Source: an uncultured Planctomycetia bacterium (GTDB lineage Bacteria > Omnitrophota > Gorgyraeia > 1-14-0-20-64-10). Taken from it: a stretch of 64,000 nt of DNA. Of this stretch, positions 1 through 64,000 are shown piece by piece. Position numbers and translations under genes: made by a program. Within the stretch, counting starts at the first letter, position 1, and each line of letters starts with the position of its first letter. The stretch spans positions 118,521 through 182,520 of the forward strand of contig CAYJVR010000002.1 of NCBI GenBank assembly GCA_964373715.1. Reading direction: 5' to 3'. Under the pieces are notes generated by a model. The model ran no database searches. It was not told where the DNA came from and was given only the letters and a program-made list of their open reading frames with translations.

Positions 1-38
1 AAACGGAACCCGCACCCGAAGCCAAAAATTGCCATCCG

Positions 39-2168
39 TTGTTTTGCCCTAGGTCCGTCGCTGTCATCGGGGCGTCCAGCGAGGGAGGGACGGTCGGCCA
101 TGCCATTTTAAGGAATATCGTCGCGGGCCGGTTCACCGGGCCCGTTTATCCGGTCAACCCGAAGAGAGAAGAGATCGGCGGCCTGCGCTGTTATCCGTCC
201 GTCGCAGCCGTCCCCGGCGACGTGGATTTAGCCGTTGTCATCGTCAAAGCCTCCTTTGTCACTGATGTTGTGGAGCAATGCGGCCGGAAGGGGGTCAAGG
301 GGGTGATCGTTATTTCGGCCGGCTTCAAGGAAGTCGGGAAAGAAGGGGCCGCTTTGGAGGAGAAGGTTAAAGAAGCCGCCGCCCGCCACCGTATGGTCCT
401 CGTCGGCCCTAACTGCCTGGGGTTGATCAATACCGACCCGGCGGTTCGGCTGAACGCCACCTTCGGCAGGGAGATGCCGGCCGGCGGGAATATAGCGTTC
501 GTTTCCCAGAGCGGCGCTTTGTGCACGGCAGTTCTCGAGTACGCCAAAACCGAGGGGGTCGGTTTTTCCAAGATGGTCAGTATGGGCAACAAGGCCGGAG
601 TGACCGAGGTGGATCTTCTGCTGGTTTTAAAGGATGATCCCCAGACAAAGGTTATCCTGCTCTACGCGGAGGATTTATCGGAAGGCAGACGTTTCATTGA
701 TGTGGCGCGGGACATCACGGGAGAGGGGGACAGCCGCAAACCGATCATCGCCATTAAGTCGGGCCGGACGCCGCAGGGAGCTCGGGCCGCTTCGTCGCAT
801 ACCGGGTCATTGGCAGGCAGTGATGAGGTTTACGACGCGATCTTCGCGCAAGCCGGTGTCCTGCGGGTGGATTCGGTGGATGAGCTTTTTGATTATGCCC
901 GGGCCTTCGCGGACCAGCCGCTGCCGAAAGGGAACAGAGTGGCAATTATCACAAACGCGGGCGGACCCGGCATTATGGCGACCGACGCTTGCGTCCGCTA
1001 TGGGTTGGAATTAGCGAAACTCAGGGAGGAGACAATCGCCGCCATGCGGCCGCATCTGCCGCCGACCGCTTCCCTGTCGAACCCTATTGATTTGATCGGA
1101 GACGCCCGGGAGGACCGTTACGAGGTGGTGCTGAAGGCGGTGGTGAAAGACCCGAACGTGGACTGCGTCATAACGTTGGCCACCCCGCAGGCGATGACCG
1201 ATCTGGATAAAATTGCTCAAGTGGTAGGCCGCGCGGCCAAAGGGCTGGAGAAACCGATGCTGGCCTGCTTCATGGGGGTCATGGATCTTTCCTCTGGGGT
1301 GAATGCCTTGAAGGCCGAAAAGGTTCCTCATTACCGGTTCCCGGAAACGGCGGTCCGGGCCATGGCTCAGATGAGCCGGTATTCGCAGTGGATCGCCCGG
1401 CCGCGCACGCAGGTGAAACGGTTTCCGGTCGATAAAAAACAAGCCGAAGAGATCATTGCCCGGGCATATGGCCAGGGGCGGCAGACGCTCAATCAGGCGG
1501 AGTCTCTCGATATCCTTAAGCTTTACGGTTTCCCGGCCCCTGCTTTTTTGACCGCGCATACCTCCGCTGAAGCGGCGGCCGGTTCCCAGAAAGTCGGTTT
1601 TCCTCTGGCGATGAAGATACTTTCCGCCGACATTCTGCATAAGGTGGATGTCGGCGGCGTGCGGCTTGATCTGAAGAGTTCCGCTGAAGCCGGGATCGCT
1701 TTCGACGAGATGACCTGTAACGTCAAGAGATTAAGGCCTGACGCCAGGCTGGAGGGGGTTTTGCTCCAGGAGATGGTCCCGAAGGGCATTGAAATGATCT
1801 TAGGGATCAAGCGGGACCCGCGTTTCGGGCCTCTGCTCATGTTTGGTTTGGGCGGGATCTACGTTGAGGTTTTCCGGGACATCACGTTCCGGCTTGCGCC
1901 GATCAGAGAACTTGGGGCCCGCCGCATGATTGAGTCCATACGGGCGCGCAAAATTCCGGAAGAGTTCCGTGGTCAGCCGCCGGCCGACACAGAGAAACTG
2001 GCGGAATGCATAGAGAGGCTCTCCCAACTGGCGCTGGATTTGGAAGGGGTGGAAGAGCTGGATATCAACCCGCTGATCGTTTATCCGAAGGGGCAGGGGG
2101 TTCGTGTCGCGGACGCCAGAATTTTGCTCGCCTCCCCGCGCCTTGCGCCGGGAACAAACCGTTTGTAG
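39..2168 (+). CDS. Acetyl-CoA synthetase (ADP-forming), fused alpha/beta subunits (CoA-binding domain + succinyl-CoA-synthetase-like domain + ATP-grasp). Possibly 5'-partial: no in-frame stop between position 3 and the TTG at 39.
   Basis: N-terminal CoA-binding motif SVAVIGAS..G, PNCLG, FVSQSG, and a C-terminal ATP-grasp region (ESLDILKLYGFP...). Domain order is typical of ACD/AcdAB fusions. Confidence 0.8.
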   Translation: MFCPRSVAVIGASSEGGTVGHAILRNIVAGRFTGPVYPVNPKREEIGGLRCYPSVAAVPGDVDLAVVIVKASFVTDVVEQCGRKGVKGVIVISAGFKEVGKEGAALEEKVKEAAARHRMVLVGPNCLGLINTDPAVRLNATFGREMPAGGNIAFVSQSGALCTAVLEYAKTEGVGFSKMVSMGNKAGVTEVDLLLVLKDDPQTKVILLYAEDLSEGRRFIDVARDITGEGDSRKPIIAIKSGRTPQGARAASSHTGSLAGSDEVYDAIFAQAGVLRVDSVDELFDYARAFADQPLPKGNRVAIITNAGGPGIMATDACVRYGLELAKLREETIAAMRPHLPPTASLSNPIDLIGDAREDRYEVVLKAVVKDPNVDCVITLATPQAMTDLDKIAQVVGRAAKGLEKPMLACFMGVMDLSSGVNALKAEKVPHYRFPETAVRAMAQMSRYSQWIARPRTQVKRFPVDKKQAEEIIARAYGQGRQTLNQAESLDILKLYGFPAPAFLTAHTSAEAAAGSQKVGFPLAMKILSADILHKVDVGGVRLDLKSSAEAGIAFDEMTCNVKRLRPDARLEGVLLQEMVPKGIEMILGIKRDPRFGPLLMFGLGGIYVEVFRDITFRLAPIRELGARRMIESIRARKIPEEFRGQPPADTEKLAECIERLSQLALDLEGVEELDINPLIVYPKGQGVRVADARILLASPRLAPGTNRL

Positions 2169-2177
2169 AATACAGCC

Positions 2178-3206
2178 ATGGCAATTTCGAAACCAAAGAT
2201 CGCTTTCTTTGAGACCGAGCCCTGGGAAAGAGCGGTCATCCGGAGCGGCCCTTTAAAATCAGAGGCACGCTTGGTTTTTTATTCCAAGCCCATTCATGAA
2301 ATTCCGCAGAAGGAAATCGCCGGGATGGATGCCGTCTCCGTCTTCATCTATTCCCGTCTGGATGCCCGGATCCTTAAAAAGATGCCCCGGTTGAAGCTTG
2401 TGGCCACCCGTTCCACAGGTTACGACCACATAGATTTGAAAACTGCGCGCCGGAAAGGGATCGTCGTGGCGAATGTCCCTTCCTACGGCGAGAACACGGT
2501 GGCGGAGCACACCTTCGCGCTGATCTTGTCCCTCTCCAGGAACGTCCATAAGGCCTATATGAGGACCTCAAGAGGGGATTTCTCGCTCGATGGGCTTCAG
2601 GGGTTCGATCTCAAGGGGAAAATCTTAGGAGTCGTCGGAGCCGGCCACATCGGCCTTCACGTGATCAAGATGGCCAAAGGTTTTGGCATGGAGGTGGTGG
2701 CGTTCGATGTCCGGCGCCAGTTGTTTTTGTCGGAGGTGCTTGATTTCCGGTATGCCGCGTTTGAAGAACTGCTCAAAGTTTCTGATATCGTCACGCTCCA
2801 CACCCCGTACAGCCTCGCCACCCACCATCTGATCAACCGCCGGACGATCCAGCAGATGAAGAGGTGGGCTCTGCTAATCAACACCGCACGAGGCGCTCTC
2901 GTGGAAACGGACGCCCTCGTCTGGGCCCTGGATGAGGGGATTATCGCCGGCGCCGCCCTCGATGTGCTCGAGGGGGAGGATCTGATCAAAGAGGAGCGGC
3001 AGCTTTTGGCCGCCGATTTCTCAAAGGAGAAACTGATTACCGCTCTCAAAAACCATATTCTCCTTCATAGGGAAAACGTGGTCATTACCCCGCACGTCGC
3101 CTTTAATTCGAAAGAGGTCCTCCGCCGGATTGTTGACACGACGGTTATTAACATCCGGCAGTTTTTCCGGGGAACTCCTGCCAACGTTGTAAATCCCGCC
3201 CCTTAG
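2178..3206 (+). CDS. D-isomer-specific 2-hydroxyacid dehydrogenase (D-lactate / phosphoglycerate dehydrogenase family)
   Basis: NAD-binding GVVGAGHIG motif, a catalytic-loop-like region (NTARGALVET), and a His-containing ITPHVAF motif. Confidence 0.8.
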   Translation: MAISKPKIAFFETEPWERAVIRSGPLKSEARLVFYSKPIHEIPQKEIAGMDAVSVFIYSRLDARILKKMPRLKLVATRSTGYDHIDLKTARRKGIVVANVPSYGENTVAEHTFALILSLSRNVHKAYMRTSRGDFSLDGLQGFDLKGKILGVVGAGHIGLHVIKMAKGFGMEVVAFDVRRQLFLSEVLDFRYAAFEELLKVSDIVTLHTPYSLATHHLINRRTIQQMKRWALLINTARGALVETDALVWALDEGIIAGAALDVLEGEDLIKEERQLLAADFSKEKLITALKNHILLHRENVVITPHVAFNSKEVLRRIVDTTVINIRQFFRGTPANVVNPAP

Positions 3207-3302
3207 GGGTTCCAGAAATTCACAGTCTCTATGATCCCGGTCATACACCGGGCCCACCCTATTTCTGTAAACTTCTATCCAGAGAAAGAAAGGGCCACTA
3301 TT

Positions 3303-3908
3303 ATGGTTCGGTGGGATGAAGGGATCGAGAGGGATCATGATATTTTGACGCATCAAGTCGATGCGCTGGAAGCGGCCCTGGCGGTGGATGTCACGGACGA
3401 GGACCGGAGAGTTGTGCTGGCATGGATTGTTCAGACCCTGTGGCCGGCTTTAGAGCTGCACCTGAGAAAAGAGGAGGAGGTCCTTTTCCCGGCGGTCCAT
3501 CGCCTGATCGGCGAGAATGCCGGGGCGGTTACCTTGATGCAGGAGGAACACAAAGAATTAAGAGATGCGCACCGGCGCTTGGCGGAACTGCTTCAGGTCT
3601 ATGAACACACAAATTGGGACGGGATCCGGCTGGCCGCCGAGTCGCTGATGGAAAGGTTGGAAGACCACAGGAAAAAAGAAAAGCGCCTCGTCCTGGATGT
3701 TCTGGAATACAGTTTAAAATCCAAAGAGCTGAAAGATCTTGTCAAGGAACTGGAAGAGGTAGCCCGCCGCGCCCACGAAGAGGAGGGGTGGCCCGCCACT
3801 ATTTTGTACAACAAAAGGGCCGTCAGTCCTCCCGGGCGCGGTTTAAATGTTCCGGATGAAATAGGGTATGGAAGCGTTTCCCATGAAATAACAGCGGAGA
3901 AGCCATGA
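3303..3908 (+). CDS. Hemerythrin-like (HHE cation-binding domain) protein. The ORF track starts it at 3231; I prefer the internal ATG at 3303.
   Basis: LELHLRKEEEVLFP motif and H/E-rich helices. Its stop overlaps the nirK start (ATGA at 3905-3908). Confidence 0.65.
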   Translation: MVRWDEGIERDHDILTHQVDALEAALAVDVTDEDRRVVLAWIVQTLWPALELHLRKEEEVLFPAVHRLIGENAGAVTLMQEEHKELRDAHRRLAELLQVYEHTNWDGIRLAAESLMERLEDHRKKEKRLVLDVLEYSLKSKELKDLVKELEEVARRAHEEEGWPATILYNKRAVSPPGRGLNVPDEIGYGSVSHEITAEKP

Positions 3909-4957
3909 AAGAAAAAAGGTTCTGGTTCGGGATAGCCGTAATGGCGATGAGTGCGGCGGGTATTGTTGGCTTAAGTTGTTCGGAGGTTTCGGCGGAGGTC
4001 TGGAAGCGTGAAAAGGCCCAGTTGACCTACGCCCCGGAAGTTCCCCCTCCGATCACCCGAAAGAGCCCAGCGATCGTGGAGGTCTACTTGGATTCCAGCG
4101 TCAATGTTGCCGAAATAGGTCCAAACGCTCAATATCAGTTTTGGGGGTTTAACGGCCATGTCCCCGGTCCGTTCATCCGGACGAGAGTGGGGGACATGCT
4201 CGAGGTGCATGTCAGCAACACCGACGTTAGCGGGATGCCTCACAATGTGGATTTCCACGCGGTGACGGGGCCCGGAGGTGGGGCGAAAGTCACCACGGTT
4301 GTCGAGGGGGAGAAGCGGACGGTCTGGTTCAAGATGCTCCATCCAGGGCTGTATGTTTATCACTGCGCCGCCCCTCCTGTGATGGACCATATCGCCAACG
4401 GGATGTACGGCCTGATTCTGGTGGAGCCCAAAGGAGGGCTTCCGAAGGTGGACAAGGAATTTTACGTCCTGCAGAGCGAGTTTTACACCAAAGACCCGGC
4501 GGAAGGCCAGGAGCTTCTCGAATTTTCGCATGACAACGGCGTTTTGGAGCATCCCCGATTTGTCGTGTTCAACGGCCGGGAAGGGTCTTTGACGAACGAA
4601 GGAACACTTAAGGCAAAAACAGGGGATAAGGTCAGGATCTATTTCGGCAACGCGGGCCCGAACCTCATCTCCTCGTTCCATGTGATTGGTGAGATTTTCG
4701 ACAATGTCTACCGAGAAGGGGATCTCGTCAGCCAGCCAGCCCACAGTGTACAGACGACGCTCGTGCCGGCGGGAGGGGCCACGGTGGTGGACTTCGGACT
4801 GGAGGTTCCTGGAACATACACTTTGGTGGACCACGCTATCTTCCGGATAGGCAAAGGGGCGGTCGGTTTCTTGGAAGCGGAGGGAAAACCCCGGCATGAC
4901 ATCTATGCGACCGAAGATGATCCGGAGCCGTGCGAAGGGTGTCTTGTCCATCCTTAA
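3905..4957 (+). CDS. nirK: Copper-containing nitrite reductase NirK (two-domain multicopper oxidase)
   Basis: Signal peptide; type-1/type-2 Cu ligand motifs HNVDFHA and YVYHCAAPPVMDHIANGMYG. Length of about 350 aa. Confidence 0.9.
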   Translation: MKEKRFWFGIAVMAMSAAGIVGLSCSEVSAEVWKREKAQLTYAPEVPPPITRKSPAIVEVYLDSSVNVAEIGPNAQYQFWGFNGHVPGPFIRTRVGDMLEVHVSNTDVSGMPHNVDFHAVTGPGGGAKVTTVVEGEKRTVWFKMLHPGLYVYHCAAPPVMDHIANGMYGLILVEPKGGLPKVDKEFYVLQSEFYTKDPAEGQELLEFSHDNGVLEHPRFVVFNGREGSLTNEGTLKAKTGDKVRIYFGNAGPNLISSFHVIGEIFDNVYREGDLVSQPAHSVQTTLVPAGGATVVDFGLEVPGTYTLVDHAIFRIGKGAVGFLEAEGKPRHDIYATEDDPEPCEGCLVHP

Positions 4958-4978
4958 ATGGAGGGGTAGGAGGACCGC

Positions 4979-5476
4979 ATGATTGAGTGGGACAGCCAGC
5001 TGAGGCAGGAACATGACGACCTGGACGCGCAGGTCAAACTGCTGGAGCAGGCGTTGGCAGGCAAGAATGGCCCTCAATCCCGATGGGGGGCTCTCTCCCA
5101 CCTGGTAATCCGGAGTCTTGGGCCGCATCTCGAACTCCATCTGAGGAAAGAGGAGCAGGTGCTGTTTCCTGCTCTTGAAAAGATCGCGGGAGGAGAGATC
5201 GAGGAGGTCCGGAAGCTGATTGAACAGCACCAGCAGTTGAGGGCCACTTTGAGGGAATTGGCGGACCAGCTGTCCGAGCCGCGCCGGGAGAATATCAATT
5301 GGCGGCAGGTAAGTGAATCCGGTGAAAAATTCATGCGGGCTCTCGGAGAACACGAACGCCAGGAAGAGCATATGCTCAAAGATGTTCTCGAAGCCAGCTT
5401 GAAACCGAGAGAGCTCATGAAGCTCGCGGAGGGGTTTCACCAGGTAACGTGGAAAGCTTTTCAGGAGGAGTTGTAG
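4979..5476 (+). CDS. Hemerythrin-like (HHE domain) protein, paralog of 3303-3908
   Basis: LELHLRKEEQVLFP, shared with the upstream hemerythrin-like ORF; directly follows nirK. Confidence 0.7.
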   Translation: MIEWDSQLRQEHDDLDAQVKLLEQALAGKNGPQSRWGALSHLVIRSLGPHLELHLRKEEQVLFPALEKIAGGEIEEVRKLIEQHQQLRATLRELADQLSEPRRENINWRQVSESGEKFMRALGEHERQEEHMLKDVLEASLKPRELMKLAEGFHQVTWKAFQEEL

Positions 5477-5480
5477 CGCC

Positions 5481-5753
5481 ATGCGTATCGTTGTAGCGAT
5501 TGCCGGGCCCGGGGGTTTTGCTCCCAAGACGGCAAGCCGTTTGAAGCAGAAATTAGTTCAGCGCGGATTAGGGGTTCAGCTTCTCAAAAGGAAAGAGGAG
5601 AAGGTTTCTCCGGAGACGGACGTGGTTTTGCTTTCCTGCTCGAATGAAGATGTCAACGGTTTGGCTCAGTGGATCGAGAGCGAATGGAACGAGCAATGGA
5701 ACGGATGGTTTGCTTTGAATAGGAAAAAACAGAAAGGAGTAGAACAGGCTTAA
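5481..5753 (+). CDS. Hypothetical small protein (90 aa)
   Basis: ORF 5 nt downstream of the second hemerythrin gene; no recognisable motif. Confidence 0.3.
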   Translation: MRIVVAIAGPGGFAPKTASRLKQKLVQRGLGVQLLKRKEEKVSPETDVVLLSCSNEDVNGLAQWIESEWNEQWNGWFALNRKKQKGVEQA

Positions 5754-6619
5754 GCTTTTATGCCAATGTTTTTAAAGACGGCTTCCACAGACCGGGAGCG
5801 GTTGAGAACGTAGAAATGCAAACCTGGGACCCCCGCCTTTAAAAGCCCTTCGCAAAGTTTCGTCGCCAGCTCGATTCCGTACCGCACCGCCCCCTCGTCG
5901 TCGTTCTCGTATTTCTTCAGGTCTTTATCCACCGCGGGCGGGATTGTCGAACCACAGAGCGAGGCGAAGCGCCTGACCTGTTGGGAAGAAAGGATCGGCA
6001 GGATGCCGGGCACGATCGGCGCGGTGATGCCCGCCCTGCGCGCGTGCTCCAGAAAATCGAAGAAATAAGCGTTGTCGAAGAAAAGCTGCGTGATGACGAC
6101 GCAGCCGCCCGCCGCAAGCTTCTTTTTAAGATAGGTGATATCGGCTGCCCGGTCTTTTGCCTCCGGATGGACCTCGGGGAACCCGGTCACCGCGATGGAG
6201 AACCAGGGGTCTTTTCGGATCTCTTGGATCAGTTCGACGGATGATGTGAATCCGTCCGGATGGGGCTTGAAGTCAGGCTGGTCTTTCGGAGGGTCCCCCC
6301 GCAGTGCCAGGATGTTGCAAACCCCCATCTCTTTGAGCCTCGTTAAATTCGCTCGGATGCTTCCTCTCGATTCCCCGACGATATTCAAATGGCACATCGT
6401 TTCGACGCGGGACCTGTTCTTCAGGCGGTCGCAGAGTTCGAGCGTAAGGTCCCGCGTCGAGCCGGCCGCGCCGTAGGTCATCGAGAAAAAGGCAGGTTTG
6501 AACCGCTTGAGTTCTTCGACCGTGTCGAACAGTTTCTCTGACGCGTCCGGGGTTTTCGGCGGAAACAGTTCGAATGAAATCTCCGGTTTTCCTGAGAGGT
6601 AGAGTTGATCGAGGCGCAT
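5750..6619 (-). CDS. metF: 5,10-methylenetetrahydrofolate reductase
   Basis: N-terminal SFELFPPKT, MTYGAAGSTR and ALRGDPP motifs characteristic of MetF. Confidence 0.85.
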   Translation of the reverse strand: MRLDQLYLSGKPEISFELFPPKTPDASEKLFDTVEELKRFKPAFFSMTYGAAGSTRDLTLELCDRLKNRSRVETMCHLNIVGESRGSIRANLTRLKEMGVCNILALRGDPPKDQPDFKPHPDGFTSSVELIQEIRKDPWFSIAVTGFPEVHPEAKDRAADITYLKKKLAAGGCVVITQLFFDNAYFFDFLEHARRAGITAPIVPGILPILSSQQVRRFASLCGSTIPPAVDKDLKKYENDDEGAVRYGIELATKLCEGLLKAGVPGLHFYVLNRSRSVEAVFKNIGIKA

Positions 6620-6627
6620 GAGGGGGA

Positions 6628-7077
6628 TTATTTCGGATCTTGGGCGGAACAGGTTTTCTTCATCCGCCGGACGGAACGGACGATGGAGAAGGTGATGCCG
6701 CCGAAAAGAATGTAAGGGGTGCTCAGCAGAAGACCTAAGGAAAGCCCGAATCCGTTTCTCAAGCTGGCGGCGGCGGACGGGTCAGTTTGTCCGGCGGCCA
6801 CCTCTGTGCACATCGGGCACGCGATCGCCGCCCCCGCCATAAGAATAACCAGGGCAAAAACAGATAAAACAAGGCGGGTAACGCCCGCCAGAAATCTGCC
6901 TGCGGGGATGTCTCCGAGGGACGTAGGTCGCCGCGAACGGGCATGGATTCCCGAAGGGAAGAGTGAGCGAGACCTTCGAGCGCAGTCCGGAGCGCAGGGC
7001 CGGACAAGCGACCTGAGGAGATATTCCCGCAGGCAGATTTCAGTGACCGTTGTTTTTTCCCGAGGATGTTTCATTGC
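6628..7077 (-). CDS. Hypothetical small membrane protein with a CPMC motif at the distal end of the cox operon; start uncertain
   Basis: C-terminal hydrophobic segments (LVLSVFALVILMAGAAIACPMC, LSLGLLLSTPYILFGG). The N-terminal part of the ORF overlaps DUF420 and may not be real. Confidence 0.25.
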   Translation of the reverse strand, partial: AMKHPREKTTVTEICLREYLLRSLVRPCAPDCARRSRSLFPSGIHARSRRPTSLGDIPAGRFLAGVTRLVLSVFALVILMAGAAIACPMCTEVAAGQTDPSAAASLRNGFGLSLGLLLSTPYILFGGITFSIVRSVRRMKKTCSAQDPK

Positions 7078-7493
7078 CATTTCACCTGGTACAGCATCCA
7101 GTATACGACAACTCCGGTCACAGAGACATAAAGCCACAGCGGAAAAGTCCAGCGGGCGATTTTCTTATGGTCCGCGAACCGGTTACGGAGGGCCAGGTAG
7201 AGGGTTCGCAGGATCAGAGGGACGATTAAAGCGGCAAGGATTGTGTGCGTGATCAGGATGAAAAAATAGACCAGCCGGATGACTCCGGTCCCCTGAAAGC
7301 GGGTTGCCCCGTGAATGAAATGGTACGTCAGGTATGAGATGAGGAACAGCACCGAGACCAGGAATGCCGAACCCATCAGGTATCGGTGGAGCTGGATCCG
7401 GCCGCCGCGGATGGAGAGGTATCCTGCCGCCAGCAGCAGCGCGCAGGAGCCGTTGAGTAAAGCGTTGAGATGAGGAAGATGAGCCAGGCTCAA
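7071..7493 (-). CDS. DUF420-family membrane protein (typically associated with cytochrome oxidase)
   Basis: Four predicted TM helices and a His-rich HFIHG motif; sits in the cox operon. The family assignment is from memory. Confidence 0.7.
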   Translation of the reverse strand: MSLAHLPHLNALLNGSCALLLAAGYLSIRGGRIQLHRYLMGSAFLVSVLFLISYLTYHFIHGATRFQGTGVIRLVYFFILITHTILAALIVPLILRTLYLALRNRFADHKKIARWTFPLWLYVSVTGVVVYWMLYQVKWQ

Positions 7494-7738
7494 CGAAGGA
7501 TCTCGTTTGCCTCAAGGATAAGCGCTTGCACAGAGGCCGGATCGGAAGAGTCATAGGCGCCGACAATTTTTTCTTCCTGATCAACAAGGACGAACCGGAT
7601 GTTGTGCATAAGAGGGTCCTTCCTTTCCGGCATCTCGGAGACAGCCGCGGTTGCCGTCCGAGGAGAAAAACCGGCGCATAACGCGAAGGAGAACAGTCCT
7701 GCGAGCACCGCGATCGCCGGCAAATGATGCTTCCGCAT
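7490..7738 (-). CDS. Small secreted protein resembling only the C-terminal part of SCO1/SenC
   Basis: Signal peptide, then HNIRFVLVDQEEKIVGAY, which resembles the SCO C-terminal His + 'YLIDP.G.I' motif. It has no CxxxC and no room for a thioredoxin fold. Confidence 0.45.
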   Translation of the reverse strand: MRKHHLPAIAVLAGLFSFALCAGFSPRTATAAVSEMPERKDPLMHNIRFVLVDQEEKIVGAYDSSDPASVQALILEANEILR

Positions 7739-8035
7739 TTAGATATGGATCAGTGTCAGCCCCAGAAAAATCAGGAGGCCGGCCAGCCCGAGAAGGAAAA
7801 ACGGGAAGACCGCAACGGCCCATATCGGTATGAATTTCTCGAACTTCATATGCATGAAATAAAGGCCGACCAGGGCCGTCTTTACCAGCGAGATTCCGAG
7901 GATGATGAGGGCGATCCCTGTCCTGGAGATCGGCAGATAGGAGACAAACGTTCCTGCCGCCAGCAGTGCGATAAGAAAAGCCCAGATGACGAGGTACTTT
8001 CCGTAGTTTGGAACCGCGTGTGTTTCAGTGCTCAT
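7739..8035 (-). CDS. Cytochrome c oxidase subunit IV (prokaryotic CoxD/CtaF-like small subunit)
   Basis: 98 aa, three TM helices, position right after coxC, with an ATGA overlap. Confidence 0.7.
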   Translation of the reverse strand: MSTETHAVPNYGKYLVIWAFLIALLAAGTFVSYLPISRTGIALIILGISLVKTALVGLYFMHMKFEKFIPIWAVAVFPFFLLGLAGLLIFLGLTLIHI

Positions 8036-8619
8036 ATGAGGTACACCATGGGGAATAGAAAGATCCAGACGACATCCACGAAGTGCCAGTACAGCCCCGA
8101 GAGCTCAACGAGGTGGCCTTTCCTTTCGAAAAAATCCCTTTTCAGCGTCAGCGACAAAACCCACAGGTTTGCCAGAGCGCCGATCAGGACGTGCAGGCCG
8201 TGGATGCCGGTCAGCGTGAAGTAAACATCCCAGAACAGCCCCGTTCCAGGTAGGTGGCCGTGGTGGAACTTGACCGAATACTCGTAGCCCTTTACCCCGA
8301 GGAAGGCGCAGCCGAGCAGGATTGTCGCCAACAGAAACATCCGGAGTCTCCCGGTATCTCTGCGGTGCACCGCGGCCACAGACAGAGCCATGGTCATCGA
8401 GCTCGAAAGCAGGATAAAGGTGTTCACTGCCGCCGCCGGGACGTTCAATTCGTCGGCTGGATGGGGCCAGTGTGTGCCGGCGCGCAGCACGATATAGGCT
8501 CCCAAAAGACCGGCAAAGAACATGACCTCGGAGGCAAGGAACACCCACATCCCCAGCTTGGCGGTAGGAATGCCGGTTTGAGTTGTTTCCATCGAGTTTA
8601 CGGCTATGGTTGAACTCAT
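8032..8619 (-). CDS. ctaE: Cytochrome c oxidase subunit III
   Basis: GMWVFLASEVMFF, FTLTGIHGLHV and YWHFVDVVWIFLF motifs. Confidence 0.9.
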   Translation of the reverse strand: MSSTIAVNSMETTQTGIPTAKLGMWVFLASEVMFFAGLLGAYIVLRAGTHWPHPADELNVPAAAVNTFILLSSSMTMALSVAAVHRRDTGRLRMFLLATILLGCAFLGVKGYEYSVKFHHGHLPGTGLFWDVYFTLTGIHGLHVLIGALANLWVLSLTLKRDFFERKGHLVELSGLYWHFVDVVWIFLFPMVYLI

Positions 8620-8620
8620 T

Positions 8621-10414
8621 TTAGATCACCTTATCGAGTGTCATCGTTATTAGGATAACAGGCAGATACATGATTGAAGCAAGAAAAAGCCTCCGGGCCG
8701 ACACGTTGGATCGGGTCCAGGCGATTGCCAATCCAAAACCGAGGAAGGTCAGCCCACTGATCAGAGCGGTGAGAAAGTAAAGCCAGCCGGCTAGCCCGAA
8801 TGCCGCCGGCATGAGGCTGACCGGGATCAGTGCGAGCAGGTAAAGAACGATTTGCCGGCTTGTCAGATCTCCATCCGGATCCACGATCGGAAGCATCTTG
8901 AAATCGGCTTTCGCGTAATCTTCCCGGTAGGCCCAAGCGATCGCGAGAAAATGGGGAAGCTGCCAGAGGAAGAGGATCGAAAAAAGTATCCAGGCTTCTA
9001 TGCCGAAGGAGTTTCTTACCGCCGCCCAGCCGATCAGTGGAGGGATGGCGCCGGGAACCGCTCCCGCCAAAGTGCAGAGGGGGGATACCGATTTCATCGG
9101 CGTGTAAATGAACAAGTAGGACCCCGCTGTCAGCGCGGCCAGCCCGCCGGCAAGGGGGTTTGCCCCGAGAGAAAGGATCAAAAAGCCGGCAATCGAAAGC
9201 CCTATGCCGAAAACCAGCGCCGACCGGGGACTGAGGAGCCCCGAGGGCAGAGGGCGATGTTTCGTCCGATCCATCCGGCCATCTGCTTCCCGTTCCATCC
9301 ATTGGTTGAGGGCTCCGGAGCCTCCGCCGACCAAAGCCGTTCCGAAAAAAACGGCCAGCAGGAGGTGGGCGTTAAAAGAGGCCAACGGTGCGGCGAAGAA
9401 AAATCCAAGCAGGCTCGTCAGGACGGCCAAAAAGGTCAGCCTTGGTTTGGTCAGTTCGAGATAAGCGCGCAGAGGCCTGCCCGTCATGAGTGTGGGCTGA
9501 AGCGGCCGGACGATAAAACGGTAGACGGAGGTGGCTAATACGGCGCAGGCGGCCAGAAGGAGGGCCCCTACCGCCACATGTGCGGTGGCTGCTCCGACTG
9601 CGGCCCCCTGAGCAAAGGTGGTTATTCCTAAGATAATCTGAGCCATCAGAAGCCAGGGAAGCAGGCGGGCCGTTCCCTGAAGAAGCCTGTTTCGGCGGTA
9701 CTGCCGCAGGGTTGTCCCGGCAGTCCAGAGGATGCAGGCGGCCGCCGCGAAAGCCCCAGCGGCGTGGGCGCCGATAAGATCCGGCAGCCAGCCGACATGC
9801 CGGAGCGCAGCGCCCAGAATAAGTTGGAGGTAGACCGCCGCTGTGGTGAGAACAGCCATTTTTGCCAACTTCCGGCCTTCTTTTGAAGGCTGCAGGACCA
9901 TCCTTTCAGACAGCCAGGCAGGGGACAGTGCTGTCGCCAGTATAACGAGCGTCGCGAAGAATGCTTGTCCCAGGCAGGCATGCGCTATCGAAATTTCATG
10001 AGGCAGCTGCAGAAGAACGGTCAATCCGCCCAGGATCCCCTGGAAGACCACCAGGGCGAAAGAAACCAGCGCCAGCCAGCGGATAGTGCGGCGCCGTTCA
10101 AGAAAGAGAATACAGAGGGTTTGGGTCAGCGTCAGCAGGCCTACCGTGGCGGCGATCACCCGGTGGCTGTGCTCGAAACGGATTCCTCCCACCATCGGAG
10201 GGAAGAGGCTCCCGTAAGAAAGGGGCCAATCCGGGACGGCCAATCCGGAGTCGGTGGAGGTCACAAGCCCTCCCGCCATGACCAGGATGAACCCGGCTGC
10301 CGCTGTTAACAGGGAGAACCGGTACAGAAAAAAGGAACCGCTTCTGCGCGGCTGAGAAACGGATGTCCGGCTGGAATCTTTCGTGAGTTCTGTTGTTGCC
10401 CGCGTGCTGCTCAC
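8621..10414 (-). CDS. Fused heme A synthase (CtaA/COX15) and protoheme IX farnesyltransferase (CtaB/CyoE). The true start is probably the GTG at 10414 that overlaps the coxA stop; the 815-aa ORF in the track is an artefactual 5' extension.
   Basis: N-terminal half: GGLVTSTDSGLAVPDWPL plus multiple His-containing TM helices (CtaA). C-terminal half: YLELTKPRLTFL, GGGSGALNQWMEREADGRMDRTKHRPL, PPLIGWAAV (UbiA/CtaB). GTGA overlap with the coxA stop. Confidence 0.85.
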   Translation of the reverse strand: MSSTRATTELTKDSSRTSVSQPRRSGSFFLYRFSLLTAAAGFILVMAGGLVTSTDSGLAVPDWPLSYGSLFPPMVGGIRFEHSHRVIAATVGLLTLTQTLCILFLERRRTIRWLALVSFALVVFQGILGGLTVLLQLPHEISIAHACLGQAFFATLVILATALSPAWLSERMVLQPSKEGRKLAKMAVLTTAAVYLQLILGAALRHVGWLPDLIGAHAAGAFAAAACILWTAGTTLRQYRRNRLLQGTARLLPWLLMAQIILGITTFAQGAAVGAATAHVAVGALLLAACAVLATSVYRFIVRPLQPTLMTGRPLRAYLELTKPRLTFLAVLTSLLGFFFAAPLASFNAHLLLAVFFGTALVGGGSGALNQWMEREADGRMDRTKHRPLPSGLLSPRSALVFGIGLSIAGFLILSLGANPLAGGLAALTAGSYLFIYTPMKSVSPLCTLAGAVPGAIPPLIGWAAVRNSFGIEAWILFSILFLWQLPHFLAIAWAYREDYAKADFKMLPIVDPDGDLTSRQIVLYLLALIPVSLMPAAFGLAGWLYFLTALISGLTFLGFGLAIAWTRSNVSARRLFLASIMYLPVILITMTLDKVI

Positions 10415-12156
10415 CGAGGAGGGTTCCCCGAGGGTTTTTCCGTCTGGAGCTGCCAGTCCTTCTTCATTCCGGGCACGGAATATTCGTACGGCCCGCAATA
10501 AACGGTGACCGGCCCCGTGAAGTTGCCGTGAGGCGGGGGGGAAGGGGTGATCCATTCCAAAGTTGTGGCTTCCCAAGGGTTTTCCCCGGCCTTCTCCCCG
10601 CGGATCAGGCTCCAGAAGAAGTTCACCATGAAGATAAGCTGGGATGCCATCAGGCAGAAGGCGCCGATGCTCATGAGCTGGTTTAAATCTTTGAAATGGA
10701 CGAGGCCGGTGTACTGGGTATAGTCGTAAATCCGGCGCGGCATGCCGCCCATCCCTAAGACGAACATCGGGAACATCACCATATTGAAGAAGATGAAGGT
10801 CGGCCAGAAATGGATTTTCCCGAGCAGGTCGTTCATTTTCCGGCCGAACATCTTCGGATACCAGAAGGTAATGCCGGCAAAGGCGCCGAAAAGAGAACCG
10901 CCGAACAGGACGTAATGGAGATGTCCCACCACGAAATAGGTGTCGTGCAGGTACATATCCACCGGCGCGGAGCCCAAGAAAATGCCGGTTAATCCGCCGA
11001 TAACAAACATGGAGATGAATCCCAGCGCATGCAGCATCGGCGTAGTTATCCGGATGGAACCTCTCCAAAGCGTTGCCAGCCAGCTGAATACCTTGATGCC
11101 GGTCGGTACCGCAATCAGCATTGTCGAAATCATGAAGGTTGTGCCCAGCGCGGGATTCATTCCTGTCTGGAACATATGATGCGCCCAGACGAGGAACCCG
11201 ACGGCACCGATGCCCACTGCCGAGTAGGCGATCGCTTTGTATCCGAAGATCGGCTTTCGCGCGAAAGTCGGAAGGATGTCGGATATGAATCCCATCGCCG
11301 GAAGGATCATGATGTAAACAGCCGGGTGGGAGTAGAACCAGAAAAGGTGCTGCCAGAGAATAGGCTGTCCGCCCGCGTGGGCCGTCAGAGGATCGCCGTT
11401 AATGATCATGCCGGCGGGGAGGAAAAAGCTGGTCCCGAGCGTCCGGTCCAGCAGCAGCAGGATCATGGCCGAAGCGAGCACCGGCGTCGCCAGCACGGTC
11501 AGGATCGCCGTGGTGAACAAGGCCCAGATGGAGATCGGCATCCTGTGGAAGCTCATTCCGGGAGCCCTGTGGTTGATGATTGTGGCGATATAGTTGACGC
11601 CGCCGAAGATCGAAGAGAAACCGAGCAGGATTACGCCGGACACCCAGCAGGTTTGCCCCATTCCAGATGTCTCTTTCAAACCGCTTAAGGGCGGATAAGC
11701 GGTCCATCCGGTCGCTGCTGCCCCCCCTTCCACGAAAAAGCCGAACAGGACGATAGCCGCCGCGGGAACAAACATCCAGAAGGAAAGCATGTTCAGCCTC
11801 GGGAAGGCCATATCCGCGGCGCCGATCTTCAGCGGGATCAGGTAGTTGCCGAAGGCTCCCACCAAAAGGGGAATAATCCCGAAAAAGATCATGATCGAGC
11901 CGTGCATCGTAAAGAGCATGTTGTAGTATTCAGGCACCATCACTCCGCCCGGCATTCCTTCTGGGGCGATCTTTTCCATAAAACCCAACGGGGCGCCCGG
12001 CCAGCCCAGCTGCCAGCGCATCAGCATCGCCAGCAGGCCTCCCACCACCATGAACAGGAGGGAACTGATGAGGAACTGGATACCGATGACCTTGTGGTCG
12101 GTGGAGAAGATGTACTTCCGGATAAAACCGGGTTTCTGATGAGATGCGCTACTCAT
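10411..12156 (-). CDS. ctaD: Cytochrome c oxidase subunit I (heme-copper oxidase catalytic subunit)
   Basis: HGSIMIFF, WAHHMF, GGLTGI and HDTYFVVGHLHYVL motifs; 12 or more TM helices. Confidence 0.95.
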   Translation of the reverse strand: MSSASHQKPGFIRKYIFSTDHKVIGIQFLISSLLFMVVGGLLAMLMRWQLGWPGAPLGFMEKIAPEGMPGGVMVPEYYNMLFTMHGSIMIFFGIIPLLVGAFGNYLIPLKIGAADMAFPRLNMLSFWMFVPAAAIVLFGFFVEGGAAATGWTAYPPLSGLKETSGMGQTCWVSGVILLGFSSIFGGVNYIATIINHRAPGMSFHRMPISIWALFTTAILTVLATPVLASAMILLLLDRTLGTSFFLPAGMIINGDPLTAHAGGQPILWQHLFWFYSHPAVYIMILPAMGFISDILPTFARKPIFGYKAIAYSAVGIGAVGFLVWAHHMFQTGMNPALGTTFMISTMLIAVPTGIKVFSWLATLWRGSIRITTPMLHALGFISMFVIGGLTGIFLGSAPVDMYLHDTYFVVGHLHYVLFGGSLFGAFAGITFWYPKMFGRKMNDLLGKIHFWPTFIFFNMVMFPMFVLGMGGMPRRIYDYTQYTGLVHFKDLNQLMSIGAFCLMASQLIFMVNFFWSLIRGEKAGENPWEATTLEWITPSPPPHGNFTGPVTVYCGPYEYSVPGMKKDWQLQTEKPSGNPPR

Positions 12157-12811
12157 TTGCCTTGGTCTCCCTCAGCCAAGCTTCAAAATCGATCAAAGGT
12201 TCCGTCTTCACAAATCCCTTCATGCGGTAGTGGCCCAGGCCGCATAATTCGGCGCACCGGATTTCGAATTCCCCAGCCTGCGTCGCTTCAATCCAGACCT
12301 CATTGTTCATGCCCGGCACGGCGTCCTGTTTGATCCTCAGCTCGGGTACGAAAAAGCTGTGGATGACGTCTTTCGATTTCACGTGGACCAGGACAGGCAC
12401 GCCGACAGGCAGGTGGAGCTGGTTGATCGTCGCGATGTCATCCTCCGTGTTGAACTGGCTGTCGGGACCGGGGTACCGGACGTTCCAGACGAATTGCTCG
12501 CCCAGGAGCTCTATTTGCAGAGAGGTTGCCGGCGCGAATCTCGGGTACCGGATTTCGGCCCATACCTTCTGGCTGGCGACGGTCAGCAGCAGCAGAATGA
12601 CGGCCGGTATCGCTGTCCAGACCACCTCAATCAGCGTGTTTCCGTGGAGGTACTGGGCTTTTTTCCCCGGTTTGGCCCGGTAGATCAGGACAAAGGCGAG
12701 CAAGACTCCCTGAACCAGGAAGAAAAAGAAGCCGGTAATCCAGACGATGACCCAGAAAAGCTGGTCAACCTGGTGGCCGTAGCTGGAAACATTCGGAGGA
12801 AGCCAATTCAT
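12149..12811 (-). CDS. ctaC: Cytochrome c oxidase subunit II (CuA; no fused cytochrome c domain)
   Basis: Two N-terminal TM helices and a CuA site (HSFFVPELRIKQDAVPG...CAELCGLGHYRM). Confidence 0.9.
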   Translation of the reverse strand: MNWLPPNVSSYGHQVDQLFWVIVWITGFFFFLVQGVLLAFVLIYRAKPGKKAQYLHGNTLIEVVWTAIPAVILLLLTVASQKVWAEIRYPRFAPATSLQIELLGEQFVWNVRYPGPDSQFNTEDDIATINQLHLPVGVPVLVHVKSKDVIHSFFVPELRIKQDAVPGMNNEVWIEATQAGEFEIRCAELCGLGHYRMKGFVKTEPLIDFEAWLRETKANE

Positions 12812-12838
12812 GGAGGCGGTATCGGTCCTTGTATTGGC

Positions 12839-13594
12839 TTACTGGGCGGCCTTGAAGGCAAACGATACCTGCTTCGTTTCTCCGTCCGCCACCGTGACCG
12901 ACTGGGTCTGCGCGCCGAGCTTCTCGTGCCATGCCGAGACCGTGTAGGTGCCGGCCGGAAGGTTTGCCAAGCTGAACGATCCGTTCGCGTCCGAAACGGC
13001 GAAAAACGGGTTGGTTGTCACCACCGCGTGAGCGTTCATCCAGGGGTGAACGTTGCACTTGAAGGAGATACCCTCCGGCTGATCGAAACTTTTGGAGATC
13101 TTCATTCCCTTTGTCGGTTGGGCGATGTTGAATTTTTTGTTGAGCTTCGGCTGGCAGTTAACGTTATGGAGGGTCGGGTCGTTGTTCACAATCTCCAGCG
13201 GTTGGCCGGCCTGGATCGCAAAAACGTGCGGTTGGTAAACACAGCCGGTTTGGTTCAGCACGACCGGGGTCTTCGGGGCGGGGTAGGTCCCAGGAGCGAT
13301 CCCTTCCTTAATGTAGATGACGACGTTCTGGAGCTTTCCGCCATTGGCCAGCATCGATTCCTCCAAAACTGGGTCCTTGTGCTGCTGCTGGCAAGCCGGG
13401 TCGGCGTTCATCTTGATCTTCTGCATCGCGGGAGCGGTTCCATCAAAGGTGACTGTTCCGTTGAGGGATGAGGTTCCCGTCGCGGCGCGGGCTTCGGTCG
13501 CGGAACCGGCAGCCAATGCGGTCCCGGCGGCCAGTGCCAGCGCAAAAACAGTAAACCCGAACATGCTGAAACCGGACTTCGAAAGATTTCCCAT
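12839..13594 (-). CDS. Secreted cupredoxin (type-1 blue copper) protein with a C-terminal Ig-like / carboxypeptidase-regulatory-like domain
   Basis: Signal peptide; upstream His (LHNVN) plus a C-x2-H-x2-M motif (CNVHPWM); C-terminal SDANGSFSLANLPAGTYTVSAW beta-sandwich signature. Confidence 0.65.
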   Translation of the reverse strand: MGNLSKSGFSMFGFTVFALALAAGTALAAGSATEARAATGTSSLNGTVTFDGTAPAMQKIKMNADPACQQQHKDPVLEESMLANGGKLQNVVIYIKEGIAPGTYPAPKTPVVLNQTGCVYQPHVFAIQAGQPLEIVNNDPTLHNVNCQPKLNKKFNIAQPTKGMKISKSFDQPEGISFKCNVHPWMNAHAVVTTNPFFAVSDANGSFSLANLPAGTYTVSAWHEKLGAQTQSVTVADGETKQVSFAFKAAQ

Positions 13595-13652
13595 GTGAAT
13601 ATCTCCTTAAGTTTTTAGACAGTTATAAGCGCGTGCTCAAGAGGGTAAAACG

Positions 13653-15089
13653 TTACTTCAAGATGAAATTGACCCAGTTCGAGTTGGAGCGGCGGCGTCC
13701 CTGTTCCTGGTTTCCGCCGTCCCAGACCGTCAAGCCGATCAGCGTTGCTTCGCGGGAATCCAGAGCGACCCTGTCTTTTAATGAGGATTGCAATGGACGC
13801 TTCAAGAGCAGCGTCCACTGCCCGTCCGCGTAAGAGGCCTCCGCCGTAAGGGTTTCTCCCTGGGTTTTACCCGTTTCCAAGTCTGCTGTTCCCTGAACGA
13901 CAGCTTCCGATGCCCCGTTTTTACCGGCGGACCAGTAGCTGACATCGAGAGAAGGGGCGTCCTGGGAAGCTGGCCAGCTGCGCAGGGATCCGACGGTCCA
14001 TTTCATCGCCCGATTCGGCATAAGAATAATGCCGAGCGCGTCCGGGGGCGTCTGGCGGCTTTCGTCCGGATCATCCCACTGAAGACGAAAGATAACCGCC
14101 TCCTCATTGTACATCGCCTGGACGGAAACCGCATTCACGCGGACAGGCTCGATCTGCCCTTCCTTGTAGAGCTGGTTGCTCATCTGCAGGTCGGTGCGGG
14201 AAACCTGGCTCCACACCGGGTCTTGCGCTGTTTCCGGCAGACGCTGGCTCCGTTTCGCCTCTATCGTGCGGTTCCAGAGAGGGGCCTTCTGCAGGGAATT
14301 TACGTAATAGGCCAAAGCCCAGGCATCCTCTTTCGAGGAGATCGCGTCGGCGTAGGAGGGCATCGGGGTTCCGTCAATGCCGGTCATGATTCTCGTGACA
14401 ATCTCTTTCGGGCTTGATCCCCCCCTGTAGTTCCAGCCCTGCGTCAGGTTGGCGGGACGGATCGAGTTGCCCCAGTTATCCACCAGGGTCGCGGCGGACG
14501 GCCCGTCGCCGCGGCCGGCATTGCCGTGGCAGGAGGCGCATCCCAGCTGGGTGTACGACTCCTTCCCTTTGGCGATGCCGGCTTTTTCGGGACCGGGATC
14601 ATTCCCAAAGTTGACGACTTCCGGTTTAGAGTTCTCTTCCAGGAAGACGGGGGCCAGGCTTTTAACGAAATACACAAGCTGCCAGCGGGTTTCTTCCGGA
14701 AGCCTTTGGAATTCCGGCATCCGGCTGCCCGGCAGGCCGTTGGTGATCGTGTTAAAGAGGTCCTGGTCGGTCGGGACCGTGCCGCTGGCGGTGGTCCGGA
14801 ACTTGAAAACCCCTTCCGCGATATTTCTCGGTTTTGGGTCCATTTGCGCGGCGTCGGGGCCGTTCCCGGTGCCGGTTTCTCCGTGACAGCGGGTGCAGTT
14901 GGCGGCAAACGCCTCTTTGCCGGCCGCCAGATCGGGCGCCGGTTTGACGGGTGCCGTATCGGCGTAAGAGGGAATACTGCCGCTTGTCAGGATAAGCCAC
15001 GCGCACAGGCCGGCGAAGGCCACCGCGGCCAAGCAGGAAGGCTTTCGCGCCATTCCCCGATTCGATTTTAGGAAAATTGCAGGATTCAT
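13653..15089 (-). CDS. Dihaem cytochrome c fused to an EB_dh-like (ethylbenzene-dehydrogenase-type haem-binding / DOMON-like) domain; first gene of the oxidase operon
   Basis: Signal peptide/TM; two CxxCH sites (CTRCH, CASCH); C-terminal about 200 aa with YWSAG...TVWDGGNQEQG resembling the EB_dh fold. Confidence 0.7.
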   Translation of the reverse strand: MNPAIFLKSNRGMARKPSCLAAVAFAGLCAWLILTSGSIPSYADTAPVKPAPDLAAGKEAFAANCTRCHGETGTGNGPDAAQMDPKPRNIAEGVFKFRTTASGTVPTDQDLFNTITNGLPGSRMPEFQRLPEETRWQLVYFVKSLAPVFLEENSKPEVVNFGNDPGPEKAGIAKGKESYTQLGCASCHGNAGRGDGPSAATLVDNWGNSIRPANLTQGWNYRGGSSPKEIVTRIMTGIDGTPMPSYADAISSKEDAWALAYYVNSLQKAPLWNRTIEAKRSQRLPETAQDPVWSQVSRTDLQMSNQLYKEGQIEPVRVNAVSVQAMYNEEAVIFRLQWDDPDESRQTPPDALGIILMPNRAMKWTVGSLRSWPASQDAPSLDVSYWSAGKNGASEAVVQGTADLETGKTQGETLTAEASYADGQWTLLLKRPLQSSLKDRVALDSREATLIGLTVWDGGNQEQGRRRSNSNWVNFILK

Positions 15090-15209
15090 GGAAAGAGCCC
15101 CATTCTAACCGATTGAAAAGCCCCTTTCAAGCTCAAGACAGGGAAGTTTCTCACAAATCTTTTTTCTGGAAGGTAGAATACGTTTTGACCGGAACAAAAG
15201 GGGAGACCT

Positions 15210-16910
15210 ATGCGTTACGGAAAGCGAATTGCCGTCGTGCTGCTGATCCTTATCGGTTTAGGGATCTACCACAATAGCCTCCGCAATCCTCTTTTTTGGG
15301 ATGACGAAGAGACGATCACCAAGAACGTTTTTGTCCAATCGGCGCGCTACATCCCTGAGATCTTCCGAAATTCTTACCACGCCGGTTCCGGTATCACGGT
15401 AGCCTTTTACCGCCCCCTGACCTCGCTGACTTTTTTGCTGGATTATCACCTCTGGAAACTCAAACCGTTCGGCTACCATTTGAGCAATATTCTGCTGCAT
15501 ACCGGGAATGCCATCCTGATTTTCCTCCTTTTCGGGATGATTTTCCGAAAAAAGAGGGTCGCCTTCCTTTCGGCGCTGCTTTTCCTGGTCCATCCTCTGA
15601 ACAGCGAAGCGGTGAATTACGTTTCCAACAGGACCGACCTGCTGATGCTCTTTTTCTTCCTCCTTTCCTTTTGGAGTTATGTGGCCTACCGCCGGGAAGG
15701 TAAGATCCCTCTGCTGGCGCTTTGTTTCGCGGGTTACATCTGTTCGGTCCTTTCGAAGGAGATGGGTCTGGTTCTGCCGCTGTTTCTTTTGGCTTACGAA
15801 AGGATTGTCCATAAGCCTCTGGAGGTTTCCGCGCTTGCCGTGCGGACGGGCGGGACCACCGGGCGGGGAAAGATGAAGAAAATACGCCGTCTGGAGGCGA
15901 AAAAAAAGAGGTCGCTGTGGCCGATATTCCTGGTTTTCGCCGTGCTCGTTATCGGCTATGCCGTGCTGCGGCTGACCGTTCTCAACTTCACGAATGCCAA
16001 CCTGATTACCGGCGGGCCCGGCAAAATACCGTTCCATAAAGATCCGGTTGTTCGGTTTCTCACCGTATCAAAAGGGTTTGCCATCTATCTGAGGCTGTTC
16101 TTTCTGCCTATAAACCTCCACATGGAGTATGACCGTCCCGTCATCCTTTCCAGATGGGATCTCTCCGGATGGCTGGCCGTAGCGATTTTCTGCGCCGCCG
16201 CGGCTTTGCTGTTTTGGTGGGGCAGGAAGGCAAGGGATCCGAAAGTGCTCTTCGGTGCGTCCTGGTTTTGTATCGGGCTCCTGCCTGTTTCAGGAATCAT
16301 CGTTCCGATGAACAACACGGTCAGCGAACATTACGTTTACCTGTCGTCAGCCGGGTTCTTTCTCTGCGTCTCTGTCGCGGCGGTTAATCTCTATGAGCAG
16401 CTCCGCCTTCGATGGGCCCGTGCCGTGACGATTTCGGCGGGCATTCTCCTGGTTGTTTTGTTGGGCGCGATGACATTCCGGCAAAACCGGATTTGGTCCG
16501 ACCCCCGAGAGTTTTTTCTCCATATCACAAGAGTAACGACAGGTTCTTTCCGCGCGAACAATAACGCCGGCATGGAATATTGGAAACGGGGCGACATGAA
16601 AAAAGCGGAGGAATACTTCAGGCGTTCGATGGAGATAAATCCCAATTACGCCGTTGCCGTTAATAACGTCGGCTACATTGAGGACACGCATGGGAACCTG
16701 GAAAAAGCGGAACAGCTGTACGTGAGAGCGGTTTGGCTGGATCCCACGTATTTATTGGCGAAAAGAAACCTCGCCAATCTTTACATCCGGATGAAAAAGT
16801 ACAAGCAAGCGACAGAACAGATTCAGGATATCCTCAGGCGGTATCCTTACGACCAGCAGGCACGGGATCTGCTGAAGTACATCCCGTCCAAGCCGCCTTC
16901 AAGCGGCTGA
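15210..16910 (+). CDS. Polytopic membrane protein with C-terminal TPR repeats (TMTC/PMT-like; DUF1736-type)
   Basis: About 10 TM helices in the N-terminal 400 aa. TPR-like repeats in the last 120 aa (AEEYFRRSMEINPNYAVAVNNVGYI..., AEQLYVRAVWLDPTYLLAKRNLANLY). Confidence 0.7.
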   Translation: MRYGKRIAVVLLILIGLGIYHNSLRNPLFWDDEETITKNVFVQSARYIPEIFRNSYHAGSGITVAFYRPLTSLTFLLDYHLWKLKPFGYHLSNILLHTGNAILIFLLFGMIFRKKRVAFLSALLFLVHPLNSEAVNYVSNRTDLLMLFFFLLSFWSYVAYRREGKIPLLALCFAGYICSVLSKEMGLVLPLFLLAYERIVHKPLEVSALAVRTGGTTGRGKMKKIRRLEAKKKRSLWPIFLVFAVLVIGYAVLRLTVLNFTNANLITGGPGKIPFHKDPVVRFLTVSKGFAIYLRLFFLPINLHMEYDRPVILSRWDLSGWLAVAIFCAAAALLFWWGRKARDPKVLFGASWFCIGLLPVSGIIVPMNNTVSEHYVYLSSAGFFLCVSVAAVNLYEQLRLRWARAVTISAGILLVVLLGAMTFRQNRIWSDPREFFLHITRVTTGSFRANNNAGMEYWKRGDMKKAEEYFRRSMEINPNYAVAVNNVGYIEDTHGNLEKAEQLYVRAVWLDPTYLLAKRNLANLYIRMKKYKQATEQIQDILRRYPYDQQARDLLKYIPSKPPSSG

Positions 16911-16915
16911 AAACC

Positions 16916-18160
16916 TCAGCTGCCAATCAGTTTTGCCAGAGACGCGGTCAGCACGCCCAGATAAGTTCCAACGCAATTTCCAAGGATTGCCATTAACAGG
17001 GCGGCCGTCGCCAGCTTGGGATGATACGTTGCCCCGACGATCGGGCCGGAGATGACTCCTCCAATGCTTGCTTGGGAGGCGGAAGCGATCAGTCCGAGCG
17101 GCGCCCGAAGAAAATAGCCGCCGATCAGCAGAAACATCCCATGGATTCCGATCCAAACCAATCCCAACGACAGGAAGACCGGCGTTTCGAAGATAGCCCT
17201 GAGGTTGCCCCGAGCCCCGATCGAGGTGAGCAGAAGGAAAAGGAGGAACGTTCCCGTCCGGGAGAGAAGCGGTGTTTTAAGGGATGCGATCGGCAACAAA
17301 GAAATGAAAATTCCAGCCGAGGTAATCAGCAGGATTGTCCATGTGGAAGAGGTGATCACCTGGCCGACCGTTGGCAACCAACCCGCCACGCTCTGCGCTC
17401 CTAATGACACCCCTACGCTTAACAAAATAACAACTGTGATTTGAGAGATTAGGGCAAAGGGCGGCCCCATCCGAGCATCGTCAGGAGGCGGCGCGGGCAA
17501 GGTGTCCCGCCCTAAGGCGGGACGAGCGCTGCCGGATGTCGAAGTGAGGACCGCCTCGCTGGGGCGGTCCGAATGGTGATCGGACGGGGCGCCCGATGAC
17601 CTCGACATCCAGCGGTCCCAGCGGTTTTGCTGGCTTGATCCCCAAATCAGCAGCGCCATCCAGCTATACGTTATCAGCGCGTCCACCACGATCACCGGGC
17701 CCATGAGAGAATCGGAAGTACCGAGGGCTTCCTTTACTGCTACCAGATTTGCCGATCCTCCGATCCAGGTGGCCGAAAGGGCTCCAATGGCGGCCCACGA
17801 GCCGGACGGAAGGATCCCTTTATGGAACTGGAAGCTGATAAGTCCGCCGACGATTGTCCCGGCAGCCCCCAAGCCCATAAGCAAAAACGATAATCGGCCC
17901 AGACGGACGATTCCTTTTAGGTCGGCAGGGATGAGCAGCAGAAGCAGGCAGACCGGCAGCAGGTGGCGCGAGAAAAAAGGGTAAAGCGGGTTCGACAACG
18001 GCAGCCAACCGGCCGTTGCGGCGGCCATCGGGATCATATAGCACCAAAACGGTAAAGGAAGAAAGCCGAAGAGCCGGGCTGTAAAGGGATGTTTTTCCAG
18101 TTGGTAAAGAACCGCCACCAGTCCGGTCAGGATGGCCAAGAGAGCGAAAGGGGAGGTCAT
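16916..18160 (-). CDS. DUF819-family integral membrane protein
   Basis: More than 10 TM helices with a central Pro/Ser-rich loop; last gene of the peptide-recycling operon. Family recalled from similar YjcL/DUF819 architectures. Confidence 0.6.
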   Translation of the reverse strand: MTSPFALLAILTGLVAVLYQLEKHPFTARLFGFLPLPFWCYMIPMAAATAGWLPLSNPLYPFFSRHLLPVCLLLLLIPADLKGIVRLGRLSFLLMGLGAAGTIVGGLISFQFHKGILPSGSWAAIGALSATWIGGSANLVAVKEALGTSDSLMGPVIVVDALITYSWMALLIWGSSQQNRWDRWMSRSSGAPSDHHSDRPSEAVLTSTSGSARPALGRDTLPAPPPDDARMGPPFALISQITVVILLSVGVSLGAQSVAGWLPTVGQVITSSTWTILLITSAGIFISLLPIASLKTPLLSRTGTFLLFLLLTSIGARGNLRAIFETPVFLSLGLVWIGIHGMFLLIGGYFLRAPLGLIASASQASIGGVISGPIVGATYHPKLATAALLMAILGNCVGTYLGVLTASLAKLIGS

Positions 18161-19269
18161 TTCGGTTGGCGGCTCAAAAAGGAACCGGCTCCGGCCGCGT
18201 CGCTGCGGACGGTTAAGACAGGGCCTTTTGCGGTGAAGCCGGGCGAGCAGGCGGGAGAGCGGACGAGAAATGCCGAATCGAGGTCGATGAACCGGAACGA
18301 ATTCGTTCCGCAGGCCAGATGGACGGAAGGAGAAAGCCCCAGCGCTGATTCGGCCATGCAGCCGATCATGAGACCGGTTGCTCCCCTTTTTGCCGCCCGG
18401 ATGATCTCCAGGGCGCCCAGAAGTCCTGATTTTGCCAGTTTAACGTTTACGACAGCCACCGTTTTTTTCCGGATCAGCTGTTTGGCTTCAGCGACACTGC
18501 GCGCTGACTCATCGGCCGCCACCGGTATGCCTGTTTTCCTCTGGACCTCGGCGAGCCCTTCCCTGTTTGAGCGGTGGACCGGCTGCTCAAACAGCCGTAT
18601 GGGGACTCGTTCCTTTCGCAGGGAGAGGCAAAGATTTTCCGCCTCCCGGACGCTGAACCCCTGGTTTCCGTCCATCAGGAGGTCGGCTTTTGGAAGAGCC
18701 CGGTGGACGGCGATCACCCGGCGGAGATCCTCTTCCGGATCTCTGCCGGCAACTTTAATTTTGAAATGCCGGAATCCCATCTGGTACGCTCTTTGCGCAA
18801 ACCGTACCGCTTCGGAAGATTTCCAGGCCGATACGGTCAGGCAGGTCCGGACGCAGGAGATTTTTTTGTGCCTGGGTTCTCCGGATTTAGCGGCAAGCCA
18901 GCGCCACAAAGGGATCCGCCGGTGCCGCGTCCAGGCATCCAGCAGTGCGCATTCGAGCGCCCCGGCCGCAGCCGGGTGATCAGCGGAGATTTCCCATGCC
19001 CGTGTGATTAATTGCTCGATCGCGGAAATTGGCCTGCCGGCGAACTCTTTTTTAGTCCGCAGCAAGACCGCCGTCATTGCGGACGGGGTTTCCAAAGGCC
19101 AGGCCAGCGATGAGGAAGCTTCTCCGTAGCCGGTTGAGCCGTCCTTAAGGCGGACTGTGATGAGAAGGTTCCGGCTGATGTTTTTTTCTCCCAGCGAGGT
19201 GATGAACGGCCGGCGCATAGGCACGTTCAGCGGTGTCAGGTTAATCTGTGAAATGAGGGAAGAGGTCAT
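18157..19269 (-). CDS. L-Ala-D/L-Glu epimerase (enolase superfamily, MR/MLE family dipeptide epimerase)
   Basis: KIKVAG...DGNQGF...DES (metal ligands) and VNVKLAKSGL motifs of MLE-type epimerases. Confidence 0.8.
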   Translation of the reverse strand: MTSSLISQINLTPLNVPMRRPFITSLGEKNISRNLLITVRLKDGSTGYGEASSSLAWPLETPSAMTAVLLRTKKEFAGRPISAIEQLITRAWEISADHPAAAGALECALLDAWTRHRRIPLWRWLAAKSGEPRHKKISCVRTCLTVSAWKSSEAVRFAQRAYQMGFRHFKIKVAGRDPEEDLRRVIAVHRALPKADLLMDGNQGFSVREAENLCLSLRKERVPIRLFEQPVHRSNREGLAEVQRKTGIPVAADESARSVAEAKQLIRKKTVAVVNVKLAKSGLLGALEIIRAAKRGATGLMIGCMAESALGLSPSVHLACGTNSFRFIDLDSAFLVRSPACSPGFTAKGPVLTVRSDAAGAGSFLSRQPK

Positions 19270-20317
19270 CGCTTACCGGGCTCGTCTGGGTTTCCCCCAG
19301 GGGTTCATCGGGGTTCTGGGCCGGCGGTTCATCAAGGTAAGTCCCATAGGAGATTTTCCGGACGCGAGTTTCTTTTTGAAGGCGCTCTGAAAGAAGGATT
19401 CGACGCACTCGCTGGCCGGTGCCCGGCCCCTCGATCACCTGGCCGTCTCCGATATAGAGCATCACATGAGTTACCTTTTGCGGGTCTGCCGGATCGTGCA
19501 AAAAGACGAGATCTCCCGGGGAAAGTTTTTCCGGCGGGATCGCGCGCGCCTGCATCCATTGTTCATGGGCATCCCGCGGGATTTCCAGGGCGTTTGCCTG
19601 ATAGACGAGACCGATGAGCCCCGAACAGTCTACCGTTCTTTGGGGGGGAGCCGAGACCTGCGGGTTATGGGCGGACCGGCCGCCCCAGTAGTAGGGGTCG
19701 TTTAAAAAAAGGCGCGCTGTTTTAACGAGTCTGCCGCGGAACGTTTCAATATCCTGCTGGGTTTCCGTCAATTTATTTAGAAGGGTGATTTCTTCCCGGC
19801 GGATCCAGCCTTCAGAATCATCCAGAAGGCGCAGTTTCCACCAGCCTCGTTTTTCTTCGTTGATTCCAACGAGATAGGTGCCCAGGGACAGAATGAAACA
19901 GATCTCGGCGTTGTCCGCAGGGTTTTTCCGGACCGTTCCTGATTTGGCGGTCACAACGATGTTTGGGAGCCATCTGTCGTCCGGATCGTCGGGTATAATG
20001 GCGGGAAGCCTGACCCATCCGGGGTATCCTTGCCAGCGTTCATGGTGGGTCCATTCCGCCTGGCCCTCCGCCTCGACGCGTCCCCAGCCGGATTTTCTCT
20101 CCAGCAGAAGGACCCTGTCTCCGTAAAGAAGCTGGCTTTCTTCGAGCGGATCATGATCGAGAGTCAGTCCGGGCGGGCCCGGCTCCTTCCGCAGATCGGC
20201 GACCGGGACGTTTACCCGGGACCATTCCTGTTCTATCTCCGGTGCTGCGTGGACGAGACAGATCGCGAGAAGGATAAAAATTAAACCGAAGATCGGGGCG
20301 GAACGCATATCTTCCAT
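19241..20317 (-). CDS. NlpC/P60 (C40) cell-wall peptidase with N-terminal SH3b-like domains (YkfC-like gamma-D-Glu-L-diamino acid endopeptidase)
   Basis: Signal peptide; C-terminal DCSGLIGLVY...H...HVMLYIG catalytic Cys/His signature. Confidence 0.8.
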   Translation of the reverse strand: MEDMRSAPIFGLIFILLAICLVHAAPEIEQEWSRVNVPVADLRKEPGPPGLTLDHDPLEESQLLYGDRVLLLERKSGWGRVEAEGQAEWTHHERWQGYPGWVRLPAIIPDDPDDRWLPNIVVTAKSGTVRKNPADNAEICFILSLGTYLVGINEEKRGWWKLRLLDDSEGWIRREEITLLNKLTETQQDIETFRGRLVKTARLFLNDPYYWGGRSAHNPQVSAPPQRTVDCSGLIGLVYQANALEIPRDAHEQWMQARAIPPEKLSPGDLVFLHDPADPQKVTHVMLYIGDGQVIEGPGTGQRVRRILLSERLQKETRVRKISYGTYLDEPPAQNPDEPLGETQTSPVSDDLFPHFTD

Positions 20318-20329
20318 TATAATAGGAGC

Positions 20330-21154
20330 GTGCGATTACGAGTCTTTTTCTGTTGCATGGCGGCGGCCTTAAGCCTCACCGCGGCCGTTACAACCTCTGC
20401 GGCGTTCCTGACGGTATCGTCCGCCGTTGCGGAAGCCGCCTCTATCGAGCAGTTTTCCAATGAGGAAGTGATCCTTCTTCACTCCATTCTGGGGCTGCTC
20501 AAACCCTTGGTTGAGGAGCGAAAAAAAGCCGGCACGGCCCCTCTGCTGACCTTCAAAGAGCTCTACGCCCCCTTGAAACCCGAGCAGCGCGTTTTTCTCG
20601 ACCAAATCCGGGCTTTGGAACCCAAGAACCTGGGCGGCGCCAGCCGCAAATTACCACTGCCGTCATCGGAGGACCGGTTCATTCGGCTCGATAACCAAAT
20701 GGTTTTGCGTGACGGTACAGCGACAGCGATAGACACGCAGTATCTTCCGGATATGGTTTACCGGGATTATCAGCGGATGATGGTTGCCATGGAACAGGAA
20801 CTCGGCAAGCGGCTCCTGGTGGAGTCCGGCTACAGATCCCCCGCCTATCAACTCTACCTTTTCCTCTTTTATATACCGAAGCACGATTACTCGATCCGGG
20901 AAACCAACCGGCACGTCGCTCTTCCCGGCTGCAGCGAGCATGGGAGCCCGAGTTGCCAGGCGATCGATTTCATCACGCCGAACGGAATTAATGGGGAAGA
21001 GCGGATCGAAGAATTTGAAGAGATTCAGGAGTACACCTGGCTTCTCAACAGGGGCAAAGAGTTCGGTTTCCACCTGTCTTATCCTCGGGGCGGTCCGTCG
21101 GCCTACGAACCGTGGCACTGGAGTTGGTCCGGCACCGAGGCAAAATCTCCGTGA
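20330..21154 (+). CDS. Peptidase M15 (VanY-like D-Ala-D-Ala / LD-carboxypeptidase)
   Basis: SGYRSPAYQ and SEHGSPSCQAIDF zinc-binding motifs (H-x6-D ... H). Confidence 0.75.
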   Translation: MRLRVFFCCMAAALSLTAAVTTSAAFLTVSSAVAEAASIEQFSNEEVILLHSILGLLKPLVEERKKAGTAPLLTFKELYAPLKPEQRVFLDQIRALEPKNLGGASRKLPLPSSEDRFIRLDNQMVLRDGTATAIDTQYLPDMVYRDYQRMMVAMEQELGKRLLVESGYRSPAYQLYLFLFYIPKHDYSIRETNRHVALPGCSEHGSPSCQAIDFITPNGINGEERIEEFEEIQEYTWLLNRGKEFGFHLSYPRGGPSAYEPWHWSWSGTEAKSP

Positions 21155-22548
21155 CCGGCGGCAACGGGAAAGGTCCTTTAGTCGAAGACGCGATCGCCGC
21201 GACGCAATCCCGCAAGGGGTCCTTGCGCCGGTCTCTGGGGCTTCTGGACGCGACCGCCTTGGTGGTTGGATGCACCATCGGCGTGGGAGTTTTCAGGGCC
21301 GCGGCGTCGGTGGCGAAACATCTCCATTCCAGCGGTCTTATCTTTCTGGTTTGGGTGGCGGGGGGCTTGATCTGCTTCTGCGGAGCCCTCTGTTACGCTG
21401 AACTCGGAGCCGCTTATCCGAAAGCGGGCGGGGATTATGTTTATTTGACGAAAGCGTACGGCAGGATCGCCGGTTTCCTTTTTGGCTGGACGAAGCTGTT
21501 TATTGAACGGATCGGCACGATTGCGATACTCGGGTTTGTCTTCGCCGAATATCTGGGGTTTCTTTTCCATTTCAGCCAGCAGGAGACGAAGGTGATGGCG
21601 ACCGCCGCGATCATCTTCCTCACAGCCGCCAACGCCATAGGTGTTCATGTCGGCAAGAGGATACAGAATTTTCTTACCGTCTTAAAGGTGCTTGCCCTGA
21701 CGGCCATTATTGTGGTCGGTTTGGCCGCAGGGAAAGGGAGCGTCGACCTTCTCCAGCCGGTTTGGCCGTCCCAGCCGGAGAGGGGACTGCTCGCCTCTTT
21801 CGGTGTGGCGCTGGTTTTTGTTCTCTGGACTTACGGCGGTTGGGCCGACTCGACTTATCTGGCGGAGGAGATCAAGCAGCCGGAAAAGAACATTCCCCTT
21901 TCAATGCTGTGGGGATTGGCGCTGATTACCGGGCTCTATCTGATTGTGAACATGGTCTACATGCTCTATATCCCTTTGGCTGAAATGCCCCAAAGGCCTT
22001 TGGTAGCCGCGGAGGTGATGCAGGCGGCCCTTGGCCCGATAGGGGGGAAGGTTACCTCTCTTATGGTGGCCTGTTCGGCTTTCGGGGCGCTCAACGGGAT
22101 GATCATTACCAGCAGCCGGATACTTCTGGCGGTTGGAAGGGACCATCCTCTTTTCGGGCAGCTGGCCCATATCCATCCGCAGTTTGCCACGCCCATCTGG
22201 GCGCTGACGTTTAACACGGTTGTGGCCTCTCTTCTGGTTTGGTTGGGCACATTCGAGCAGATCGTGACCTATTCTACCGTCGTCATCTCCGTTTTTTTCG
22301 CGATGGGCGCTTTTGCTGTTATTCTGCTGCGCTTGAAAGAGCCGAAAACACCGAGACCTTACCGGGTGTGGGGATATCCGGTCACGCCGCTTATTTTCGT
22401 GGCGGCGACCGCTGTTTTTATCGTGGACGTGGCGGTGATGGAGCCGAAAGCGGCGGTTTTCGGTTTTGGGCTGCTGGTTTTGGGTTTTCCTCTGTATGTC
22501 TGGTCGCAGGCGTTAAGAGGGGCAGGGGGCGGGAGTTGGGGGGCATAA
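21112..22548 (+). CDS. APC-family amino acid permease
   Basis: LLDATALVVGCTIGVGVF N-terminal signature and 12 TM helices. Confidence 0.8.
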   Translation: MALELVRHRGKISVTGGNGKGPLVEDAIAATQSRKGSLRRSLGLLDATALVVGCTIGVGVFRAAASVAKHLHSSGLIFLVWVAGGLICFCGALCYAELGAAYPKAGGDYVYLTKAYGRIAGFLFGWTKLFIERIGTIAILGFVFAEYLGFLFHFSQQETKVMATAAIIFLTAANAIGVHVGKRIQNFLTVLKVLALTAIIVVGLAAGKGSVDLLQPVWPSQPERGLLASFGVALVFVLWTYGGWADSTYLAEEIKQPEKNIPLSMLWGLALITGLYLIVNMVYMLYIPLAEMPQRPLVAAEVMQAALGPIGGKVTSLMVACSAFGALNGMIITSSRILLAVGRDHPLFGQLAHIHPQFATPIWALTFNTVVASLLVWLGTFEQIVTYSTVVISVFFAMGAFAVILLRLKEPKTPRPYRVWGYPVTPLIFVAATAVFIVDVAVMEPKAAVFGFGLLVLGFPLYVWSQALRGAGGGSWGA

Positions 22549-23327
22549 TGAGGCGGCGGGCGAGGGTCAGTGGCCGGATTTCAGGGATGGCCCTCCTTCA
22601 AATCCTTCTGATGTTTTTCCCGTGCCCCGTGTCTCTTGCCCCGGATTTTACTGCCTCGGCCTACGCGGCCATCATCTCTGCGCAGGAGTTTGCCCGTCTG
22701 CGTGAGCAGATGGTCAAAACGCAGATCGAGAAACGCGGTGTTCGGGATTCCCGCGTCTTAAGCGCGATAAGGAAAGTGCCGCGGCATCTTTTTGTGCCCG
22801 AGACGTTCCGCAGCGTTGCTTACATGGACCAACCTCTGCCTATCGGCGAGGAGCAGACGATTTCCCAGCCGTATATTGTCGCGCTGATGACTGAGCTGGC
22901 CGAGATCACAGAGGGGGAAAAGGTCCTCGAAGTCGGGACGGGGTCCGGTTATCAGGCCGCTGTTTTACTGGAGATGACCAAAAGGGTCTATTCGATCGAG
23001 ATCAACCCGAAACTGGCCGAATTCGCGAGGAAGAATCTCAGGAAGGCCGGCTACAGCCGGGTCAGAACTATTGTGGGGGACGGTTATCAGGGTTGGCCGG
23101 AGGCGGAGCCTTTCGACGCGATCCTTGTCACAGCCGCGCCGGACCATATTCCGCAGCCGCTTTTGGACCAGCTTGCGGAGGGAGGGGTGCTGGTGATCCC
23201 GGTCGGCCGCAGTCGGAGCGTCCAGACGCTGACGAAGATCCGAAAAAAAGAAGGGGAGATCATCACCGAAAGGTCTCAGCTCGTTTCTTTCGTTCCTTTG
23301 ATCCGCAAGAGAGGCAGGTTGCAATAG
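22548..23327 (+). CDS. pcm: Protein-L-isoaspartate O-methyltransferase with an N-terminal signal peptide
   Basis: ISQPYIVALM and LEVGTGSGYQAA (SAM motif I) plus GGVLVIPVG. The N-terminus MALLQILLMFFPCPVSLAPDFTASAYA looks like a cleavable signal. The ATG overlaps the permease stop by 1 nt. Confidence 0.85.
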   Translation: MRRRARVSGRISGMALLQILLMFFPCPVSLAPDFTASAYAAIISAQEFARLREQMVKTQIEKRGVRDSRVLSAIRKVPRHLFVPETFRSVAYMDQPLPIGEEQTISQPYIVALMTELAEITEGEKVLEVGTGSGYQAAVLLEMTKRVYSIEINPKLAEFARKNLRKAGYSRVRTIVGDGYQGWPEAEPFDAILVTAAPDHIPQPLLDQLAEGGVLVIPVGRSRSVQTLTKIRKKEGEIITERSQLVSFVPLIRKRGRLQ

Positions 23328-23370
23328 GCCTCGCTGTTTTTTGCCGTTTGAAACGCAGGAGGATACCGTG

Positions 23371-24363
23371 ATGAACCGCCGCGTTCTCTTTAGTGCCGTT
23401 CTTTTTTCGCCTCTCTTTCTTGGGGGGTCTGCGCCTGGTGTTGGAACTCCGTTTGAAAGGGCCTTTGAACTGACCTATGAAGTCCACGTGGATTCGATAC
23501 CTTCTTCCGCCAAGGAACTCAGGGTCTGGATTCCTCTGGCCGCGTCGGATGATCGGCAGAAGATCAGCAAACGGGTCATTAAGACCTCCGTTCCGTACAG
23601 GGTGACGAGAGAAAAAGAAAACGGCAACGACGTTCTTTATCTGGATATACGCAACCCGCTGCCGGCCTCGCTGGATTTGACGGTCGAGTATGAGGTGGAT
23701 GTGCGGGGTCAACGGGTTCTCTTGAAAGCCGCGCGGTCGGGGTCCTCATCGCTGAATCGCCGGATGGGTTTCTACCTGAAGCCGACCCGTTTTATGGTGA
23801 TTGACGACCGGATCAAATCCCTCGCGCAGTCGGTGACGAACGGCGCTGTTACTCCGGCCCAGAAGGCTGAGCGGATATACAACTACGTGATTGAACGGAT
23901 GAGTTACGACAAGGAGATTCCGGGTTGGGGAAAGGGAGACACGTTGAGGGCCTGCGAGGTCGGGGCGGGCAACTGCACCGATTTCCACTCCCTCTTTATC
24001 TCATTAGCCCGCGCTTCCGGCATCCCCGCCCAGTTTCAGATCGGGCTGCCTTTGCCGGATAAACAGGAAGGGGAGATTCCGGGTTATCACTGCTGGGCCC
24101 TGTTTTATCTGGAGGGGGTTGGTTGGGTGCCTGTGGACGCGTCGGAAGCGTGGAAGCATCGCGAAAAAGCAGGATATTTTTTCGGGACCTATGATCCTAA
24201 TAGGCTGGCGGTCAGTACCGGGCGGGACATTCAGCTGAGGCCATCGCCCGCCAATGGGCCGCTGAATATCTTTTTCTTCCCGCACGTCGAGCTCGATGGA
24301 AAACAGGTGGAAAAGGAAAAAATAAAAACGAAGTTCAAGTTCAAGAACATCGTAAAAAGCTGA
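23371..24363 (+). CDS. Secreted transglutaminase-like cysteine protease superfamily protein
   Basis: AGGAGG RBS 8 nt upstream of the ATG at 23371; signal peptide; GNCTDFHSLFISLARASGIPA core with downstream His/Asp. Confidence 0.75.
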   Translation: MNRRVLFSAVLFSPLFLGGSAPGVGTPFERAFELTYEVHVDSIPSSAKELRVWIPLAASDDRQKISKRVIKTSVPYRVTREKENGNDVLYLDIRNPLPASLDLTVEYEVDVRGQRVLLKAARSGSSSLNRRMGFYLKPTRFMVIDDRIKSLAQSVTNGAVTPAQKAERIYNYVIERMSYDKEIPGWGKGDTLRACEVGAGNCTDFHSLFISLARASGIPAQFQIGLPLPDKQEGEIPGYHCWALFYLEGVGWVPVDASEAWKHREKAGYFFGTYDPNRLAVSTGRDIQLRPSPANGPLNIFFFPHVELDGKQVEKEKIKTKFKFKNIVKS

Positions 24364-24379
24364 ACAAAAGGAGATCAGA

Positions 24380-24556
24380 ATGAGTAACCGGACCCTGTTG
24401 GCCGCGCTTCTTGGAATAAGCGCAGTGACCGTGTTAGCCTCCGGCTGTCATACGATGGAAGCGCACAAGAAAGACGACGCCTGCTGCGCGCCGACCCAAA
24501 CGCAACAGCCAGTATCTGGGCATGAGCATGGCGGTAAAGAGCATGGCGGCAATTAA
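24380..24556 (+). CDS. Small (58 aa) Cys/His-rich putative lipoprotein; below the 60-aa cutoff, so absent from the supplied ORF track
   Basis: AAAGGAG RBS at 24366-24372, ATG at 24380, signal peptide + LASGC lipobox-like site, then DACCAP...GHEHGGKEHGGN. Confidence 0.4.
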   Translation: MSNRTLLAALLGISAVTVLASGCHTMEAHKKDDACCAPTQTQQPVSGHEHGGKEHGGN

Positions 24557-24584
24557 CTGTATGATAAAAAAGGAGGCACTATTG

Positions 24585-24998
24585 ATGAACCGGTTTGTCA
24601 TTCTTTTGTTCGTGGTTCTGGGCTTGACTGTAATTCCCGCAGGGCTTTCTTTCTGCGCCGAACCCTCCGCCGAGCAGCTCAGGGAGACGATCCGGCAGTA
24701 CATCCAGAAGCAGGAGCAGGCCACCGGCGGTTTTACCGTCTCTGACCCAAAGGAGAAAGGCATGCTCAGAACGCTGTCGCTCATCCAGGTGCATGAGAGG
24801 GTCGGCAAAACGGGGGATTACTATTACTCCTGCACAGACATGCAGGATAGTGCCTCCGGGGATAAGCTGGATCTTGATTTTGATATTTCAGACGGAGGAA
24901 AAGAGCTGAAGGTTGTAGCTGTCCGGATCCATAAGGACAACGGCAAACCCCGCTACACCTACGGTGACAACGATCAGCTGATTTCTCTTTCCGAGTAA
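24585..24998 (+). CDS. Small secreted hypothetical protein (137 aa)
   Basis: AAAAAGGAGG RBS, ATG at 24585, signal peptide MNRFVILLFVVLGLTVIPAGLSFCAEP. Confidence 0.5.
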   Translation: MNRFVILLFVVLGLTVIPAGLSFCAEPSAEQLRETIRQYIQKQEQATGGFTVSDPKEKGMLRTLSLIQVHERVGKTGDYYYSCTDMQDSASGDKLDLDFDISDGGKELKVVAVRIHKDNGKPRYTYGDNDQLISLSE

Positions 24999-25012
24999 GA
25001 GGGTCTAGAGGG

Positions 25013-26563
25013 ATGCCCACGGCGACAACAGAAAAAAAGGTCCATATTCCGCCGATGGACCGGCACAACCAGGAGCTTGTTTCCAACGTTCACCCGTCCG
25101 ATTGGGTGAATCCGGAACCTTCCGGGCGCTACCATCTGGTTGTGATCGGAGCCGGCTCCGGAGGGATTGTCACGGCTGCCGGCGCCGCAGGTTTGGGGGC
25201 TAGGGTGGCCCTGATCGAGAAGCAGTTTCTGGGAGGGGACTGCCTGAATGCTGGCTGCGTCCCCTCCAAGTGCGTCATTCGGGCTGGCCGCGCTTTTGCC
25301 GACGTCCGGGATGCCGGCCAGTTCGGCATCCGTGTTCACGGCGTCGCCGAGGCGGATTTCCCGGCAGTGATGGAGCGTATGCGCCGGTTGCGCGCCCAGA
25401 TCAGCCATCACGATTCGGCAAAACACCTGCAAAGCCAGGGGATAGACGTTTACCTGGGAGCCGCGAGGTTCAGCGGCCCGGATACCGTGGAGGTGGGCGG
25501 TAAAACCCTCCGCTTTAAGAAGGGGGTGATCGCCACCGGCGCCCGGGCCGCCGATCCGACGATCCCGGGATTGGCGGAAGCAGGCTATCTGACCAACGAA
25601 ACGGTATTCTCTCTCACCGAACGCCCAGGCCACCTGGCGGTGATCGGCGGCGGGCCGATCGGCTGCGAGCTGGCGCAGGCGTTCCAGCGTTTGGGCTGCC
25701 GGGTGGCGATATTTCATACAGGCAATCACATCTTGAACCGGGAGGATGCCGACGCGGCCGGGATTGTCCAGCAGGTTTTCCTGCGGGAAGGAATACAGAT
25801 GGTTTTAAACGCCAAGATCCTCGGCGTTGATAAGAAAGGTTCGGAGAAAGCGATCCGGTTCGAGTCCGGCGGAAGGCCGGGATCTCTGGTATTTGACGAG
25901 ATTTTGGTCGGTGTCGGCCGGACGCCGAACGTCGAGGGGTTGAATCTGGACGCGGCCGGCGTTAAATGCGATAAGAAGAACGGAGTTGTTGTCAGCGACC
26001 GCTTGCAGACCGCAAACCCAAAAATCTACGCTGTCGGCGACGTTTGCATGGCCTATAAATTCACTCATGCCGCCGATGCCGCCGCCCGGATTGCGATAGA
26101 GAACACGCTGTTTCCGAATCTGGGGTTTATCGGCAATAAGAAACTCTCCGGTCTGGTGATGCCCTGGTGCACCTACACCGACCCGGAGATTGCCCATGTC
26201 GGCATGTACGAGAGGGACGCCCAGGGGAAAGGGATTCCGGTCGCAACCTTCGTTAAGAAATTCAGCGCGGTCGACCGGGCCGTCGTCGACGGAGAGCAGG
26301 ACGGCTTTGTGAAGGTTCACGTCCGCAAGGGGACCGACAAGATCCTCGGGGCCACGGTCGTGGCCAGGCACGCCGGGGAGATGATGAACGAGATTTCCTT
26401 GGCGGTCGTCAAAGGGATCGGCTTGGGGGCTCTTTCAGGAGTGATTCATCCTTATCCGACCCAGGCGGAGGCGATCCGGCAGCTTGGTGATGCTTATAAC
26501 GCGACCTTATTGACCCCTCGGGCGAAAAGCCTGCTGGCCGCATGGCTCAAATTCGCACGGTAA
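25013..26563 (+). CDS. Class I pyridine nucleotide-disulfide oxidoreductase (mercuric-reductase-like / dihydrolipoamide-dehydrogenase-like; no NmerA domain, no C-terminal Cys pair)
   Basis: FAD GxGxxG (VVIGAGSGG), redox-active disulfide GGDCLNAGCVPSK, NAD site VIGGGPIGCE, dimerisation-domain HPYPTQAE. Confidence 0.85.
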   Translation: MPTATTEKKVHIPPMDRHNQELVSNVHPSDWVNPEPSGRYHLVVIGAGSGGIVTAAGAAGLGARVALIEKQFLGGDCLNAGCVPSKCVIRAGRAFADVRDAGQFGIRVHGVAEADFPAVMERMRRLRAQISHHDSAKHLQSQGIDVYLGAARFSGPDTVEVGGKTLRFKKGVIATGARAADPTIPGLAEAGYLTNETVFSLTERPGHLAVIGGGPIGCELAQAFQRLGCRVAIFHTGNHILNREDADAAGIVQQVFLREGIQMVLNAKILGVDKKGSEKAIRFESGGRPGSLVFDEILVGVGRTPNVEGLNLDAAGVKCDKKNGVVVSDRLQTANPKIYAVGDVCMAYKFTHAADAAARIAIENTLFPNLGFIGNKKLSGLVMPWCTYTDPEIAHVGMYERDAQGKGIPVATFVKKFSAVDRAVVDGEQDGFVKVHVRKGTDKILGATVVARHAGEMMNEISLAVVKGIGLGALSGVIHPYPTQAEAIRQLGDAYNATLLTPRAKSLLAAWLKFAR

Positions 26564-26589
26564 GACCATCTCATGGAAGAGGATAAGAA

Positions 26590-27237
26590 ATGCGGTTTTT
26601 AAAGAAGGTACTTCTTATCGGATTGATTGCCGTGGTCGCCTATTTCGGCTGGAAATACCGGGCTAGCATCAGCCCGGAGGCGATCCGGGGCTGGATCTCC
26701 CGATTCGGATTGGCCGCCCCTTTTATTTATGTGGCGCTCTACGCGCTCAACACGGTCACCCTCCTGCCGCCGATAGCGATCCTGTCGTTCACGGCGGGTC
26801 TTGCGTTCGGGAAGGTGGTCGGTTTTGCGGCGCTGATGGCCGGAGCGATGACCGGAAGCACGGTCACCTTCTTCATTTCCCGGAAGCTCGGCCGGAGTTT
26901 CGTGGAAAAGCGCCTTCAGGGGAAGTTCAAATCGCTCGATGAAAAGATGGAGAAAAAAGGGTTCGCCACGGTGCTTTTTTTCCGGGCCGTGCCGATTGTT
27001 CCCTATGAGGTGCTGAACTACGTTCCCGGTCTTTCCCGTATCCGGTTCCGAGATTATTTCCTCGGAACTTTCCTTGGATTGATCCCCGGGGTTGGAATTT
27101 CGGTCTTTTTAGGAGATTCTTTAGCGACGATCAAATCAAACCCGAAAAATTTTATCATCGGTTTGGCGGCGATGGGTGTGATAATTGCCGTTCCCATCCT
27201 CTATCTGAAATTCAGGAAGAAACCGGAATCCCCCTGA
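26590..27237 (+). CDS. TVP38/TMEM64 (DedA-related, SNARE-associated) membrane protein
   Basis: Re-entrant helix pattern (LPPIAILSFTAGLAFG...FFRAVPIVPYEVLNYVPG) typical of the family. Confidence 0.75.
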   Translation: MRFLKKVLLIGLIAVVAYFGWKYRASISPEAIRGWISRFGLAAPFIYVALYALNTVTLLPPIAILSFTAGLAFGKVVGFAALMAGAMTGSTVTFFISRKLGRSFVEKRLQGKFKSLDEKMEKKGFATVLFFRAVPIVPYEVLNYVPGLSRIRFRDYFLGTFLGLIPGVGISVFLGDSLATIKSNPKNFIIGLAAMGVIIAVPILYLKFRKKPESP

Positions 27238-27278
27238 TATAATCAAAGAACCTTGATGGTTCAGCTCCGGAGCAGACA

Positions 27279-28130
27279 ATGAAAATGAAATTTACAGCGT
27301 GGATGTCGGCCGGAATTCTCTGCGGTTTAAGCGCCGTGCTTCCCACGGTGCACGCGGCGCAGTTCAGCCACACGCAGTTGGACGAAGTCCTCAAAACGTA
27401 CGTGAAAGACGGCCGGGTGGATTACAAAGCTTTGAAGATGAGGCAGGTGCGTGCCGACAGCGCGGGGCCGTTGTCCGACTACGTTGATTCTTTGGGCCGC
27501 GTGCCGCAGGCCGACTACGACGCCTGGAGCGAGACCGACAAAATCGCTTTCTGGATCAACGCCTACAACGCGATCACGCTTCAAATAGTTCTGAACCATT
27601 ACCCGATCACAAAGATGCTTATTCCGGCCGGGATCCCGTTCCCGACCAACAGCATCCGGCAGATCCCGGGCCAGTGGGACAAGATCACCCATAACATCAT
27701 GGGCAGGAAGATGACGCTGAACGACATCGAGCATGGGACGCTGCGGAAACTGTTCAAAGAACCGAGGATCCACATGGCCCTCGTCTGTGCGGCGAAAGGA
27801 TGCCCCCCTCTGCGCGGCGAAGCCTATGAAGGGAGCCGGTTGAGCGAACAACTGGATGACCAGGCCCGCGCCTATCTCTCCAGTCCCGCGGGATTCAAGC
27901 TGGACACCGTCCGCAAGAAGGTTTCTCTCTCCGCGATTTTCCAGTGGTTTTCGGAGGATTTCCTGAATGTTTACGGAGACCCGAAAGAGCCGAAATGGCT
28001 GGCCGATAAAAAACGGGTTGTTATCGCTTTTGCGTCCAAATACGTTGGTCCGCAGGAGCGGGAATTCCTGAAAAAAGAGAATTACCAAGTGTCCTTTCTA
28101 TCGTATGATTGGAGCCTGAATGAGCAGTAA
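27279..28130 (+). CDS. Secreted DUF547-domain protein
   Basis: Signal peptide; FWINAYNAITLQ and ALVCAAKGCPPL motifs match what I remember of DUF547. Confidence 0.65.
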   Translation: MKMKFTAWMSAGILCGLSAVLPTVHAAQFSHTQLDEVLKTYVKDGRVDYKALKMRQVRADSAGPLSDYVDSLGRVPQADYDAWSETDKIAFWINAYNAITLQIVLNHYPITKMLIPAGIPFPTNSIRQIPGQWDKITHNIMGRKMTLNDIEHGTLRKLFKEPRIHMALVCAAKGCPPLRGEAYEGSRLSEQLDDQARAYLSSPAGFKLDTVRKKVSLSAIFQWFSEDFLNVYGDPKEPKWLADKKRVVIAFASKYVGPQEREFLKKENYQVSFLSYDWSLNEQ

Positions 28131-28176
28131 AAATTCACAGTCGGCTGGCTTGTGACCTGAAGGAGGCGGTTTTTCG

Positions 28177-30831
28177 ATGGAATTGACCGAGAGGAGCACC
28201 GTTTCCCTGCCCAAAACCGTCGAGTGGCAGAAAGAGGGCGTTCATATTTTTCTTGATCCTGAGACGCCTCACTGGCTAGCGGCTGATTCCAGAGGGGCGC
28301 AGATCATGAGCTGGGCCAGGGGAGAGATGCCGGTCGGCCGGATCATTCAGCGTTATTCGGAGGCGCACGGGCTCGATACGGCGAAGAGCTGGCTTCACGT
28401 GACCGATTTTCTCTCCGCCCTTCTGCGCTCCGGTTTCGCCCGGACTGAACTGGTCGCCCGGGCTCCTTACCTCGGACGAGCCGCCTACGCCCGCCCGACC
28501 GGCTTAAAGGAGCTCTGGTTCCATACCAACAACATCTGCAATCTCTCTTGCTCCCATTGTCTTGTCAGTTCCGCCCCCTGGGTGCAGGACTGGGGCCTGC
28601 CGACAGACCGGTTCCTTTCTCTCGTGGATGAGGCGATCGAGCTGGGGGTGGACAGATTTTACTTCACCGGCGGCGAGCCGTTCATGCGCAAGGATATCTT
28701 TCATCTGATCCGCACCGTTACCGAGACGAAGGGTTGCGAGCTGATCATCCTGACCAACGCTACGCTGTTGAAAGGGGAGAAAGCGGAAGGGGTCAAAACC
28801 CTCAATCGCCAGAAGGTCCGGTTCCAGGTCAGCGTGGACGGCGCCTCCCCTGAAACCAACGATCCGATTCGAGGCAAGGGGTCGTTCCAGTCGGCGGTGG
28901 AGGGGTTAAGATACCTGGCTTCGCTCGGGTTCGAGACTTCCATCACAACGGCGGTGACCGGCACCAACCTGCAGGACCTGTTGGGGATCACCCGGCTTGC
29001 CCGGGAACTCGGCGTCAAAACCCAGCATTTGATGTGGCTCCATAAGCGGGGACGGATAGTGGGCCGGGAGGAGGTGGCTGCACCTGCTGCTGTGGCTGTC
29101 GCCGCCGGCGGGAACGGTTCCAAATCCCCCGGTTGGGCCGATGGCCATCAGAGAAAAATGAAAGCCTTTTCAGGTCAGACCGAGCTTGGATTTCCGGAAT
29201 CGCAGCAGCTCATTGATGCGGTCCGGAAGGTAAAGGTTTTGGCGGATGAGCTGGGTGTCACGGTGGACAACCTCGAGTCGATCAAATTGAGGGTCAACTC
29301 CCGTCCCGGTGTAAAGTACGACTTAGGAAATGCCTGCTGGGATTCTCTCTGCATCTATTCGGACGGGAAGGTGTATCCTTCCGCGGCGATGGCCAATTTC
29401 AAGCCGCTTATGCTGGGCTCGCTGAAAGAAACCCCCTCTTTAAAAGAGATTTGGCAGCGGTCTCCGGTCGCCGAAGCGTTCCGGCAGGCCTCCGTCAACC
29501 GGAAGGCTCACCTGGCCGATGATCCGCTTCGCTACCTCACAGGCGGTGGAGATTCGGAGCACAGTTTCTTTTTTAACTTAAACGGCGATTCGGAATCCGG
29601 GACGATTGCTCCCGAGAAGATCCTCGACATTCTGTCGGGTCCCGACCCGTACTACCCGGTTTATCAGGCGATGATCCAGGATGCGATCTGGGAAATCGTT
29701 CTGCACAAACGGGACGCGGTCAACCGGAAGTCTGGCTACGATGCCCCGCGCGTCCTGCACGCGATGGGGGACGGAGCGATACACTGCGCTACCGACGATT
29801 TGGCGATCACTGGAGAGATCGATGTGAGGACCCTGCACTCTAACTGTGTTCTCGCGTTCGACGTGGACAAGCCGAGAAAGATGGTGCGGGAGTTTTACGG
29901 CAAGGCGGCCGAAACGCCGCAGGCCGAGCTTTGCTGTCCCACGAAGTTCGACGATTCCGCGATCGCCCACATCCCGAAAGATGTGATCGACCGGTTCTAC
30001 GGCTGCGGTTCTCCGGTCACCTCCGGCAATTTGAAAGAGGGAGAGACCTTTTTGGATCTTGGCTCGGGCGCCGGGATAGACTGCTTCATTGCCGCCAAGC
30101 TCGTCGGCCCGAAGGGCAAGGTGCTCGGGATCGATATGACCGATCAGATGCTGAAGGTAGCTGAAGAAAACAAGCCGATCGTCGCAAAGAATCTCGGCTA
30201 TGACGTGGTGGAGTTCCGAAAAGGATTTCTCGAGACGGTTCCGGCTGACTCAAAAAGCGTTGATCTGATTACCTCCAACTGCGTGATCAATCTTTCGCCG
30301 GACAAACCGAAGGTTTTCTCCGAGATCTGGCGGATCTTGAAGGACAACGGACGGACCGTGATCGCCGATATTGTCTCCGACCGGCCGGTGCCGGCCCATC
30401 TGAAGGTCAATCCCCAGTTGTGGGGCGAGTGCACCGTGGGGGCTCTGACCGAAGAGGAATTCCTGGCCCATCTTCAGGAAGCCGGTTTCTACGGCCTCTC
30501 GGTCTTGAAGAAGGTCTACTGGAAATCGATCGACGGCTACGATTTTTACTCGGTCACGGTGGCCGGCTACAAGTTCGAAAAGACGGCCGGCTGCACGTTC
30601 ATCGGGCAGAGGGCGATTTATCTGGGCCCGATGAAATCGGTCATGGACGAGGAAGGGCACCTGTTCCCCCGGGATGTGGAGGTGGAGGTTTGCACCGACA
30701 CCGCGGCGAAGCTCTCGAAGCCGCCGTACGCCGGCTCGTTCACTGTGATCCAACCGGACGCTCAGCGGATCTCTGTGACCGCGAACATGCAGTCTGCCGA
30801 TAGCGGCTGCGGTCCCGCAGGCTGCTGCTGA
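28177..30831 (+). CDS. Four-part fusion: PqqD-like RRE + radical SAM + SPASM/twitch-like Cys cluster + ArsM-type As(III) SAM methyltransferase, with a C-terminal Cys-rich tail (CGPAGCC)
   Basis: Residues 20-85 are PqqD/RRE-like (IFLDPETPHWLAADSRGAQIMSWARGE...DFLSALLRSG). CNLSCSHC (CxxxCxxC) + FTGGEP. NACWDSLCIYSDGKVYPS (SPASM-like). ArsM hallmarks FYGCGSP, LDLGSGAGIDCF, ITSNCVINLSPDKPKVF and WGECTVGAL. The last 12 aa are SADSGCGPAGCC. Its stop overlaps the arsR start (TGATG). Confidence 0.85.
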   Translation: MELTERSTVSLPKTVEWQKEGVHIFLDPETPHWLAADSRGAQIMSWARGEMPVGRIIQRYSEAHGLDTAKSWLHVTDFLSALLRSGFARTELVARAPYLGRAAYARPTGLKELWFHTNNICNLSCSHCLVSSAPWVQDWGLPTDRFLSLVDEAIELGVDRFYFTGGEPFMRKDIFHLIRTVTETKGCELIILTNATLLKGEKAEGVKTLNRQKVRFQVSVDGASPETNDPIRGKGSFQSAVEGLRYLASLGFETSITTAVTGTNLQDLLGITRLARELGVKTQHLMWLHKRGRIVGREEVAAPAAVAVAAGGNGSKSPGWADGHQRKMKAFSGQTELGFPESQQLIDAVRKVKVLADELGVTVDNLESIKLRVNSRPGVKYDLGNACWDSLCIYSDGKVYPSAAMANFKPLMLGSLKETPSLKEIWQRSPVAEAFRQASVNRKAHLADDPLRYLTGGGDSEHSFFFNLNGDSESGTIAPEKILDILSGPDPYYPVYQAMIQDAIWEIVLHKRDAVNRKSGYDAPRVLHAMGDGAIHCATDDLAITGEIDVRTLHSNCVLAFDVDKPRKMVREFYGKAAETPQAELCCPTKFDDSAIAHIPKDVIDRFYGCGSPVTSGNLKEGETFLDLGSGAGIDCFIAAKLVGPKGKVLGIDMTDQMLKVAEENKPIVAKNLGYDVVEFRKGFLETVPADSKSVDLITSNCVINLSPDKPKVFSEIWRILKDNGRTVIADIVSDRPVPAHLKVNPQLWGECTVGALTEEEFLAHLQEAGFYGLSVLKKVYWKSIDGYDFYSVTVAGYKFEKTAGCTFIGQRAIYLGPMKSVMDEEGHLFPRDVEVEVCTDTAAKLSKPPYAGSFTVIQPDAQRISVTANMQSADSGCGPAGCC

Positions 30832-31142
30832 TGAAGAAAAGCCTCACCCAGCATGAGGCGGCGGAGCTGTTCAAGGCGCTGGCGGATGAGACCCGCTTGA
30901 GGATCTTGCGGATCCTGTTCGAGAGGGAGCACTGCGTGACCGACCTGATGACCGAGCTGAAGCTCGCGCAGTCCTATGTGTCGCACCACTTAAAGATACT
31001 GAAAACCGCCGGGTTGATTGACTCCCGGAGGGAAGGGCATAAGATCTACTACGCCCTTTTGCCGCAGGTGAAGCAGGGATTGTCGGACGCGAAACAGGAG
31101 TCGCTCGACTTAGGTTGCTGCGAAGTGACGTTCAAGGAGTAA
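30831..31142 (+). CDS. arsR: ArsR/SmtB-family metalloregulatory repressor
   Basis: HTH (CVTDLMTELKLAQSYVSHHLKILKTAGL) and a C-terminal Cys pair (LDLGCCEV) typical of As(III)-sensing ArsR variants. Translationally coupled to the upstream gene. Confidence 0.85.
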   Translation: MKKSLTQHEAAELFKALADETRLRILRILFEREHCVTDLMTELKLAQSYVSHHLKILKTAGLIDSRREGHKIYYALLPQVKQGLSDAKQESLDLGCCEVTFKE

Positions 31143-31164
31143 TTTTTTTTGGTTTTAATAATCG

Positions 31165-31180
31165 AACCATGTTGATGGTT
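31165..31180. promoter_or_regulatory. Perfect inverted repeat AACCAT-N4-ATGGTT between arsR and the PiT gene (candidate operator)
   Basis: AACCATGTTGATGGTT lies 20 nt upstream of the PiT RBS, in an AT-rich spacer. Confidence 0.3.
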
Positions 31181-31199
31181 TGATTAAAAAGGAGAAGAG

Positions 31200-32312
31200 A
31201 TGACGGCTCTTTTTCTGATTGCGGCGGTTCTTTTCCTTGCCTACACCAACGGGGCGAACGATAACTTCAAGGGGGTTGCCACACTTTTCGGCAGCAAAAC
31301 GGCCGATTACCGTAAAGCGCTTGCTTGGGCGACCGTCACCACTTTTGCCGGCTGTCTTGCCGCGATCTGGGTTTCTCAGGGGTTGATCAAGGCTTTCAGC
31401 GGAAAGGGGATCGTGCCTGCCGCGATGACGACCGATCCGAGATTTTTGTTGGCCGTCGGTTTTGGCGCTGCCCTAACCGTTTTCTTGGCAACGCTGCTCG
31501 GATTCCCGATTTCAACGACCCATGCGCTGACCGGCGCTCTGGTGGGGGCCGGGTGGATGTTGGTTGGGTCCCAGGTGAATGTGGGGAAATTGGGCCAAAG
31601 TTTCTTCCTGCCTCTGGCGTTAAGCCCTGTTGTATCTTTGGCGATTACAACAGTTTTGTATCCCTCCCTCCGGTTTATCCGGCAGACGGTCGGCGTGACG
31701 AAACAGTTGTGTCTTTGCATCGGGCCGGTCCGTGAGCCGGTTCTTGTCCGGACTGACGGGACCATGGTGATGAAAGCGACCGGGTCCGAGCTGTCGGTCG
31801 GGGAACTGAAGAACTGCGTTGAGCAGTACCAAGGGGTCCTTCTCGGCGTTGATTTCCAGCGGGTGATCGATTTTTTTCATTACCTTTCGGCCGGGGCCGT
31901 CGGTTTTGCGCGCGGGTTGAACGACGCGCCCAAGATCGTGGCCATCCTCATCACCGCCCAAGCTCTGCGCATTGGGACGAGGGAAGCCCTTCTGCTTGTC
32001 GCGGTTGCGATGGCCGCTGGCGGCATTCTGAGCGCCAAGAAGGTGGCGCAGACGATGAGCCAGCGGATCACAGCGATGAACCACGGCCAGGGATTCACAG
32101 CGAATTTGGTCACCAGCGTCCTTGTCTCGATGGCTTCCCGCTTTGCGTTGCCGGTTTCAACGACGCATGTTTCCTGCGGCGCCCTTTTCGGTATCGGTTT
32201 GGTCAACCGGAATGCCAACGTCGGTGTCATCCGGAACATCCTGCTTTCCTGGCTGATCACCCTTCCTGTCGCGGCGGGTGTGGCGGCCTCTCTCTATTGG
32301 CTACAGCGGTAG
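31200..32312 (+). CDS. PiT-family inorganic phosphate (and arsenate) transporter
   Basis: Duplicated GANDxxK/N signature (NGANDNFKG; ARGLNDAPKIVA), about 10 TM helices, and a large central loop. Confidence 0.85.
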   Translation: MTALFLIAAVLFLAYTNGANDNFKGVATLFGSKTADYRKALAWATVTTFAGCLAAIWVSQGLIKAFSGKGIVPAAMTTDPRFLLAVGFGAALTVFLATLLGFPISTTHALTGALVGAGWMLVGSQVNVGKLGQSFFLPLALSPVVSLAITTVLYPSLRFIRQTVGVTKQLCLCIGPVREPVLVRTDGTMVMKATGSELSVGELKNCVEQYQGVLLGVDFQRVIDFFHYLSAGAVGFARGLNDAPKIVAILITAQALRIGTREALLLVAVAMAAGGILSAKKVAQTMSQRITAMNHGQGFTANLVTSVLVSMASRFALPVSTTHVSCGALFGIGLVNRNANVGVIRNILLSWLITLPVAAGVAASLYWLQR

Positions 32313-32381
32313 GCGAGTACGAGCGGAGAAATTCCAGCGCCTCTTTTTGCCCTCATTTATGATTTCCGTCATATAAATGGT

Positions 32382-32410
32382 TTGACTTCAATCTTATAAT
32401 TGGTCATTAT
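32382..32410 (+). promoter_or_regulatory. Promoter-like element upstream of the porin gene (TTGACT-N17-CATTAT)
   Basis: AT-rich island in an otherwise GC-rich window; -35 TTGACT at 32382-32387 and a -10-like CATTAT at 32405-32410. Confidence 0.3.
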
Positions 32411-32430
32411 TCAACCTATTGAGGTAAATC

Positions 32431-33723
32431 ATGAAAAATATGCGTGGCCGTATGGCGTTGTGGATGGCTGGGGTCTTCTTTGTATCTTATGCTGTTCCCG
32501 TGCAGGCGTCGGAGATGGACATCCTGCTGAGGAAGTTGGTGGAGAAGAAGGTTTTGACCGAGCAGGAGGCGCAGGAAGTCCGTGGCGAGGTGGAGCAGGA
32601 AGTTGCCCGGTCCGCCAAATTCGAGAAGGAAGACGTCAAGGAAACCGTCAAGAAGATACCCGGAGGGACCTGGCTCGAGAAAACGAAATGGGCCGGCGAC
32701 CTGCGCCTGCGGCACGAGAGCCAACTGCGGGAGCCCGCGGCCGACCGGCATCGGGAACGATTCCGCTTGAGGTTCGGTTTCACGACGAAACCGTGGGACC
32801 AGATGGAGGTGGGTGTCCGGCTGGCTACCGGCGCCAGCGGTGATCCGGTTTCCACCAACCAGAGTTTTACCGGCACTTTCGACAAAAAAGCGGTTTTCAT
32901 TGACCGGGCGTACGCGAAATACACGCCGTGGCCCTGGTTCAATCTTGTTGGCGGCAAGATGGAGATACCGTTCGACACTGCCACGGAGATTTTTTGGGAC
33001 GGGGACCTGACGCCGGAAGGGGTGGCCGTTCAGTTCAAGACGCCGGAACCCCTGCCGTTTTTTAAAGAAACTTTTCCGACCAAACTGTTTGCCAACGTCG
33101 GGGCGTTTCAGATTTCGGAGCTCAGCGACGACGCCGGGGATCCGGCAATGTTTGGTTTCCAGGTTGGGAAAGAGACAGGGTTGCCCCGCGGGTTGGTGTG
33201 GACCTCTTCCATCGGTTATTATGACATCACCGCGGTCAGGGGAAAGAGGACTTCTGACATTACTCAGGTGAGCGCTCCCAGCGGCAACTCGACCGATGGT
33301 CCGGTCGCAGCGCCGGTCTACCGGTACGATTTCAACCCGCTCGATATCCAGGGGAAGCTGCTGATTCCGGATATCCTCGGCCAGCAGGTGGTGCTGATCG
33401 GGGATTTTGTCCATAACCCGGTTGCGGAGGATGATAACGGCGCCTGGCAGGCGGGCATCAAGGTGGGGAAGGTGACCGAGAAGATGGGGAGCTGGGAATC
33501 TTCCTACTACTACAAAAGAGTTGAACCGGACGCGATTTTCGGGGCGATCACCGATTCCGATTTTGGCGCCGGCGGATCGAACCATCACGGGCACCGAGTC
33601 GGCCTGCGGGTCGGTTTGAGCAAATGGACTGAGGCCGGCATCACTTATTACCGCACCGATGAGATCGAAGGGGCCCAGAACAAGGTGGATACTCTGCAGG
33701 TGGACGCTTCTGTAAAATACTGA
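32431..33723 (+). CDS. Putative outer-membrane porin (beta-barrel with an N-terminal coiled-coil segment)
   Basis: Signal peptide, charged coiled-coil N-terminus, alternating hydrophobic beta-strand pattern, C-terminal aromatic (…DASVKY). AT-rich promoter-like region upstream. Confidence 0.6.
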   Translation: MKNMRGRMALWMAGVFFVSYAVPVQASEMDILLRKLVEKKVLTEQEAQEVRGEVEQEVARSAKFEKEDVKETVKKIPGGTWLEKTKWAGDLRLRHESQLREPAADRHRERFRLRFGFTTKPWDQMEVGVRLATGASGDPVSTNQSFTGTFDKKAVFIDRAYAKYTPWPWFNLVGGKMEIPFDTATEIFWDGDLTPEGVAVQFKTPEPLPFFKETFPTKLFANVGAFQISELSDDAGDPAMFGFQVGKETGLPRGLVWTSSIGYYDITAVRGKRTSDITQVSAPSGNSTDGPVAAPVYRYDFNPLDIQGKLLIPDILGQQVVLIGDFVHNPVAEDDNGAWQAGIKVGKVTEKMGSWESSYYYKRVEPDAIFGAITDSDFGAGGSNHHGHRVGLRVGLSKWTEAGITYYRTDEIEGAQNKVDTLQVDASVKY

Positions 33724-33799
33724 GCGGGTCACCCTGTTTTTTTGCGAGCCGGGGAGTGAACAACTCCCCTGTTTTGTTTTGAAGTAGAATAGTGGAATC

Positions 33800-34855
33800 A
33801 TGCTGATGCGCCGCGGATTGTGGATAACAGTTATTGCGCTCGCTGGGTTTATCTCAATCGTGAGCCCCGCCGCCGCTTCTTCGAAGCAGGAAACGGTCAT
33901 TGAAGCGGGCGCGTTCTCGAACGGTTTGCCGGCCGGTTTTCCGGAGGGGTGGGAGCTTGTGCCGGCTAAAACCTCGGGGAAACGAACCCTTTACCAGCTT
34001 GTCCGTGAAGGGGAAATCGTTGTCTTAAAAGCGGTCAGCCAAGCAGCCTCCTCCGGCCTGATGCGGGTGGTCTCTTTAAATCCCCGGGATTACCCGATTA
34101 TCCAGTGGCGCTGGAAAGTGGAGGATCTCCTCCGCAGAAGTGATATTTTCCGTAAAAATGGAGACGATTTTTCTGCCCGGCTCTTTCTTTCTTTTGAAAC
34201 AGATCCCTCCAAGGCGGGATGGAGGGAAAGAATTTACATCCAGGCCGGCCGGCTTCTTTACGGGGATTACCCTCTGGCGGAAGGGCTCAACTATGTCTGG
34301 GCCAGCCGCGAGCCTGAGGGAACTATGACTTCCAGTCCGTACACCGAGAGGCTCAAAACAGTTGTTATCGAGAGCGGCAGCGGCAAGCTGAACACGTGGG
34401 TGGTGGAGGAACGGAATTTTTATGAGGACTACAAAAAGGCTTTCGGGCAGGAGCCGCCCGCTCTTTACAGCGTGGCGGTGATGACGGATACCGATAATAC
34501 CGGCGGGACGGCGGTGGCTTATTACGGGGATATCCTCTTCAGTAAAGAGCCGTTGAAAAGCGTGATGGAGGGGCAGCCGAGATATGGTACGATCACCGAG
34601 AGTTCTTCACTTCCAGGCATTCAGGGGACCGCCATCATCTCAAAAAATATTGACCAGCGAGGCCGCCGCGTTAGAGCGCTGGGGGGGATTGCCCTCCTGG
34701 CGGCGGCCCTCTTGTTGGTGTTGGGAGTCCCTTCCTGGCCGGTATGGAAGATTATCATCGTGATCAGCTTTTCGTGCGGCGGGTTGTTCATGCTTTTCGA
34801 GGCCTTCAGCGGGTGGTGTGTGCTGCGCGCCTGCGGCATAAAAACCCCCGTATAG
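33800..34855 (+). CDS. Secreted DUF3047-like domain protein with a C-terminal YgaP/DUF2892-like two-helix membrane anchor
   Basis: Signal peptide. C-terminal LGGIALLAAALLLVLG...SFSCGGLFMLFEAFSGWCVLRACG matches the Gx-W-C...R-x-CG pattern of DUF2892. The DUF3047 assignment is from memory. Confidence 0.55.
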   Translation: MLMRRGLWITVIALAGFISIVSPAAASSKQETVIEAGAFSNGLPAGFPEGWELVPAKTSGKRTLYQLVREGEIVVLKAVSQAASSGLMRVVSLNPRDYPIIQWRWKVEDLLRRSDIFRKNGDDFSARLFLSFETDPSKAGWRERIYIQAGRLLYGDYPLAEGLNYVWASREPEGTMTSSPYTERLKTVVIESGSGKLNTWVVEERNFYEDYKKAFGQEPPALYSVAVMTDTDNTGGTAVAYYGDILFSKEPLKSVMEGQPRYGTITESSSLPGIQGTAIISKNIDQRGRRVRALGGIALLAAALLLVLGVPSWPVWKIIIVISFSCGGLFMLFEAFSGWCVLRACGIKTPV

Positions 34856-34869
34856 GAAACCTTAGATTA

Positions 34870-36393
34870 GTGAGAGTTGTCATTATCGGCGCGGGCATCG
34901 GCGGGTTGGCTTGCGGGATCCGTCTGGCGTCGCGCGGTTATCAGGTCACGATCCTTGAAAAGAACGAGATAGCCGGCGGGCGATGCAACCGCTATCAGGA
35001 AAAGGGTTTTACGTTCGACACCGGGCCGACCCTTTTCATGATGACCGACACCCTTGAAGAGCTTTTTCGGTATGCCGGCCGAAAGATGTCCGATTACGTG
35101 ACCCTGTGCCGGATTGATCCCGCCTACAGAATCACCTATTCCGATGGCCAAACTCTTGAGTTCACCGATAGGATGAAGATTCTGGAGGAGGAGATCCGGA
35201 AATTCGGCCCCCGTGAGCTTCAGGGATTCTACCGGTACGCGGCCCAGAACGGCGAATCGTACAGGCACCTGCGGGCGAAGTTCATCGACAAACCGCTGGA
35301 GGTTCCCTCCCAGTGGGCTGATTTAGAGTCGCTTGGCCTGCTGGCCCGGCTGAAGCCTTGGAGAGATGTCCTTTCGGTGGCCAAACGGCACTTTGATTCT
35401 CCCCACCTGCGGATGGCGTTCAGCTTTCACACGCTCTATCTGGGGATTTCCCCGCAGGCAGCCCCGTCCATGTACACCATGCTTCCTTATATTGATCTCG
35501 TGCAGGGGGTCCATTACCCTCTCGGTGGGATGTCCCAGATTCCGGCGGCTTTAACGCGCCTCTTCGGCGAGCTCGGAGGAGAGATACGGTATGGCGTCGA
35601 GGTCGAGCAGATCGTCACCAGTTCGGGCCGTGTCAGGGAGGTGCTTCTGCACGATGAGAGAACCGTCCCTGCCGACGTCGTCGTTTCGAACGTTGATATG
35701 CCGGTCACGATGAACCGTTTCCTGAAGCACCAGCCGATGTCCGGCCACAAGCGGCGCGTCCTCAAGATGAAAAGGGGCTGTTCCGCCGCCGTTTTTCTCT
35801 TGGGGCTCGACAAGGCCTATCCGCAGTTGTCCCACCATAACCTCTATTTGCCGATGGTTTTTGAGAGATCTCTTCATGAGTTGTTTGATCTGGGGCAAAT
35901 CCCTCAAGAACCGGCCTTTTATCTGTGTGCGCCTGCAAGAACGGATGCGGCGATGGCACCAAAGGGGTCCGAGAGCGTCATGATTTTAGTACCTTGTCCG
36001 AATGAGGAGGTGCTGCCGGATGTCGGCGCGCAGATGCCCCTGTTACGTGAGAAACTTTTGAACCTTTTGGACCGAACGTTTTTGCCGGATATCCGGCGCC
36101 ATATCATTGTCGATAAAACTCTGCCTCCCTCCTGGTATGGGCGGCGCTACGCGTTGGCCGGTTCGGCCACATTCGGTTTCTTGCCGACATTTTTCCAGTC
36201 AGCGATGTTCCGGCCCCAGAGGCGGTCTCCGGACGTCCGGGGCCTTTACTATGCCGGGGCCAGCACCCATCCGGGCAACGGAATCCCGATCGTTTTAATC
36301 GCCGGCCGATTTGCCGCTGAGGCTATTGTTGAAGATTTTGGTTCGGTGCGCCATGTCCTCCCTTCTGTCCGAAACGTTACGCCAATCGGTTGA
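34870..36393 (+). CDS. Phytoene-desaturase-family (CrtI/CrtN/CrtP-like) FAD-dependent oxidoreductase, copy 1; likely GTG start at 34870
   Basis: VVIIGAGIGGLACGIRLA...ILEKNEIAGGR dinucleotide-binding fold; C-terminal GAGTHPG-like motif (YYAGASTHPGNGIP). Confidence 0.8.
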   Translation: MRVVIIGAGIGGLACGIRLASRGYQVTILEKNEIAGGRCNRYQEKGFTFDTGPTLFMMTDTLEELFRYAGRKMSDYVTLCRIDPAYRITYSDGQTLEFTDRMKILEEEIRKFGPRELQGFYRYAAQNGESYRHLRAKFIDKPLEVPSQWADLESLGLLARLKPWRDVLSVAKRHFDSPHLRMAFSFHTLYLGISPQAAPSMYTMLPYIDLVQGVHYPLGGMSQIPAALTRLFGELGGEIRYGVEVEQIVTSSGRVREVLLHDERTVPADVVVSNVDMPVTMNRFLKHQPMSGHKRRVLKMKRGCSAAVFLLGLDKAYPQLSHHNLYLPMVFERSLHELFDLGQIPQEPAFYLCAPARTDAAMAPKGSESVMILVPCPNEEVLPDVGAQMPLLREKLLNLLDRTFLPDIRRHIIVDKTLPPSWYGRRYALAGSATFGFLPTFFQSAMFRPQRRSPDVRGLYYAGASTHPGNGIPIVLIAGRFAAEAIVEDFGSVRHVLPSVRNVTPIG

Positions 36394-37819
36394 CCTCAAC
36401 GGCGGTTCGGCCGCGCAGGCTGTTTCCGGCGCCCGGGCCGCTTTTGAAAGATGGAGATCCCTGTCTATCCGCCAGCGTGCGGCCTATCTGTTCACACTGC
36501 GCCGCCGGATCGCCGCCCAAGCGGAATCTCTCTCTCAGCTAATTGCCGAAGAGAACGGGAAGCCGGTCCTCGAAGCGTTAGGGGCGGAGGTTTTCGGGTC
36601 TCTGGAAGCTCTCGGCGTCCTTTTGTCGGAGGGGGAGAAATGGCTTGCTCCCGAAAATATCCGGATGACTTTTTTTGACCGGTTCCGTGGAGTGCGCCGA
36701 AGACAGCTCTTTTATGAACCGTTCGGTGTTATCGGGATCATAGGCACCTGGAATTACCCTCTTTTGATCAACATGAGGCAGATTACCAGCGCTTTATTTG
36801 CCGGCAACACCGTTGTCTGGAAACCGTCGGAACTTTCGCTGAATCTCGCCGTTCGTCTGCAGTCTCTTTTCGAGGAAGCCGGTTTCCCCGAGGGGGTCTT
36901 CACCCTCCTTCCCGGGGATAGCCGGGCCGGAGAGGCCCTTATTAAGGCGGGATGCGATAAGGTCATTTTTACCGGCCATGGGAAGACCGGCCGCAGGATT
37001 CTTGCTGCGTTGGCTGAACAGGCGGTGCCCTCGGTTATGGAGCTCTCCGGGGCGGACGCCGCTTTGGTTTGCGAGGATGCCGATCTTCCACTTGCCGTGA
37101 AAGGCCTGGCCTGGGGCGCGATGACCAACGCGGGGCAGTCCTGTGTCGCCAGCCGGCGCATTATCGTTCATCAGACTGTTTACCCTGTTTTCGCGGATGC
37201 CTTTCTCAAGATTGTCCGCGCCTTAAAGATCGGCGACCCGAAGAATCCGGACACGGAGGTTGGGCCGCTGAGGACGCAGGCGCAGGCGGATCTTTTGGAG
37301 GAGTTGATCCGGGATGCCGTCGGTAAAGGGGCCGTTGTATTGGCGGGCGGACGCCGATTGAACAATCCCGGAGGTGTTTTTTTTGAGCCGGCGGTTTTGA
37401 CAGGGGTAAACGATTCCATGACCATTGTCCGGGAAGAATTCTTCGGTCCGGTGGTTCTGTTATTTTCCGCCCGGGATGAGGGGGAGATGGTTGCGTTTGC
37501 CAACAACTCTCCGTACGGATTGGGCGCCAGCGTTTGGACCAGGGATCGCCGCCGCGGCCAGCGCCTCGCTTCCCGGTTGGAGTCGGGGATTGTTTGGGTC
37601 AATGAAGCCCTTTTTTCGGCCGGAGACGGTCGTCTTCCTTTCGGCGGCGTCAAAGGGTCTGGTTTCGGGCGGGTGGGCGGAGCGGAGGGTTTAAGGCAGA
37701 TGGCCCGCGTGAAATGCGTTGAGGAGGCGTCGCCTCAGGGGTTCCGTCCCCACTATTTCCCTTATGGCGCTGAGAAATATAAGCAGCTTTCCAAAATCAT
37801 CCGCTGGAGGCATCGGTGA
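36353..37819 (+). CDS. NAD(P)-dependent aldehyde dehydrogenase
   Basis: GTWNYPL, VVWKPSE, catalytic ELSGADAALV (Glu), GQSCVA (Cys) and EEFFGPV motifs. Confidence 0.85.
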   Translation: MSSLLSETLRQSVDLNGGSAAQAVSGARAAFERWRSLSIRQRAAYLFTLRRRIAAQAESLSQLIAEENGKPVLEALGAEVFGSLEALGVLLSEGEKWLAPENIRMTFFDRFRGVRRRQLFYEPFGVIGIIGTWNYPLLINMRQITSALFAGNTVVWKPSELSLNLAVRLQSLFEEAGFPEGVFTLLPGDSRAGEALIKAGCDKVIFTGHGKTGRRILAALAEQAVPSVMELSGADAALVCEDADLPLAVKGLAWGAMTNAGQSCVASRRIIVHQTVYPVFADAFLKIVRALKIGDPKNPDTEVGPLRTQAQADLLEELIRDAVGKGAVVLAGGRRLNNPGGVFFEPAVLTGVNDSMTIVREEFFGPVVLLFSARDEGEMVAFANNSPYGLGASVWTRDRRRGQRLASRLESGIVWVNEALFSAGDGRLPFGGVKGSGFGRVGGAEGLRQMARVKCVEEASPQGFRPHYFPYGAEKYKQLSKIIRWRHR

Positions 37820-37868
37820 CCCCACCACCTGTTTTCTCGGTGATGGGCAGGTTAAAGGAGGTGGTGGG

Positions 37869-39398
37869 GTGAGCCGTATCGCTGTGGTTGGAGGCGGACT
37901 TGCCGGTTTGGCCGCCGCTATCCGCTGCGCCCACGCGGGGCATGAAGTGACTCTGTTTGAGAAGAACGACCGGGCGGGGGGGAAGATGAACGTGATCGAG
38001 GAACGAGGGTTCCTTTTCGACACCGGCCCCACCATTATGACGATGCCGCAGAATCTGAACCGGTTGTTTGCCTCGGTAGGCCGGCGGCGGGAGGATTACA
38101 TTCCGCTCGTTCCGCTTGATCCCCAGTGGCGGGCTTTTTTCGAGGACGGGAAGGTGATCAACGTTTGGGGGAACCGGGGAAAAATGACCGAAGAGATCCG
38201 CCGGTTTTCGAGCAAAGATGCCGATTCGTACGCCCGGTTCCGGGAATATGCGCAAAGGATGTACGGGTTTGCGGAGAGGTTCTTCTTCTGGCGTTCGGTG
38301 AGCAATCTGAACGACCTGCTGGCGATGAACGGCCTGATGGGTATGGAGAGCATGAAAATCCTGTGGCAGATAGATCCGCTAGCGACCGTTTCAAACGCGA
38401 TTGACCGGCATTTCCAGGAGCCTCATGTGCGGCAGATCTTAGAGCATTTCATGCAGTACGTTGGTTCGGACCCGCACCGGGTCCCGGCGTTCCTGACGGC
38501 CATTCACCATATCCAGATGGAGTTCGGTGTCTGGTACCCGATGGGGGGCATGAATCGGATTGCCGCCGGCCTGACCCGGCTGGCGAATGATCTCGGCGTG
38601 AAGATTGTCCTTAACGCCCAGATCAGCCGGATCGTAACCGAAGGATTCCGTGTCCGAGGTGTGGAACTCCAGGGAGAGATGGTTCCGGCCGATGCGGTCC
38701 TTGCCAATTCGAACTTTGTTCGTTCCCACAAAGAGCTTCTGCCGGCGACCGCCACAAAACGACGCATTGAGAATAACCCTAAAAGGTATGAACCGGCCTG
38801 TTCGGGGATCGTGATCTATTTTGGGGTGGACCGGAAATATGATTCTCTCTGGCACCACGACTTCTTTTTTTCAAAGGATCCGAAACGGGAATTTGAGGAC
38901 ATCTACCGAAGGAAAATCCCGACGCAGGACCCGACGCTGTGCGTCTGCGCCCCTTCCCGGACCGACGCCTCCGTGGCTCCGCCCGGCTGCGAAAACGTTT
39001 ACGTGCTGGTGCATACTCCATACCTGCAGGGAAAAGAAAACTGGGAGACCCTCTACCGGCCGTACAGAGACCTGATCGTCCGGAAGCTGGAGAGGTGCGG
39101 GCTGACCGATTTCCGGAAACACATCGTAGTGGAGAAGTGGATGACGCCGGTGGATTTGGAGCAGCGGTACCGGGTGGACCGAGGGGCAATCTATGGGATC
39201 GCCAGCCACGGCCGGTTCCGGGGAGGGTTTAAACCTTCCAACCGGTCGAAAGATTTTTCGAATCTCTACTTCTGCGGAGGCAGCGTTAATCCCGGCCCCG
39301 GTGTCCCGATGGCGCTCATGTCGGGGCAGATTGCCGCCGACTGCGTTCTTGAGGACATCGGTTCGGTTCGTGCCTTCCGGCAGCCTAGTTTGGTTTAA
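37869..39398 (+). CDS. Phytoene-desaturase-family FAD-dependent oxidoreductase, copy 2; likely GTG start at 37869, preceded by AAAGGAGG
   Basis: IAVVGGGLAGLAAA...LFEKNDRAGGK; C-terminal YFCGGSVNPGPGVP. Confidence 0.8.
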   Translation: MSRIAVVGGGLAGLAAAIRCAHAGHEVTLFEKNDRAGGKMNVIEERGFLFDTGPTIMTMPQNLNRLFASVGRRREDYIPLVPLDPQWRAFFEDGKVINVWGNRGKMTEEIRRFSSKDADSYARFREYAQRMYGFAERFFFWRSVSNLNDLLAMNGLMGMESMKILWQIDPLATVSNAIDRHFQEPHVRQILEHFMQYVGSDPHRVPAFLTAIHHIQMEFGVWYPMGGMNRIAAGLTRLANDLGVKIVLNAQISRIVTEGFRVRGVELQGEMVPADAVLANSNFVRSHKELLPATATKRRIENNPKRYEPACSGIVIYFGVDRKYDSLWHHDFFFSKDPKREFEDIYRRKIPTQDPTLCVCAPSRTDASVAPPGCENVYVLVHTPYLQGKENWETLYRPYRDLIVRKLERCGLTDFRKHIVVEKWMTPVDLEQRYRVDRGAIYGIASHGRFRGGFKPSNRSKDFSNLYFCGGSVNPGPGVPMALMSGQIAADCVLEDIGSVRAFRQPSLV

Positions 39399-39404
39399 AA
39401 AACG

Positions 39405-40508
39405 GTGTCAGCCAACCTTTACACCCATCCTCCGTCGAGGTTGTTGTACGCTCAGGTCAGGGAAGATCCCGATGTGGATCTTCAAGCTCTGCGTATTGTT
39501 CCCGACGACAAGGTGCTGGCCGTCACCTCCGGCGGCTGCACCGCGCTGACCCTGCTGGCGGAAGGGCCGAAGGAGCTCCTCTGCGTCGATTTCAACCCCG
39601 CCCAGAATTACCTGCTCGAGCTTAAACTGGCGGCGATCCGCAGTCTGCCCCTGGTTGAATGCCGATCTTTCCTCGGGGCCCGTAAAGGAGGCGGACGGTT
39701 GGCCGCGTACCGGTCCCTGACCGGAGCGCTTTCACCGCTGACCCGGGTCTTTTGGGACAAGAACCCCCAGAGGATCGAGGAGGGGGTCCTTTACGCGGGC
39801 GCCACCGAAGCGATGGTGAAATGGATGAGGCGCCTTGTCTTTGGGTTTGTCCATTCTCCCGAGACGTTAAGGCCTTTGCTTAAACAGAGAGATACGCAGG
39901 CCCAAACCGATTTTTACAAGAATGTTTGGAACAATAAACGGTGGCAAGGTGTAATGAAACTGGCTTTCCATCCGCTGATGTTCAAAGTTGTTTACGGGCG
40001 CCGGTTTCTTCAACGGCTCGGCGAGGAAGATCTTACCAGTTTGTGGATGCAGAAGATCGAGCATGCCTTCACAGATATCCCGGTCCGAAACAACTATTTT
40101 CTTTCCCAGTTATTTTGGGGAAGGTTCCTTCCCGGAGAAGAAGGGCTGCCGCCCTATCTGCGTGAAGGGGTCTTCGAGCGGGTCCGGGCGAACGCCGGCC
40201 GTTTGAAATGGGTGACGGGCGATCTTATCACTGTTTTAGGAAGCGTTCCTCTGGGGCGTTACACCAGGATGACCCTTTCCAACGCTTTTGAGTGGATTCC
40301 AAAAATGAGGACAAAAGAGGCGTTTGAGTCTCTGTCCTGGGCTCTCGCACCCGGCGGGAAGGCGGTTGTGCGGCACCTGCTGGGCGTGACCCCTCTGCCG
40401 GCCGGCGTTGATTTGCGGGAGCTCAAAGAAGTCAGCGATCGGCTGACAGTCCAGGAAAGGGCATTCCTTTACAGCCGGGTATCGGTTTATGAAAGGACCC
40501 GGCAATGA
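39405..40508 (+). CDS. DUF3419 / BtaA-like protein (family of SAM:diacylglycerol 3-amino-3-carboxypropyl transferase)
   Basis: N-terminal LLYAQVREDPDVDLQAL...VLAVTSGGCTAL matches the YAQVWEDP...SAGCN signature I recall for BtaA/DUF3419. Confidence 0.6.
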   Translation: MSANLYTHPPSRLLYAQVREDPDVDLQALRIVPDDKVLAVTSGGCTALTLLAEGPKELLCVDFNPAQNYLLELKLAAIRSLPLVECRSFLGARKGGGRLAAYRSLTGALSPLTRVFWDKNPQRIEEGVLYAGATEAMVKWMRRLVFGFVHSPETLRPLLKQRDTQAQTDFYKNVWNNKRWQGVMKLAFHPLMFKVVYGRRFLQRLGEEDLTSLWMQKIEHAFTDIPVRNNYFLSQLFWGRFLPGEEGLPPYLREGVFERVRANAGRLKWVTGDLITVLGSVPLGRYTRMTLSNAFEWIPKMRTKEAFESLSWALAPGGKAVVRHLLGVTPLPAGVDLRELKEVSDRLTVQERAFLYSRVSVYERTRQ

Positions 40509-41461
40509 CGGCTGTTGTTTCGCGCAGGTGGTTAGGCCCGCTGTGCAGGTGGCTCTGGTATCTGTCCCTCTCTTATTTATGGCTTGGCCTGATGTTCCTC
40601 CTGTTCATCCATCAGGCGACCTCTTTTTTCTGGTGGGGTTTGCCAGCGGCCGTCATTTTTTGGAGATTGGCGAAAGCTCTGTCGCCGCATTCTTTCGGAA
40701 CCTTCGGCAAATGGACGGTCCATTTTCTCTGCGCGTTTTTGCTTATCGGCGGGCAAGTTCTCCTATGGCGTTACGGCTATTTTTTCCGGGATCCGGAAAG
40801 GGTAATCCCTTCCCGGCCGGCTATCCTGGCTCCGGCGGATGGTTTTATCGTTTATATCCGGCCGGTCAGCGAGGGGATGGTTCCTCTGGCCATCAAGAAC
40901 AAGGTGCCGATCCGGTTGGAGGAGATCCTCAAGATGGAGAGTCCCATCGGGGAAAGCGTGATCGTCGGGATCTTCATGACGCCGATGAGCGTCCACATCA
41001 ACCGGTCCCCGATCAACGGTGTTATCCAGGAGAGGGCCTACTTTACGGGGGAGCCGATGCGCTCGATGCTGCCGATGGGTCTTCGCACGATGTTTCTTCG
41101 AAAACCTTTTGAAGCGGGGTCGGAGCATATTCTCCGGAATGAGAGGGAGACCCTGTTGATCCGAGGAGATTTCCCGGTTTTGCTGACCCGTATTGCCGAC
41201 CCTTTCGTGGATAAGATTGTGACCTGGAAAACCATCGGAGAGACGGTCCGGCAGGGTGAACGGCTGGGGCTCATCAAGATGGGTTCCCAAACGGATCTGG
41301 TGTTTCCTTCCCGGATGAACGGCAAGCCGGTCCGCGTTTATGTCAAAGAGGGACAGTATGTGTATGCCGGCAGCACCATTCTCGCCGATTACGATGGCGC
41401 TGCCCTCGCACACCACCCTCTCCCCCTGCTAGGGGGAGAGGATAAAGGTGAGGGGGTATGA
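40505..41461 (+). CDS. Phosphatidylserine-decarboxylase-like (pyruvoyl-dependent) enzyme with N-terminal TM segments
   Basis: Three N-terminal TM helices; FMTPMSVHINRSP.NG and LIKMGSQTD (the G-S-T/Q self-cleavage region) resemble PSD family motifs. ATGA overlap with the upstream gene. Confidence 0.65.
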   Translation: MTAVVSRRWLGPLCRWLWYLSLSYLWLGLMFLLFIHQATSFFWWGLPAAVIFWRLAKALSPHSFGTFGKWTVHFLCAFLLIGGQVLLWRYGYFFRDPERVIPSRPAILAPADGFIVYIRPVSEGMVPLAIKNKVPIRLEEILKMESPIGESVIVGIFMTPMSVHINRSPINGVIQERAYFTGEPMRSMLPMGLRTMFLRKPFEAGSEHILRNERETLLIRGDFPVLLTRIADPFVDKIVTWKTIGETVRQGERLGLIKMGSQTDLVFPSRMNGKPVRVYVKEGQYVYAGSTILADYDGAALAHHPLPLLGGEDKGEGV

Positions 41462-43395
41462 TCTCCGTCATCATCCCGACGCTGAACGAAGAGGCAACCC
41501 TTCAGGCAACGCTCGATTCAGTTGCGGCCAACCAGGCGGATTATGAAGTAATCGTCGTGGATGCCGGCAGCAGCGACAAAACGGCGGAGATTGCGCACGG
41601 CGCCGGCGCTCGCCTTCTGGTGAGCCCCCGGCGACATCGGGCGGCCCAGATGAATTTTGGGGCGAAGGAGGCGAAAGGGGAGATACTGTTCTTCCTCCAC
41701 GCCGATACCCGGATTCCTACCGCCGCTTTGAAACGGATCGAGCAGGCGCTTGCGCGGGCGGACATGGTTGGCGGCGGGTTCCGTCGTTATTTCGATTCAA
41801 AGTCGCTGTTTTTGAGAGCCAGTTGCTGGGTGGCCGGGATCCGGTGCCGGGTCTCGGGGCTGTTCTTGGGGGACCAGGGGATATTCATCCGGCGCAGTCT
41901 CTTTGAAAAATTGGGCGGTTTCCGGGAGCTGGATTTCTTTGAGGATGTGGATCTCTGCCGTCGGATGAAGGAATTTGGACGGGTGGCGACCCTGGGTCCG
42001 CCGGTTCTTTCATCGGCCCGCCGGTTCGAGCGTTTTGGGCCGGTGGCCACGACCTTCACGGACCTCTCTTTATCGCTGAGGTACATAAAAGGGGAAGATC
42101 CGAACGGTTTAGCCGCAGAATTGAGGGGTGAGTTCACGTCCGGCGAAAAGATATCGGCCATCATCCCGACACTCAATGAAGAAGAGTCATTGCCCCGCCT
42201 GCTTTCCCAGGTTTGCGGAAAAGTTGAGGAGGTGATCGTCGTTGATGGGGGGTCTTCGGACGGCACAGTGGAAGCCGCTCGGCATTTTCCGGTCAAGGTC
42301 ATCCTCTCCGCGAGGGGGAGGGCTTTTCAGATGAATACGGGGGCGTCAGCCGCTTCAGGGGATCTCCTCTGGTTTCTCCACGCTGATACCCAGCTGCCGT
42401 CCAATTGGCGCGGGCAGATGGCCTCTGCTTTGAGAAAGCCATCCGTTATTGGAGGGGGATTCCGAGTGGTGATTGATGCCTCCGGCATCGGGTACCGTTT
42501 TCTCGATTTATGGGGGCGGTTGCGCACCGGCATCCAAGGGTCTTTCTATGGAGACCAGGGGATCTTTGTGCGTCGCGGATTCTTTGAATCGTTAGGAGGG
42601 TTTGACGACCGTCCTGTTTTGGAAGATTTGGATTTCTCAACGAGGATGTCACGGCGGGCCAGGGTAAAAATTCTTGCCGGGCCTATAAAAACGTCGGCCA
42701 GACGCTGGCAATCCCAGGGCTGGTGGTCCACCGTGTTGCAGCACTGCCGGTACGCTGTTTCTTACCTGTTTAGCCCGAAAGCCGGTTCTGCGGCCGTTTT
42801 GATCGTTATGGCAAAAGCCCCTGTTCCCGGTCAGGTGAAGACCCGGCTTATTCCGGCTTTAAACCCGGAACAGGCCGCTCAGATTGCCGAAAGGCTTTTG
42901 AGGGAAACAGCGGTTCTTGTCCATCAGGTGGAGGGGATCCGCCCCGTTATTGCCGTTTCCCCTCCGGAGGGAATGGAGCGGGTGAAAGAGGTCCTTTCTT
43001 TTCCGGCGAGATTGATTCCTCAGCCGGAAGGGGATCTTGGGATCCGTTTGACCCGGTTATTCCAGGAGACTTTTGATTCCGGCGCCCAGGCGGTGCTGGT
43101 GTTGGGGGCCGATCACCCGAATCTTCCGCAAGAGTATCTGGCGCAGGCGGTAGCGGAGTTAAGAAAAAGAGGGGACCGGGTTGTGTTCGGGCCGACCGAG
43201 GATGGCGGATATTATCTGGTCGGGATGAAAAGGCCGCACCCCGAGCTGTTTGCCGGGATAACCTGGAGCACCTCTGAGGTCTTGCGCCAAACCCTGGGAA
43301 AGGCGAAGACCTCTGGAGTTTCTGTAAAGCTATTACCTTCCTGGTACGATTTGGATCGGCCTGAGGATTTGGCCCGGTTAGCCGTTGTGACTTGA
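41458..43395 (+). CDS. Triple fusion: GT2 glycosyltransferase + GT2 glycosyltransferase + DUF2064 (MobA-like nucleotidyltransferase fold)
   Basis: Two copies of the IS(V/A)IIPTLNEE...(L)FLHADT GT-A signature at residues 1-210 and 220-440. C-terminal LIVMAKAPVPGQVKTRLIP...GADHPNL...EDGGYYLVG resembles DUF2064. ATGA overlap with the upstream gene. Confidence 0.8.
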   Translation: MISVIIPTLNEEATLQATLDSVAANQADYEVIVVDAGSSDKTAEIAHGAGARLLVSPRRHRAAQMNFGAKEAKGEILFFLHADTRIPTAALKRIEQALARADMVGGGFRRYFDSKSLFLRASCWVAGIRCRVSGLFLGDQGIFIRRSLFEKLGGFRELDFFEDVDLCRRMKEFGRVATLGPPVLSSARRFERFGPVATTFTDLSLSLRYIKGEDPNGLAAELRGEFTSGEKISAIIPTLNEEESLPRLLSQVCGKVEEVIVVDGGSSDGTVEAARHFPVKVILSARGRAFQMNTGASAASGDLLWFLHADTQLPSNWRGQMASALRKPSVIGGGFRVVIDASGIGYRFLDLWGRLRTGIQGSFYGDQGIFVRRGFFESLGGFDDRPVLEDLDFSTRMSRRARVKILAGPIKTSARRWQSQGWWSTVLQHCRYAVSYLFSPKAGSAAVLIVMAKAPVPGQVKTRLIPALNPEQAAQIAERLLRETAVLVHQVEGIRPVIAVSPPEGMERVKEVLSFPARLIPQPEGDLGIRLTRLFQETFDSGAQAVLVLGADHPNLPQEYLAQAVAELRKRGDRVVFGPTEDGGYYLVGMKRPHPELFAGITWSTSEVLRQTLGKAKTSGVSVKLLPSWYDLDRPEDLARLAVVT

Positions 43396-43454
43396 GACGC
43401 GATTTGCGGTAAAATAACGGATGAAACTGTCAGGAGAGAAGAGATTCGAGAACG

Positions 43455-43781
43455 ATGGGAATGCCGAATAAACCCCCGCGGCTTCGAGATCCGAGAATCG
43501 CGGCGGTCGTCAATCAAAACGGATGCACCGGCTGTGAAGCCTGCCTGACTGTCTGTCCGGTGGATTCTATTGAGTTTGTGCCTGGCGTGGAATACTCCGG
43601 TTTATTAAAAATGGTGGAGATAGATCTGGATCGCTGCATCGGCTGCGGGCTGTGCCCGAAAATTTGCCCGTGGGACACCATATCGATGGTCGACTACAAA
43701 GAGGCGCGTCCGATAGCGGAATCCCTCACGATCCGCAGCATTGTGCCGGGGCAAAAGCCCGGCGTCTCTTCCCCTGTTTAA
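43455..43781 (+). CDS. 2[4Fe-4S] ferredoxin
   Basis: CTGCEACLTVCP and CIGCGLCPKICP cluster-binding motifs. Confidence 0.8.
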   Translation: MGMPNKPPRLRDPRIAAVVNQNGCTGCEACLTVCPVDSIEFVPGVEYSGLLKMVEIDLDRCIGCGLCPKICPWDTISMVDYKEARPIAESLTIRSIVPGQKPGVSSPV

Positions 43782-43793
43782 AAGGAAAATGCA

Positions 43794-44267
43794 ATGGCCG
43801 CGACGTATGTCACAAAAGCGGGTCTTGAAAAACTCCAGCAGCAGTTGAAGGATCTTACTGATCACAAGAGGCGCCTTTCCGCGGAGGTGGGCAAAGCAAG
43901 GGAGTTGGGTGATTTGCGGGAAAACGCCGAGTACCATGCCGCCCGGGAGCGCCTCGGACAAATACTCGATAAGATCGCCGTACTCCAGGAAAAACTCCAG
44001 CATGTGGAAATCGTGGACACCTCCACACTTCAGAAGGGTATCGCGATCATCGGAACCCGCGTGACGGTCAAGGATCTCAGCAGCTCGCAGGAAGAGACTT
44101 ACGAATTGGTGGGGGCTGAAGAGTCGGATCCGGCCGCCGGTAAGATCTCGGTCCTTTCTCCTCTGGGTAAAGCTTTTCTCGGGCATAAGGTCAACGAGAA
44201 GGTGACAGCCGCCCTCCCGGGAGGAGCCTTTTCCTACCAGATCCTTTCCATAGAGCCGGTTGGATAA
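43794..44267 (+). CDS. greA: Transcription elongation factor GreA
   Basis: LTKAGLEKLQQQL coiled-coil N-terminus, RENAEYHAAR motif, and an FKBP-like C-terminal domain. Confidence 0.9.
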   Translation: MAATYVTKAGLEKLQQQLKDLTDHKRRLSAEVGKARELGDLRENAEYHAARERLGQILDKIAVLQEKLQHVEIVDTSTLQKGIAIIGTRVTVKDLSSSQEETYELVGAEESDPAAGKISVLSPLGKAFLGHKVNEKVTAALPGGAFSYQILSIEPVG

Positions 44268-45477
44268 ACAAAAGAGACAAGTCCGTTTTCTCATTTACGG
44301 GGCCGGTTTCCTTCGGGCTGCCGGCGTCGGCCTTCTCGGGGTCCTGTTCGCGCTCTACCTCTCTTTGGGGGGTCTCCATGCGGCCCAGATCGGAATCCTC
44401 GTTGCCGTAGGGATAGCGGGAAATGCCTGCGGCACTTTTTTTGTCAGTTTTTGGGCTGACCGGTTGGGCCGCCGAAACACCCTTATGGTTTTAGCCGGAT
44501 GCGCGTCGGCCGGCGGCATAGGCTTAAGCCTCTTCCCTGGGTTCCTTCCTCTGGCGCTCGTTTGCTTTTTCGGGATGGTCAACGCTTTCGGAAGGGAAAG
44601 GGGAGCTCTTTACACGCTGGAACAGGCGATTTTGCCCGGGATGGTTGACGATCAGCACCGGACGCAGGCGCTTGCTTGGTACAACGTCATTCTTGATGCA
44701 GGTCTTGCAGTCGGTTCTCTGCTTGGGGGGCTCCCTGTTTTTTTGAGGCAAAATGCCGCTTTTTCGGAAATCGTTTCTTACCAGGCGGCTTTTTTTCTCT
44801 ACACGGCGACGGGGTTGATAAGCCTGCTTCTTTATTCGAGGCTGACTTCCTGCGCCGAGATCCATGAGCCGGCCGGATGGCGTAAAATCTCTCCCGAATC
44901 CAAAAAGGTCGTCACCCGGATCAGCCTCCTGTTCGGGCTGGACAGTTTCGGCGGAGGGTTCCTTCCCGGCACACTGCTTGCCTACTGGTTTTTTAAGAGG
45001 TTCGGTCTGCACGAAAAGGATCTGGCGATGCTTTTCTTTCTCGCCCATGTGGCCAACGCTTTCTCTTATCCGGCGGCCGCTTGGTTGTCTCGCCGGATTG
45101 GTTTGGTCAAGACGATGGTGTTTACCCACATCCCCTCGCATTGCTGTCTCTTAGCGCTTCCTTTTGCGCCGACGGCGGCTGCGGCGGTTGCGTTGTTCCT
45201 GGTCCGGGAATGCCTGGTGGAAATGGACCTCCCCACACGCCAGTCGTACGTTATGGCGGTTGTTGATCCCTCCGAAAGGACGGTCGCCTCCGGAGTGACA
45301 AATTTGACCCGCTTGACCGCTTGGGCGATATCCCCCAGCTTGGCCGGTTTCGCCATCGGATCGCTGGGATTAAATTTCCCTCTTTTTTTCGGAGGCGGGA
45401 TTAAGATTATTTATGACCTGGCCCTTTTTAATTCTTTCCGCCACATAAAACCTCCGGAAGAAAAAGAGAGACGGTAG
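44260..45477 (+). CDS. MFS transporter
   Basis: 12 TM helices; DRLGRR motif between TM2 and TM3. Confidence 0.75.
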   Translation: MDKQKRQVRFLIYGAGFLRAAGVGLLGVLFALYLSLGGLHAAQIGILVAVGIAGNACGTFFVSFWADRLGRRNTLMVLAGCASAGGIGLSLFPGFLPLALVCFFGMVNAFGRERGALYTLEQAILPGMVDDQHRTQALAWYNVILDAGLAVGSLLGGLPVFLRQNAAFSEIVSYQAAFFLYTATGLISLLLYSRLTSCAEIHEPAGWRKISPESKKVVTRISLLFGLDSFGGGFLPGTLLAYWFFKRFGLHEKDLAMLFFLAHVANAFSYPAAAWLSRRIGLVKTMVFTHIPSHCCLLALPFAPTAAAAVALFLVRECLVEMDLPTRQSYVMAVVDPSERTVASGVTNLTRLTAWAISPSLAGFAIGSLGLNFPLFFGGGIKIIYDLALFNSFRHIKPPEEKERR

Positions 45478-45482
45478 AGGCG

Positions 45483-45863
45483 ATGCTGACGGTGATCTTG
45501 GACGGCGAGAATGTTTTGAGGGCTTTAGGGTTGGTGCGGGGTTCGGACCTGACCAAGGCGGAGGAGTTCCTCCAGAGGCTCGAGATGGCCGCCTCCTCCA
45601 AGGATTGGGAGGTGACGGTCATCTTTGACGGCCCGCAGAGATATCTTCCCAGGGAATCGGGCCTGATGGTGGTCCGTTACGCCCCCGGCGGGAAGACGGC
45701 CGATTCGGTGATCGAGGCGATGGTTTACCGGATTCCCGACAGGTCCTCCGTTGTTGTTGTGACTCGCGACCGGGCTGAAGAGAATCTGGTCCTCGGGCTC
45801 GGCGCCCGGGTTTGGCCGCCCGGTCGGCTTGCCGAGGAATTAGAAAGGCCCGAGAACTGGTGA
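45483..45863 (+). CDS. NYN/YacP-like (DUF188-type) small nuclease-fold protein
   Basis: ILDGENVL...VIFDG...ADSVIE...VVVVTRD pattern reminiscent of YacP/NYN domains. Confidence 0.45.
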   Translation: MLTVILDGENVLRALGLVRGSDLTKAEEFLQRLEMAASSKDWEVTVIFDGPQRYLPRESGLMVVRYAPGGKTADSVIEAMVYRIPDRSSVVVVTRDRAEENLVLGLGARVWPPGRLAEELERPENW

Positions 45864-45871
45864 AATTGGTG

Positions 45872-46705
45872 ATGGAACTGACGGTAGTGTTTCGATTTTT
45901 TCTGCTTCTGGCGGGTTTTCTCGGCCTTCTCTACTGGGTGGGGATCCCGTTCCTGGAGAGAAGCAGCATCTACTATCCGACAAAACCGATCGACAATACG
46001 CCCGCCGCGGCGGACATTCCGTTCGATAGCGTCACATTCCCGGCCGAGGACGGGATCCGCCTTTCCGGCTGGTGGATGCCCGCTCCGGAAGGGGTCCTCG
46101 CGCGAGGAACGGTCCTCTTTTTTCATGGGAATGCGGGCAACATCAGCCATCGGCTTGATCACGCGGTACTGATCCACCGGCTCGGGTTTCATCAGCTCTT
46201 TTTTGATTACCGCGGTTACGGGGAAAGCGCCGGTTCCCCTTCGGAAAAAGGCCTGTACCGGGACGCGCTCGGGGCGGTCCGGTACCTGGAGAAACGCACA
46301 GAGGTTGATTCGAAGCGCCTCGTCTATTACGGGGAATCTCTCGGAGCGGCGGTCGCGGTTGACCTGGCAGCGAGGCGTTTGCCGGCCGTCCTCGTGCTGG
46401 AGGCTTCGTTTTCTTCGGTTCCGGAGATGGCAAAGAGGTATTATCCCTGGCTGCCGGTATGGCTCCTGCGGAGCCGTTATGATAACCTGTCTAAGATCAG
46501 GAAAATTACATGCCCAACCCTTATTTTTCACAGCCGGGACGATGAGATTGTCCCTCTGGAGCATTCCAACCGGCTGATCGAGGCGTCGGGGGCCTCCGTC
46601 TCTCGGCGGGAGGTTCTTCGGGGCGGGCACAATGAGGCATTCCTTCTGGAGATGCGCAGGATTTCAGAAGAGCTGGACCGTTTTTTCAGGGACGTTGGAT
46701 TTTAA
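45872..46705 (+). CDS. Alpha/beta hydrolase (S9/BAAT-like) with an N-terminal TM anchor
   Basis: HGNAGN oxyanion region, nucleophile elbow GESLG, downstream Asp (HSRDDEIVP) and His (GGHNEA). Confidence 0.75.
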   Translation: MELTVVFRFFLLLAGFLGLLYWVGIPFLERSSIYYPTKPIDNTPAAADIPFDSVTFPAEDGIRLSGWWMPAPEGVLARGTVLFFHGNAGNISHRLDHAVLIHRLGFHQLFFDYRGYGESAGSPSEKGLYRDALGAVRYLEKRTEVDSKRLVYYGESLGAAVAVDLAARRLPAVLVLEASFSSVPEMAKRYYPWLPVWLLRSRYDNLSKIRKITCPTLIFHSRDDEIVPLEHSNRLIEASGASVSRREVLRGGHNEAFLLEMRRISEELDRFFRDVGF

Positions 46706-46730
46706 GACGATTGGAGAGGAGGGTTTTCGC

Positions 46731-47279
46731 ATGGGATGGGTTCTTCTGGCATTAACGGTTATTGTCGTTCTCTGGGCCATTTCTAGCTACAACGGTTTTG
46801 TGCAGATGAATGTCCGGGCAGACAGTTCGTGGTCCGATATGGATGTTCAGATGAAACGCCGCTATGATCTGATCCCGAATTTGGTGGAAACGGTCAAGGG
46901 GTACGCCTCGCACGAACAGAAGGTTTTCCAGCAGGTGACCGAGGCCCGGTCCAAAGCGATGCAGGCGGGCACCCCTGAAGTGAAAGGCCAGGCCGAGGTC
47001 GGCCTGACTGGAGCGTTAAAGAGCCTCTTTGCCGTGGCGGAGGCCTATCCCCAGTTAAGGGCCAGCGAGAATTTCCAGGGTCTGCAGAGGTCTCTTGCCG
47101 AGATTGAGGAGGCAATCCAGAACTCGAGGCGGTATTACAACGCCGTTGTCCGGGATTTCAACACGAAACTCGGCGTGATTCCCGACAGCGTCATCGGCTC
47201 TCTTGCCGGCTTCAAGAAGAGGGAATTTTTTCAGCTGGATAGCTCCGAGGAACGCAAGAACGTCAAGGTGTCCTTTTAA
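46731..47279 (+). CDS. lemA: LemA-family membrane protein
   Basis: GGAGG RBS, N-terminal TM helix, DVQMKRRYDLIPNLVETVKGYASHE and AVAEAYPQLRASENFQ signatures. Confidence 0.8.
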   Translation: MGWVLLALTVIVVLWAISSYNGFVQMNVRADSSWSDMDVQMKRRYDLIPNLVETVKGYASHEQKVFQQVTEARSKAMQAGTPEVKGQAEVGLTGALKSLFAVAEAYPQLRASENFQGLQRSLAEIEEAIQNSRRYYNAVVRDFNTKLGVIPDSVIGSLAGFKKREFFQLDSSEERKNVKVSF

Positions 47280-47295
47280 TAACGGAGTGTGAGTT

Positions 47296-47931
47296 ATGGC
47301 AACGAATAGAACGTTAAATCGGATTGAAGAGCGCATGGCCGGTTTAGAACCTGGAACAATCCGGTATGAGGCGCTCGAAGCAGCGAAGCGGTTTAAAAAT
47401 TCCTGGATCGATTTGGGCCGTTTGCTGTGGACCGTCTACCGGGAGAAGAAATTCAAGGAATGGGGGTATTTAAGTTTTGACGCCTACTGCGCGAAAGAGG
47501 TGGGGATACGGTCGGCGACGGCGAAGAAACTCCTCCAATCCTATTATTTCCTGGAGAAGGAGGAACCCTCCGTTTTGAGGAAGCTTCAGGAGGAGCCTCC
47601 GGCCAAGTTGCCGCAGGCCGATTCGGTTAACATGCTGCGGCTTTTGAAAAACAGGCAGAATGTTCCGGCCGACGATTACCAGCAGGTACGCAGCTACGTT
47701 TTGGAAAAGGGTGGAGAGGCGCAGGAGGTGCGCAGGGAGATCCGCTCTCTCCTCGAGGAATTACAGCCCGATCCTCAGGCCGCCCGCGCGGCGCGCCGGA
47801 CCAGTTCGATCCGCAGGGCGATCGGCACGCTGAGGTCGCTGAAGGTTGAATTCGAAGAGTCGAAACTTCTGCCGGTCAAACTCCTGGCGGAAATCGATGC
47901 GTTGGCCAAGAAACTGGAAGAGGTTCTTTGA
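47296..47931 (+). CDS. Hypothetical protein (211 aa, helical, charged)
   Basis: Clean ORF with coding-like composition directly after lemA; no recognisable motif. Confidence 0.45.
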   Translation: MATNRTLNRIEERMAGLEPGTIRYEALEAAKRFKNSWIDLGRLLWTVYREKKFKEWGYLSFDAYCAKEVGIRSATAKKLLQSYYFLEKEEPSVLRKLQEEPPAKLPQADSVNMLRLLKNRQNVPADDYQQVRSYVLEKGGEAQEVRREIRSLLEELQPDPQAARAARRTSSIRRAIGTLRSLKVEFEESKLLPVKLLAEIDALAKKLEEVL

Positions 47932-48036
47932 GAAGGATCAGCTGTAGCCGGGATTTCCTTTAACGGGTATTTTCCCGGAGGATTTTATTGATTTCGTTGT
48001 ATTCTGATGCAAACGGGGGGTGCTGAAGGGACTGCT

Positions 48037-49290
48037 ATGAAACCGATCGGACTCAAACGCGGTTACAGGACTCCTTTTGTCAAGATGGGCCGGGAGTACT
48101 CCCGGTCCAACGCGGTGGATCTGTCGGTGGTTTTGATCAACGGGATGATCGAAAAAAAGGATTTTCCCGTCGAGAAGATCCAGCATGTGATCTGGGGGAT
48201 GGTTGTTGCCGACCCGAACATCTACTCGGTCGCGCGGGAAGCGGTGCTCGGTTCCCGCCTCGATAACCGGGTGGAAGCCTACAGCGTTTCCAGAGCCTGC
48301 GCCACCTCTCTCCAAGCGGCGGTCAACGCCGTTTCCTTTTACAACACTTTCCCCGATGAACCCTCCGTCACATTGGTCGGCGGAGTCGAATCTTTTTCCG
48401 CCGCCCGGCCGGTTTTGACGGACAAGGCGTCATTCTTCTTCAAGACGTGGGCCGGCAAAGAGCCAATCTCGAGCAAGCTGCCGGTTCTTTTCAGCACACC
48501 GCCGTGGGAGCTCCTGCCTGTTCCTCCGTCGGCGAAGGAGTATTCCACGGGGCTGACGATGGGGGAACACTGCGAGTTGATGGTCAAGCAGTTCAAGATT
48601 TCCAGGCACCGGCAGGACCAGCTTGCTTTTCAGTCCCATAGGAATGCCGCCGCCGCGTGCGATTATATCCGCCCTCAGTTGATTTTTGTCGGAAAGGCGA
48701 ACCGGGACACGATCATCCGGGACGACACCTCGGTGGAGGCTCTCGCGCAGCTGCAGCCCTCTTTTGACCGCAGCTCGAGCGGCACGATTACGGCCGGCAA
48801 CGCAAGCCCCTTTACCGATGGTGCCGCGGCTCTCTGCGTCGTGTCTCCCTCGCTGGAAAGTCAAATTCCGCCGGATGCCTACATGGCCGATTTTGAGTTC
48901 GTCGGTGTGGAGCCGAAGGAGGGCCTGCTCATGGGTCCGGGCAAGGCGATGTTGCGCCTTCTTCAAAGAAACCGTTTGCGGTGGAATGACTTGGACTACA
49001 TTGAGGTGCACGAGGCTTTCGCCGGCCAGGTTTTGTGCAACGTGGATGCCGTCAACAGCCCAATTTACAGGCAGAAAGTTTATGAGGTCGACTACGATGC
49101 CGGTACCCTCGATGAAGGAAAGCTCAACCCCTGGGGATCTTCGATCTCTTATGGGCATCCTTTCGGGGCGACTGGCGCCAGGATGCTGAACCAGGCTGTT
49201 ACCTATCTCAAAGAGAAAAAAAGAGAGAGGGCGCTGTTGGGCGTTTGTACTGCCGGCGGGCTGGCGGGCGCGGCGTTGGTCATCCGTTAA
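48037..49290 (+). CDS. Thiolase-family acetyl-CoA C-acyltransferase
   Basis: Active-site Cys in SRACATSLQA; C-terminal GHPFGATGARM and GLCTAGGLAGAALV motifs. Confidence 0.8.
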   Translation: MKPIGLKRGYRTPFVKMGREYSRSNAVDLSVVLINGMIEKKDFPVEKIQHVIWGMVVADPNIYSVAREAVLGSRLDNRVEAYSVSRACATSLQAAVNAVSFYNTFPDEPSVTLVGGVESFSAARPVLTDKASFFFKTWAGKEPISSKLPVLFSTPPWELLPVPPSAKEYSTGLTMGEHCELMVKQFKISRHRQDQLAFQSHRNAAAACDYIRPQLIFVGKANRDTIIRDDTSVEALAQLQPSFDRSSSGTITAGNASPFTDGAAALCVVSPSLESQIPPDAYMADFEFVGVEPKEGLLMGPGKAMLRLLQRNRLRWNDLDYIEVHEAFAGQVLCNVDAVNSPIYRQKVYEVDYDAGTLDEGKLNPWGSSISYGHPFGATGARMLNQAVTYLKEKKRERALLGVCTAGGLAGAALVIR

Positions 49291-49303
49291 CCACCCGCTT
49301 CCG

Positions 49304-49687
49304 ATGACTCTTCTGGAAAAGGTTTCCCTCTGGGGACCGGTTTTTCTTTACGTTTGTTTTATCTTCTGGCTCTCCTCCGCTCCTCGTGTGATCCCCGGGA
49401 TGGCCCGTTTCCCGTGGATGGACAAACCTCTGCATGCGGTGGAATATCTCCCTTTGGGGTTCCTCACGATCCGGGCTGCCGGCCTAACCTGGCCTCGCTG
49501 GCCGCTCGGCAGAATAGCCCTGTTGGGGTTTTTCTTTGCCTGTTTCATCGGAATGGCGGATGAATTTTACCAAAGGTTCACGCCGATGAGGTTTTCCTCC
49601 TCCCTCGATACCGCGGCTGATCTGGTCGGAGCCTCTCTCGGCCAGTTGGCCGGCTGGGCCCTTCTTTTCAGGAAAAATCGAGAGTAG
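49304..49687 (+). CDS. VanZ-like small membrane protein
   Basis: Four TM helices with DKPLHAVEY and MADEFYQRF motifs typical of the VanZ family. Confidence 0.6.
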   Translation: MTLLEKVSLWGPVFLYVCFIFWLSSAPRVIPGMARFPWMDKPLHAVEYLPLGFLTIRAAGLTWPRWPLGRIALLGFFFACFIGMADEFYQRFTPMRFSSSLDTAADLVGASLGQLAGWALLFRKNRE

Positions 49688-50387
49688 CCAACACCCCGTA
49701 ATGGTCGGAAGGATAAAAACCCGTAATGTCGGGCTGCTGGCAGACAATGTCACACCGGGAAGGGATACACCAACGGGCGGTTTCTTTGTGGAGAAAAAGA
49801 AAATCAATCCTTCTGTTAGGAAACCGGACGGAGTGCGATTGGATGAAAGGGTTCTGGTTGTCCCATGTGATTCCCGGATCTTCCGGATGAAGGCGGTAAA
49901 AGAGGTCCACGAACCGGTTTTCTCCCATCAACCGGATCGGTTCCTGATCCGGAGTCGCGTTGAAGTCGCCGCCCAAAAGGATCCGGTCTTCCCAGGGGGC
50001 GGCGGTCTTCAGCAGCTCCGTTACTTGGCCGAGGCGGGAGGCCTCGGCCTCCTCTTTCCACGACAGGTGCGTTGTTCCCACCCACAGATCCGCCGATCCG
50101 ACCTGCAGTCTTGCCAGCAGAACCCCTCTGAAGCCCTCTTCGAGCGGAGAGACGGTCCGGTAGGGGATGTGACGGTACTCCACGACCGGGAACCGGCTCA
50201 AGATTGCCAAGCCAGTCTCCGGCTCCTGCAGGCAGGTCGGATAATCGAGACTCTCGAGGAGCCCCGGGATTGTTGCTTCCTGGAGGCAGAGGATATCGGC
50301 CTTCAGGCGCCGGATCGCTTGCGCGAGGACAACCAGCCGTCCCTGGGGGCCGTATGTTCCCCAGCAGTTCAGAGTCAGAACATTCAT
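49668..50387 (-). CDS. Endonuclease/exonuclease/phosphatase (EEP) family protein
   Basis: LNCWG...LCLQE N-terminal motif, GGDFNATP and SDHYGV C-terminal motifs. Confidence 0.75.
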   Translation of the reverse strand: MNVLTLNCWGTYGPQGRLVVLAQAIRRLKADILCLQEATIPGLLESLDYPTCLQEPETGLAILSRFPVVEYRHIPYRTVSPLEEGFRGVLLARLQVGSADLWVGTTHLSWKEEAEASRLGQVTELLKTAAPWEDRILLGGDFNATPDQEPIRLMGENRFVDLFYRLHPEDPGITWDNQNPFIQSHSVRFPNRRIDFLFLHKETARWCIPSRCDIVCQQPDITGFYPSDHYGVLATLDFS

Positions 50388-50404
50388 TTCGGTGCGATAA
50401 TACC

Positions 50405-51562
50405 ATGTTTTCCCGACGAGCATTCTGGGATCTAACCCAAAACAAGCTGGCTCAAAAAAAGGAAGCCCTCCTCAAAGAGCCGGATCTCATTGATTTAACG
50501 GAGAGTAACCCAACCCGGTGCGGTCTTCTTCCACCGGTCGCCTTTTTGAAGGAATTGGCGGTTGCGGAGGCTCTTTCTTATGATCCGGATCCCAAAGGGG
50601 GTCTTGCCGCCAGGGAAGCGGTGGTTTCTATTTATGCCGCTAAGGGGGTCCGGATAGGCCTTCAACAGGTTCTTTTGACCTCCGGCACGAGCGAGGCGTA
50701 CGCCTATTTGTTGAAACTCTTGTGCGATCCGGCAGACGAGATTCTGGTCCCGTCGCCGAGCTACCCGCTGTTTGATTATTTAGCGGGTTTAAACGATGTT
50801 ACGCCGGTGAGCTATCCGCTGTGTTACGACGGCAGATGGAGGACCCGGGCGGTTGAAATAGAAAAGAGGATTACCGACCGGACGAAAGCGGTCGTTGCCG
50901 TTCATCCGAATAATCCCACAGGTTCCTGCCTCCGCCGCCAAGAAGCGGACGAGATCGCGTCGCTCTGCCGCCAGCGGCGGCTTCCGCTGATCGCGGATGA
51001 AGTTTTCGCCGAGTATCTCTATGAACCCTTGCCGGATCTGCCGCTCACGCTTGGCGGCGGAGAAGGGGCGCTTATTTTTTGCCTGGGAGGGTTATCCAAG
51101 TTCCTTGGGCTGCCCCAGATGAAGCTCGGCTGGATCGCGGCGACCGGTCCTGAGCCCCTCGTATCTGAAGCGCTGGCGAGGCTTGAGATGATCGCCGACA
51201 CCTACTTATCGGTGAACACGCCGGTGCAGATTGCTTCCACGAAGTGGCTGAGCAGTGCCGCGATTTTCCAGGAGCCGATCAGGAAGAGGATCTTTTCGAA
51301 CAGAAGGTGTTTGTCGGACCGGTTGTCTCGCGCTGGCGCCTGTTTGCTGGCTGCCGACGGGGGATGGAGCGCTGTTATGGAGATTCCGGGCTGTTTGGAG
51401 GATGAAGGACTTGTCTTAAGATGGCTTCAGGAGCGGCATCTGGTTGTTTATCCCGGCTATTTCTTTGATTTTGACCGCCCTGGTTTCTTTGTGCTGAGCC
51501 TGCTTCTTCCGGAGGCCTCTTTCGAGGAGGGGGTCCGCCGCCTCATTCAAGGTCTTCCTTGA
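50405..51562 (+). CDS. PLP-dependent aminotransferase (class I/II fold)
   Basis: DLTESNPT N-terminal region, NPTGS motif, and LSKFLGLPQMKLGW (Schiff-base Lys region). Confidence 0.8.
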   Translation: MFSRRAFWDLTQNKLAQKKEALLKEPDLIDLTESNPTRCGLLPPVAFLKELAVAEALSYDPDPKGGLAAREAVVSIYAAKGVRIGLQQVLLTSGTSEAYAYLLKLLCDPADEILVPSPSYPLFDYLAGLNDVTPVSYPLCYDGRWRTRAVEIEKRITDRTKAVVAVHPNNPTGSCLRRQEADEIASLCRQRRLPLIADEVFAEYLYEPLPDLPLTLGGGEGALIFCLGGLSKFLGLPQMKLGWIAATGPEPLVSEALARLEMIADTYLSVNTPVQIASTKWLSSAAIFQEPIRKRIFSNRRCLSDRLSRAGACLLAADGGWSAVMEIPGCLEDEGLVLRWLQERHLVVYPGYFFDFDRPGFFVLSLLLPEASFEEGVRRLIQGLP

Positions 51563-51599
51563 AGGGGGTGGCCGGCTGTTCTACAATAGAAAGAACGTT

Positions 51600-52571
51600 A
51601 TGCGGATCTATTCCCGAGGTTATAAGGATGGTTTTATCCGGTTTGCGCTGATTCAAGGCCTGCTTGCCGTCTCTGTTCTTGCGGCGGGGTTTTTTTTTGT
51701 CGTCAGCAGGCCTGCTCATCCACCGGTTTTAGAACAACCGCCAGCTGCGGCTGTTCCGGCGGTTCTCGAAAAAGGGGCTATTCCCGGGAATGTCCCGTGG
51801 CCTTTTATGCATGAACGGGGTTCTTATCAGGCCAAGATAGCCGAAACCGGTAAAGCTATTTGGGGCGCCGATTGGGAAACCACCGTTTCCACTCAAGAAG
51901 GCCAAACACGGATTGAGATTCTTGAGCAGGGGCAGGGCCAGCCGGTCCGCTACTCGGAGCCGATCCGGTGGGAGAAGAGGATGGTTTTATCCGCGAAGCC
52001 GGATTTTGCCGAACCCCCCGCCCTCTCCCCGGTTCTTTTTCAGTCCATTGAGGGGACCCGGTGGACCAGTCAGGGGCAGGTCTTAAGCCGGATGGATGTC
52101 CGCGTGGATCCCAGCCGGCAGAAGATCTCGTACATGGATGAGGAGACGGGTAAATCCAGGGTGACCAAGACCTTCGGCTGGACCCCGGAGTCTTTCCCGG
52201 ACGAGTTCCTGTTTCATTGGGCCCGCACTCTGCCGTTCGACCAGATTAAAAAAGGCTCTTCGGCCGGCGGGGATACGGTTCTTCCTCAGGGGCAGTGCAA
52301 CCTGATCCTTTCGCCCACCCGCCAGTTCAGGATCAATGCCAAACTGACTGGCCTGGAGGAGGTCAAAACCCCCGCGGGCACCTTCTCTTGCTATCGCGTG
52401 GAGCTGATTCCCCAGCTTTTCGGCCCGCTCAAGAAATTCGTTCCTAAGATGGCGCTTTGGTGCGTCGCTGATTGGCCCCATTACTGGGTTCGATACCAAG
52501 GGCCCGCCGGAGGGCCGGGATCTCCCCAGGCCATTATCGAGCTGGTCAAATTCGAGAGTTCTTCCGAATAA
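51600..52571 (+). CDS. Hypothetical exported/membrane-anchored protein (DUF3108-like)
   Basis: N-terminal TM helix; TPAGTFSCYRVELIP beta-rich C-terminal region. The family call is tentative. Confidence 0.45.
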   Translation: MRIYSRGYKDGFIRFALIQGLLAVSVLAAGFFFVVSRPAHPPVLEQPPAAAVPAVLEKGAIPGNVPWPFMHERGSYQAKIAETGKAIWGADWETTVSTQEGQTRIEILEQGQGQPVRYSEPIRWEKRMVLSAKPDFAEPPALSPVLFQSIEGTRWTSQGQVLSRMDVRVDPSRQKISYMDEETGKSRVTKTFGWTPESFPDEFLFHWARTLPFDQIKKGSSAGGDTVLPQGQCNLILSPTRQFRINAKLTGLEEVKTPAGTFSCYRVELIPQLFGPLKKFVPKMALWCVADWPHYWVRYQGPAGGPGSPQAIIELVKFESSSE

Positions 52572-52581
52572 CCCGCCTTAC

Positions 52582-52610
52582 CTTGACAAACTTCTTGGGA
52601 TATGGAATAC
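52582..52610 (+). promoter_or_regulatory. Sigma-70-like promoter (TTGACA-N17-AATACT) upstream of a long cspA 5' leader of about 150 nt
   Basis: TTGACA at 52582-52587 and AATACT at 52605-52610, with a 17-nt spacer. Confidence 0.4.
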
Positions 52611-52765
52611 TTTTAAAGTAGGAAGCAGTATGTGTAACCCGAGGTGCTTGAAACAATTGAAAGTGTCTAAAGATGGCCGTCGGTTTGTCTGCTGACGGTC
52701 GTTGTTGTTTACAGGGCCACGGGGACTCATCTCAACAAAGTTAAAGAAGGAGTCTCTACTCTAAG

Positions 52766-52972
52766 ATGCCAAAAGGAACAGTGAAGTGGTTCAGTGATCA
52801 AAAAGGTTACGGGTTTATCACTCCGGAGAATGGCAAGGACGTTTTTGTCCATTACAGCGCCATCAGCGGAGATGGATTCAAGACCCTTCGCGAAGGCGAA
52901 TCGGTCGAGTTCGAGATTACCCGTGGTCCCAAGGGGGAACAAGCTACAAACGTCAAGCGGTTGAGCGCGTAA
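52766..52972 (+). CDS. cspA: Cold-shock protein (CspA family)
   Basis: [15 protein letters not shown] and [11 protein letters not shown] motifs; 68 aa. Confidence 0.95.
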
Positions 52973-52994
52973 CTCCTGAATCACTCGCATCAAT

Positions 52995-53034
52995 AAAAGC
53001 GGGCCTTGGGGTTTCCTCAAGGCCCGCTTTACTT
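52995..53034 (+). terminator. Rho-independent terminator after cspA
   Basis: 13-bp stem AAAGCGGGCCTTG / CAAGGCCCGCTTT with a 9-nt loop, followed by ACTTTCGG. Confidence 0.55.
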
Positions 53035-53283
53035 TCGGCATTGCAGGGGGCTGGACAAATCCTCGATAGAGAGGTATGATGTGGTTCTGTTTGGATGGTG
53101 TGAGAAACCAATGAATCGTATAAACACGGTAAAAAAGATTTTTTATCGCCCTACCATTATGGCGGTTGCCATGTGGCGGAAGACGGACACGGTCCGTCTA
53201 GACCACGCATGCCGCCGATCATGGGTTTTTGAGGAGGTATTACCGGCCAGTTAGCGTTTCATTTAAACACGGCTCATCTCAAA

Positions 53284-53317
53284 GCCCATGATCGAGGTTC
53301 GATCGTGGGCTTTTTTG
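53284..53317 (+). terminator. Strong rho-independent terminator with no convincing upstream ORF
   Basis: 11-bp stem GCCCATGATCG / CGATCGTGGGC (one G-U), a 5-nt loop, then TTTTTTGTTG. Confidence 0.6.
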
Positions 53318-53353
53318 TTGTCCGGTTGGTTTTTCTAAAAAGGAGAAGAAACA

Positions 53354-53566
53354 ATGCAAACGATACGGGAAAGACCCAGGGCTCCGACCCTGTTGAAGGT
53401 GAAGAAAGATCCCGTAAAGCTGACGGCGCTTTTGTACCTGAAGGAGGCTGTTTTAGCCCAACGGTATGAGCAGTGCCCGGACTTTATCCGGATAGCTCAG
53501 GAGTTCGGCGCCCAGGAAATGGAAATCAATGAACTGCTGGAAGATCCCAGAAGAACACCGCGCTGA
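53354..53566 (+). CDS. Hypothetical small protein (70 aa)
   Basis: GGAG RBS upstream; no recognisable motif. Confidence 0.35.
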   Translation: MQTIRERPRAPTLLKVKKDPVKLTALLYLKEAVLAQRYEQCPDFIRIAQEFGAQEMEINELLEDPRRTPR

Positions 53567-53612
53567 CAGTGTCGGCGGTTTTTCTGAGGGAGGAGACTGC
53601 CTGCTGAAAAGG

Positions 53613-54479
53613 CTAGGCGGCGACGGCTTCTTCTGCCGGCGTCCGGTTCAGCCGGTTTTGCTGCTCGGCGGAGGGAAGCTGGATATCTCGGGCGAGCCGG
53701 AATGCCGCCAGCGTACGTATTGTCCAGTAAGTGATGTCGAACTCCCACCATTTCAGGCCGTGGGCGGCGGACCGGAGGAAGGCGTGGTGGTTATTGTGCC
53801 AACCCTCGCCGTAGGTCAAGAAAGCCACCCACCAGTTGTTGGTGGACTGATCTTCCGTGGCCCATGTCCGGTAACCCCATGTGTGGGCCGCCGAATTGAC
53901 AAGCCAGGTGCAGTGCCACATGAAGACGGTTCTCAGGAAGATGCCCCAGAGCACCATGGGCCAGCCTCCCCAGAGGTAAAGGACTATGCCCAGAATCGGC
54001 TGATAGATGCCGTGCGTGTCGTTCAGGAACCGGTAAACCCGGTCATTTGCCAAGTCGGGGGCGTAGTGCCGGTACTTTTCAAAGATATCGAGCCTCTCAT
54101 CGAAGGTGAAAAGCCATCCCATGTGGGCCCACCAGAAGCTTTTGGTCGGGCTGTGGGGATCGGTCGATTTATCCGAATCGGCGTGGTGAAGGCGGTGGAT
54201 TGCCACCCATTTGATCGGGCCGTTTTGGTACGCGAGACAGCCGAACAGGGCGAGAAGATACTCCAGGGGCTTCCACAAGCGGAAAGACCGGTGCGTCAAG
54301 AGGCGATGGTAGCATAGGCAAATGCCGAGGCCGCCGGTCAGCCACTGAAGCACGAAGAAGGCCCAAAATCCCTTCCACGTGAAGTTAAAAAGTGCCGTCG
54401 CTGCAATCACGTGAATAGCAATAAAGGCTATAATGCTGTCCCACTTGATTTTCAGGCGGTTTAGGTCTAGAGGCTGCAT
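53613..54479 (-). CDS. Acyl-CoA / acyl-lipid Δ9 fatty-acid desaturase
   Basis: Three His boxes (HRLLTHRSF, HRLHHADSDKSTDPH, HNNHHAF) and 4 TM helices. Confidence 0.85.
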   Translation of the reverse strand: MQPLDLNRLKIKWDSIIAFIAIHVIAATALFNFTWKGFWAFFVLQWLTGGLGICLCYHRLLTHRSFRLWKPLEYLLALFGCLAYQNGPIKWVAIHRLHHADSDKSTDPHSPTKSFWWAHMGWLFTFDERLDIFEKYRHYAPDLANDRVYRFLNDTHGIYQPILGIVLYLWGGWPMVLWGIFLRTVFMWHCTWLVNSAAHTWGYRTWATEDQSTNNWWVAFLTYGEGWHNNHHAFLRSAAHGLKWWEFDITYWTIRTLAAFRLARDIQLPSAEQQNRLNRTPAEEAVAA

Positions 54480-54530
54480 AACTATATGAGTGTACCATAT
54501 ATTCTCGTCGAGGGCAAAGGGTAAAACGGT

Positions 54531-54595
54531 TTGGTAATGGCCTCGTTTAACAGTTCCCCGAGGCGGAGCAAACTAGGCCATTACCAACGGTTTTT
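54531..54595 (+). other. Long hairpin (12-bp perfect stem, about 33-nt loop) followed by CGGTTTTT. Terminator or attenuator-like element with no plus-strand gene upstream.
   Basis: TTGGTAATGGCC at 54531-54542 pairs with GGCCATTACCAA at 54576-54587; a T-tract follows at 54590-54595. Confidence 0.35.
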
Positions 54596-54730
54596 GCCCG
54601 AATAATTTGGCTGGAAGCAAGGGGAGCGAAGGTGTAGATTAAGCCTCGTAAGGGGTGATTTGCGGCAGCCGGAGATATCCCGTCCTCTCCGGGATGGACA
54701 CCACGGTTTTTAACATAAGGAGAATGCAGG

Positions 54731-54952
54731 ATGGCTGCAGGATTCCCGATCTGTGCGCGCATAGTTCTCGGATGGGTTCTTCTTGCGGGTCAGTCTGTTA
54801 TTCCCACACCGAACCAGGCTCAGGTAGCCGCGACCCTCTCACAGTTGCCCGGTATCAGCCGGCTCTGCGATGAGGAGTTGTTTTCGGCGAGCCTGACGAT
54901 GAAAACAATAGAGGAGATCAAAGCGTCTCTCGCTGTCCTCCAATCAGCCTGA
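54731..54952 (+). CDS. Hypothetical small exported protein (73 aa)
   Basis: AAGGAG RBS 8 nt upstream of the ATG; signal-peptide-like N-terminus. Confidence 0.3.
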   Translation: MAAGFPICARIVLGWVLLAGQSVIPTPNQAQVAATLSQLPGISRLCDEELFSASLTMKTIEEIKASLAVLQSA

Positions 54953-54989
54953 TGATTTCCCATAATCCCGCTTCCTTGAATGAAACTTT

Positions 54990-56126
54990 ATGCGTGATTC
55001 CTTCCGGCTTACAGGATTAAGGTGGCGGGATGTACTCGTCATTGCCCTGACAGTGGCTTTAGCCTGGGGTTTAAGAGGTCAGCATGGGCATGAGAAGGGC
55101 TCCGCCTTGGTGGGAGCGATGGCCGGTTTGTGTTTTGCCGCAATTACCGGGGGGCCGCGCTGGGTTGGCTCGGCCGTGATCGGTTCTTTAAGTTTCGCAC
55201 TGGGTGGTTCCTTAAGCTACGGAAAGTTCATCCAGTTGGCTTACCAGGGGTCACGGGAAGCGATCCTGTCACTCTTTCTTATCGGGGTAGTCTGGGGAGG
55301 GTTGGGAGCCTTGGGTTTAGGGCTTGGCCTGGCATTGTCCCGGTATAAACTTTGGGAGCGCGGGATCATTGCCGGGGGCCTTCTTCTCGTTTGGTTTGTT
55401 GTGGACCGTCTGTTTTGGTTTCGTATGAGTGGCCCTAACGATTTGACGACCAGAGAGTTAATGGCTGGGGTTTTTCTCGGGGCGTGGCTTTTCTTGTGCG
55501 CTTATGTCGGGGTTTGGAGACAGGACAGGACCTCATTAAAACTCGCGGTGGCGGGTGCCATTGGATTTGGTTTTGGGTTTCCTTTGGCGGCCTGGGTCCA
55601 AGGGGTTTGTTCAACAATCGGTATTCCTGTGGATTGGTGGAAGGTGGCCGAACATTTGATCGGCCTGATTGGGGGAGCGAGCTTAGGGATCGCGGCCATG
55701 AGGATGCAGCCGACATGGACGCTTCCTTTGGCGGTTCGGCCTGCGGAAAGATGGTTGGCGGTGGCTTGGCTTTTGTGGGTTCTTCCAAGCTGGTTAATGG
55801 CCAATAACCTCGATTATTGGATTGATGAAAAGGGATGGCTTTCGCCGGCTATGGGGAGCTTCATTTGGATTCTGCTTTTTTCCGCTTTGGTTGTTTTTGC
55901 TTTATGGGGATGGCGGGAAATCCGGATGGGCCGAACGTTTGTCACTTCTTGGCCGCCGCGCCATCTGAAGATCCTGTTCCTCTCTTTTGTCTGGGTCACG
56001 ACTTTGATTGCGTGCGGAAAGACCGCCTTGATGGAAGGGGTGTTCCACTCTACGCCGATAGGTTTTATTCTTCTGGCCCTGTTGATCACCTATTTCATGC
56101 AGCCGGAACGATCGGTCCCCTCTTAA
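54990..56126 (+). CDS. Polytopic integral membrane protein of unknown function
   Basis: About 10 TM helices rich in Gly/Trp; no motif recognised. Confidence 0.55.
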   Translation: MRDSFRLTGLRWRDVLVIALTVALAWGLRGQHGHEKGSALVGAMAGLCFAAITGGPRWVGSAVIGSLSFALGGSLSYGKFIQLAYQGSREAILSLFLIGVVWGGLGALGLGLGLALSRYKLWERGIIAGGLLLVWFVVDRLFWFRMSGPNDLTTRELMAGVFLGAWLFLCAYVGVWRQDRTSLKLAVAGAIGFGFGFPLAAWVQGVCSTIGIPVDWWKVAEHLIGLIGGASLGIAAMRMQPTWTLPLAVRPAERWLAVAWLLWVLPSWLMANNLDYWIDEKGWLSPAMGSFIWILLFSALVVFALWGWREIRMGRTFVTSWPPRHLKILFLSFVWVTTLIACGKTALMEGVFHSTPIGFILLALLITYFMQPERSVPS

Positions 56127-56402
56127 CTTGGCAGACCGCTTCTCATGCTGATGGTGGTTTTAGCCCTCGGTATGATCATCCTTCTGGTTTTTCAGCCAAG
56201 AGCGTTGTTTGTTCTGCTTCTTTTGGCTCTTCTATTATGGGTGGGTCTTTTTTCATTCCGGATGTAAAATCTAACTTTAGATACGCCACTAACTTATTAC
56301 ACTATCTTGTTTTCTGGGCTTATGTCGGCTATGCTTAAAAGTGATGAAGGTTATTTAAAATTGATCTGTTATTAAGAAGATTAGATAAGGATTAATAAAT
56401 TA

Positions 56403-57020
56403 ATGGGAACCGAAGTCCTTACCGTTGAGGAAGTGGCGAAACTTCTGCACCTCCATACGATGACCGTTTACCGGTTGGCGAAGGAGGGGAAGCTTCCCGG
56501 GTTTAAAGTGGGAGGACGGTGGAGGTTCCAAAGGGGTGTTTTGGAGCAATGGATGGTGGATCGAGCCCAAGTGAGCCGCATGGAGGCTGAGGACCGACGC
56601 CTTAACATCAAGACAAGGGCGACTGTGAATAGCAAGGCCAAAATCCTTTTAGTGGATGATGAACCGGATATCGTTCAGATGGTGGGAACCCGCCTCAGGG
56701 CTGCCGGCTATCAGGTTGCCGTGGCGTATGACGGCCAGCAGGCGCTGGATGAAGTTAACCGGCAGCGACCGGATATGATCATTCTCGATGTCATGCTGCC
56801 GAAACTGGATGGATACAAAGCATGTCGACTGCTTAAATTTGACGAACGTTACAAGCAGATACCGATTCTCATCTTTACCGAGCGGGCGAATACGGAGGAT
56901 GTCAAATTAGCGACGGAGTGCGGGGCCAATGCTCATCTGGATAAACCGTTTGAACTGGACATTCTTCTTGGCATGTTGGAAAAGCTGATTTCGACATCCG
57001 GAAAAGTCGAACCGAGTTAA
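56403..57020 (+). CDS. Response regulator with an N-terminal excisionase/MerR-type HTH and a C-terminal receiver domain (reversed domain order)
   Basis: LTVEEVAKLLHLHTMTVYRLAKEGKLPGFKVGGRWRF HTH, then KILLVDDEPD...DMIILDVMLPKLDG...K receiver motifs. Confidence 0.8.
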   Translation: MGTEVLTVEEVAKLLHLHTMTVYRLAKEGKLPGFKVGGRWRFQRGVLEQWMVDRAQVSRMEAEDRRLNIKTRATVNSKAKILLVDDEPDIVQMVGTRLRAAGYQVAVAYDGQQALDEVNRQRPDMIILDVMLPKLDGYKACRLLKFDERYKQIPILIFTERANTEDVKLATECGANAHLDKPFELDILLGMLEKLISTSGKVEPS

Positions 57021-57039
57021 AAATCCGGCAGGAGATCCT

Positions 57040-58668
57040 ATGCGTGTCCATCGGGAAACCGGTTTGGGTTACTGGTTGAAGCGGCTTGAAGGCCAGCTGG
57101 ACGTTGAGGAGCTTATTATCGAATGCTGCCGAGCTTTGATAGAGCTTAGCTCGGCCGACAGGTGCTCGATCATGGTGCTGGATTCGCGCACCGAGGAGCT
57201 GGTTGTCCGCTGGGCTCAGGGGATTCGGGTGAAGCCCTATGGAACAACCCGTTTCCGCGTCGGAGAGGGACTGTGCGGGTGGGTGGCCCGTTCTCAGAAA
57301 CCTCTGTTCAGTTTTGACGCGTTGAAGGAGAAGCGTTTCATGCCGTTTCCGCCCGCTTCTCGGAAGTTCAAGCAGGTCAAATCTATCCACTGCATTCCTT
57401 TGGTTTACGAGAAGAGGACCATCGGTGTGATAAATCTCTCCAGTTTTTCCGCCAGCCCAAAGTTCCAGAAAGCCAAGGGACGGCTCTCCGAGCAGTTCTT
57501 GAACAGGCTTGCGCAAGTCATTGCCCAGGTAACCCTCCTTCGCGAGGTGGAAGCGAATTCTGACCGGTGGCGAAATATCGTTAAAACGGCGTCAGACGCC
57601 GTTTCCCAAGTGAGCCACGAGGTCCGAACTCCTTTGACGCTGGTGATGGAAGGGGCCCAGCAACTCCTGGATGGGTTCGGGGGGAATTTGACCGATGAAC
57701 AGCGGGAGCTCGTTGGGTTGCTTAAGATCCAGTCGGAGAGAATGCTCAAGCTTGTCACGGAACTTTTGGATCTTTCTAAAATTGAGGCGGGCCGGATGGC
57801 TATTCACCGCAAGCCGATCCATTTAACTGAAATCATTCAGGATGTCCGAAGACGCTACGAACCGCTCGTTGTGCCGCGCCGGATGGACCTCCGCCTTGGC
57901 AGGGTGCCCGCGGTTTACGGCGACAAGCTCCGGATCGGCCAGATCATCGAAAACTTGCTGATCAATGCCGTGAAATTCACCCCACCGGAAGGCTTGATCA
58001 CGGTTTCGCTTGAGGCGAAGGGGCGTTCGGCGGAAATAACCGTCGCCGATACCGGTGTTGGGATACCCAAAAAAGAGCAGAGACGGCTTTTTGAAAGGTT
58101 CTTCCAGCCTAAAACGCCGGACAACTTGAAGATGCGCGGAACTGGTTTGGGATTGGCGATCGTCAAGGAGATTGTGCAGATGCACGGAGGGACTGTCCGG
58201 GTGGATTCCCATCCCGGTAAGGGAACAAGCTTCATCGTTAGCCTACCTCTTTACACACCGGCGTTCGCGCTCACGGAGGAGTTCAGGCTGATGCGCGAGC
58301 AGGCTTCCCGCGAGGGTTCCGTGTTGGCCTGTCAGTTGTTCCAGGCGGATCTCCATACGATGGCGATGTGGCAGGAGACGAAGGAATTTTTGCAAAAGTA
58401 TGTTCCCAAGGAGGACAGGGTACTGATCAACCCGGATGGCGGACTTGTGGTGTTCTCCGTTATGGTGGACCCTAACGGTCTGCAGGCGATGCGGCGCCGT
58501 CTGGAGCAGGTTTCCAGCGATCATCCGGAATTTTTCCCGCCGGCCTTCGTCCGATGGGGATGGGCGCGGGTGCCTGAAGAGGGAACGGAGCTGCCGATGA
58601 TCCTGCAGTTGGCGAAAAGCAGGGCGGAAGAGAACCTGTTTATTCAGAAAACATCACTGAAGGTTTAG
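57040..58668 (+). CDS. Cytoplasmic GAF-domain sensor histidine kinase with a C-terminal extension of unknown function (about 130 aa)
   Basis: GAF-like N-terminus; H-box SHEVRTPLT; N/G boxes (NLLINAVKFT, DTGVGIP, GTGLGLAIVK). Confidence 0.85.
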   Translation: MRVHRETGLGYWLKRLEGQLDVEELIIECCRALIELSSADRCSIMVLDSRTEELVVRWAQGIRVKPYGTTRFRVGEGLCGWVARSQKPLFSFDALKEKRFMPFPPASRKFKQVKSIHCIPLVYEKRTIGVINLSSFSASPKFQKAKGRLSEQFLNRLAQVIAQVTLLREVEANSDRWRNIVKTASDAVSQVSHEVRTPLTLVMEGAQQLLDGFGGNLTDEQRELVGLLKIQSERMLKLVTELLDLSKIEAGRMAIHRKPIHLTEIIQDVRRRYEPLVVPRRMDLRLGRVPAVYGDKLRIGQIIENLLINAVKFTPPEGLITVSLEAKGRSAEITVADTGVGIPKKEQRRLFERFFQPKTPDNLKMRGTGLGLAIVKEIVQMHGGTVRVDSHPGKGTSFIVSLPLYTPAFALTEEFRLMREQASREGSVLACQLFQADLHTMAMWQETKEFLQKYVPKEDRVLINPDGGLVVFSVMVDPNGLQAMRRRLEQVSSDHPEFFPPAFVRWGWARVPEEGTELPMILQLAKSRAEENLFIQKTSLKV

Positions 58669-58681
58669 TCAATAAGAAAGG

Positions 58682-59110
58682 ATGGACACAGTGAAAAGGG
58701 TTAAGGTTTTGGTCATTGATGATGAAGAGGATGCTCGAAAGCTGTTGTGCAGACGCCTGCTTGCCAACCAAATTGATGCGATCGACGCCGCCGATGGGAT
58801 TACCGGTTTAGAGCTGGTCAAAAAGGAGAAGCCGGACCTTATTTTGCTTGACATCATGATGCCGAAAATGGACGGCCTGCAGTTTTATCAAGCGTTGAGG
58901 GAAGATCCGGAGACAAAAGATGTTCCGGGTATCTTTCTCACGGCTCTTTGCCAGGGGGAGACCATGGACCGCCACAGCTTGGAGCTTATCGCTCAGGCAA
59001 AACACGGGGTTGAGCTGGACGACAACTATCTTATTGTCGGCAAGCCCTATGAGCCTGAGGTTTTGATCGCGGCAATTCATAGCCTTGTTAATAAGAAAAG
59101 CAATCCTTAG
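58682..59110 (+). CDS. Single-domain (CheY-like) response regulator
   Basis: VLVIDDEED...LILLDIMMPKMDG...K receiver signature. Confidence 0.8.
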   Translation: MDTVKRVKVLVIDDEEDARKLLCRRLLANQIDAIDAADGITGLELVKKEKPDLILLDIMMPKMDGLQFYQALREDPETKDVPGIFLTALCQGETMDRHSLELIAQAKHGVELDDNYLIVGKPYEPEVLIAAIHSLVNKKSNP

Positions 59111-59123
59111 GGAGAACGTAAAA

Positions 59124-59519
59124 ATGGCCAAAAAAAGAATACTCCTGGTAGATGACGAACCGGATTTTGTCTGGATGACTAAATCCAGGCTGGAGGCAAA
59201 CAATTACGATGTCCATACCGCGTGTAACGGCAAAGAGGCTATTGAAAAGATTAAAGCGGAGAAACCCGAAGTCGTCCTGCTCGACATCTTTATCCCGGGG
59301 ACGGATGGTTTGGCGGTATTAAGAATGATTCGCAGGCACGACAAGAGGGTGCCCATCTATATAATCACCGCCTCTTCCAACCAGCAGAAATTTCTCGATG
59401 CGAAAAGATTTGGGGCATCCGGTTTCATCGTTAAAACCAGCAACTTCCAGAAGGAGATAGACAATATAACCAACATTCTGCGCCTTTCAGGAAAGTTCCA
59501 CGGTTCTTCCGATGCCTGA
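59124..59519 (+). CDS. Single-domain (CheY-like) response regulator
   Basis: ILLVDDEPD...VVLLDIFIPGTDG...K receiver signature; the ATG at 59124 is preferred over the track's 59085. Confidence 0.8.
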   Translation: MAKKRILLVDDEPDFVWMTKSRLEANNYDVHTACNGKEAIEKIKAEKPEVVLLDIFIPGTDGLAVLRMIRRHDKRVPIYIITASSNQQKFLDAKRFGASGFIVKTSNFQKEIDNITNILRLSGKFHGSSDA

Positions 59520-61992
59520 TAGAACCTTGCCCGACGGACGGTTTACCTTCCGGCTGATAGTCGGCATGTTTTTGGTGAGCTGTCTGGTTTTCGGCGGGTT
59601 GATTTGGCACGTTTTCCATTCCTACCGAGTGACGCGTCAAATAATCCGGCAGGAGATGCGGCTCAAAGAATTCGCCTGGGAGATCGTTTATCTGGATGAA
59701 GCCCTTACGATGTCTGCCCGGATTGCCGTTCTTACTCTGGAACCGGAGTGGATGGAGCGTTACTACCGCTTTGAGCAACAGTTTGACGAGGTAATTGAGG
59801 AAGCCCAAAAACTTGTCCCAGAGGTGAGGCACAACCAAGCTGTTTTACAAGCGGCGGGGACAAACGACAAACTTGTCGCCATGGAGCACAAAGCGATTAA
59901 AGAAGTTGAAGAGGGCCGTTTTGAGGAGGCGCAGGAAATATTATTTGGTGGCGCCTACGGCATTCAAAAAGAGATTTATGCCGACGCCGTCAAACGGTTT
60001 TCCGATCAGCTGAGGATCCGCGCTGAGGAGATACTTTCCGGCGAACACGACCGAGCCGTCTTCTCGATCGCCGTAATATCGGTACTTATTCCTCTGCTGT
60101 TTTTCGCGTGGACGGCCGTTCTTTTTGTGCTTCGCCGGTGGCAATTGGCTGTCCAGGAAAACAGCCGGCTGGCCGAACGCCGTCTCATGGAAAAGGAGGC
60201 GGCGAAAGAGGCCTTGGAAATGGATATCTCCGAACGCAAGAAGGCGGAAGAAGCCCTTCGGGAAAGCCAAACGCGTCTCCAACTGGTGGCGCATGCCACG
60301 AATGACGCGGTATGGGATTGGGATTTTCGGACAAACCAGGTGTGGTGGAACGACGGCATCTGCGCAATCTTCGGCTACCAGCCCAGCGAGGTGATTTCTG
60401 ATTCGGCGTGGTGGAAGGACCATATCCATTCGGGTGACCGGGATCAGGTGACCTCGGGCGTTCACGCCGCCATAGAAGGCCGGGGGGAATTCTGGTCGGC
60501 GGAATACCGTTTCCGCAGGGCAGACAACACCTACGCCTATGTCTATAACCGGGGGTATGTTGTGCGTGAAAGCTCCGGTAAAGCGATCCGGATGATCGGC
60601 GCTATTGTGGACATCAGCGATCGCAAACAGGTGGAAGAGCAGCTTCTTCATGACGCCTTCCATGATTTGGTCACAGGTTTGCCCAACCGGGCTCTGTTTA
60701 TAGACCGCCTCGGGCGTTCGATTGGCCGGGCTAAACGGAGAAGCGATTATCTGTTCGCGGTCCTTTTTATTGATGTGGACCGTTTTAAGGTGATCAACGA
60801 TAGTCTCGGCCACGCAGTGGGAGACCAGCTCTTGAAGACTATAACGGAGCGGCTGCTCTCCTCCCTGCGCCCGAGTGATACCCTGGCCCGTTTCGGCGGG
60901 GACAAATTCACCGTCCTCTTGGAAGATATCGGCGATGTGAACGACGCCACCCGTGTCGCCGACAGGATCCAGAAGGAACTGACGGTCCCGTTTAATCTAG
61001 GTAAGCAGGAAGTTTTCATCACGGTCAGTATTGGGATATCCCAAAGCGCCACCGGCTACGATCAGCCGGAGGATTTCTTAAGAGACGCCGAGACGGCGAT
61101 GTATCGGGCGAAAACCCTGGGCAGGGCTCGTTATCAGGTTTTCGATACAGAGATGCACGCCCGCGCTGTTTCTCTGCTGCAGATGGAGACCGATTTAAGG
61201 CGGGCGATAGAACGGAATGAATTTGAGGTTTATTACCAACCGATCATTTCTTTGAAAACAGGCCTCCTCAGCGGGTTTGAGTCGCTGGTCCGGTGGAGGC
61301 ATCCCCAGAGGGGAATCCTTCTGCCGTACGATTTCCTGCCGATCCTTCAGGAAATGGGCCTAATCATTCAGCTTGACCATCACGTTTTGATGGAATCCTG
61401 CCGCCAGATGAAAGAGTGGCAGAAAAAATTCCCCGCGTGCTCTTCGGTCAACATGAACGTTAATCTGTCCGCCAAACATTTCGCTCACCCGGGTTTCTCT
61501 GATTTTGTGGACCAAGTTCTCCAGGAAACCGGTTTGAACCCGAAAACGTTGAAATTGGAAATTCCGGAAAGCGGGATTATGGAGCACGCCGAATTTGTCG
61601 AGGTTGCCTTAGTCCAGCTGAAAGCGAAGAAGGTCAGTCTTTCGATCGATGATTTCGGAACGGGCAATTCCTCCCTGTCCGCGATTCACCGCTTCCCGAT
61701 CGAGACGCTTAAAATAGACCGTTCGTTTGTCTCCATGATGGACCAGAAGCAGGAAAACCTTGAGATCGTGCGTGCGATCATCGTCCTCGCGCATAACCTC
61801 AGCATGGATGTCGTGGCGGAAGGAATCGAGACTGAGCCGCAACTGGTCCTCTTAAGAGATTTGGGATGCGAGTACGGGCAGGGGTTCCTGTTCTCCAAAC
61901 CGGTCCCGTCAAAAACAGCGGAGGGTTTTCTCAGCCCTTCTCCGAAGCAGTTCATCGCTAAGACCAAGGCAAGTAACAGCCGTATCGCTTAA
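59512..61992 (+). CDS. Membrane-anchored sensor protein: periplasmic helical domain + PAS + degenerate GGDEF (GGDKF) + EAL (ESL variant). Likely a c-di-GMP phosphodiesterase.
   Basis: Two TM helices flank a 170-aa sensor region, followed by PAS; GGDEF region with RFGGDKFTVLL; EAL motifs ESLVRW, DDFGTGNSS, LKIDRSFV and EGIETEPQ. Confidence 0.85.
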   Translation: MPDRTLPDGRFTFRLIVGMFLVSCLVFGGLIWHVFHSYRVTRQIIRQEMRLKEFAWEIVYLDEALTMSARIAVLTLEPEWMERYYRFEQQFDEVIEEAQKLVPEVRHNQAVLQAAGTNDKLVAMEHKAIKEVEEGRFEEAQEILFGGAYGIQKEIYADAVKRFSDQLRIRAEEILSGEHDRAVFSIAVISVLIPLLFFAWTAVLFVLRRWQLAVQENSRLAERRLMEKEAAKEALEMDISERKKAEEALRESQTRLQLVAHATNDAVWDWDFRTNQVWWNDGICAIFGYQPSEVISDSAWWKDHIHSGDRDQVTSGVHAAIEGRGEFWSAEYRFRRADNTYAYVYNRGYVVRESSGKAIRMIGAIVDISDRKQVEEQLLHDAFHDLVTGLPNRALFIDRLGRSIGRAKRRSDYLFAVLFIDVDRFKVINDSLGHAVGDQLLKTITERLLSSLRPSDTLARFGGDKFTVLLEDIGDVNDATRVADRIQKELTVPFNLGKQEVFITVSIGISQSATGYDQPEDFLRDAETAMYRAKTLGRARYQVFDTEMHARAVSLLQMETDLRRAIERNEFEVYYQPIISLKTGLLSGFESLVRWRHPQRGILLPYDFLPILQEMGLIIQLDHHVLMESCRQMKEWQKKFPACSSVNMNVNLSAKHFAHPGFSDFVDQVLQETGLNPKTLKLEIPESGIMEHAEFVEVALVQLKAKKVSLSIDDFGTGNSSLSAIHRFPIETLKIDRSFVSMMDQKQENLEIVRAIIVLAHNLSMDVVAEGIETEPQLVLLRDLGCEYGQGFLFSKPVPSKTAEGFLSPSPKQFIAKTKASNSRIA

Positions 61993-62036
61993 GCCCTTTC
62001 TTTGCAGATTCGCCAGTTGATGGTGTCCCGCCGTTT

Positions 62037-62642
62037 TTACTCCTGAATGCTGATGGAGAGCATCTTAATCTCTTCCCGGGGCCGGTCATTCTGGTCTCGC
62101 GGCACCGAAACGATTGCTTCCACCACCTCCTGCCCCTGAACCACTTTGCCAAAAATCGCATGCTTGCCGTCCAGCCACGGCGTTGGAGCCAGCGTGATGA
62201 AGAACTGACTGCCGTTGGTGTTCGGGCCGGAGTTGGCCATGGAAAGTATCCCAGGGCTGTCGTGCTTGAGGCCCGAGCCGAATTCGTCGGCGAATGTATA
62301 GCCGGGCCCGCTGCGGCCGGTGCCGGTCGGGTCGCCCGTCTGAATCATGAAGCCCGGGATTATCCGGTGGAAGATGATGTTGTTATAGAAGCCCTGTTTG
62401 GCGAGTTTCACGAAATTAGCGACGGTCTGAGGAGCTTTATCGTTGTAGAGCTCAATGACAATCTTGCCTTTGGGTGTTTCGATAGTAGACACGGGATTTC
62501 TCACCTCAGTTTTAATCGGAGCAGCTATTTCTTCTTTCACAGGAGTTGCAACCGTAGTCGAAGCTGGAGATTTAGCCGGAGATGTAGCACATCCCAGACA
62601 GGCCAGCAGGCCGATAACGAACAGAGCAGTCCATCTGACCAT
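62037..62642 (-). CDS. Peptidyl-prolyl cis-trans isomerase (cyclophilin type), lipoprotein
   Basis: LLACLGCAT lipobox; [15 protein letters not shown] and GSQFFIT cyclophilin motifs. Confidence 0.85.
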
Positions 62643-62756
62643 TTTTCTTTAAGACTCCTTTTTTCAAACGGTACAGGTTAACCCCCCTCAAACGGGCCGT
62701 CCCTCCCGGCAGTCGATCACCGGAAGGGACGGTGGGAAACAGGAACCAACCCCAGC

Positions 62757-64000
62757 CTATGAGCAGCCTGAGGTTGCTCCGCAATTGAAACATTTGTAGC
62801 AACTGCCGGAACGGACCATCATGGAACCGCAGTCCGGGCAGGGCGGGGCGTCCACTTGGCCCTGGAACGCCTGCCGGCTCGGTTCCAGTTTAGAGGTGGT
62901 CCCCGCTGTTTGGCCCGGCGAGGTGATGTCCGCTTGTTTTGCCGCCAAATCGGTGACTGTGCTTGGCGGCTGCGGCTGTTTGTCGGCCGGCAGGAACCTA
63001 AGCGCCAACCAGCGGAAGATGTAGTCTAGGATAGACTGCGCGAACCGGATCTTCGGGTTTGAGGTGATCCCGGCCGGTTCGAACCGCATGTGGCTGAATT
63101 TCTTCACCAGGTCTTCTAATGGAACGCCGTATTGGAGCGCCAGCGAGATCGAGGTGGCGAAGGCGTCCAGCAAGCCGGAGATGACGGTTCCTTCTTTTGA
63201 CATCACGATGAAGATCTCGCCCGGTTTCCCGTCTTCGTACAGGCCGACCGTCACGTAGCCGTCGTGGCCGGCGATCGAAAACTTGTGCGTGATCGCGACC
63301 CGCTCGTCCGGGAGGTAGCGGCGTTTGGTTTTTAAGGCCCCGTTTGTCTGGGCCGCCGGATCCTTGGCCGCCTCTTTCATCAGCCCGTCATCCTTTTTGC
63401 CGGTCGAGAGGGGCTGGACTTTCTTGGATCCGTCCCGGTAGATCGCGATCGCTTTGACCCCATCCTTCCAGGCCTCGATGTAGGCCTGCATGATGTCATC
63501 CACAGTGGCTTCCGACGGGACGTTAACGGTCTTGGAGATTGCGCCGCTGATGAAGGGCTGAGTGGCCCCCATCATCCGGACGTGGCCCAAGTAGTGGATC
63601 GACCGGGTCCCTTTCATCGCTTTGAAGGCACAGTCAAAAACCGGCAGATGCTCCGGTTTGATCCCGGGGGCCCCTTCGATAGTCTCTTCCTTGTTGAGGT
63701 ATTCCACGATCGCCTGTGTTTGGGCGTCGGAATATCCGAGTTTTTTGAGGGCGCGCGGCACGGTGTTGTTGACGATCTTGATGAGTCCGCCTCCCACCAG
63801 TTTCTTGTATTTGATCAGCGCGATGTCCGGCTCGACGCCTGTGGTGTCGCAGTCCATCATGAAACCGATCGTGCCGGTGGGGGCCAGAACGGTTACCTGG
63901 GAATTGCGGACGCCGTACTCGGTCCCGAGCCGGAAAGCCTCTTCCCACGCGTGCGCTGCCGAGGCGAACATCTCTTCCGACACCATCCGGTCATCCACTT
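62757..64000 (-). CDS. nrdJ: Adenosylcobalamin-dependent (class II) ribonucleotide reductase, C-terminal part; the N-terminus lies beyond the window edge
   Basis: C-terminal zinc ribbon CPDCGSMMVRSGSCYKCFNCGATSG plus upstream RNR-like VLAPTGTIGFMMDCDTTGVEP. Confidence 0.75.
   Translation of the reverse strand, partial: VDDRMVSEEMFASAAHAWEEAFRLGTEYGVRNSQVTVLAPTGTIGFMMDCDTTGVEPDIALIKYKKLVGGGLIKIVNNTVPRALKKLGYSDAQTQAIVEYLNKEETIEGAPGIKPEHLPVFDCAFKAMKGTRSIHYLGHVRMMGATQPFISGAISKTVNVPSEATVDDIMQAYIEAWKDGVKAIAIYRDGSKKVQPLSTGKKDDGLMKEAAKDPAAQTNGALKTKRRYLPDERVAITHKFSIAGHDGYVTVGLYEDGKPGEIFIVMSKEGTVISGLLDAFATSISLALQYGVPLEDLVKKFSHMRFEPAGITSNPKIRFAQSILDYIFRWLALRFLPADKQPQPPSTVTDLAAKQADITSPGQTAGTTSKLEPSRQAFQGQVDAPPCPDCGSMMVRSGSCYKCFNCGATSGCS

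What the first reader, a model, noticed from the sequence alone, without database searches (positions are those of the whole stretch)
30831..32312. arsR translationally coupled to the rSAM-ArsM gene, followed by a PiT transporter behind a perfect palindrome
The ArsR homolog has a C-terminal Cys pair (LDLGCCEV) of the type used by some ArsRs for As(III) sensing. Its start overlaps the upstream stop by 1 nt, so the regulator is the second gene of the unit rather than a divergent repressor. AACCATGTTGATGGTT (31165-31180) sits between arsR and the PiT gene and could be its operator. PiT transporters take up arsenate as a phosphate analog. Coupling an uptake system to an As-methylating/rSAM enzyme suggests deliberate arsenic acquisition for biosynthesis rather than detoxification; typical ars detox operons pair ArsR with efflux (ArsB/Acr3) and ArsC, none of which is here.
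Basis: partly seen in the sequence, partly recalled or inferred. Interest (0 to 1): 0.55.

Follow-up and report, generated by a model that had tools for sequence, protein, structure and literature searches.

The report
Arsenic-type repressor gating a phosphate/arsenate importer
A small ArsR-type repressor sits mid-operon between an arsenic-methylating enzyme and a phosphate/arsenate uptake transporter, with recognisable ArsR operator boxes at the operon promoter and in front of the transporter. This suggests that the bacterium switches on oxyanion import, not arsenic efflux, when it senses arsenic.

Summary
arsR (30831-31142) overlaps the rSAM-ArsM stop (TGATG), carries Cys35 plus a C-terminal Cys96-Cys97 pair, and is followed by a PiT gene (31200-32312).

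The "perfect palindrome" is the core of a larger 12-4-12 inverted repeat (31159-31186). Its layout, ATCGA-N6-TTGAT-N3-TTGAT, matches the published ArsR operator class (ATCAA-N6-TTGAT). The element is conserved in 9 independent loci.

A second, perfect ArsR box (27242-27257) lies directly after the only TGnTATAAT in the window, upstream of DUF547-fusion-arsR.

Every locus found for this ArsR subfamily (GCC pair invariant) has a phosphate-type importer downstream: PiT, or PstSCAB in its place. A Nitrospira locus reads arsM-arsR-arsS-PiT. The rSAM-ArsM fusion has a phosphate-type importer next to it in 15 of 33 loci, across several phyla.

The window cluster also encodes NCBIfam "arsenosugar biosynthesis" glycosyltransferases. 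No ArsB, Acr3 or ArsC was found in the 64 kb.

Most likely this is a trivalent-arsenical-responsive switch for Pi/As(V) import embedded in an organoarsenical or lipid cluster. Sequence cannot decide whether the import serves arsenic acquisition or phosphate supply under arsenic stress. It is a new variant of a known kind.

The parts
27235..27243 (+). Extended -10 promoter-like element TGATATAAT in the VTT-DUF547 spacer. Its TGA is the VTT stop codon.
   Evidence: It is the only TGnTATAAT on either strand of the 64-kb window. TGGTATAAT lies at the same place in the 79%-identical locus L081. It is a consensus match only; the transcription start is not known.
27242..27265 (.). O1, the promoter-proximal ArsR box ATCAAAGAACCTTGAT (27242-27257) plus GGTTCAGC. 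It overlaps the end of the -10 element and the expected transcription start.
   Evidence: It is the only perfect ATCAA-N6-TTGAT in the window. It is the second-best hit of the operator PWM in 128 kb (18.7 bits; P~0.05 per window). The homologous spacer of L081 holds the best non-training hit of all 102 loci (24.9 bits; P~0.003). The ArsR consensus is taken from PMC9137774.
27279..28130 (+). DUF547 gene, first gene after O1.
   Evidence: PF04784 E=2.9e-28. It recurs next to the fusion in L010, L013, L014, L023, L081 and L089.
28177..30831 (+). Fusion of a radical SAM/SPASM domain with an ArsM-like methyltransferase (884 aa).
   Evidence: PF04055, PF13186 and PF13847 match. NF008823 'arsenite methyltransferase' scores 227.7 bits against a cutoff of 263. 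The CxxxCxxC motif, all four ArsM cysteines (CC586/587, C610, C702, C752) and the C-terminal CC are invariant in 16 homologs. The family has at least 602 members.
30829..30833 (+). TGATG stop/start overlap between the fusion and arsR.
   Evidence: Read directly from the sequence. Similar tight junctions occur in L090, L091, L081 and L098.
30831..31142 (+). arsR, an ArsR/SmtB repressor of the 'Cys35 + GCC' subfamily.
   Evidence: Family matches. Cys96/Cys97 are invariant in all 119 full-length homologs and Cys35 is present in 115 of 120. In the model (pLDDT 84) Cys35 sits at the N-cap of helix 3 and the GCC lies in a flexible tail after a short helix 5.
31143..31152 (+). T8GG run directly after the arsR stop codon.
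   Evidence: It is conserved in 8 of 9 loci, with a fixed distance to the operator in nearly all. No terminator hairpin precedes it (z-scores about 0). Its function is unresolved; it could be promoter -35/UP-like DNA or a bending tract.
31159..31186 (.). O2, a composite ArsR operator. It is a 12-4-12 inverted repeat with core ATCGA-ACCATG-TTGAT-GGT-TTGAT (31161-31184).
   Evidence: P~0.0009. It is conserved in 9 loci before PiT or PstS. 90% of cells are paired, and two positions covary. A leave-one-out PWM scores it at 34.6 bits. Its layout matches the EMSA-verified P. denitrificans operator CTCAA-N6-TTGAG-N3-TTGAT.
31191..31194 (+). Shine-Dalgarno GGAG of the PiT gene, 4 nt after O2 and 5 nt before the ATG.
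   Evidence: Read from the sequence. AAAGGAG is conserved in the aligned loci.
31200..32312 (+). PiT-family (PHO4) transporter of 370 aa, of the 'GxNDxxK' subtype.
   Evidence: PF01384 E=1e-62 over the full profile. It scores far below the PitA and CysP cutoffs. It matches the solved TmPiT 6L85, but carries GANDNFKG and GLNDAPKI where TmPiT has GANDVAN. The same motifs occur in all 14 ars-linked PiTs from four phyla.
32431..33723 (+). Porin_5 outer-membrane porin.
   Evidence: PF16930 E=4.5e-57. It follows PiT or Pst in L081, L090, L091 and L094.
25013..27237 (+). FAD pyridine-nucleotide-disulfide oxidoreductase (25013-26563) and a VTT/DedA-like membrane protein (26590-27237). Both are conserved upstream partners of the fusion.
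   Evidence: NF004991 scores 814.7 bits against a cutoff of 620, and PF09335 matches. The synteny is shown.
33800..43395 (+). Co-directional downstream genes: DUF3047/YgaP-TM, a CrtI-family gene, an aldehyde dehydrogenase, a second CrtI-family gene, DUF3419, a PS-decarboxylase-like gene, and a 645-aa glycosyltransferase (41458-43395).
   Evidence: TIGR04283 scores 444.8 bits (cutoff 182; two stretches) and TIGR04282 scores 200.9 bits (cutoff 134). NCBIfam names both 'arsenosugar biosynthesis glycosyltransferase'.

Best explanation
arsR encodes a dimeric ArsR/SmtB repressor of a distinct subfamily (Cys35 at the start of helix 3, plus an invariant Gly-Cys-Cys in the C-terminal tail). It is translated from the same mRNA as the rSAM-ArsM enzyme.

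Without its ligand it occupies two ArsR boxes of the ATCAA-N6-TTGAT class. O1 overlaps the extended -10 and start region of the promoter that drives DUF547-fusion-arsR, giving autoregulation. O2 is a composite double box 4 nt upstream of the PiT ribosome-binding site. There it blocks either initiation from a spacer promoter or read-through from upstream.

Binding of a trivalent arsenical to the cysteines releases the repressor. The ligand would be As(III), or the methylated As(III) made by the neighbouring enzyme. Release turns on the PiT permease and, with it, the Porin_5 porin, which together import phosphate-like oxyanions, arsenate included.

The module is thus an arsenic-inducible oxyanion import switch built into an organoarsenical (arsenosugar/arsenolipid-type) and membrane-lipid gene cluster that has no efflux pump. 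My preferred reading is that the imported arsenate feeds the pathway while the imported phosphate serves the cell.

Shown: gene identities, the junctions, conservation of the arsR-operator-importer module, and the operator's match to a verified operator class.
Inferred: repressor polarity, the ligand, transport substrate and direction, and the purpose.
For: Operator:
- The O2 inverted repeat has P~0.0009 and is conserved in 9 loci.
- Across 1.49 Mb of fetched loci the PWM picks only loci encoding ArsR orthologs at least 66% identical to the window's.
- Its layout equals the P. denitrificans operator, which ArsR binds in EMSA and anisotropy assays and leaves on addition of arsenite (PMC9137774).
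- O1 is the only perfect consensus box in the window and abuts the only TGnTATAAT.
- L081, which lacks O2, has its single strong box at the same promoter.
- The same boxes flank canonical arsR-arsM genes in L098 and L068.

Sensor:
- The GCC pair is invariant in 119 of 119 full-length homologs and Cys35 is present in 115 of 120.
- Cys35 aligns with Cys32 of R773 ArsR. Known sites use C-terminal vicinal cysteines (AfArsR) or a Cys32-equivalent plus C-terminal cysteines (ArArsR). The two-Cys SpArsR is MAs(III)-selective (PMC11868830).

Target and direction:
- Every locus found for this ArsR subfamily has PiT or PstSCAB downstream.
- PstC and PstA score above the NCBIfam cutoffs.
- A Pst ABC importer replaces PiT at the same position in L091.

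Link to arsenic chemistry:
- A phosphate-type importer lies next to the fusion in 15 of 33 loci from several phyla.
- Nitrospira has arsM-arsR-ArsS(TIGR04167, 450 bits)-PiT.
- In L068 the fusion-PiT pair abuts a canonical arsR-arsM-acr3-arsD-arsA-arsC operon.
- The window holds arsenosugar glycosyltransferase families and no efflux or arsC gene.

Precedents:
- ArsR controls pstS1/phoU in an As(III)-dependent manner in A. tumefaciens (PMC3834237).
- arsR and pitA lie beside arsQML in B. gladioli (PMC8552651).
Against: - Nothing was measured, so ligand, polarity and substrate are all inferred.
- Overall sequence and fold similarity places the protein among generic ArsR/SmtB members (CadC-like, CzrA, HlyU, SqrR). 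It is no closer to AfArsR or CgArsR than to those.
- The protein lacks every complete published three-Cys As(III) triad.
- P. denitrificans ArsR is also released by the thiol oxidant diamide, so a redox signal is possible.
- arsR-operator-PstSCAB modules occur with no ArsM within 6-7 kb (L095-97, L100, L101). The regulator's core job may therefore be unrelated to organoarsenical synthesis.
- L081 has no O2. L091 shows no O1 in the sequence available.
- The dyad would also form a 12-bp RNA hairpin.
- This PiT subtype is divergent (GxNDxxK), so its substrate is not certain.
- No arsenate reductase, which would be needed to feed As(V) to ArsM, was seen in the window.
- The more distant Nitrospira ArsR has no recognisable copy of the box near its genes.
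Confidence: 0.55

Rival explanations
1. The switch is the same, but its purpose is phosphate supply. Arsenic, sensed by ArsR, induces a dedicated phosphate importer (PiT or Pst, plus the porin) so that the cell keeps acquiring phosphate while arsenate competes. The ArsM-type enzyme detoxifies what leaks in. Arsenic is not sought.
For: - Standalone arsR-operator-PstSCAB modules have no ArsM nearby. In L101 a PhoD phosphatase lies 5 kb away.
- pstS1 and phoU are regulated by ArsR in an As(III)-dependent manner in A. tumefaciens. pst1 is induced by arsenic in H. arsenicoxydans. PstS proteins discriminate phosphate from arsenate 500-850-fold (PMC3834237).
- The window cluster also carries DUF3419 and PS-decarboxylase-like lipid genes, consistent with membrane remodelling. 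To my knowledge DUF3419 is the betaine-lipid synthase BtaA family, which would point to a phosphorus-stress response; this link was not tested here.
Against: - The E. coli Pit system is regarded as a low-affinity phosphate/arsenate transporter (PMC8552651), which makes a PiT a poor choice for excluding arsenate.
- PiT is tightly coupled to the As-methyltransferase gene even where no ArsR exists (gaps of 1-5 nt in L083, L085, L092).
- Nitrospira keeps a separate canonical arsR-arsM detoxification pair right beside arsM-arsR-arsS-PiT.
Confidence: 0.3
2. The ArsR-family protein does not sense arsenic. Its cysteines form a thiol switch (oxidant, persulfide or another soft metal) that controls phosphate importers. 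Its position next to ArsM-type genes is secondary.
For: - The closest solved relatives by sequence and fold include the thiol-based sensors HlyU and SqrR and the metal sensors CzrA and CadC.
- No complete published As(III) triad is present.
- P. denitrificans ArsR is released by diamide as well as by arsenite.
- Some modules lack arsenic genes nearby.
Against: - The operator belongs to the ATCAA-N6-TTGAT class described for arsenic-responsive ArsRs. The same boxes flank canonical arsR-arsM genes in L098 and L068.
- The regulator gene overlaps, or lies within a few nucleotides of, the 3' end of an As-methyltransferase gene in four independent contexts (window/L090/L091, L081, L098).
- Vicinal C-terminal cysteines are the hallmark of the AfArsR and SpArsR sites.
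Confidence: 0.12
3. The dyad acts as RNA, not DNA. A 12-bp intercistronic stem-loop just upstream of the PiT ribosome-binding site would set mRNA stability, processing or translation of the transporter relative to arsR.
For: - On the + strand the single DNA mismatch becomes a G-U pair, giving a perfect 12-bp stem with a GUUG loop. The 86-nt region folds with z=-3.8.
- 90% of cells are paired across 9 loci, and two positions change on both sides.
Against: - The arms are conserved in sequence (ATCAA/TTGAT nearly invariant), not only in pairing.
- 9 of 90 cells are unpaired, and both compensatory changes come from one lineage (L100, L101).
- O1 and the L081 site share the sequence but lie at a promoter, and O1 cannot form the long stem.
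- The motif equals a DNA operator verified by EMSA.
- No U-tract follows the stem, so it is not a terminator.
Confidence: 0.05

Closest known systems
Paracoccus denitrificans ArsR1/ArsR2 and their ars operator (PMC9137774)
   Same: - The ArsR is an ArsR/SmtB protein with C-terminal cysteines.
- The operator lies just before a start codon.
- The layout is pentamer-N6-pentamer-N3-pentamer (CTCAA-CATATC-TTGAG-AGG-TTGAT there, ATCGA-ACCATG-TTGAT-GGT-TTGAT here), that is, two overlapping ATCAA-N6-TTGAT boxes.
- In P. denitrificans the repressor is released by arsenite.
   Different: - There the operator precedes a detoxification operon (arsH and others), and arsR is not mid-operon.
- Here one box sits at the operon promoter and the composite box sits downstream of arsR, in front of an importer.
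- The window protein is shorter (103 aa against 119-120) and lacks the third cysteine of the AfArsR triad.
- Binding has not been tested here.
ArsR-dependent, As(III)-induced expression of pstS1/phoU in Agrobacterium tumefaciens 5A, and pst/pho genes in arsenic islands (Kang et al. 2012, as cited in PMC3834237)
   Same: An ArsR repressor controls a phosphate uptake system in response to arsenite. Arsenic and phosphate-transport genes are physically linked.
   Different: - Those islands centre on arsenite oxidase (aio) and ars efflux genes in Proteobacteria.
- Here the partner is an ArsM-type methyltransferase/rSAM enzyme with glycosyltransferase and lipid genes, without efflux genes, in uncultured Omnitrophota-like bacteria.
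- The importer can be PiT as well as Pst.
Arsinothricin cluster arsQML of Burkholderia gladioli GSRB05 (PMC8552651)
   Same: - A radical SAM enzyme and an ArsM methyltransferase act together to build an organoarsenical.
- The operon is As(III)-inducible, presumably through ArsR.
- arsR and pitA lie in the same ars gene cluster.
   Different: - ArsL and ArsM are separate proteins of other subfamilies. The window's MT domain scores 214 bits against a cutoff of 500 for AST-ArsM.
- The dedicated transporter there, ArsQ, is an exporter of the product.
- pitA there is not shown to be coupled to the biosynthetic genes.
Arsenosugar pathway ArsM + ArsS of Synechocystis (cited in PMC8552651) and the NCBIfam 'arsenosugar biosynthesis' families (TIGR04167, TIGR04282, TIGR04283, NF038099)
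   Same: - An ArsM-type methyltransferase is paired with a radical SAM enzyme.
- TIGR04283 and TIGR04282 glycosyltransferase domains are present in the window above their cutoffs.
- The Nitrospira locus found here has a genuine ArsS with the same ArsR subfamily and PiT subtype.
   Different: - The window's rSAM domain is a SPASM-type domain, not ArsS (59.7 bits against a cutoff of 300), and it is fused to the methyltransferase.
- A PiT and an ArsR inside the unit have, as far as my searches went, not been described for arsenosugar genes.
SpArsR of Shewanella putrefaciens 200 and AfArsR of Acidithiobacillus ferrooxidans (as summarised in PMC11868830)
   Same: A vicinal Cys-Cys near the C-terminus acts as the arsenical-binding element. 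With only two ligands (SpArsR) the sensor is selective for methylarsenite, which would fit a regulator encoded next to an ArsM.
   Different: - AfArsR has a third cysteine six residues later. The window protein ends 6 residues after the pair and instead conserves Cys35 (the R773 Cys32 position) and, in most relatives, Cys73.
- Sequence similarity to AfArsR is weak (E=1.7e-5).

Membership tests
ArsR/SmtB metalloregulators | Winged helix-turn-helix (HTH_5) domain with the a1-a2-a3-aR-wing-a5 fold | tested here: met
   PF01022 E=6.9e-19. NF033788 scores 98 bits against a cutoff of 55. The AlphaFold model (pLDDT 84) has that order of elements. Foldseek top hits are CzrA, HlyU, SqrR and SmtB at probability 1.00.
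Arsenic-responsive ArsR, type 1 (R773) | Cys32-Val-Cys34-Asp-Leu-Cys37 triad in helix 3 | tested here: not met
   Only the first cysteine is present (H-C35-V-T-D-L-M).
Arsenic-responsive ArsR, type 2 (AfArsR) and the two-Cys variant (SpArsR) | Vicinal Cys-Cys at the C-terminal end of helix 5, plus a third Cys about 6 residues later (AfArsR only) | tested here: inconclusive
   The vicinal pair Cys96-Cys97 is present and invariant in 119 of 119 homologs. There is no third downstream Cys, since the protein ends CCEVTFKE. This pattern equals the SpArsR two-Cys pattern as described in PMC11868830. No residue-level alignment to AfArsR or SpArsR was obtained.
Arsenic-responsive ArsR, type 3 (CgArsR) | Cys15-Cys16 in the N-terminal arm plus Cys55 | tested here: not met
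   The window protein has no N-terminal cysteines.
Arsenic-responsive ArsR (any type) | Operator of the ATCAA-N6-TTGAT class near the regulated promoter or start codon | tested here: met
   O1 at 27242-27257 is a perfect match, the only one in the window. O2 is ATCGA-N6-TTGAT plus an overlapping second box, as in P. denitrificans.
Arsenic-responsive ArsR (any type) | DNA binding relieved by As(III) or MAs(III) | not testable with these tools
   This needs EMSA, footprinting or a reporter assay.
PiT / PHO4 inorganic phosphate transporters (TC 2.A.20) | Full-length PHO4 domain with two homologous halves | tested here: met
   PF01384 E=1e-62, covering profile positions 1-350 of 350. Both halves align to TmPiT 6L85.
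PiT / PHO4 inorganic phosphate transporters (TC 2.A.20) | Signature GANDVAN in both halves, as in the solved TmPiT | tested here: inconclusive
   G-x-N-D and the STTH motifs are kept, but the Asn of 'VAN' is Lys in both halves (GANDNFKG, GLNDAPKI). The protein falls below the curated cutoffs for PitA (69 against 800) and the sulfate permease CysP (72 against 400).
PiT / PHO4 inorganic phosphate transporters (TC 2.A.20) | Uptake of phosphate (and arsenate) | not testable with these tools
   Indirect evidence only: a PstSCAB importer replaces PiT at the same position in L091.
Arsenosugar biosynthesis gene set (NCBIfam) | ArsS radical SAM protein (TIGR04167) | tested here: not met
   The window rSAM domain scores 59.7 bits against a cutoff of 300. 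A true ArsS (450.7 bits) occurs in the related Nitrospira module L098.
Arsenosugar biosynthesis gene set (NCBIfam) | ArsM-type As(III) methyltransferase | tested here: inconclusive
   All four catalytic cysteines are conserved. The scores are below cutoff: NF008823 227.7 against 263, and NF038099 156 against 400.
Arsenosugar biosynthesis gene set (NCBIfam) | TIGR04283 and TIGR04282 glycosyltransferases | tested here: met
   For window 41458-43395, TIGR04283 scores 444.8 bits (cutoff 182; two copies) and TIGR04282 scores 200.9 bits (cutoff 134). The family names rest on gene co-occurrence, not on assays of these proteins, as far as I know.
Canonical ars detoxification operon (arsRBC / arsR-acr3-arsC) | Arsenite efflux pump (ArsB or Acr3) and arsenate reductase ArsC in the unit | tested here: not met
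   No such Pfam domain occurs in any ORF scanned across the 64 kb. The rest of the genome was not available.

The most novel reading that the evidence does not exclude
Arsenic is treated as a resource. This ArsR subfamily senses the methylated As(III) product of the adjacent enzyme and, in a feed-forward loop, opens a dedicated outer-membrane porin plus PiT (or Pst) route for arsenate. The cell thereby builds arsenic-containing sugars or lipids as phosphorus-sparing membrane components. On this reading the 'GxNDxxK' PiT subtype is an arsenate-preferring permease.
Probability: 0.22. Interest if true: 0.85.

Novelty: new variant of a known kind. Interest (0 to 1): 0.58.

Why it matters
Arsenic regulons are normally read as detoxification: the repressor releases, and efflux and reduction genes switch on. 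Here a recognisable ArsR with ArsR boxes controls importers of phosphate-like oxyanions, and in many genomes it sits inside or beside ArsM/radical-SAM genes for complex organoarsenicals.

This gives a concrete, testable handle on an old question in arsenic biology. Are arsenosugars and arsenolipids by-products of arsenate leaking in through phosphate transporters, or products of a regulated acquisition pathway?

It also defines three things that can be tested directly:
- an ArsR subfamily (Cys35 + GCC) that could serve as a biosensor scaffold, possibly methylarsenite-selective;
- a 24-bp operator;
- a divergent PiT subtype whose arsenate/phosphate selectivity can be measured.

Tried and rejected
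- Intrinsic terminator after arsR: the conserved T-run is not preceded by a stable or conserved hairpin (z between -1.7 and +1.4 in six loci). The dyad itself is not followed by a T-run.
- Sigma-70 scan of 22400-35000: 3 matches against 4.4 expected, so uninformative. I could not assign a convincing -10/-35 pair inside the arsR-PiT spacer, although the TTG-to-TTGAT distance is fixed at 17 nt in nearly all of the loci.
- Copies of the dyad elsewhere in the window: none beyond O1.
- The operator motif in the Nitrospira locus (ArsR 49% identical): not found near arsM-arsR-arsS-PiT.
- Assigning the effector from overall similarity: sequence and fold searches return generic ArsR/SmtB proteins and do not discriminate.
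Omnitrophota relatives had to be reached through exact-protein look-ups.
- Literature searches for an rSAM-ArsM fusion, or for a PiT inside arsenosugar genes, found nothing. The SpArsR and AfArsR papers are not held.
- Organism name: the cluster look-up gave no names.

Full report
**1. What is at the coordinates**

The + strand from about 23.3 kb to 43.4 kb is one co-directional gene array. In order it encodes:
- a transglutaminase-like protein and a small secreted protein;
- an FAD pyridine-nucleotide-disulfide oxidoreductase (25013-26563);
- a VTT/DedA-like membrane protein (26590-27237);
- DUF547 (27279-28130);
- an 884-aa fusion of a radical SAM/SPASM domain with an ArsM-like methyltransferase (28177-30831);
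- ArsR (30831-31142);
- a PiT/PHO4 transporter (31200-32312);
- a Porin_5 porin (32431-33723);
- DUF3047;
- two CrtI-family oxidoreductases flanking an aldehyde dehydrogenase;
- DUF3419;
- a phosphatidylserine-decarboxylase-like protein;
- a 645-aa glycosyltransferase (41458-43395).

No ArsB, Acr3, ArsC, ArsA, ArsD, ArsP or ArsH domain was detected in any ORF of the window. The window does encode an aa3-type cytochrome oxidase. The organism can therefore meet oxic conditions, where arsenate is the prevailing arsenic species (the speciation point is my own knowledge).

**2. The palindrome**

The 16-mer is not a perfect palindrome. It has 6-bp arms around GTTG. Such a repeat turns up in 14% of shuffles of the 57-nt spacer.

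It is, however, the core of a 12-4-12 inverted repeat, TAATCGAACCAT/ATGGTTTGATTA (31159-31186), with 11 of 12 positions complementary. That appears in 0.09% of shuffles. It occurs once in the window.

**3. Related loci**

The fusion protein belongs to a large uncharacterised family:
- at least 602 homologs were found, many more than 50% identical over the full length, from Omnitrophica, Nitrospirae, Acidobacteria, Gemmatimonadota and others;
- the rSAM CxxxCxxC motif, all four ArsM cysteines and the terminal CC are invariant in a 16-sequence alignment.

Context look-ups and a tblastn survey of all fetched loci gave four results.

(a) Of the 33 distinct fusion loci examined, counting the window, 15 have a phosphate-type importer next to the fusion. 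This holds for all nine loci of the Omnitrophota-like clade. In five of those nine (the window, L081, L090, L091, L094) arsR lies between the fusion and the importer. In L083, L085 and L092 PiT follows the fusion directly, with gaps of 1-5 nt and no ArsR, so ArsR is an insertion into an older fusion-PiT pair.

(b) In L091 the PiT is replaced, at the same position after ArsR and before the porin, by PstSCAB. PstC scores 239.8 bits (cutoff 196) and PstA 251.2 bits (cutoff 193). PstS and PstB score just under their cutoffs. An ABC system with a binding protein imports, so the role required at this position is uptake of a phosphate-like oxyanion.

(c) In L068 the fusion-PiT pair is convergent with a canonical arsR-arsM-acr3-arsD-arsA-arsC operon.

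(d) Other recurrent neighbours are the FAD oxidoreductase, VTT, DUF547, DUF3047 and TIGR04283-like glycosyltransferases.

**4. The regulator subfamily**

A profile search with four orthologs returned 120 homologs.
- The Gly-Cys-Cys pair is present in all 119 full-length sequences.
- Cys35, in 'CV(S/T)DL', is present in 115 of 120.
- A fourth cysteine at position 73 is present in most, although the window protein has Tyr there.

The structure model (pLDDT 84) puts Cys35 at the N-cap of helix 3. The HMMER alignment to CadC-like proteins places it at the first Cys of their CVC motif, which is the position of Cys32 in R773 ArsR. The GCC lies in a low-confidence tail after a short helix 5.

By overall sequence and fold the protein is a generic ArsR/SmtB member. 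It fits none of the published three-Cys triads completely. Its pattern is closest to two described cases (PMC11868830):
- the two-Cys, methylarsenite-selective SpArsR;
- ArArsR, which combines the Cys32-equivalent with C-terminal cysteines.

Every locus found for this subfamily has a phosphate-type importer downstream:
- PiT in the window, L081, L090 and L094;
- PstSCAB in L091/L093, L095/L096, L097, L100 and L101.

The last five loci have no fusion or ArsM within 6-7 kb.

A more distant member (49% identity) in Nitrospira lies in arsM-arsR-arsS-PiT. There ArsS passes the curated cutoff (450.7 bits against 300). The MT is 45% identical to the fusion's MT domain. The PiT is 36% identical to the window's. 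A separate canonical arsR(CVCEL)-arsM pair lies alongside.

**5. The operator**

The spacer element is conserved after the arsR stop codon in nine loci: a T-run, then ATCAAnnnAT-nTTG-ATnnTTTGAT, then AAAGGAG and the start codon of PiT or PstS. Across them:
- 90% of the 90 pair cells are complementary;
- two positions change on both sides (CC:GG to GA:TC in L100 and L101);
- the outer ATCAA/TTGAT pentamers are nearly invariant.

A PWM built from these sites, with the window's own site left out, scores the window's site at 34.6 bits. Its next best hit in 128 kb is 27242-27265 at 18.7 bits, which is reached in about 5% of simulated windows.

That second site begins inside the only TGnTATAAT of the whole window (27235-27243). 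It lies in the 41-nt spacer upstream of DUF547-fusion-arsR.

L081 is the one arsR locus that lacks the spacer element; there arsR and PiT are only 14 nt apart. Its single strong PWM hit (24.9 bits; P~0.003; the next best is 5.7 bits) lies in the homologous spacer, directly after TGGTATAAT. Over all 102 sequences (1.49 Mb), L081 is the best non-training hit.

The literature settles what this motif is. The ArsR core operator consensus is ATCAA-N6-TTGAT. P. denitrificans ArsR1/2 bind (C/A)TCAACATATCTTGAGAGGTTGATTCG, which is two overlapping boxes just before the ATG, in EMSA and anisotropy assays. They are released by arsenite and also by diamide (PMC9137774).
- The window's O2, ATCGA-ACCATG-TTGAT-GGT-TTGAT, has the same pentamer-N6-pentamer-N3-pentamer layout.
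- O1, ATCAAAGAACCTTGAT, is a perfect consensus box and the only perfect one in the window.
- The same boxes flank the canonical arsR2 gene in L098 (ATCAACAATTCTTGAT and ATCAACATTTCTTGAT).
- One also sits between arsR and arsM in L068 (ATCAAAAAATATTGAT on the gene strand).

**6. Mechanism**

The best-supported model is a two-operator ArsR circuit. O1 autoregulates DUF547-fusion-arsR at an extended -10 promoter. O2 gates PiT, and probably the porin, either by occluding a spacer promoter or as a roadblock to read-through.

ArsR/SmtB proteins lose DNA affinity on ligand binding, so the ligand would induce the importer. The cysteine pattern, the operator class and the fusion to As-methyltransferase genes point to a trivalent arsenical. 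Which one cannot be decided from sequence. It could be As(III), coordinated by Cys35 plus Cys96/97. It could equally be a methylated product needing only the vicinal pair.

An RNA hairpin reading is possible (a perfect 12-bp stem on the + strand). It is disfavoured for three reasons:
- the pentamers are conserved in sequence;
- pairs are broken in several loci;
- O1 shares the sequence but not the stem.

**7. Purpose of the import**

Two readings survive.

Acquisition for biosynthesis is favoured by:
- the tight fusion-PiT coupling across phyla;
- the ArsS-PiT module in Nitrospira beside a separate detoxification pair;
- the absence of efflux genes;
- the arsenosugar glycosyltransferase families;
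- the reputation of Pit-type carriers as arsenate routes (PMC8552651).

Phosphate supply under arsenic stress is favoured by:
- the standalone arsR-operator-Pst modules;
- a PhoD near L101;
- the precedent of As(III)/ArsR-dependent pstS1 and phoU expression, and of arsenate-discriminating PstS proteins (PMC3834237).

The two merge if arsenolipids are phosphorus-sparing lipids, as proposed in the literature. The window's DUF3419 and PS-decarboxylase-like genes fit a membrane-remodelling cluster. To my knowledge DUF3419 is the family of the betaine-lipid synthase BtaA; that link was not tested here.

All 14 ars-linked PiTs share Lys in place of the signature Asn in both repeats (GxNDxxK). They form a divergent subtype of unknown selectivity. 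Measuring that selectivity is the decisive experiment.

**8. Verdict**

The anatomy is real, and richer than reported. The operator idea is strongly supported, and the element belongs to a known operator class. The uptake direction is supported. 'Deliberate arsenic acquisition' remains one of two live readings.

Relative to what is known (ArsR boxes, ArsR-controlled pst genes, ArsM plus rSAM pathways), this is a new variant. It combines a dedicated ArsR subfamily that controls phosphate/arsenate importers, a mid-operon regulator with two operators, and a setting within arsenosugar-type clusters of uncultured bacteria.

Noticed in passing
window 28177-30831; alignment A1: The rSAM/SPASM + ArsM-like fusion is itself a large uncharacterised family: at least 602 homologs, with full-length identity above 50% across at least five phyla. 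It has an invariant C-terminal domain (C806, C839, C878, CC883/884), and some members carry a PqqD-like hit in the N-terminal domain. No paper in the library describes such a fusion.
   Followed up: partly
window 41458-43395: A single 645-aa ORF combines two TIGR04283 copies and one TIGR04282 copy ('arsenosugar biosynthesis glycosyltransferases'), both above their curated cutoffs. Shorter GT2+DUF2064 versions follow PiT directly in L083, L085 and L092.
   Followed up: partly
window 39405-41461: DUF3419 (to my knowledge the family of the betaine-lipid synthase BtaA) and a phosphatidylserine-decarboxylase-like gene overlap by 4 nt and lie in the same array. They are preceded by two CrtI-family oxidoreductases and an aldehyde dehydrogenase. 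This hints at a lipid head-group pathway.
   Followed up: no
window 25013-27237 and L081, L083, L085, L089, L092: An FAD disulfide-oxidoreductase (MerA/glutathione-reductase-like, NF004991) and a VTT/DedA-like membrane protein form a conserved pair immediately upstream of the fusion. DsrE is added in some loci. A possible role in arsenate or thiol reduction was not examined.
   Followed up: no
window 7739-15089, minus strand: An aa3-type cytochrome c oxidase set (COX1, COX2, COX3, COX4, CtaA/CtaB fusion) plus a multi-haem cytochrome c. This implies aerobic or microaerobic respiration in a genome whose closest relatives are labelled Candidatus Omnitrophica.
   Followed up: no
window 31200-32312 and 13 other loci: All ars-linked PiTs carry GxNDxxK in both repeats instead of the GANDVAN of the solved TmPiT. 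Among the 120 closest homologs, 113 of the 119 that could be scored have exactly GANDNFKG.
   Followed up: partly
window 30249-30264: CTCAAAAAGCGTTGAT, a one-mismatch ArsR box (with the same CTCAA variant as in P. denitrificans), lies inside the fusion coding region, about 570 nt upstream of arsR. Its count is compatible with chance (3 matches found, 1.8 expected).
   Followed up: no
window 27135-27158, minus strand: The third-best operator-PWM hit (16 bits; ATCAAACCCGAAAAATTTTATCAT) lies about 100 bp upstream of O1, inside the 3' end of the VTT gene. It could be an auxiliary site or chance.
   Followed up: no
L098/L099 1-3200: Next to the Nitrospira arsM-arsR-arsS-PiT module lies a BufA1 / MbnB-TglH (DUF692) / HvfC / DoxX set, that is, a bufferin-type RiPP cluster.
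   Followed up: no
L083/L084 13800-16700: A MerR-MerT-like-CopZ-like metal cluster lies just downstream of the fusion-PiT-GT-fatty acid hydroxylase array in the CG11 Omnitrophica MAG.
   Followed up: no
window 52997-53029 and 53281-53313: Two GC-rich inverted repeats (12/12 and 11/12) lie in the 52.7-53.6 kb gap, which holds only two short ORFs without family matches. They look like terminator stems and were not examined.
   Followed up: no

What the first reader, a model, noticed from the sequence alone, without database searches (positions are those of the whole stretch)
39405..41461. A BtaA-like (DUF3419) gene overlapping a phosphatidylserine-decarboxylase-like gene
The DUF3419 N-terminal signature (YAQVREDP...VTSGGC) matches the BtaA family, which transfers the 3-amino-3-carboxypropyl group of SAM onto a lipid (betaine-lipid / homoserine-lipid synthesis). 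The next gene, overlapping by ATGA, is a membrane-anchored PSD-like pyruvoyl decarboxylase (HINRSP, MGSQTD). A decarboxylase acting on an aminocarboxypropyl adduct would give an aminopropyl headgroup. ArsL-type chemistry also transfers the aminocarboxypropyl group of SAM to arsenic. The pairing therefore suggests synthesis of an unusual amino-lipid or amino-acid-type headgroup, possibly on an arsenical.
Basis: inference. Interest (0 to 1): 0.6.

Follow-up and report, generated by a model that had tools for sequence, protein, structure and literature searches.

The report
Aminopropyl-tailoring gene pair in carotenoid operon
A BtaA-like SAM enzyme and a membrane-anchored phosphatidylserine-decarboxylase-like enzyme form a rare, conserved gene pair inside a C30-carotenoid-acid operon next to arsenic and phosphate genes; it probably puts an amino(propyl) head group on a membrane lipid, a combination we did not find described.

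Summary
39405-40508 is a DUF3419/BtaA-family protein (Pfam 1.5e-60). 40505-41461 is a PSD-family proenzyme (1e-36) with an intact Gly-Ser self-cleavage site and three N-terminal membrane helices. The two genes overlap by ATGA.

The pairing is not chance. Both proteins belong to small sister clades, and they are adjacent in 8 of 9 distinct loci that carry this DUF3419 clade. None of 81 loci with more distant DUF3419 genes has a PSD-like neighbour. True btaA genes are followed by the methyltransferase btaB instead.

In 6 of the 8 lineages the pair sits inside a crtN-like / aldH / crtP-like trio, which is the C30 carotenoic-acid operon. In 4 lineages a radical-SAM–ArsM fusion lies within 10 kb, and in 2 an ArsC-type reductase ends the operon.

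Best reading: SAM-dependent aminocarboxypropyl transfer followed by pyruvoyl decarboxylation (microcin-C-like aminopropylation) on a membrane lipid. The likeliest acceptor is the carotenoic acid, then diacylglycerol. An arsenical acceptor is unsupported but not excluded. This is a new variant of known chemistry, inferred from genomic context only.

The parts
39405..40508 (+). DUF3419 (BtaA-family) protein, 367 aa. Predicted SAM-dependent 3-amino-3-carboxypropyl transferase with a class I methyltransferase fold split by a large helical insert.
40505..41461 (+). PSD-family pyruvoyl decarboxylase proenzyme, 318 aa. It has three N-terminal membrane helices and a Gly260-Ser261 self-cleavage site. 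The start overlaps the DUF3419 stop codon (ATGA).
   Evidence: Pfam PF02666 127 bits; all NCBIfam PSD equivalogs are below their cut-offs. Invariant D112, H164, N166, R167, G260 and S261. A profile aligns it to E. coli PSD. Foldseek matches E. coli PSD 7cnx and PsiD 8x4q. Helices 2-35, 40-59 and 67-92. Junction read.
34744..36393 (+). CrtN-like (CrtI/N-type) carotenoid desaturase. The true start is probably near 34864-34873, because the FAD motif VVIIGAGIGG begins at residue 45 of the longest ORF.
   Evidence: TIGR02734 463.6 bits against cut-off 238. Best solved relative is CrtI 4dgk at 285.7 bits, ahead of 4rep at 217. Start region read.
36353..37819 (+). Aldehyde dehydrogenase (aldH/crtNc position), 488 aa counted from the ATG at 36353.
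   Evidence: PF00171 430 bits. No NCBIfam equivalog reaches its cut-off. It occupies the same position between two CrtI-family genes in all related loci. Start read.
37869..39398 (+). CrtP-like (CrtD/P-type) carotenoid oxidase/desaturase, 509 aa. It ends 6 nt before the DUF3419 start.
   Evidence: TIGR02734 428.7 bits. Best solved relative is 4rep at 286 bits. The nearest relatives outside the module share 46-51% identity and are named 'diapolycopene oxygenase' by JGI. A 59% relative lies beside a squalene/phytoene synthase gene in L098.
41458..43395 (+). Triple fusion GT2-GT2-DUF2064, which NCBIfam names 'arsenosugar biosynthesis glycosyltransferases'. The start overlaps the PSD-like stop codon (ATGA).
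   Evidence: TIGR04283 444.8 bits (2 stretches, cut-off 182) and TIGR04282 200.9 bits (cut-off 134). Junction read. Present after the pair in L004 and L011 as well.
33800..34855 (+). DUF3047 protein with a C-terminal YgaP-like transmembrane domain. It is the first gene of the probable operon.
   Evidence: PF11249 216.6 bits. It precedes the crtN-like gene in L004 and L011. A terminator-like hairpin at 33751-33769 lies upstream, but such hairpins are not above chance overall.
28177..30831 (+). Radical SAM/SPASM domain fused to an ArsM-type As(III) methyltransferase, 884 aa (context gene).
   Evidence: PF04055, PF13186 and PF13847. PRK11873 arsenite methyltransferase 227.7 bits; ArsS TIGR04167 only 59.7 against cut-off 300. 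CNLSCSHC cluster motif and ArsM-type cysteines CC, GCG, SNCV and GEC read. Homologous fusions lie next to the module in L004, L009 and L093.
30831..31142 (+). ArsR/SmtB metalloregulator (context).
   Evidence: NF033788 98 bits against cut-off 55.
31200..32312 (+). PHO4/PiT-type phosphate (arsenate) transporter (context).
   Evidence: PF01384 212.6 bits. Also present in L004 and L093.
32431..33723 (+). Porin_5 outer-membrane porin (context).
   Evidence: PF16930 194 bits. In L011 it follows pstSCAB.
43455..43781 (+). 2x[4Fe-4S] ferredoxin, conserved after the GT fusion (context).
   Evidence: Fer4 families. Same position in L004 and L011.

Best explanation
The two genes are a dedicated two-step tailoring pair that works at the membrane. 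Step 1 (inferred): the DUF3419 enzyme uses SAM as an alkyl donor rather than a methyl donor. It transfers the 3-amino-3-carboxypropyl group to an oxygen nucleophile of a lipid and releases methylthioadenosine. Step 2 (inferred): the membrane-anchored PSD-like enzyme cleaves itself at Gly260-Ser261 to make a pyruvoyl group. It then removes the alpha-carboxyl of the new homoserine-type head group, leaving a 3-aminopropyl head group. The genes around the pair (crtN-like, aldH, crtP-like) make a C30 4,4'-diapocarotenoic acid. The most likely acceptor is therefore the carboxylate end of that carotenoid, and the pair occupies the place that the CrtQ/CrtO tailoring genes hold in ordinary C30 operons. 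The product would be a homoserine ester and then an aminopropyl ester of the pigment, that is, a nitrogen-bearing, phosphorus-free membrane carotenoid. I put the general mechanism (sequential transfer and decarboxylation on a membrane lipid) at about 0.65. The specific carotenoid acceptor stands at the confidence given below. What is shown: family membership, intact catalytic motifs, membrane anchor, conserved adjacency and operon context. What is inferred: both activities, their order, and the acceptor.
For: Families and motifs. Folds: class I SAM enzyme, with the known aminocarboxypropyl transferase MccD among the hits; PSD fold. Membrane anchor. Translational coupling: ATGA read, and 4-14 nt overlaps in L004, L006, L009, L010, L011, L092 and L093. 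Co-inheritance: both proteins form small clades of similar size, about 16 and 18 clusters among 5.8 billion proteins, found on the same contigs. The pair is present in 8 of 9 loci carrying this DUF3419 clade and in 0 of 81 loci with distant DUF3419 genes. The PSD-linked DUF3419 proteins form one clade. Carotenoid context: both flavoproteins pass TIGR02734. One is nearer CrtI and the other nearer the CrtD-type structure, which matches the CrtI-N / CrtD-P split described in 10.1101/2021.12.22.473825. The same crtN-aldH-crtP order stands alone in an outgroup locus, and a 59% relative lies beside a squalene/phytoene synthase gene. Methylomonas crtN/crtNb/crtNc form a cluster (PMC10745290). The pair lies inside this trio in 6 of 8 lineages and is interleaved with it in L006. 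A precedent for transfer followed by decarboxylation is MccD/MccE (PMC10491745).
Against: No biochemistry exists for any member of either clade. No backbone synthase gene (crtM, hpnCDE or sqs) was found among the window ORFs scanned, so carotenoid production by this organism is unproven. Two lineages (L010, L092) carry the pair with no carotenoid genes within 10 kb, which suits a ubiquitous acceptor such as diacylglycerol better. One clade member of each family occurs without its partner (L008; L095). The only characterised DUF3419 enzyme alkylates a diacylglycerol hydroxyl, not a carboxylate. I know of no natural carotenoid with such a head group. The arsenic linkage is not explained by this model.
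Confidence: 0.4

Rival explanations
1. The acceptor is diacylglycerol (or phosphatidic acid), as for BtaA. The DUF3419 enzyme makes diacylglyceryl-homoserine (or phosphatidyl-homoserine), and the PSD-like enzyme decarboxylates it to a propanolamine-type lipid analogous to phosphatidylethanolamine. In the diacylglycerol case the product is phosphorus-free. The carotenoid genes are then only co-regulated membrane-remodelling partners under phosphate or arsenate stress.
For: The protein belongs to the BtaA family, and family-wide motifs are conserved. The decarboxylase derives from the short membrane-bound PSD family, whose known substrates are glycerolipids. DUF3419-PSD mirrors the logic of pssA-psd. 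Pair-only loci L010 and L092 need a ubiquitous acceptor. Phosphate transporters and porins recur nearby: PHO4 in the window, L004 and L093, and pstSCAB in L011. This fits phosphate-sparing lipid remodelling.
Against: Identity to btaB-linked BtaA is only 26-30%, the clade is separate, and there is no btaB. The DUF3419 family has at least three unrelated conserved contexts, so the acceptor cannot be read from family membership. Tight interleaving with crtN/aldH/crtP in 6 of 8 lineages is unexplained by this model.
Confidence: 0.22
2. The acceptor is an arsenical. The DUF3419 enzyme transfers the aminocarboxypropyl group of SAM to As(III) or methylated As(III) by nucleophilic attack, making an arsinothricin-like amino acid without the radical enzyme ArsL. 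The PSD-like enzyme decarboxylates this amino acid. Aldehyde-level oxidation could then give arsenopropionate-type compounds.
For: A radical SAM-ArsM fusion lies within 10 kb in 4 of 8 lineages, and ArsR is present in the window and L004. An ArsC-type reductase is the last gene of the operon in L009 and L093. 'Arsenosugar' glycosyltransferase families lie downstream. The PSD fold can act on a free amino acid, as PsiD does.
Against: The decarboxylase has a three-helix membrane anchor and the short-PSD FFRDPER architecture typical of lipid enzymes. The flanking flavoproteins are true carotenoid-type CrtI-family enzymes, not small-amine oxidases. In the DUF3419 clade alignment only one cysteine, C45 in the SGGC SAM motif, is invariant, so no conserved Cys-pair or RCCLKC-like arsenic-binding motif is seen (compare). 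The pair occurs without arsenic genes in L006, L010, L011 and L092. The rSAM-ArsM fusion family is much larger than the pair's clades.
Confidence: 0.07
3. There is no shared pathway. The PSD-like gene is simply the organism's housekeeping phosphatidylserine decarboxylase, which happens to lie next to a BtaA-family gene in a lipid-gene neighbourhood.
For: It shows a clear PSD-family match with all catalytic residues. NCBI annotators name the homologue 'phosphatidylserine decarboxylase'.
Against: All 11 NCBIfam PSD and archaetidylserine decarboxylase models score far below their cut-offs. The clade is tiny, about 18 clusters at 90% identity, and mirrors the DUF3419 clade contig by contig. No CDP-alcohol phosphatidyltransferase (pssA) appears in any related locus. 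Start and stop codons overlap across lineages as distant as Omnitrophota, Elusimicrobiota and Polyangia.
Confidence: 0.08
4. The order is reversed, as in route b proposed for microcin C. The PSD-like pyruvoyl enzyme first decarboxylates SAM, and the DUF3419 enzyme then transfers an aminopropyl group from decarboxy-SAM.
For: This alternative has not been excluded even for MccD/MccE (PMC10491745). SAM decarboxylases are also pyruvoyl enzymes (established knowledge).
Against: The enzyme has the PSD fold and a membrane anchor, not the AdoMetDC fold. A membrane-embedded enzyme acting on a soluble cofactor is unusual.
Confidence: 0.05

Closest known systems
BtaA (S-adenosylmethionine:diacylglycerol 3-amino-3-carboxypropyl transferase) of the btaAB betaine-lipid operon
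   Same: Same Pfam family (PF11899). The family-wide motifs are kept: (W/R)EDP, SGGC, DxNPxQ, NYF. The predicted fold is SAM-binding.
   Different: Identity is only 26-30% and the clade is separate. The downstream partner is a PSD-like decarboxylase, not the N-methyltransferase BtaB. There are clade-specific substitutions at positions fixed in btaB-linked BtaA: W19R, N46T, G135E, L292S, D293N, D296E. The operon context is carotenoid, not Pho-regulated glycerolipid.
Short (PRK05305-type) bacterial/archaeal phosphatidylserine/archaetidylserine decarboxylases
   Same: FFRDPER, PADG, VH(V/I)NR(S/A)P and NER motifs, the G-S cleavage site and an N-terminal membrane anchor. The fold matches E. coli PSD.
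   Different: All NCBIfam equivalog scores are below cut-off. The anchor is longer, with three helices. Two extra segments are present (about residues 121-148 and 198-213). The cleavage-site motif is MGSQ instead of FGSR. The partner is a DUF3419 gene, not pssA.
MccD + MccE(N-terminal domain): aminopropylation of microcin C
   Different: There is no sequence homology to MccD beyond the class I fold. The decarboxylase here is a pyruvoyl PSD-type membrane enzyme, not a PLP enzyme. The substrate would be a lipid, not a peptidyl-nucleotide.
C30 carotenoid operons crtN-aldH-crtP with crtQ/crtO tailoring (Methylomonas crtN/crtNb/crtNc; Planctomycetes; staphyloxanthin)
   Same: Two CrtI-family flavoproteins flank an aldehyde dehydrogenase in one operon. 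Tailoring enzymes that modify the carboxyl end are encoded next to them.
   Different: The tailoring genes are DUF3419 plus PSD-like, and in three lineages a TIGR04283/TIGR04282 glycosyltransferase fusion, instead of CrtQ (GT2) and CrtO (acyltransferase). No backbone synthase was found in the window. Arsenic genes are attached.
Arsenosugar (ArsM/ArsS/TIGR04282/TIGR04283) and arsinothricin (ArsL/ArsM) pathways
   Same: The neighbourhood contains an ArsM-type domain, a radical SAM domain and both 'arsenosugar' glycosyltransferase families above their cut-offs. ArsL also moves the aminocarboxypropyl group of SAM.
   Different: The radical SAM domain is neither ArsS (59.7 against 300 bits) nor an RCCLKC-tail ArsL-type enzyme. 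The DUF3419 enzyme is not a radical enzyme, and only one cysteine (C45, in the SGGC SAM motif) is invariant in its clade.

Membership tests
BtaA / DUF3419 (PF11899) | Match to the family profile above the curated threshold | tested here: met
   205.8 bits against gathering score 28.2, covering profile positions 8-345 of 385.
BtaA / DUF3419 (PF11899) | Family-wide invariant residues (ED of WEDP, S-G-G, D-x-N-P, W117, G132, N of NYF) | tested here: met
   E20, D21, S42, G44, D62, N64, W117, G132 and N230 are conserved in a 91-sequence alignment.
BtaA sensu stricto (betaine-lipid synthase of btaAB) | Adjacent btaB N-methyltransferase | tested here: not met
   BtaB homologues lie beside DUF3419 genes only in L001-3, L063, L064, L069 and L085, and in S. 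meliloti and Chondrinema. None was found in any of the clade loci searched (L004-L013).
BtaA sensu stricto (betaine-lipid synthase of btaAB) | Orthology (same clade as btaB-linked proteins) | tested here: not met
   In the NJ tree the PSD-linked proteins form their own clade far from the btaB-linked ones. Identity is 24-30%.
BtaA sensu stricto (betaine-lipid synthase of btaAB) | Aminocarboxypropyl transfer from SAM to diacylglycerol | not testable with these tools
   Needs an enzyme assay or lipidomics.
Phosphatidylserine decarboxylase family (PF02666) | Profile match above threshold and PSD fold | tested here: met
   127 bits against 22. Foldseek matches E. coli PSD 7cnx/7cnz at E about 1e-6.
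Phosphatidylserine decarboxylase family (PF02666) | Self-cleavage G-S site and conserved Asp/His of the proenzyme | tested here: met
   G260, S261, D112 and H164 are invariant across 22 sequences. In the alignment to the E. coli PSD chain, PADG aligns with the E. coli PADG and H164 with the first His of E. coli's YHRVH motif.
Housekeeping PSD (NCBIfam equivalogs) | Score at or above an equivalog cut-off | tested here: not met
   Best is NF003685 at 119.8 against 183. Archaetidylserine decarboxylase TIGR00164 scores 96.5 against 230.
Housekeeping PSD (NCBIfam equivalogs) | Phosphatidylserine synthase (CDP-alcohol phosphatidyltransferase) partner nearby | tested here: not met
   No such family appears among the called genes of L004, L006, L009, L010, L011, L092 or L093, or among the window ORFs scanned.
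C30 carotenoid crtN-aldH-crtP unit | Two CrtI-family flavoproteins, one of CrtI/N type and one of CrtD/P type, with an ALDH in the same operon | tested here: met
   TIGR02734 463.6 and 428.7 bits. The best solved relatives are 4dgk (CrtI) for the first and 4rep for the second. Outgroups are named diapolycopene oxygenase. The same order occurs in an outgroup locus.
C30 carotenoid crtN-aldH-crtP unit | A C30 backbone synthase (CrtM, HpnCDE or Sqs) in the genome | tested here: inconclusive
   None was found among the larger window ORFs scanned, and the rest of the genome is not available. A 59% CrtP-like relative does sit beside an SQS_PSY gene (226 bits) in L098.
MccD/MccE-type aminopropylation | SAM-dependent aminocarboxypropyl transferase encoded with a decarboxylase acting on the adduct | tested here: inconclusive
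   The gene pairing and folds are compatible. The activities are untested, and the decarboxylase is pyruvoyl-type, not PLP-type.
Arsenosugar pathway (ArsM, ArsS, TIGR04282, TIGR04283) | ArsS radical SAM enzyme (TIGR04167) | tested here: not met
   59.7 bits against cut-off 300, covering the generic radical SAM core only.
Arsenosugar pathway (ArsM, ArsS, TIGR04282, TIGR04283) | TIGR04283 and TIGR04282 transferases | tested here: met
   444.8 against 182 and 200.9 against 134 for 41458-43395.
ArsL-type arsinothricin synthase | Radical SAM enzyme with a C-terminal RCCLKC arsenic-binding tail | tested here: not met
   No ArsL model appears among the 25 best of the 82 NCBIfam matches of the fusion protein, all of which score at least 59.7 bits. 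The fusion ends in ...GCGPAGCC, not RCCLKC.

The most novel reading that the evidence does not exclude
The whole island, from 28177 to 43781, may be one pathway for an arsenic-bearing, phosphorus-free membrane lipid. The island comprises the radical SAM-ArsM fusion, ArsR, a phosphate/arsenate transporter and porin, the C30 carotenoic-acid genes, the DUF3419/PSD-like pair and the 'arsenosugar' glycosyltransferase fusion. In this reading the carotenoic acid, or another lipid, is linked through a homoserine or aminopropyl spacer or a sugar to an organoarsenic group. Alternatively, the DUF3419 enzyme forms the As-C bond non-radically. Either would be a bacterial arsenolipid route, with genes in hand for a class of compounds whose biosynthesis is unknown.
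Probability: 0.1. Interest if true: 0.9.

Novelty: new variant of a known kind. Interest (0 to 1): 0.62.

Why it matters
If the model is right, this is the first lipid-level example of aminopropylation by aminocarboxypropyl transfer plus decarboxylation. It would give a second, non-BtaA function for the large and mostly uncharacterised DUF3419 family. It would also give a PSD-family enzyme a new substrate. The product would be a nitrogen-containing C30 carotenoid or a new phosphorus-free amino lipid, and I know of no natural example of either. The repeated attachment of arsenic genes (radical SAM-ArsM fusion, ArsR, ArsC, 'arsenosugar' transferases) and phosphate-uptake genes makes the locus a concrete, clonable candidate. 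It could be used to test how bacteria couple membrane remodelling to arsenate or phosphate stress, and, less likely, how arsenolipids are made. The module is about 6.6 kb and could be expressed in existing E. coli C30-carotenoid strains.

Tried and rejected
1. I first considered the two CrtI-family genes plus the ALDH as a lipid-amine oxidase and aldehyde dehydrogenase acting after the pair (amine to aldehyde to acid). I rejected this as the lead model. Both flavoproteins are full-length relatives of carotenoid desaturases. The same trio stands alone elsewhere. A 59% relative lies beside a squalene/phytoene synthase gene.

2. The housekeeping-PSD idea was rejected for the reasons listed under the rivals.

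3. The genome-contig scan returned only three distant alphaproteobacterial btaAB loci. The metagenome scan returned 78 distant loci and only 2 close ones. These were useful only as negative controls. Many of them are short contigs, so '0 of 81' partly reflects limited flanks.

4. phmmer of both proteins against PDB sequences found nothing. Profile and fold searches were needed.

5. The promoter and terminator scan of 26000-45500 gave counts no higher than shuffled sequence, so the operon boundaries rest on gene spacing only.

6. Literature searches for DUF3419, BtaA+PSD, diacylglyceryl-homoserine decarboxylase, arsenolipid gene clusters, ArsM-radical SAM fusions and carotenoid + aminocarboxypropyl found nothing on this pairing. 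The library lacks most subscription journals.

7. The representative search with the radical SAM-ArsM fusion showed a family much larger than the pair's clades. The fusion is therefore not a dedicated partner of the pair.

8. No squalene/phytoene synthase (crtM/sqs/hpnCD-type), pssA or ArsS family appeared among the roughly 40 larger window ORFs scanned. ORFs not scanned could hide small genes.


Full report
**1. The observation**

The two ORFs exist as described.
- 39405-40508 (GTG start, 367 aa) matches Pfam DUF3419 at 205.8 bits, E 1.5e-60.
- 40505-41461 (318 aa) matches PS_Dcarbxylase at 127 bits, E 1e-36.
- The quoted motifs are present.
- The ATGA stop/start overlap at 40505-40508 was read in the DNA. 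A second ATGA overlap links the PSD-like gene to the next gene at 41458.
- No NCBIfam model matches the DUF3419 protein.
- All eleven NCBIfam PSD or archaetidylserine-decarboxylase models fall far below their cut-offs, the best being 119.8 against 183.

**2. The two proteins**

*DUF3419 protein.* The model (pLDDT 88) has a class I SAM-methyltransferase Rossmann core interrupted by a large helical insert.
- Residues invariant across a 91-sequence family alignment are kept: E20, D21, S42, G44, D62, N64, W117, G132, N230.
- Several positions fixed in btaB-linked BtaA are replaced throughout this clade: W19R, N46T, G135E, L292S, D293N, D296E.

*PSD-like protein.*
- It keeps the FFRDPER, PADG, VHxNRxP and NER motifs and the Gly260-Ser261 cleavage site. 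All are invariant in a 22-sequence alignment that includes canonical short PSDs.
- A profile aligns it to E. coli PSD.
- Its model (pLDDT 87) has three long N-terminal helices (hydropathy).
- The model matches E. coli PSD and the soluble-substrate family member PsiD.
- It is therefore a competent pyruvoyl proenzyme with a membrane anchor, but not a standard Psd.

**3. Is the pairing conserved?**

Homologue searches found about 16 close DUF3419 clusters (45-92% identity) and about 18 close PSD-like clusters (46-100%). These are tiny families in a 5.8-billion-protein collection, and several members share contigs.

Deduplicated contexts are as follows.
- Window and L004 (Omnitrophota MAG; the proteins are annotated 'BtaA family protein' and 'phosphatidylserine decarboxylase') share full synteny.
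- L011/L012, L009 (Elusimicrobiota), L093 and L006/L007 carry the pair inside crtN-like/aldH/crtP-like genes.
- L010 (Polyangia) and L092 carry the pair alone.
- L008/L013 carry the DUF3419 gene without a PSD-like gene.
- One PSD-like clade member (L095) has no DUF3419 gene in the 1.5 kb available upstream.

The pair is thus present in 8 of 9 loci that carry this DUF3419 clade, usually with overlapping or closely spaced stop and start codons. Of 81 loci with distant DUF3419 genes (26-36% identity), none has a PSD-like, CrtI-like or ALDH neighbour. Many of those contigs are short, which weakens this control.

True btaA genes are followed or preceded by btaB. This holds for S. meliloti, Chondrinema, L001-3, L063, L064, L069 and L085. 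In an NJ tree the PSD-linked proteins form one clade remote from the btaB-linked ones.

**4. The operon around the pair**

The window order on the + strand is:
- radical SAM/SPASM-ArsM fusion
- ArsR
- PHO4
- Porin_5
- DUF3047
- CrtI-family A
- ALDH
- CrtI-family B
- DUF3419
- PSD-like
- GT2-GT2-DUF2064
- ferredoxin
- GreA

Both flavoproteins pass the phytoene-desaturase family model, at 463.6 and 428.7 bits against a cut-off of 238. They are full-length relatives of solved carotenoid desaturases. Protein A is nearer CrtI (4dgk), and protein B is nearer the 'gamma-carotene desaturase' 4rep. [quoted passage not shown] The same paper states that crtN and crtP usually form operons with aldH, crtQ and crtO (10.1101/2021.12.22.473825). 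Methylomonas clusters crtN, crtNb and crtNc (PMC10745290).

Further support for a true carotenoid unit:
- Outside the module clade (58-77% identity), the nearest relatives of protein B number in the hundreds at 46-51% identity. JGI names many of them 'diapolycopene oxygenase'.
- One such locus shows the same CrtI-ALDH-CrtI order standing alone.
- A 59% relative lies between aldH and a squalene/phytoene synthase gene (L098).

I therefore read 34744-39398 as a C30 carotenoic-acid unit. No backbone synthase gene was found among the window ORFs scanned.

**5. Mechanism**

Aminocarboxypropyl transfer from SAM followed by decarboxylation is the route proposed for aminopropylation of microcin C by MccD and MccE (PMC10491745). 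In ordinary C30 pathways the carotenoic-acid carboxylate is the nucleophile that CrtQ esterifies. This point comes from established knowledge of staphyloxanthin biosynthesis, not from a tool.

By analogy, I propose two steps.
- The DUF3419 enzyme lets that carboxylate, or a lipid hydroxyl, attack C-gamma of SAM. This gives a homoserine-type head group.
- The membrane-anchored PSD-like enzyme removes the alpha-carboxyl and leaves a 3-aminopropyl group.

Families, motifs, anchor and linkage are shown. The activities, their order and the acceptor are inferred.

The pair-only loci keep diacylglycerol or phosphatidic acid as a serious alternative acceptor.

**6. The arsenic link**

Evidence that the link is real:
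- A homologous radical SAM-ArsM fusion lies within 10 kb in the window, L004, L009 and L093.
- L009 and L093 end the operon with an ArsC-type reductase. TIGR02691 scores 150.7 and 105.3 bits, against about 33 bits or nothing for tyrosine phosphatases.
- The fusion keeps the CxxxCxxC motif and the ArsM cysteines.
- The GT fusion passes both 'arsenosugar' transferase models.

Evidence against arsenic as the acceptor:
- ArsS is absent (59.7 against 300 bits).
- There is no RCCLKC tail.
- The fusion family is far larger than the pair's clades.
- L006, L010, L011 and L092 lack arsenic genes nearby.

Phosphate transport genes recur: PHO4, and pstSCAB in L011 and in the outgroup locus. Co-regulation under phosphate or arsenate stress is therefore the economical reading. 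A true arsenolipid pathway remains possible at about 0.1.

**7. Verdict**

The pair is a new variant of known chemistry, in a context (a C30 carotenoid operon tied to arsenic genes) that I did not find described in the searchable literature. All functional statements rest on sequence, predicted structure and gene context.

Noticed in passing
window 28177-30831 (+): An 884-aa fusion of a radical SAM/SPASM domain with an ArsM-type arsenite methyltransferase. It is neither ArsS nor ArsL by score or motif. A library search lists several dozen representative clusters (50% identity level) of about 700-1080 aa that match in two stretches spanning most of the query, some about 200 aa longer. Its function appears undescribed.
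   Followed up: partly
window 25013-28130 (+): Directly upstream of the fusion lies a run of three genes: a MerA-like FAD disulfide oxidoreductase (NF004991, 814.7 bits), a VTT/DedA membrane protein and a DUF547 protein. They may belong to the same stress island. I did not check whether they are conserved elsewhere.
   Followed up: no
L014-L091 (metagenome loci with distant DUF3419 genes): Most distant DUF3419 genes have neither btaB nor a PSD-like neighbour. They sit in a third conserved context on the same strand, with these recurrent neighbours: an unannotated 478-aa hydrophobic protein (21 loci), a GNAT-like protein (20), a PEP-utilising/PPDK-like enzyme (16), an AMP-binding ligase (14), a UbiA-like prenyltransferase (13) and a 'male sterility' NAD_binding_4 reductase (11). 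This looks like another uncharacterised lipid pathway.
   Followed up: partly
L008 / L013 (JGI Ga0134126_10000059): A DUF3419 protein nested inside the PSD-linked clade (61% identity) has no PSD-like partner. Its neighbours are Rieske oxygenase subunits, a CoA-transferase, an MFS transporter, a TauD dioxygenase and a 2Fe-2S ferredoxin. The enzyme may have been recruited to a small-molecule pathway.
   Followed up: no
L095 (ENA ERZ25039502 contig_223152): A PSD-like clade member (53% identity) has no DUF3419 gene in the 1.5 kb upstream. It lies near an aldehyde-decarbonylase-like gene, an MMPL transporter, a GNAT and glycosyltransferases, which is another lipid-type neighbourhood.
   Followed up: no
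L011 1-4119; unnamed locus; window 31200-33723: Phosphate-uptake genes (pstSCAB or PHO4, often with a Porin_5 porin) recur immediately upstream of crtN-aldH-crtP units, with or without the DUF3419/PSD pair. This suggests that C30 carotenoid operons are linked to phosphate stress in these phyla.
   Followed up: no
P0297: An 811-aa Isosphaeraceae protein fuses a CrtP-like flavoprotein (48% identity to window 37869-39398) to a PF01553 acyltransferase domain. This would be a fused oxidase and tailoring enzyme of the C30 pathway.
   Followed up: no
window 8621-11068 (-): An 815-aa ORF combines COX15/CtaA (heme A synthase) and UbiA/CtaB (heme O synthase) domains. Together with the cytochrome c and multicopper oxidase genes nearby, it indicates an aerobic or microaerobic lifestyle for this Omnitrophota-like organism.
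   Followed up: no
L006 6794-7018, L009 1738-1959, L093 11900-12127: Small ORFs of 73-75 aa with no family match lie just before the module (before aldH in L006, before the crtN-like gene in L009), or in L093 between the PSD-like gene and arsC. I did not test whether they are related to each other or present in the window.
   Followed up: no
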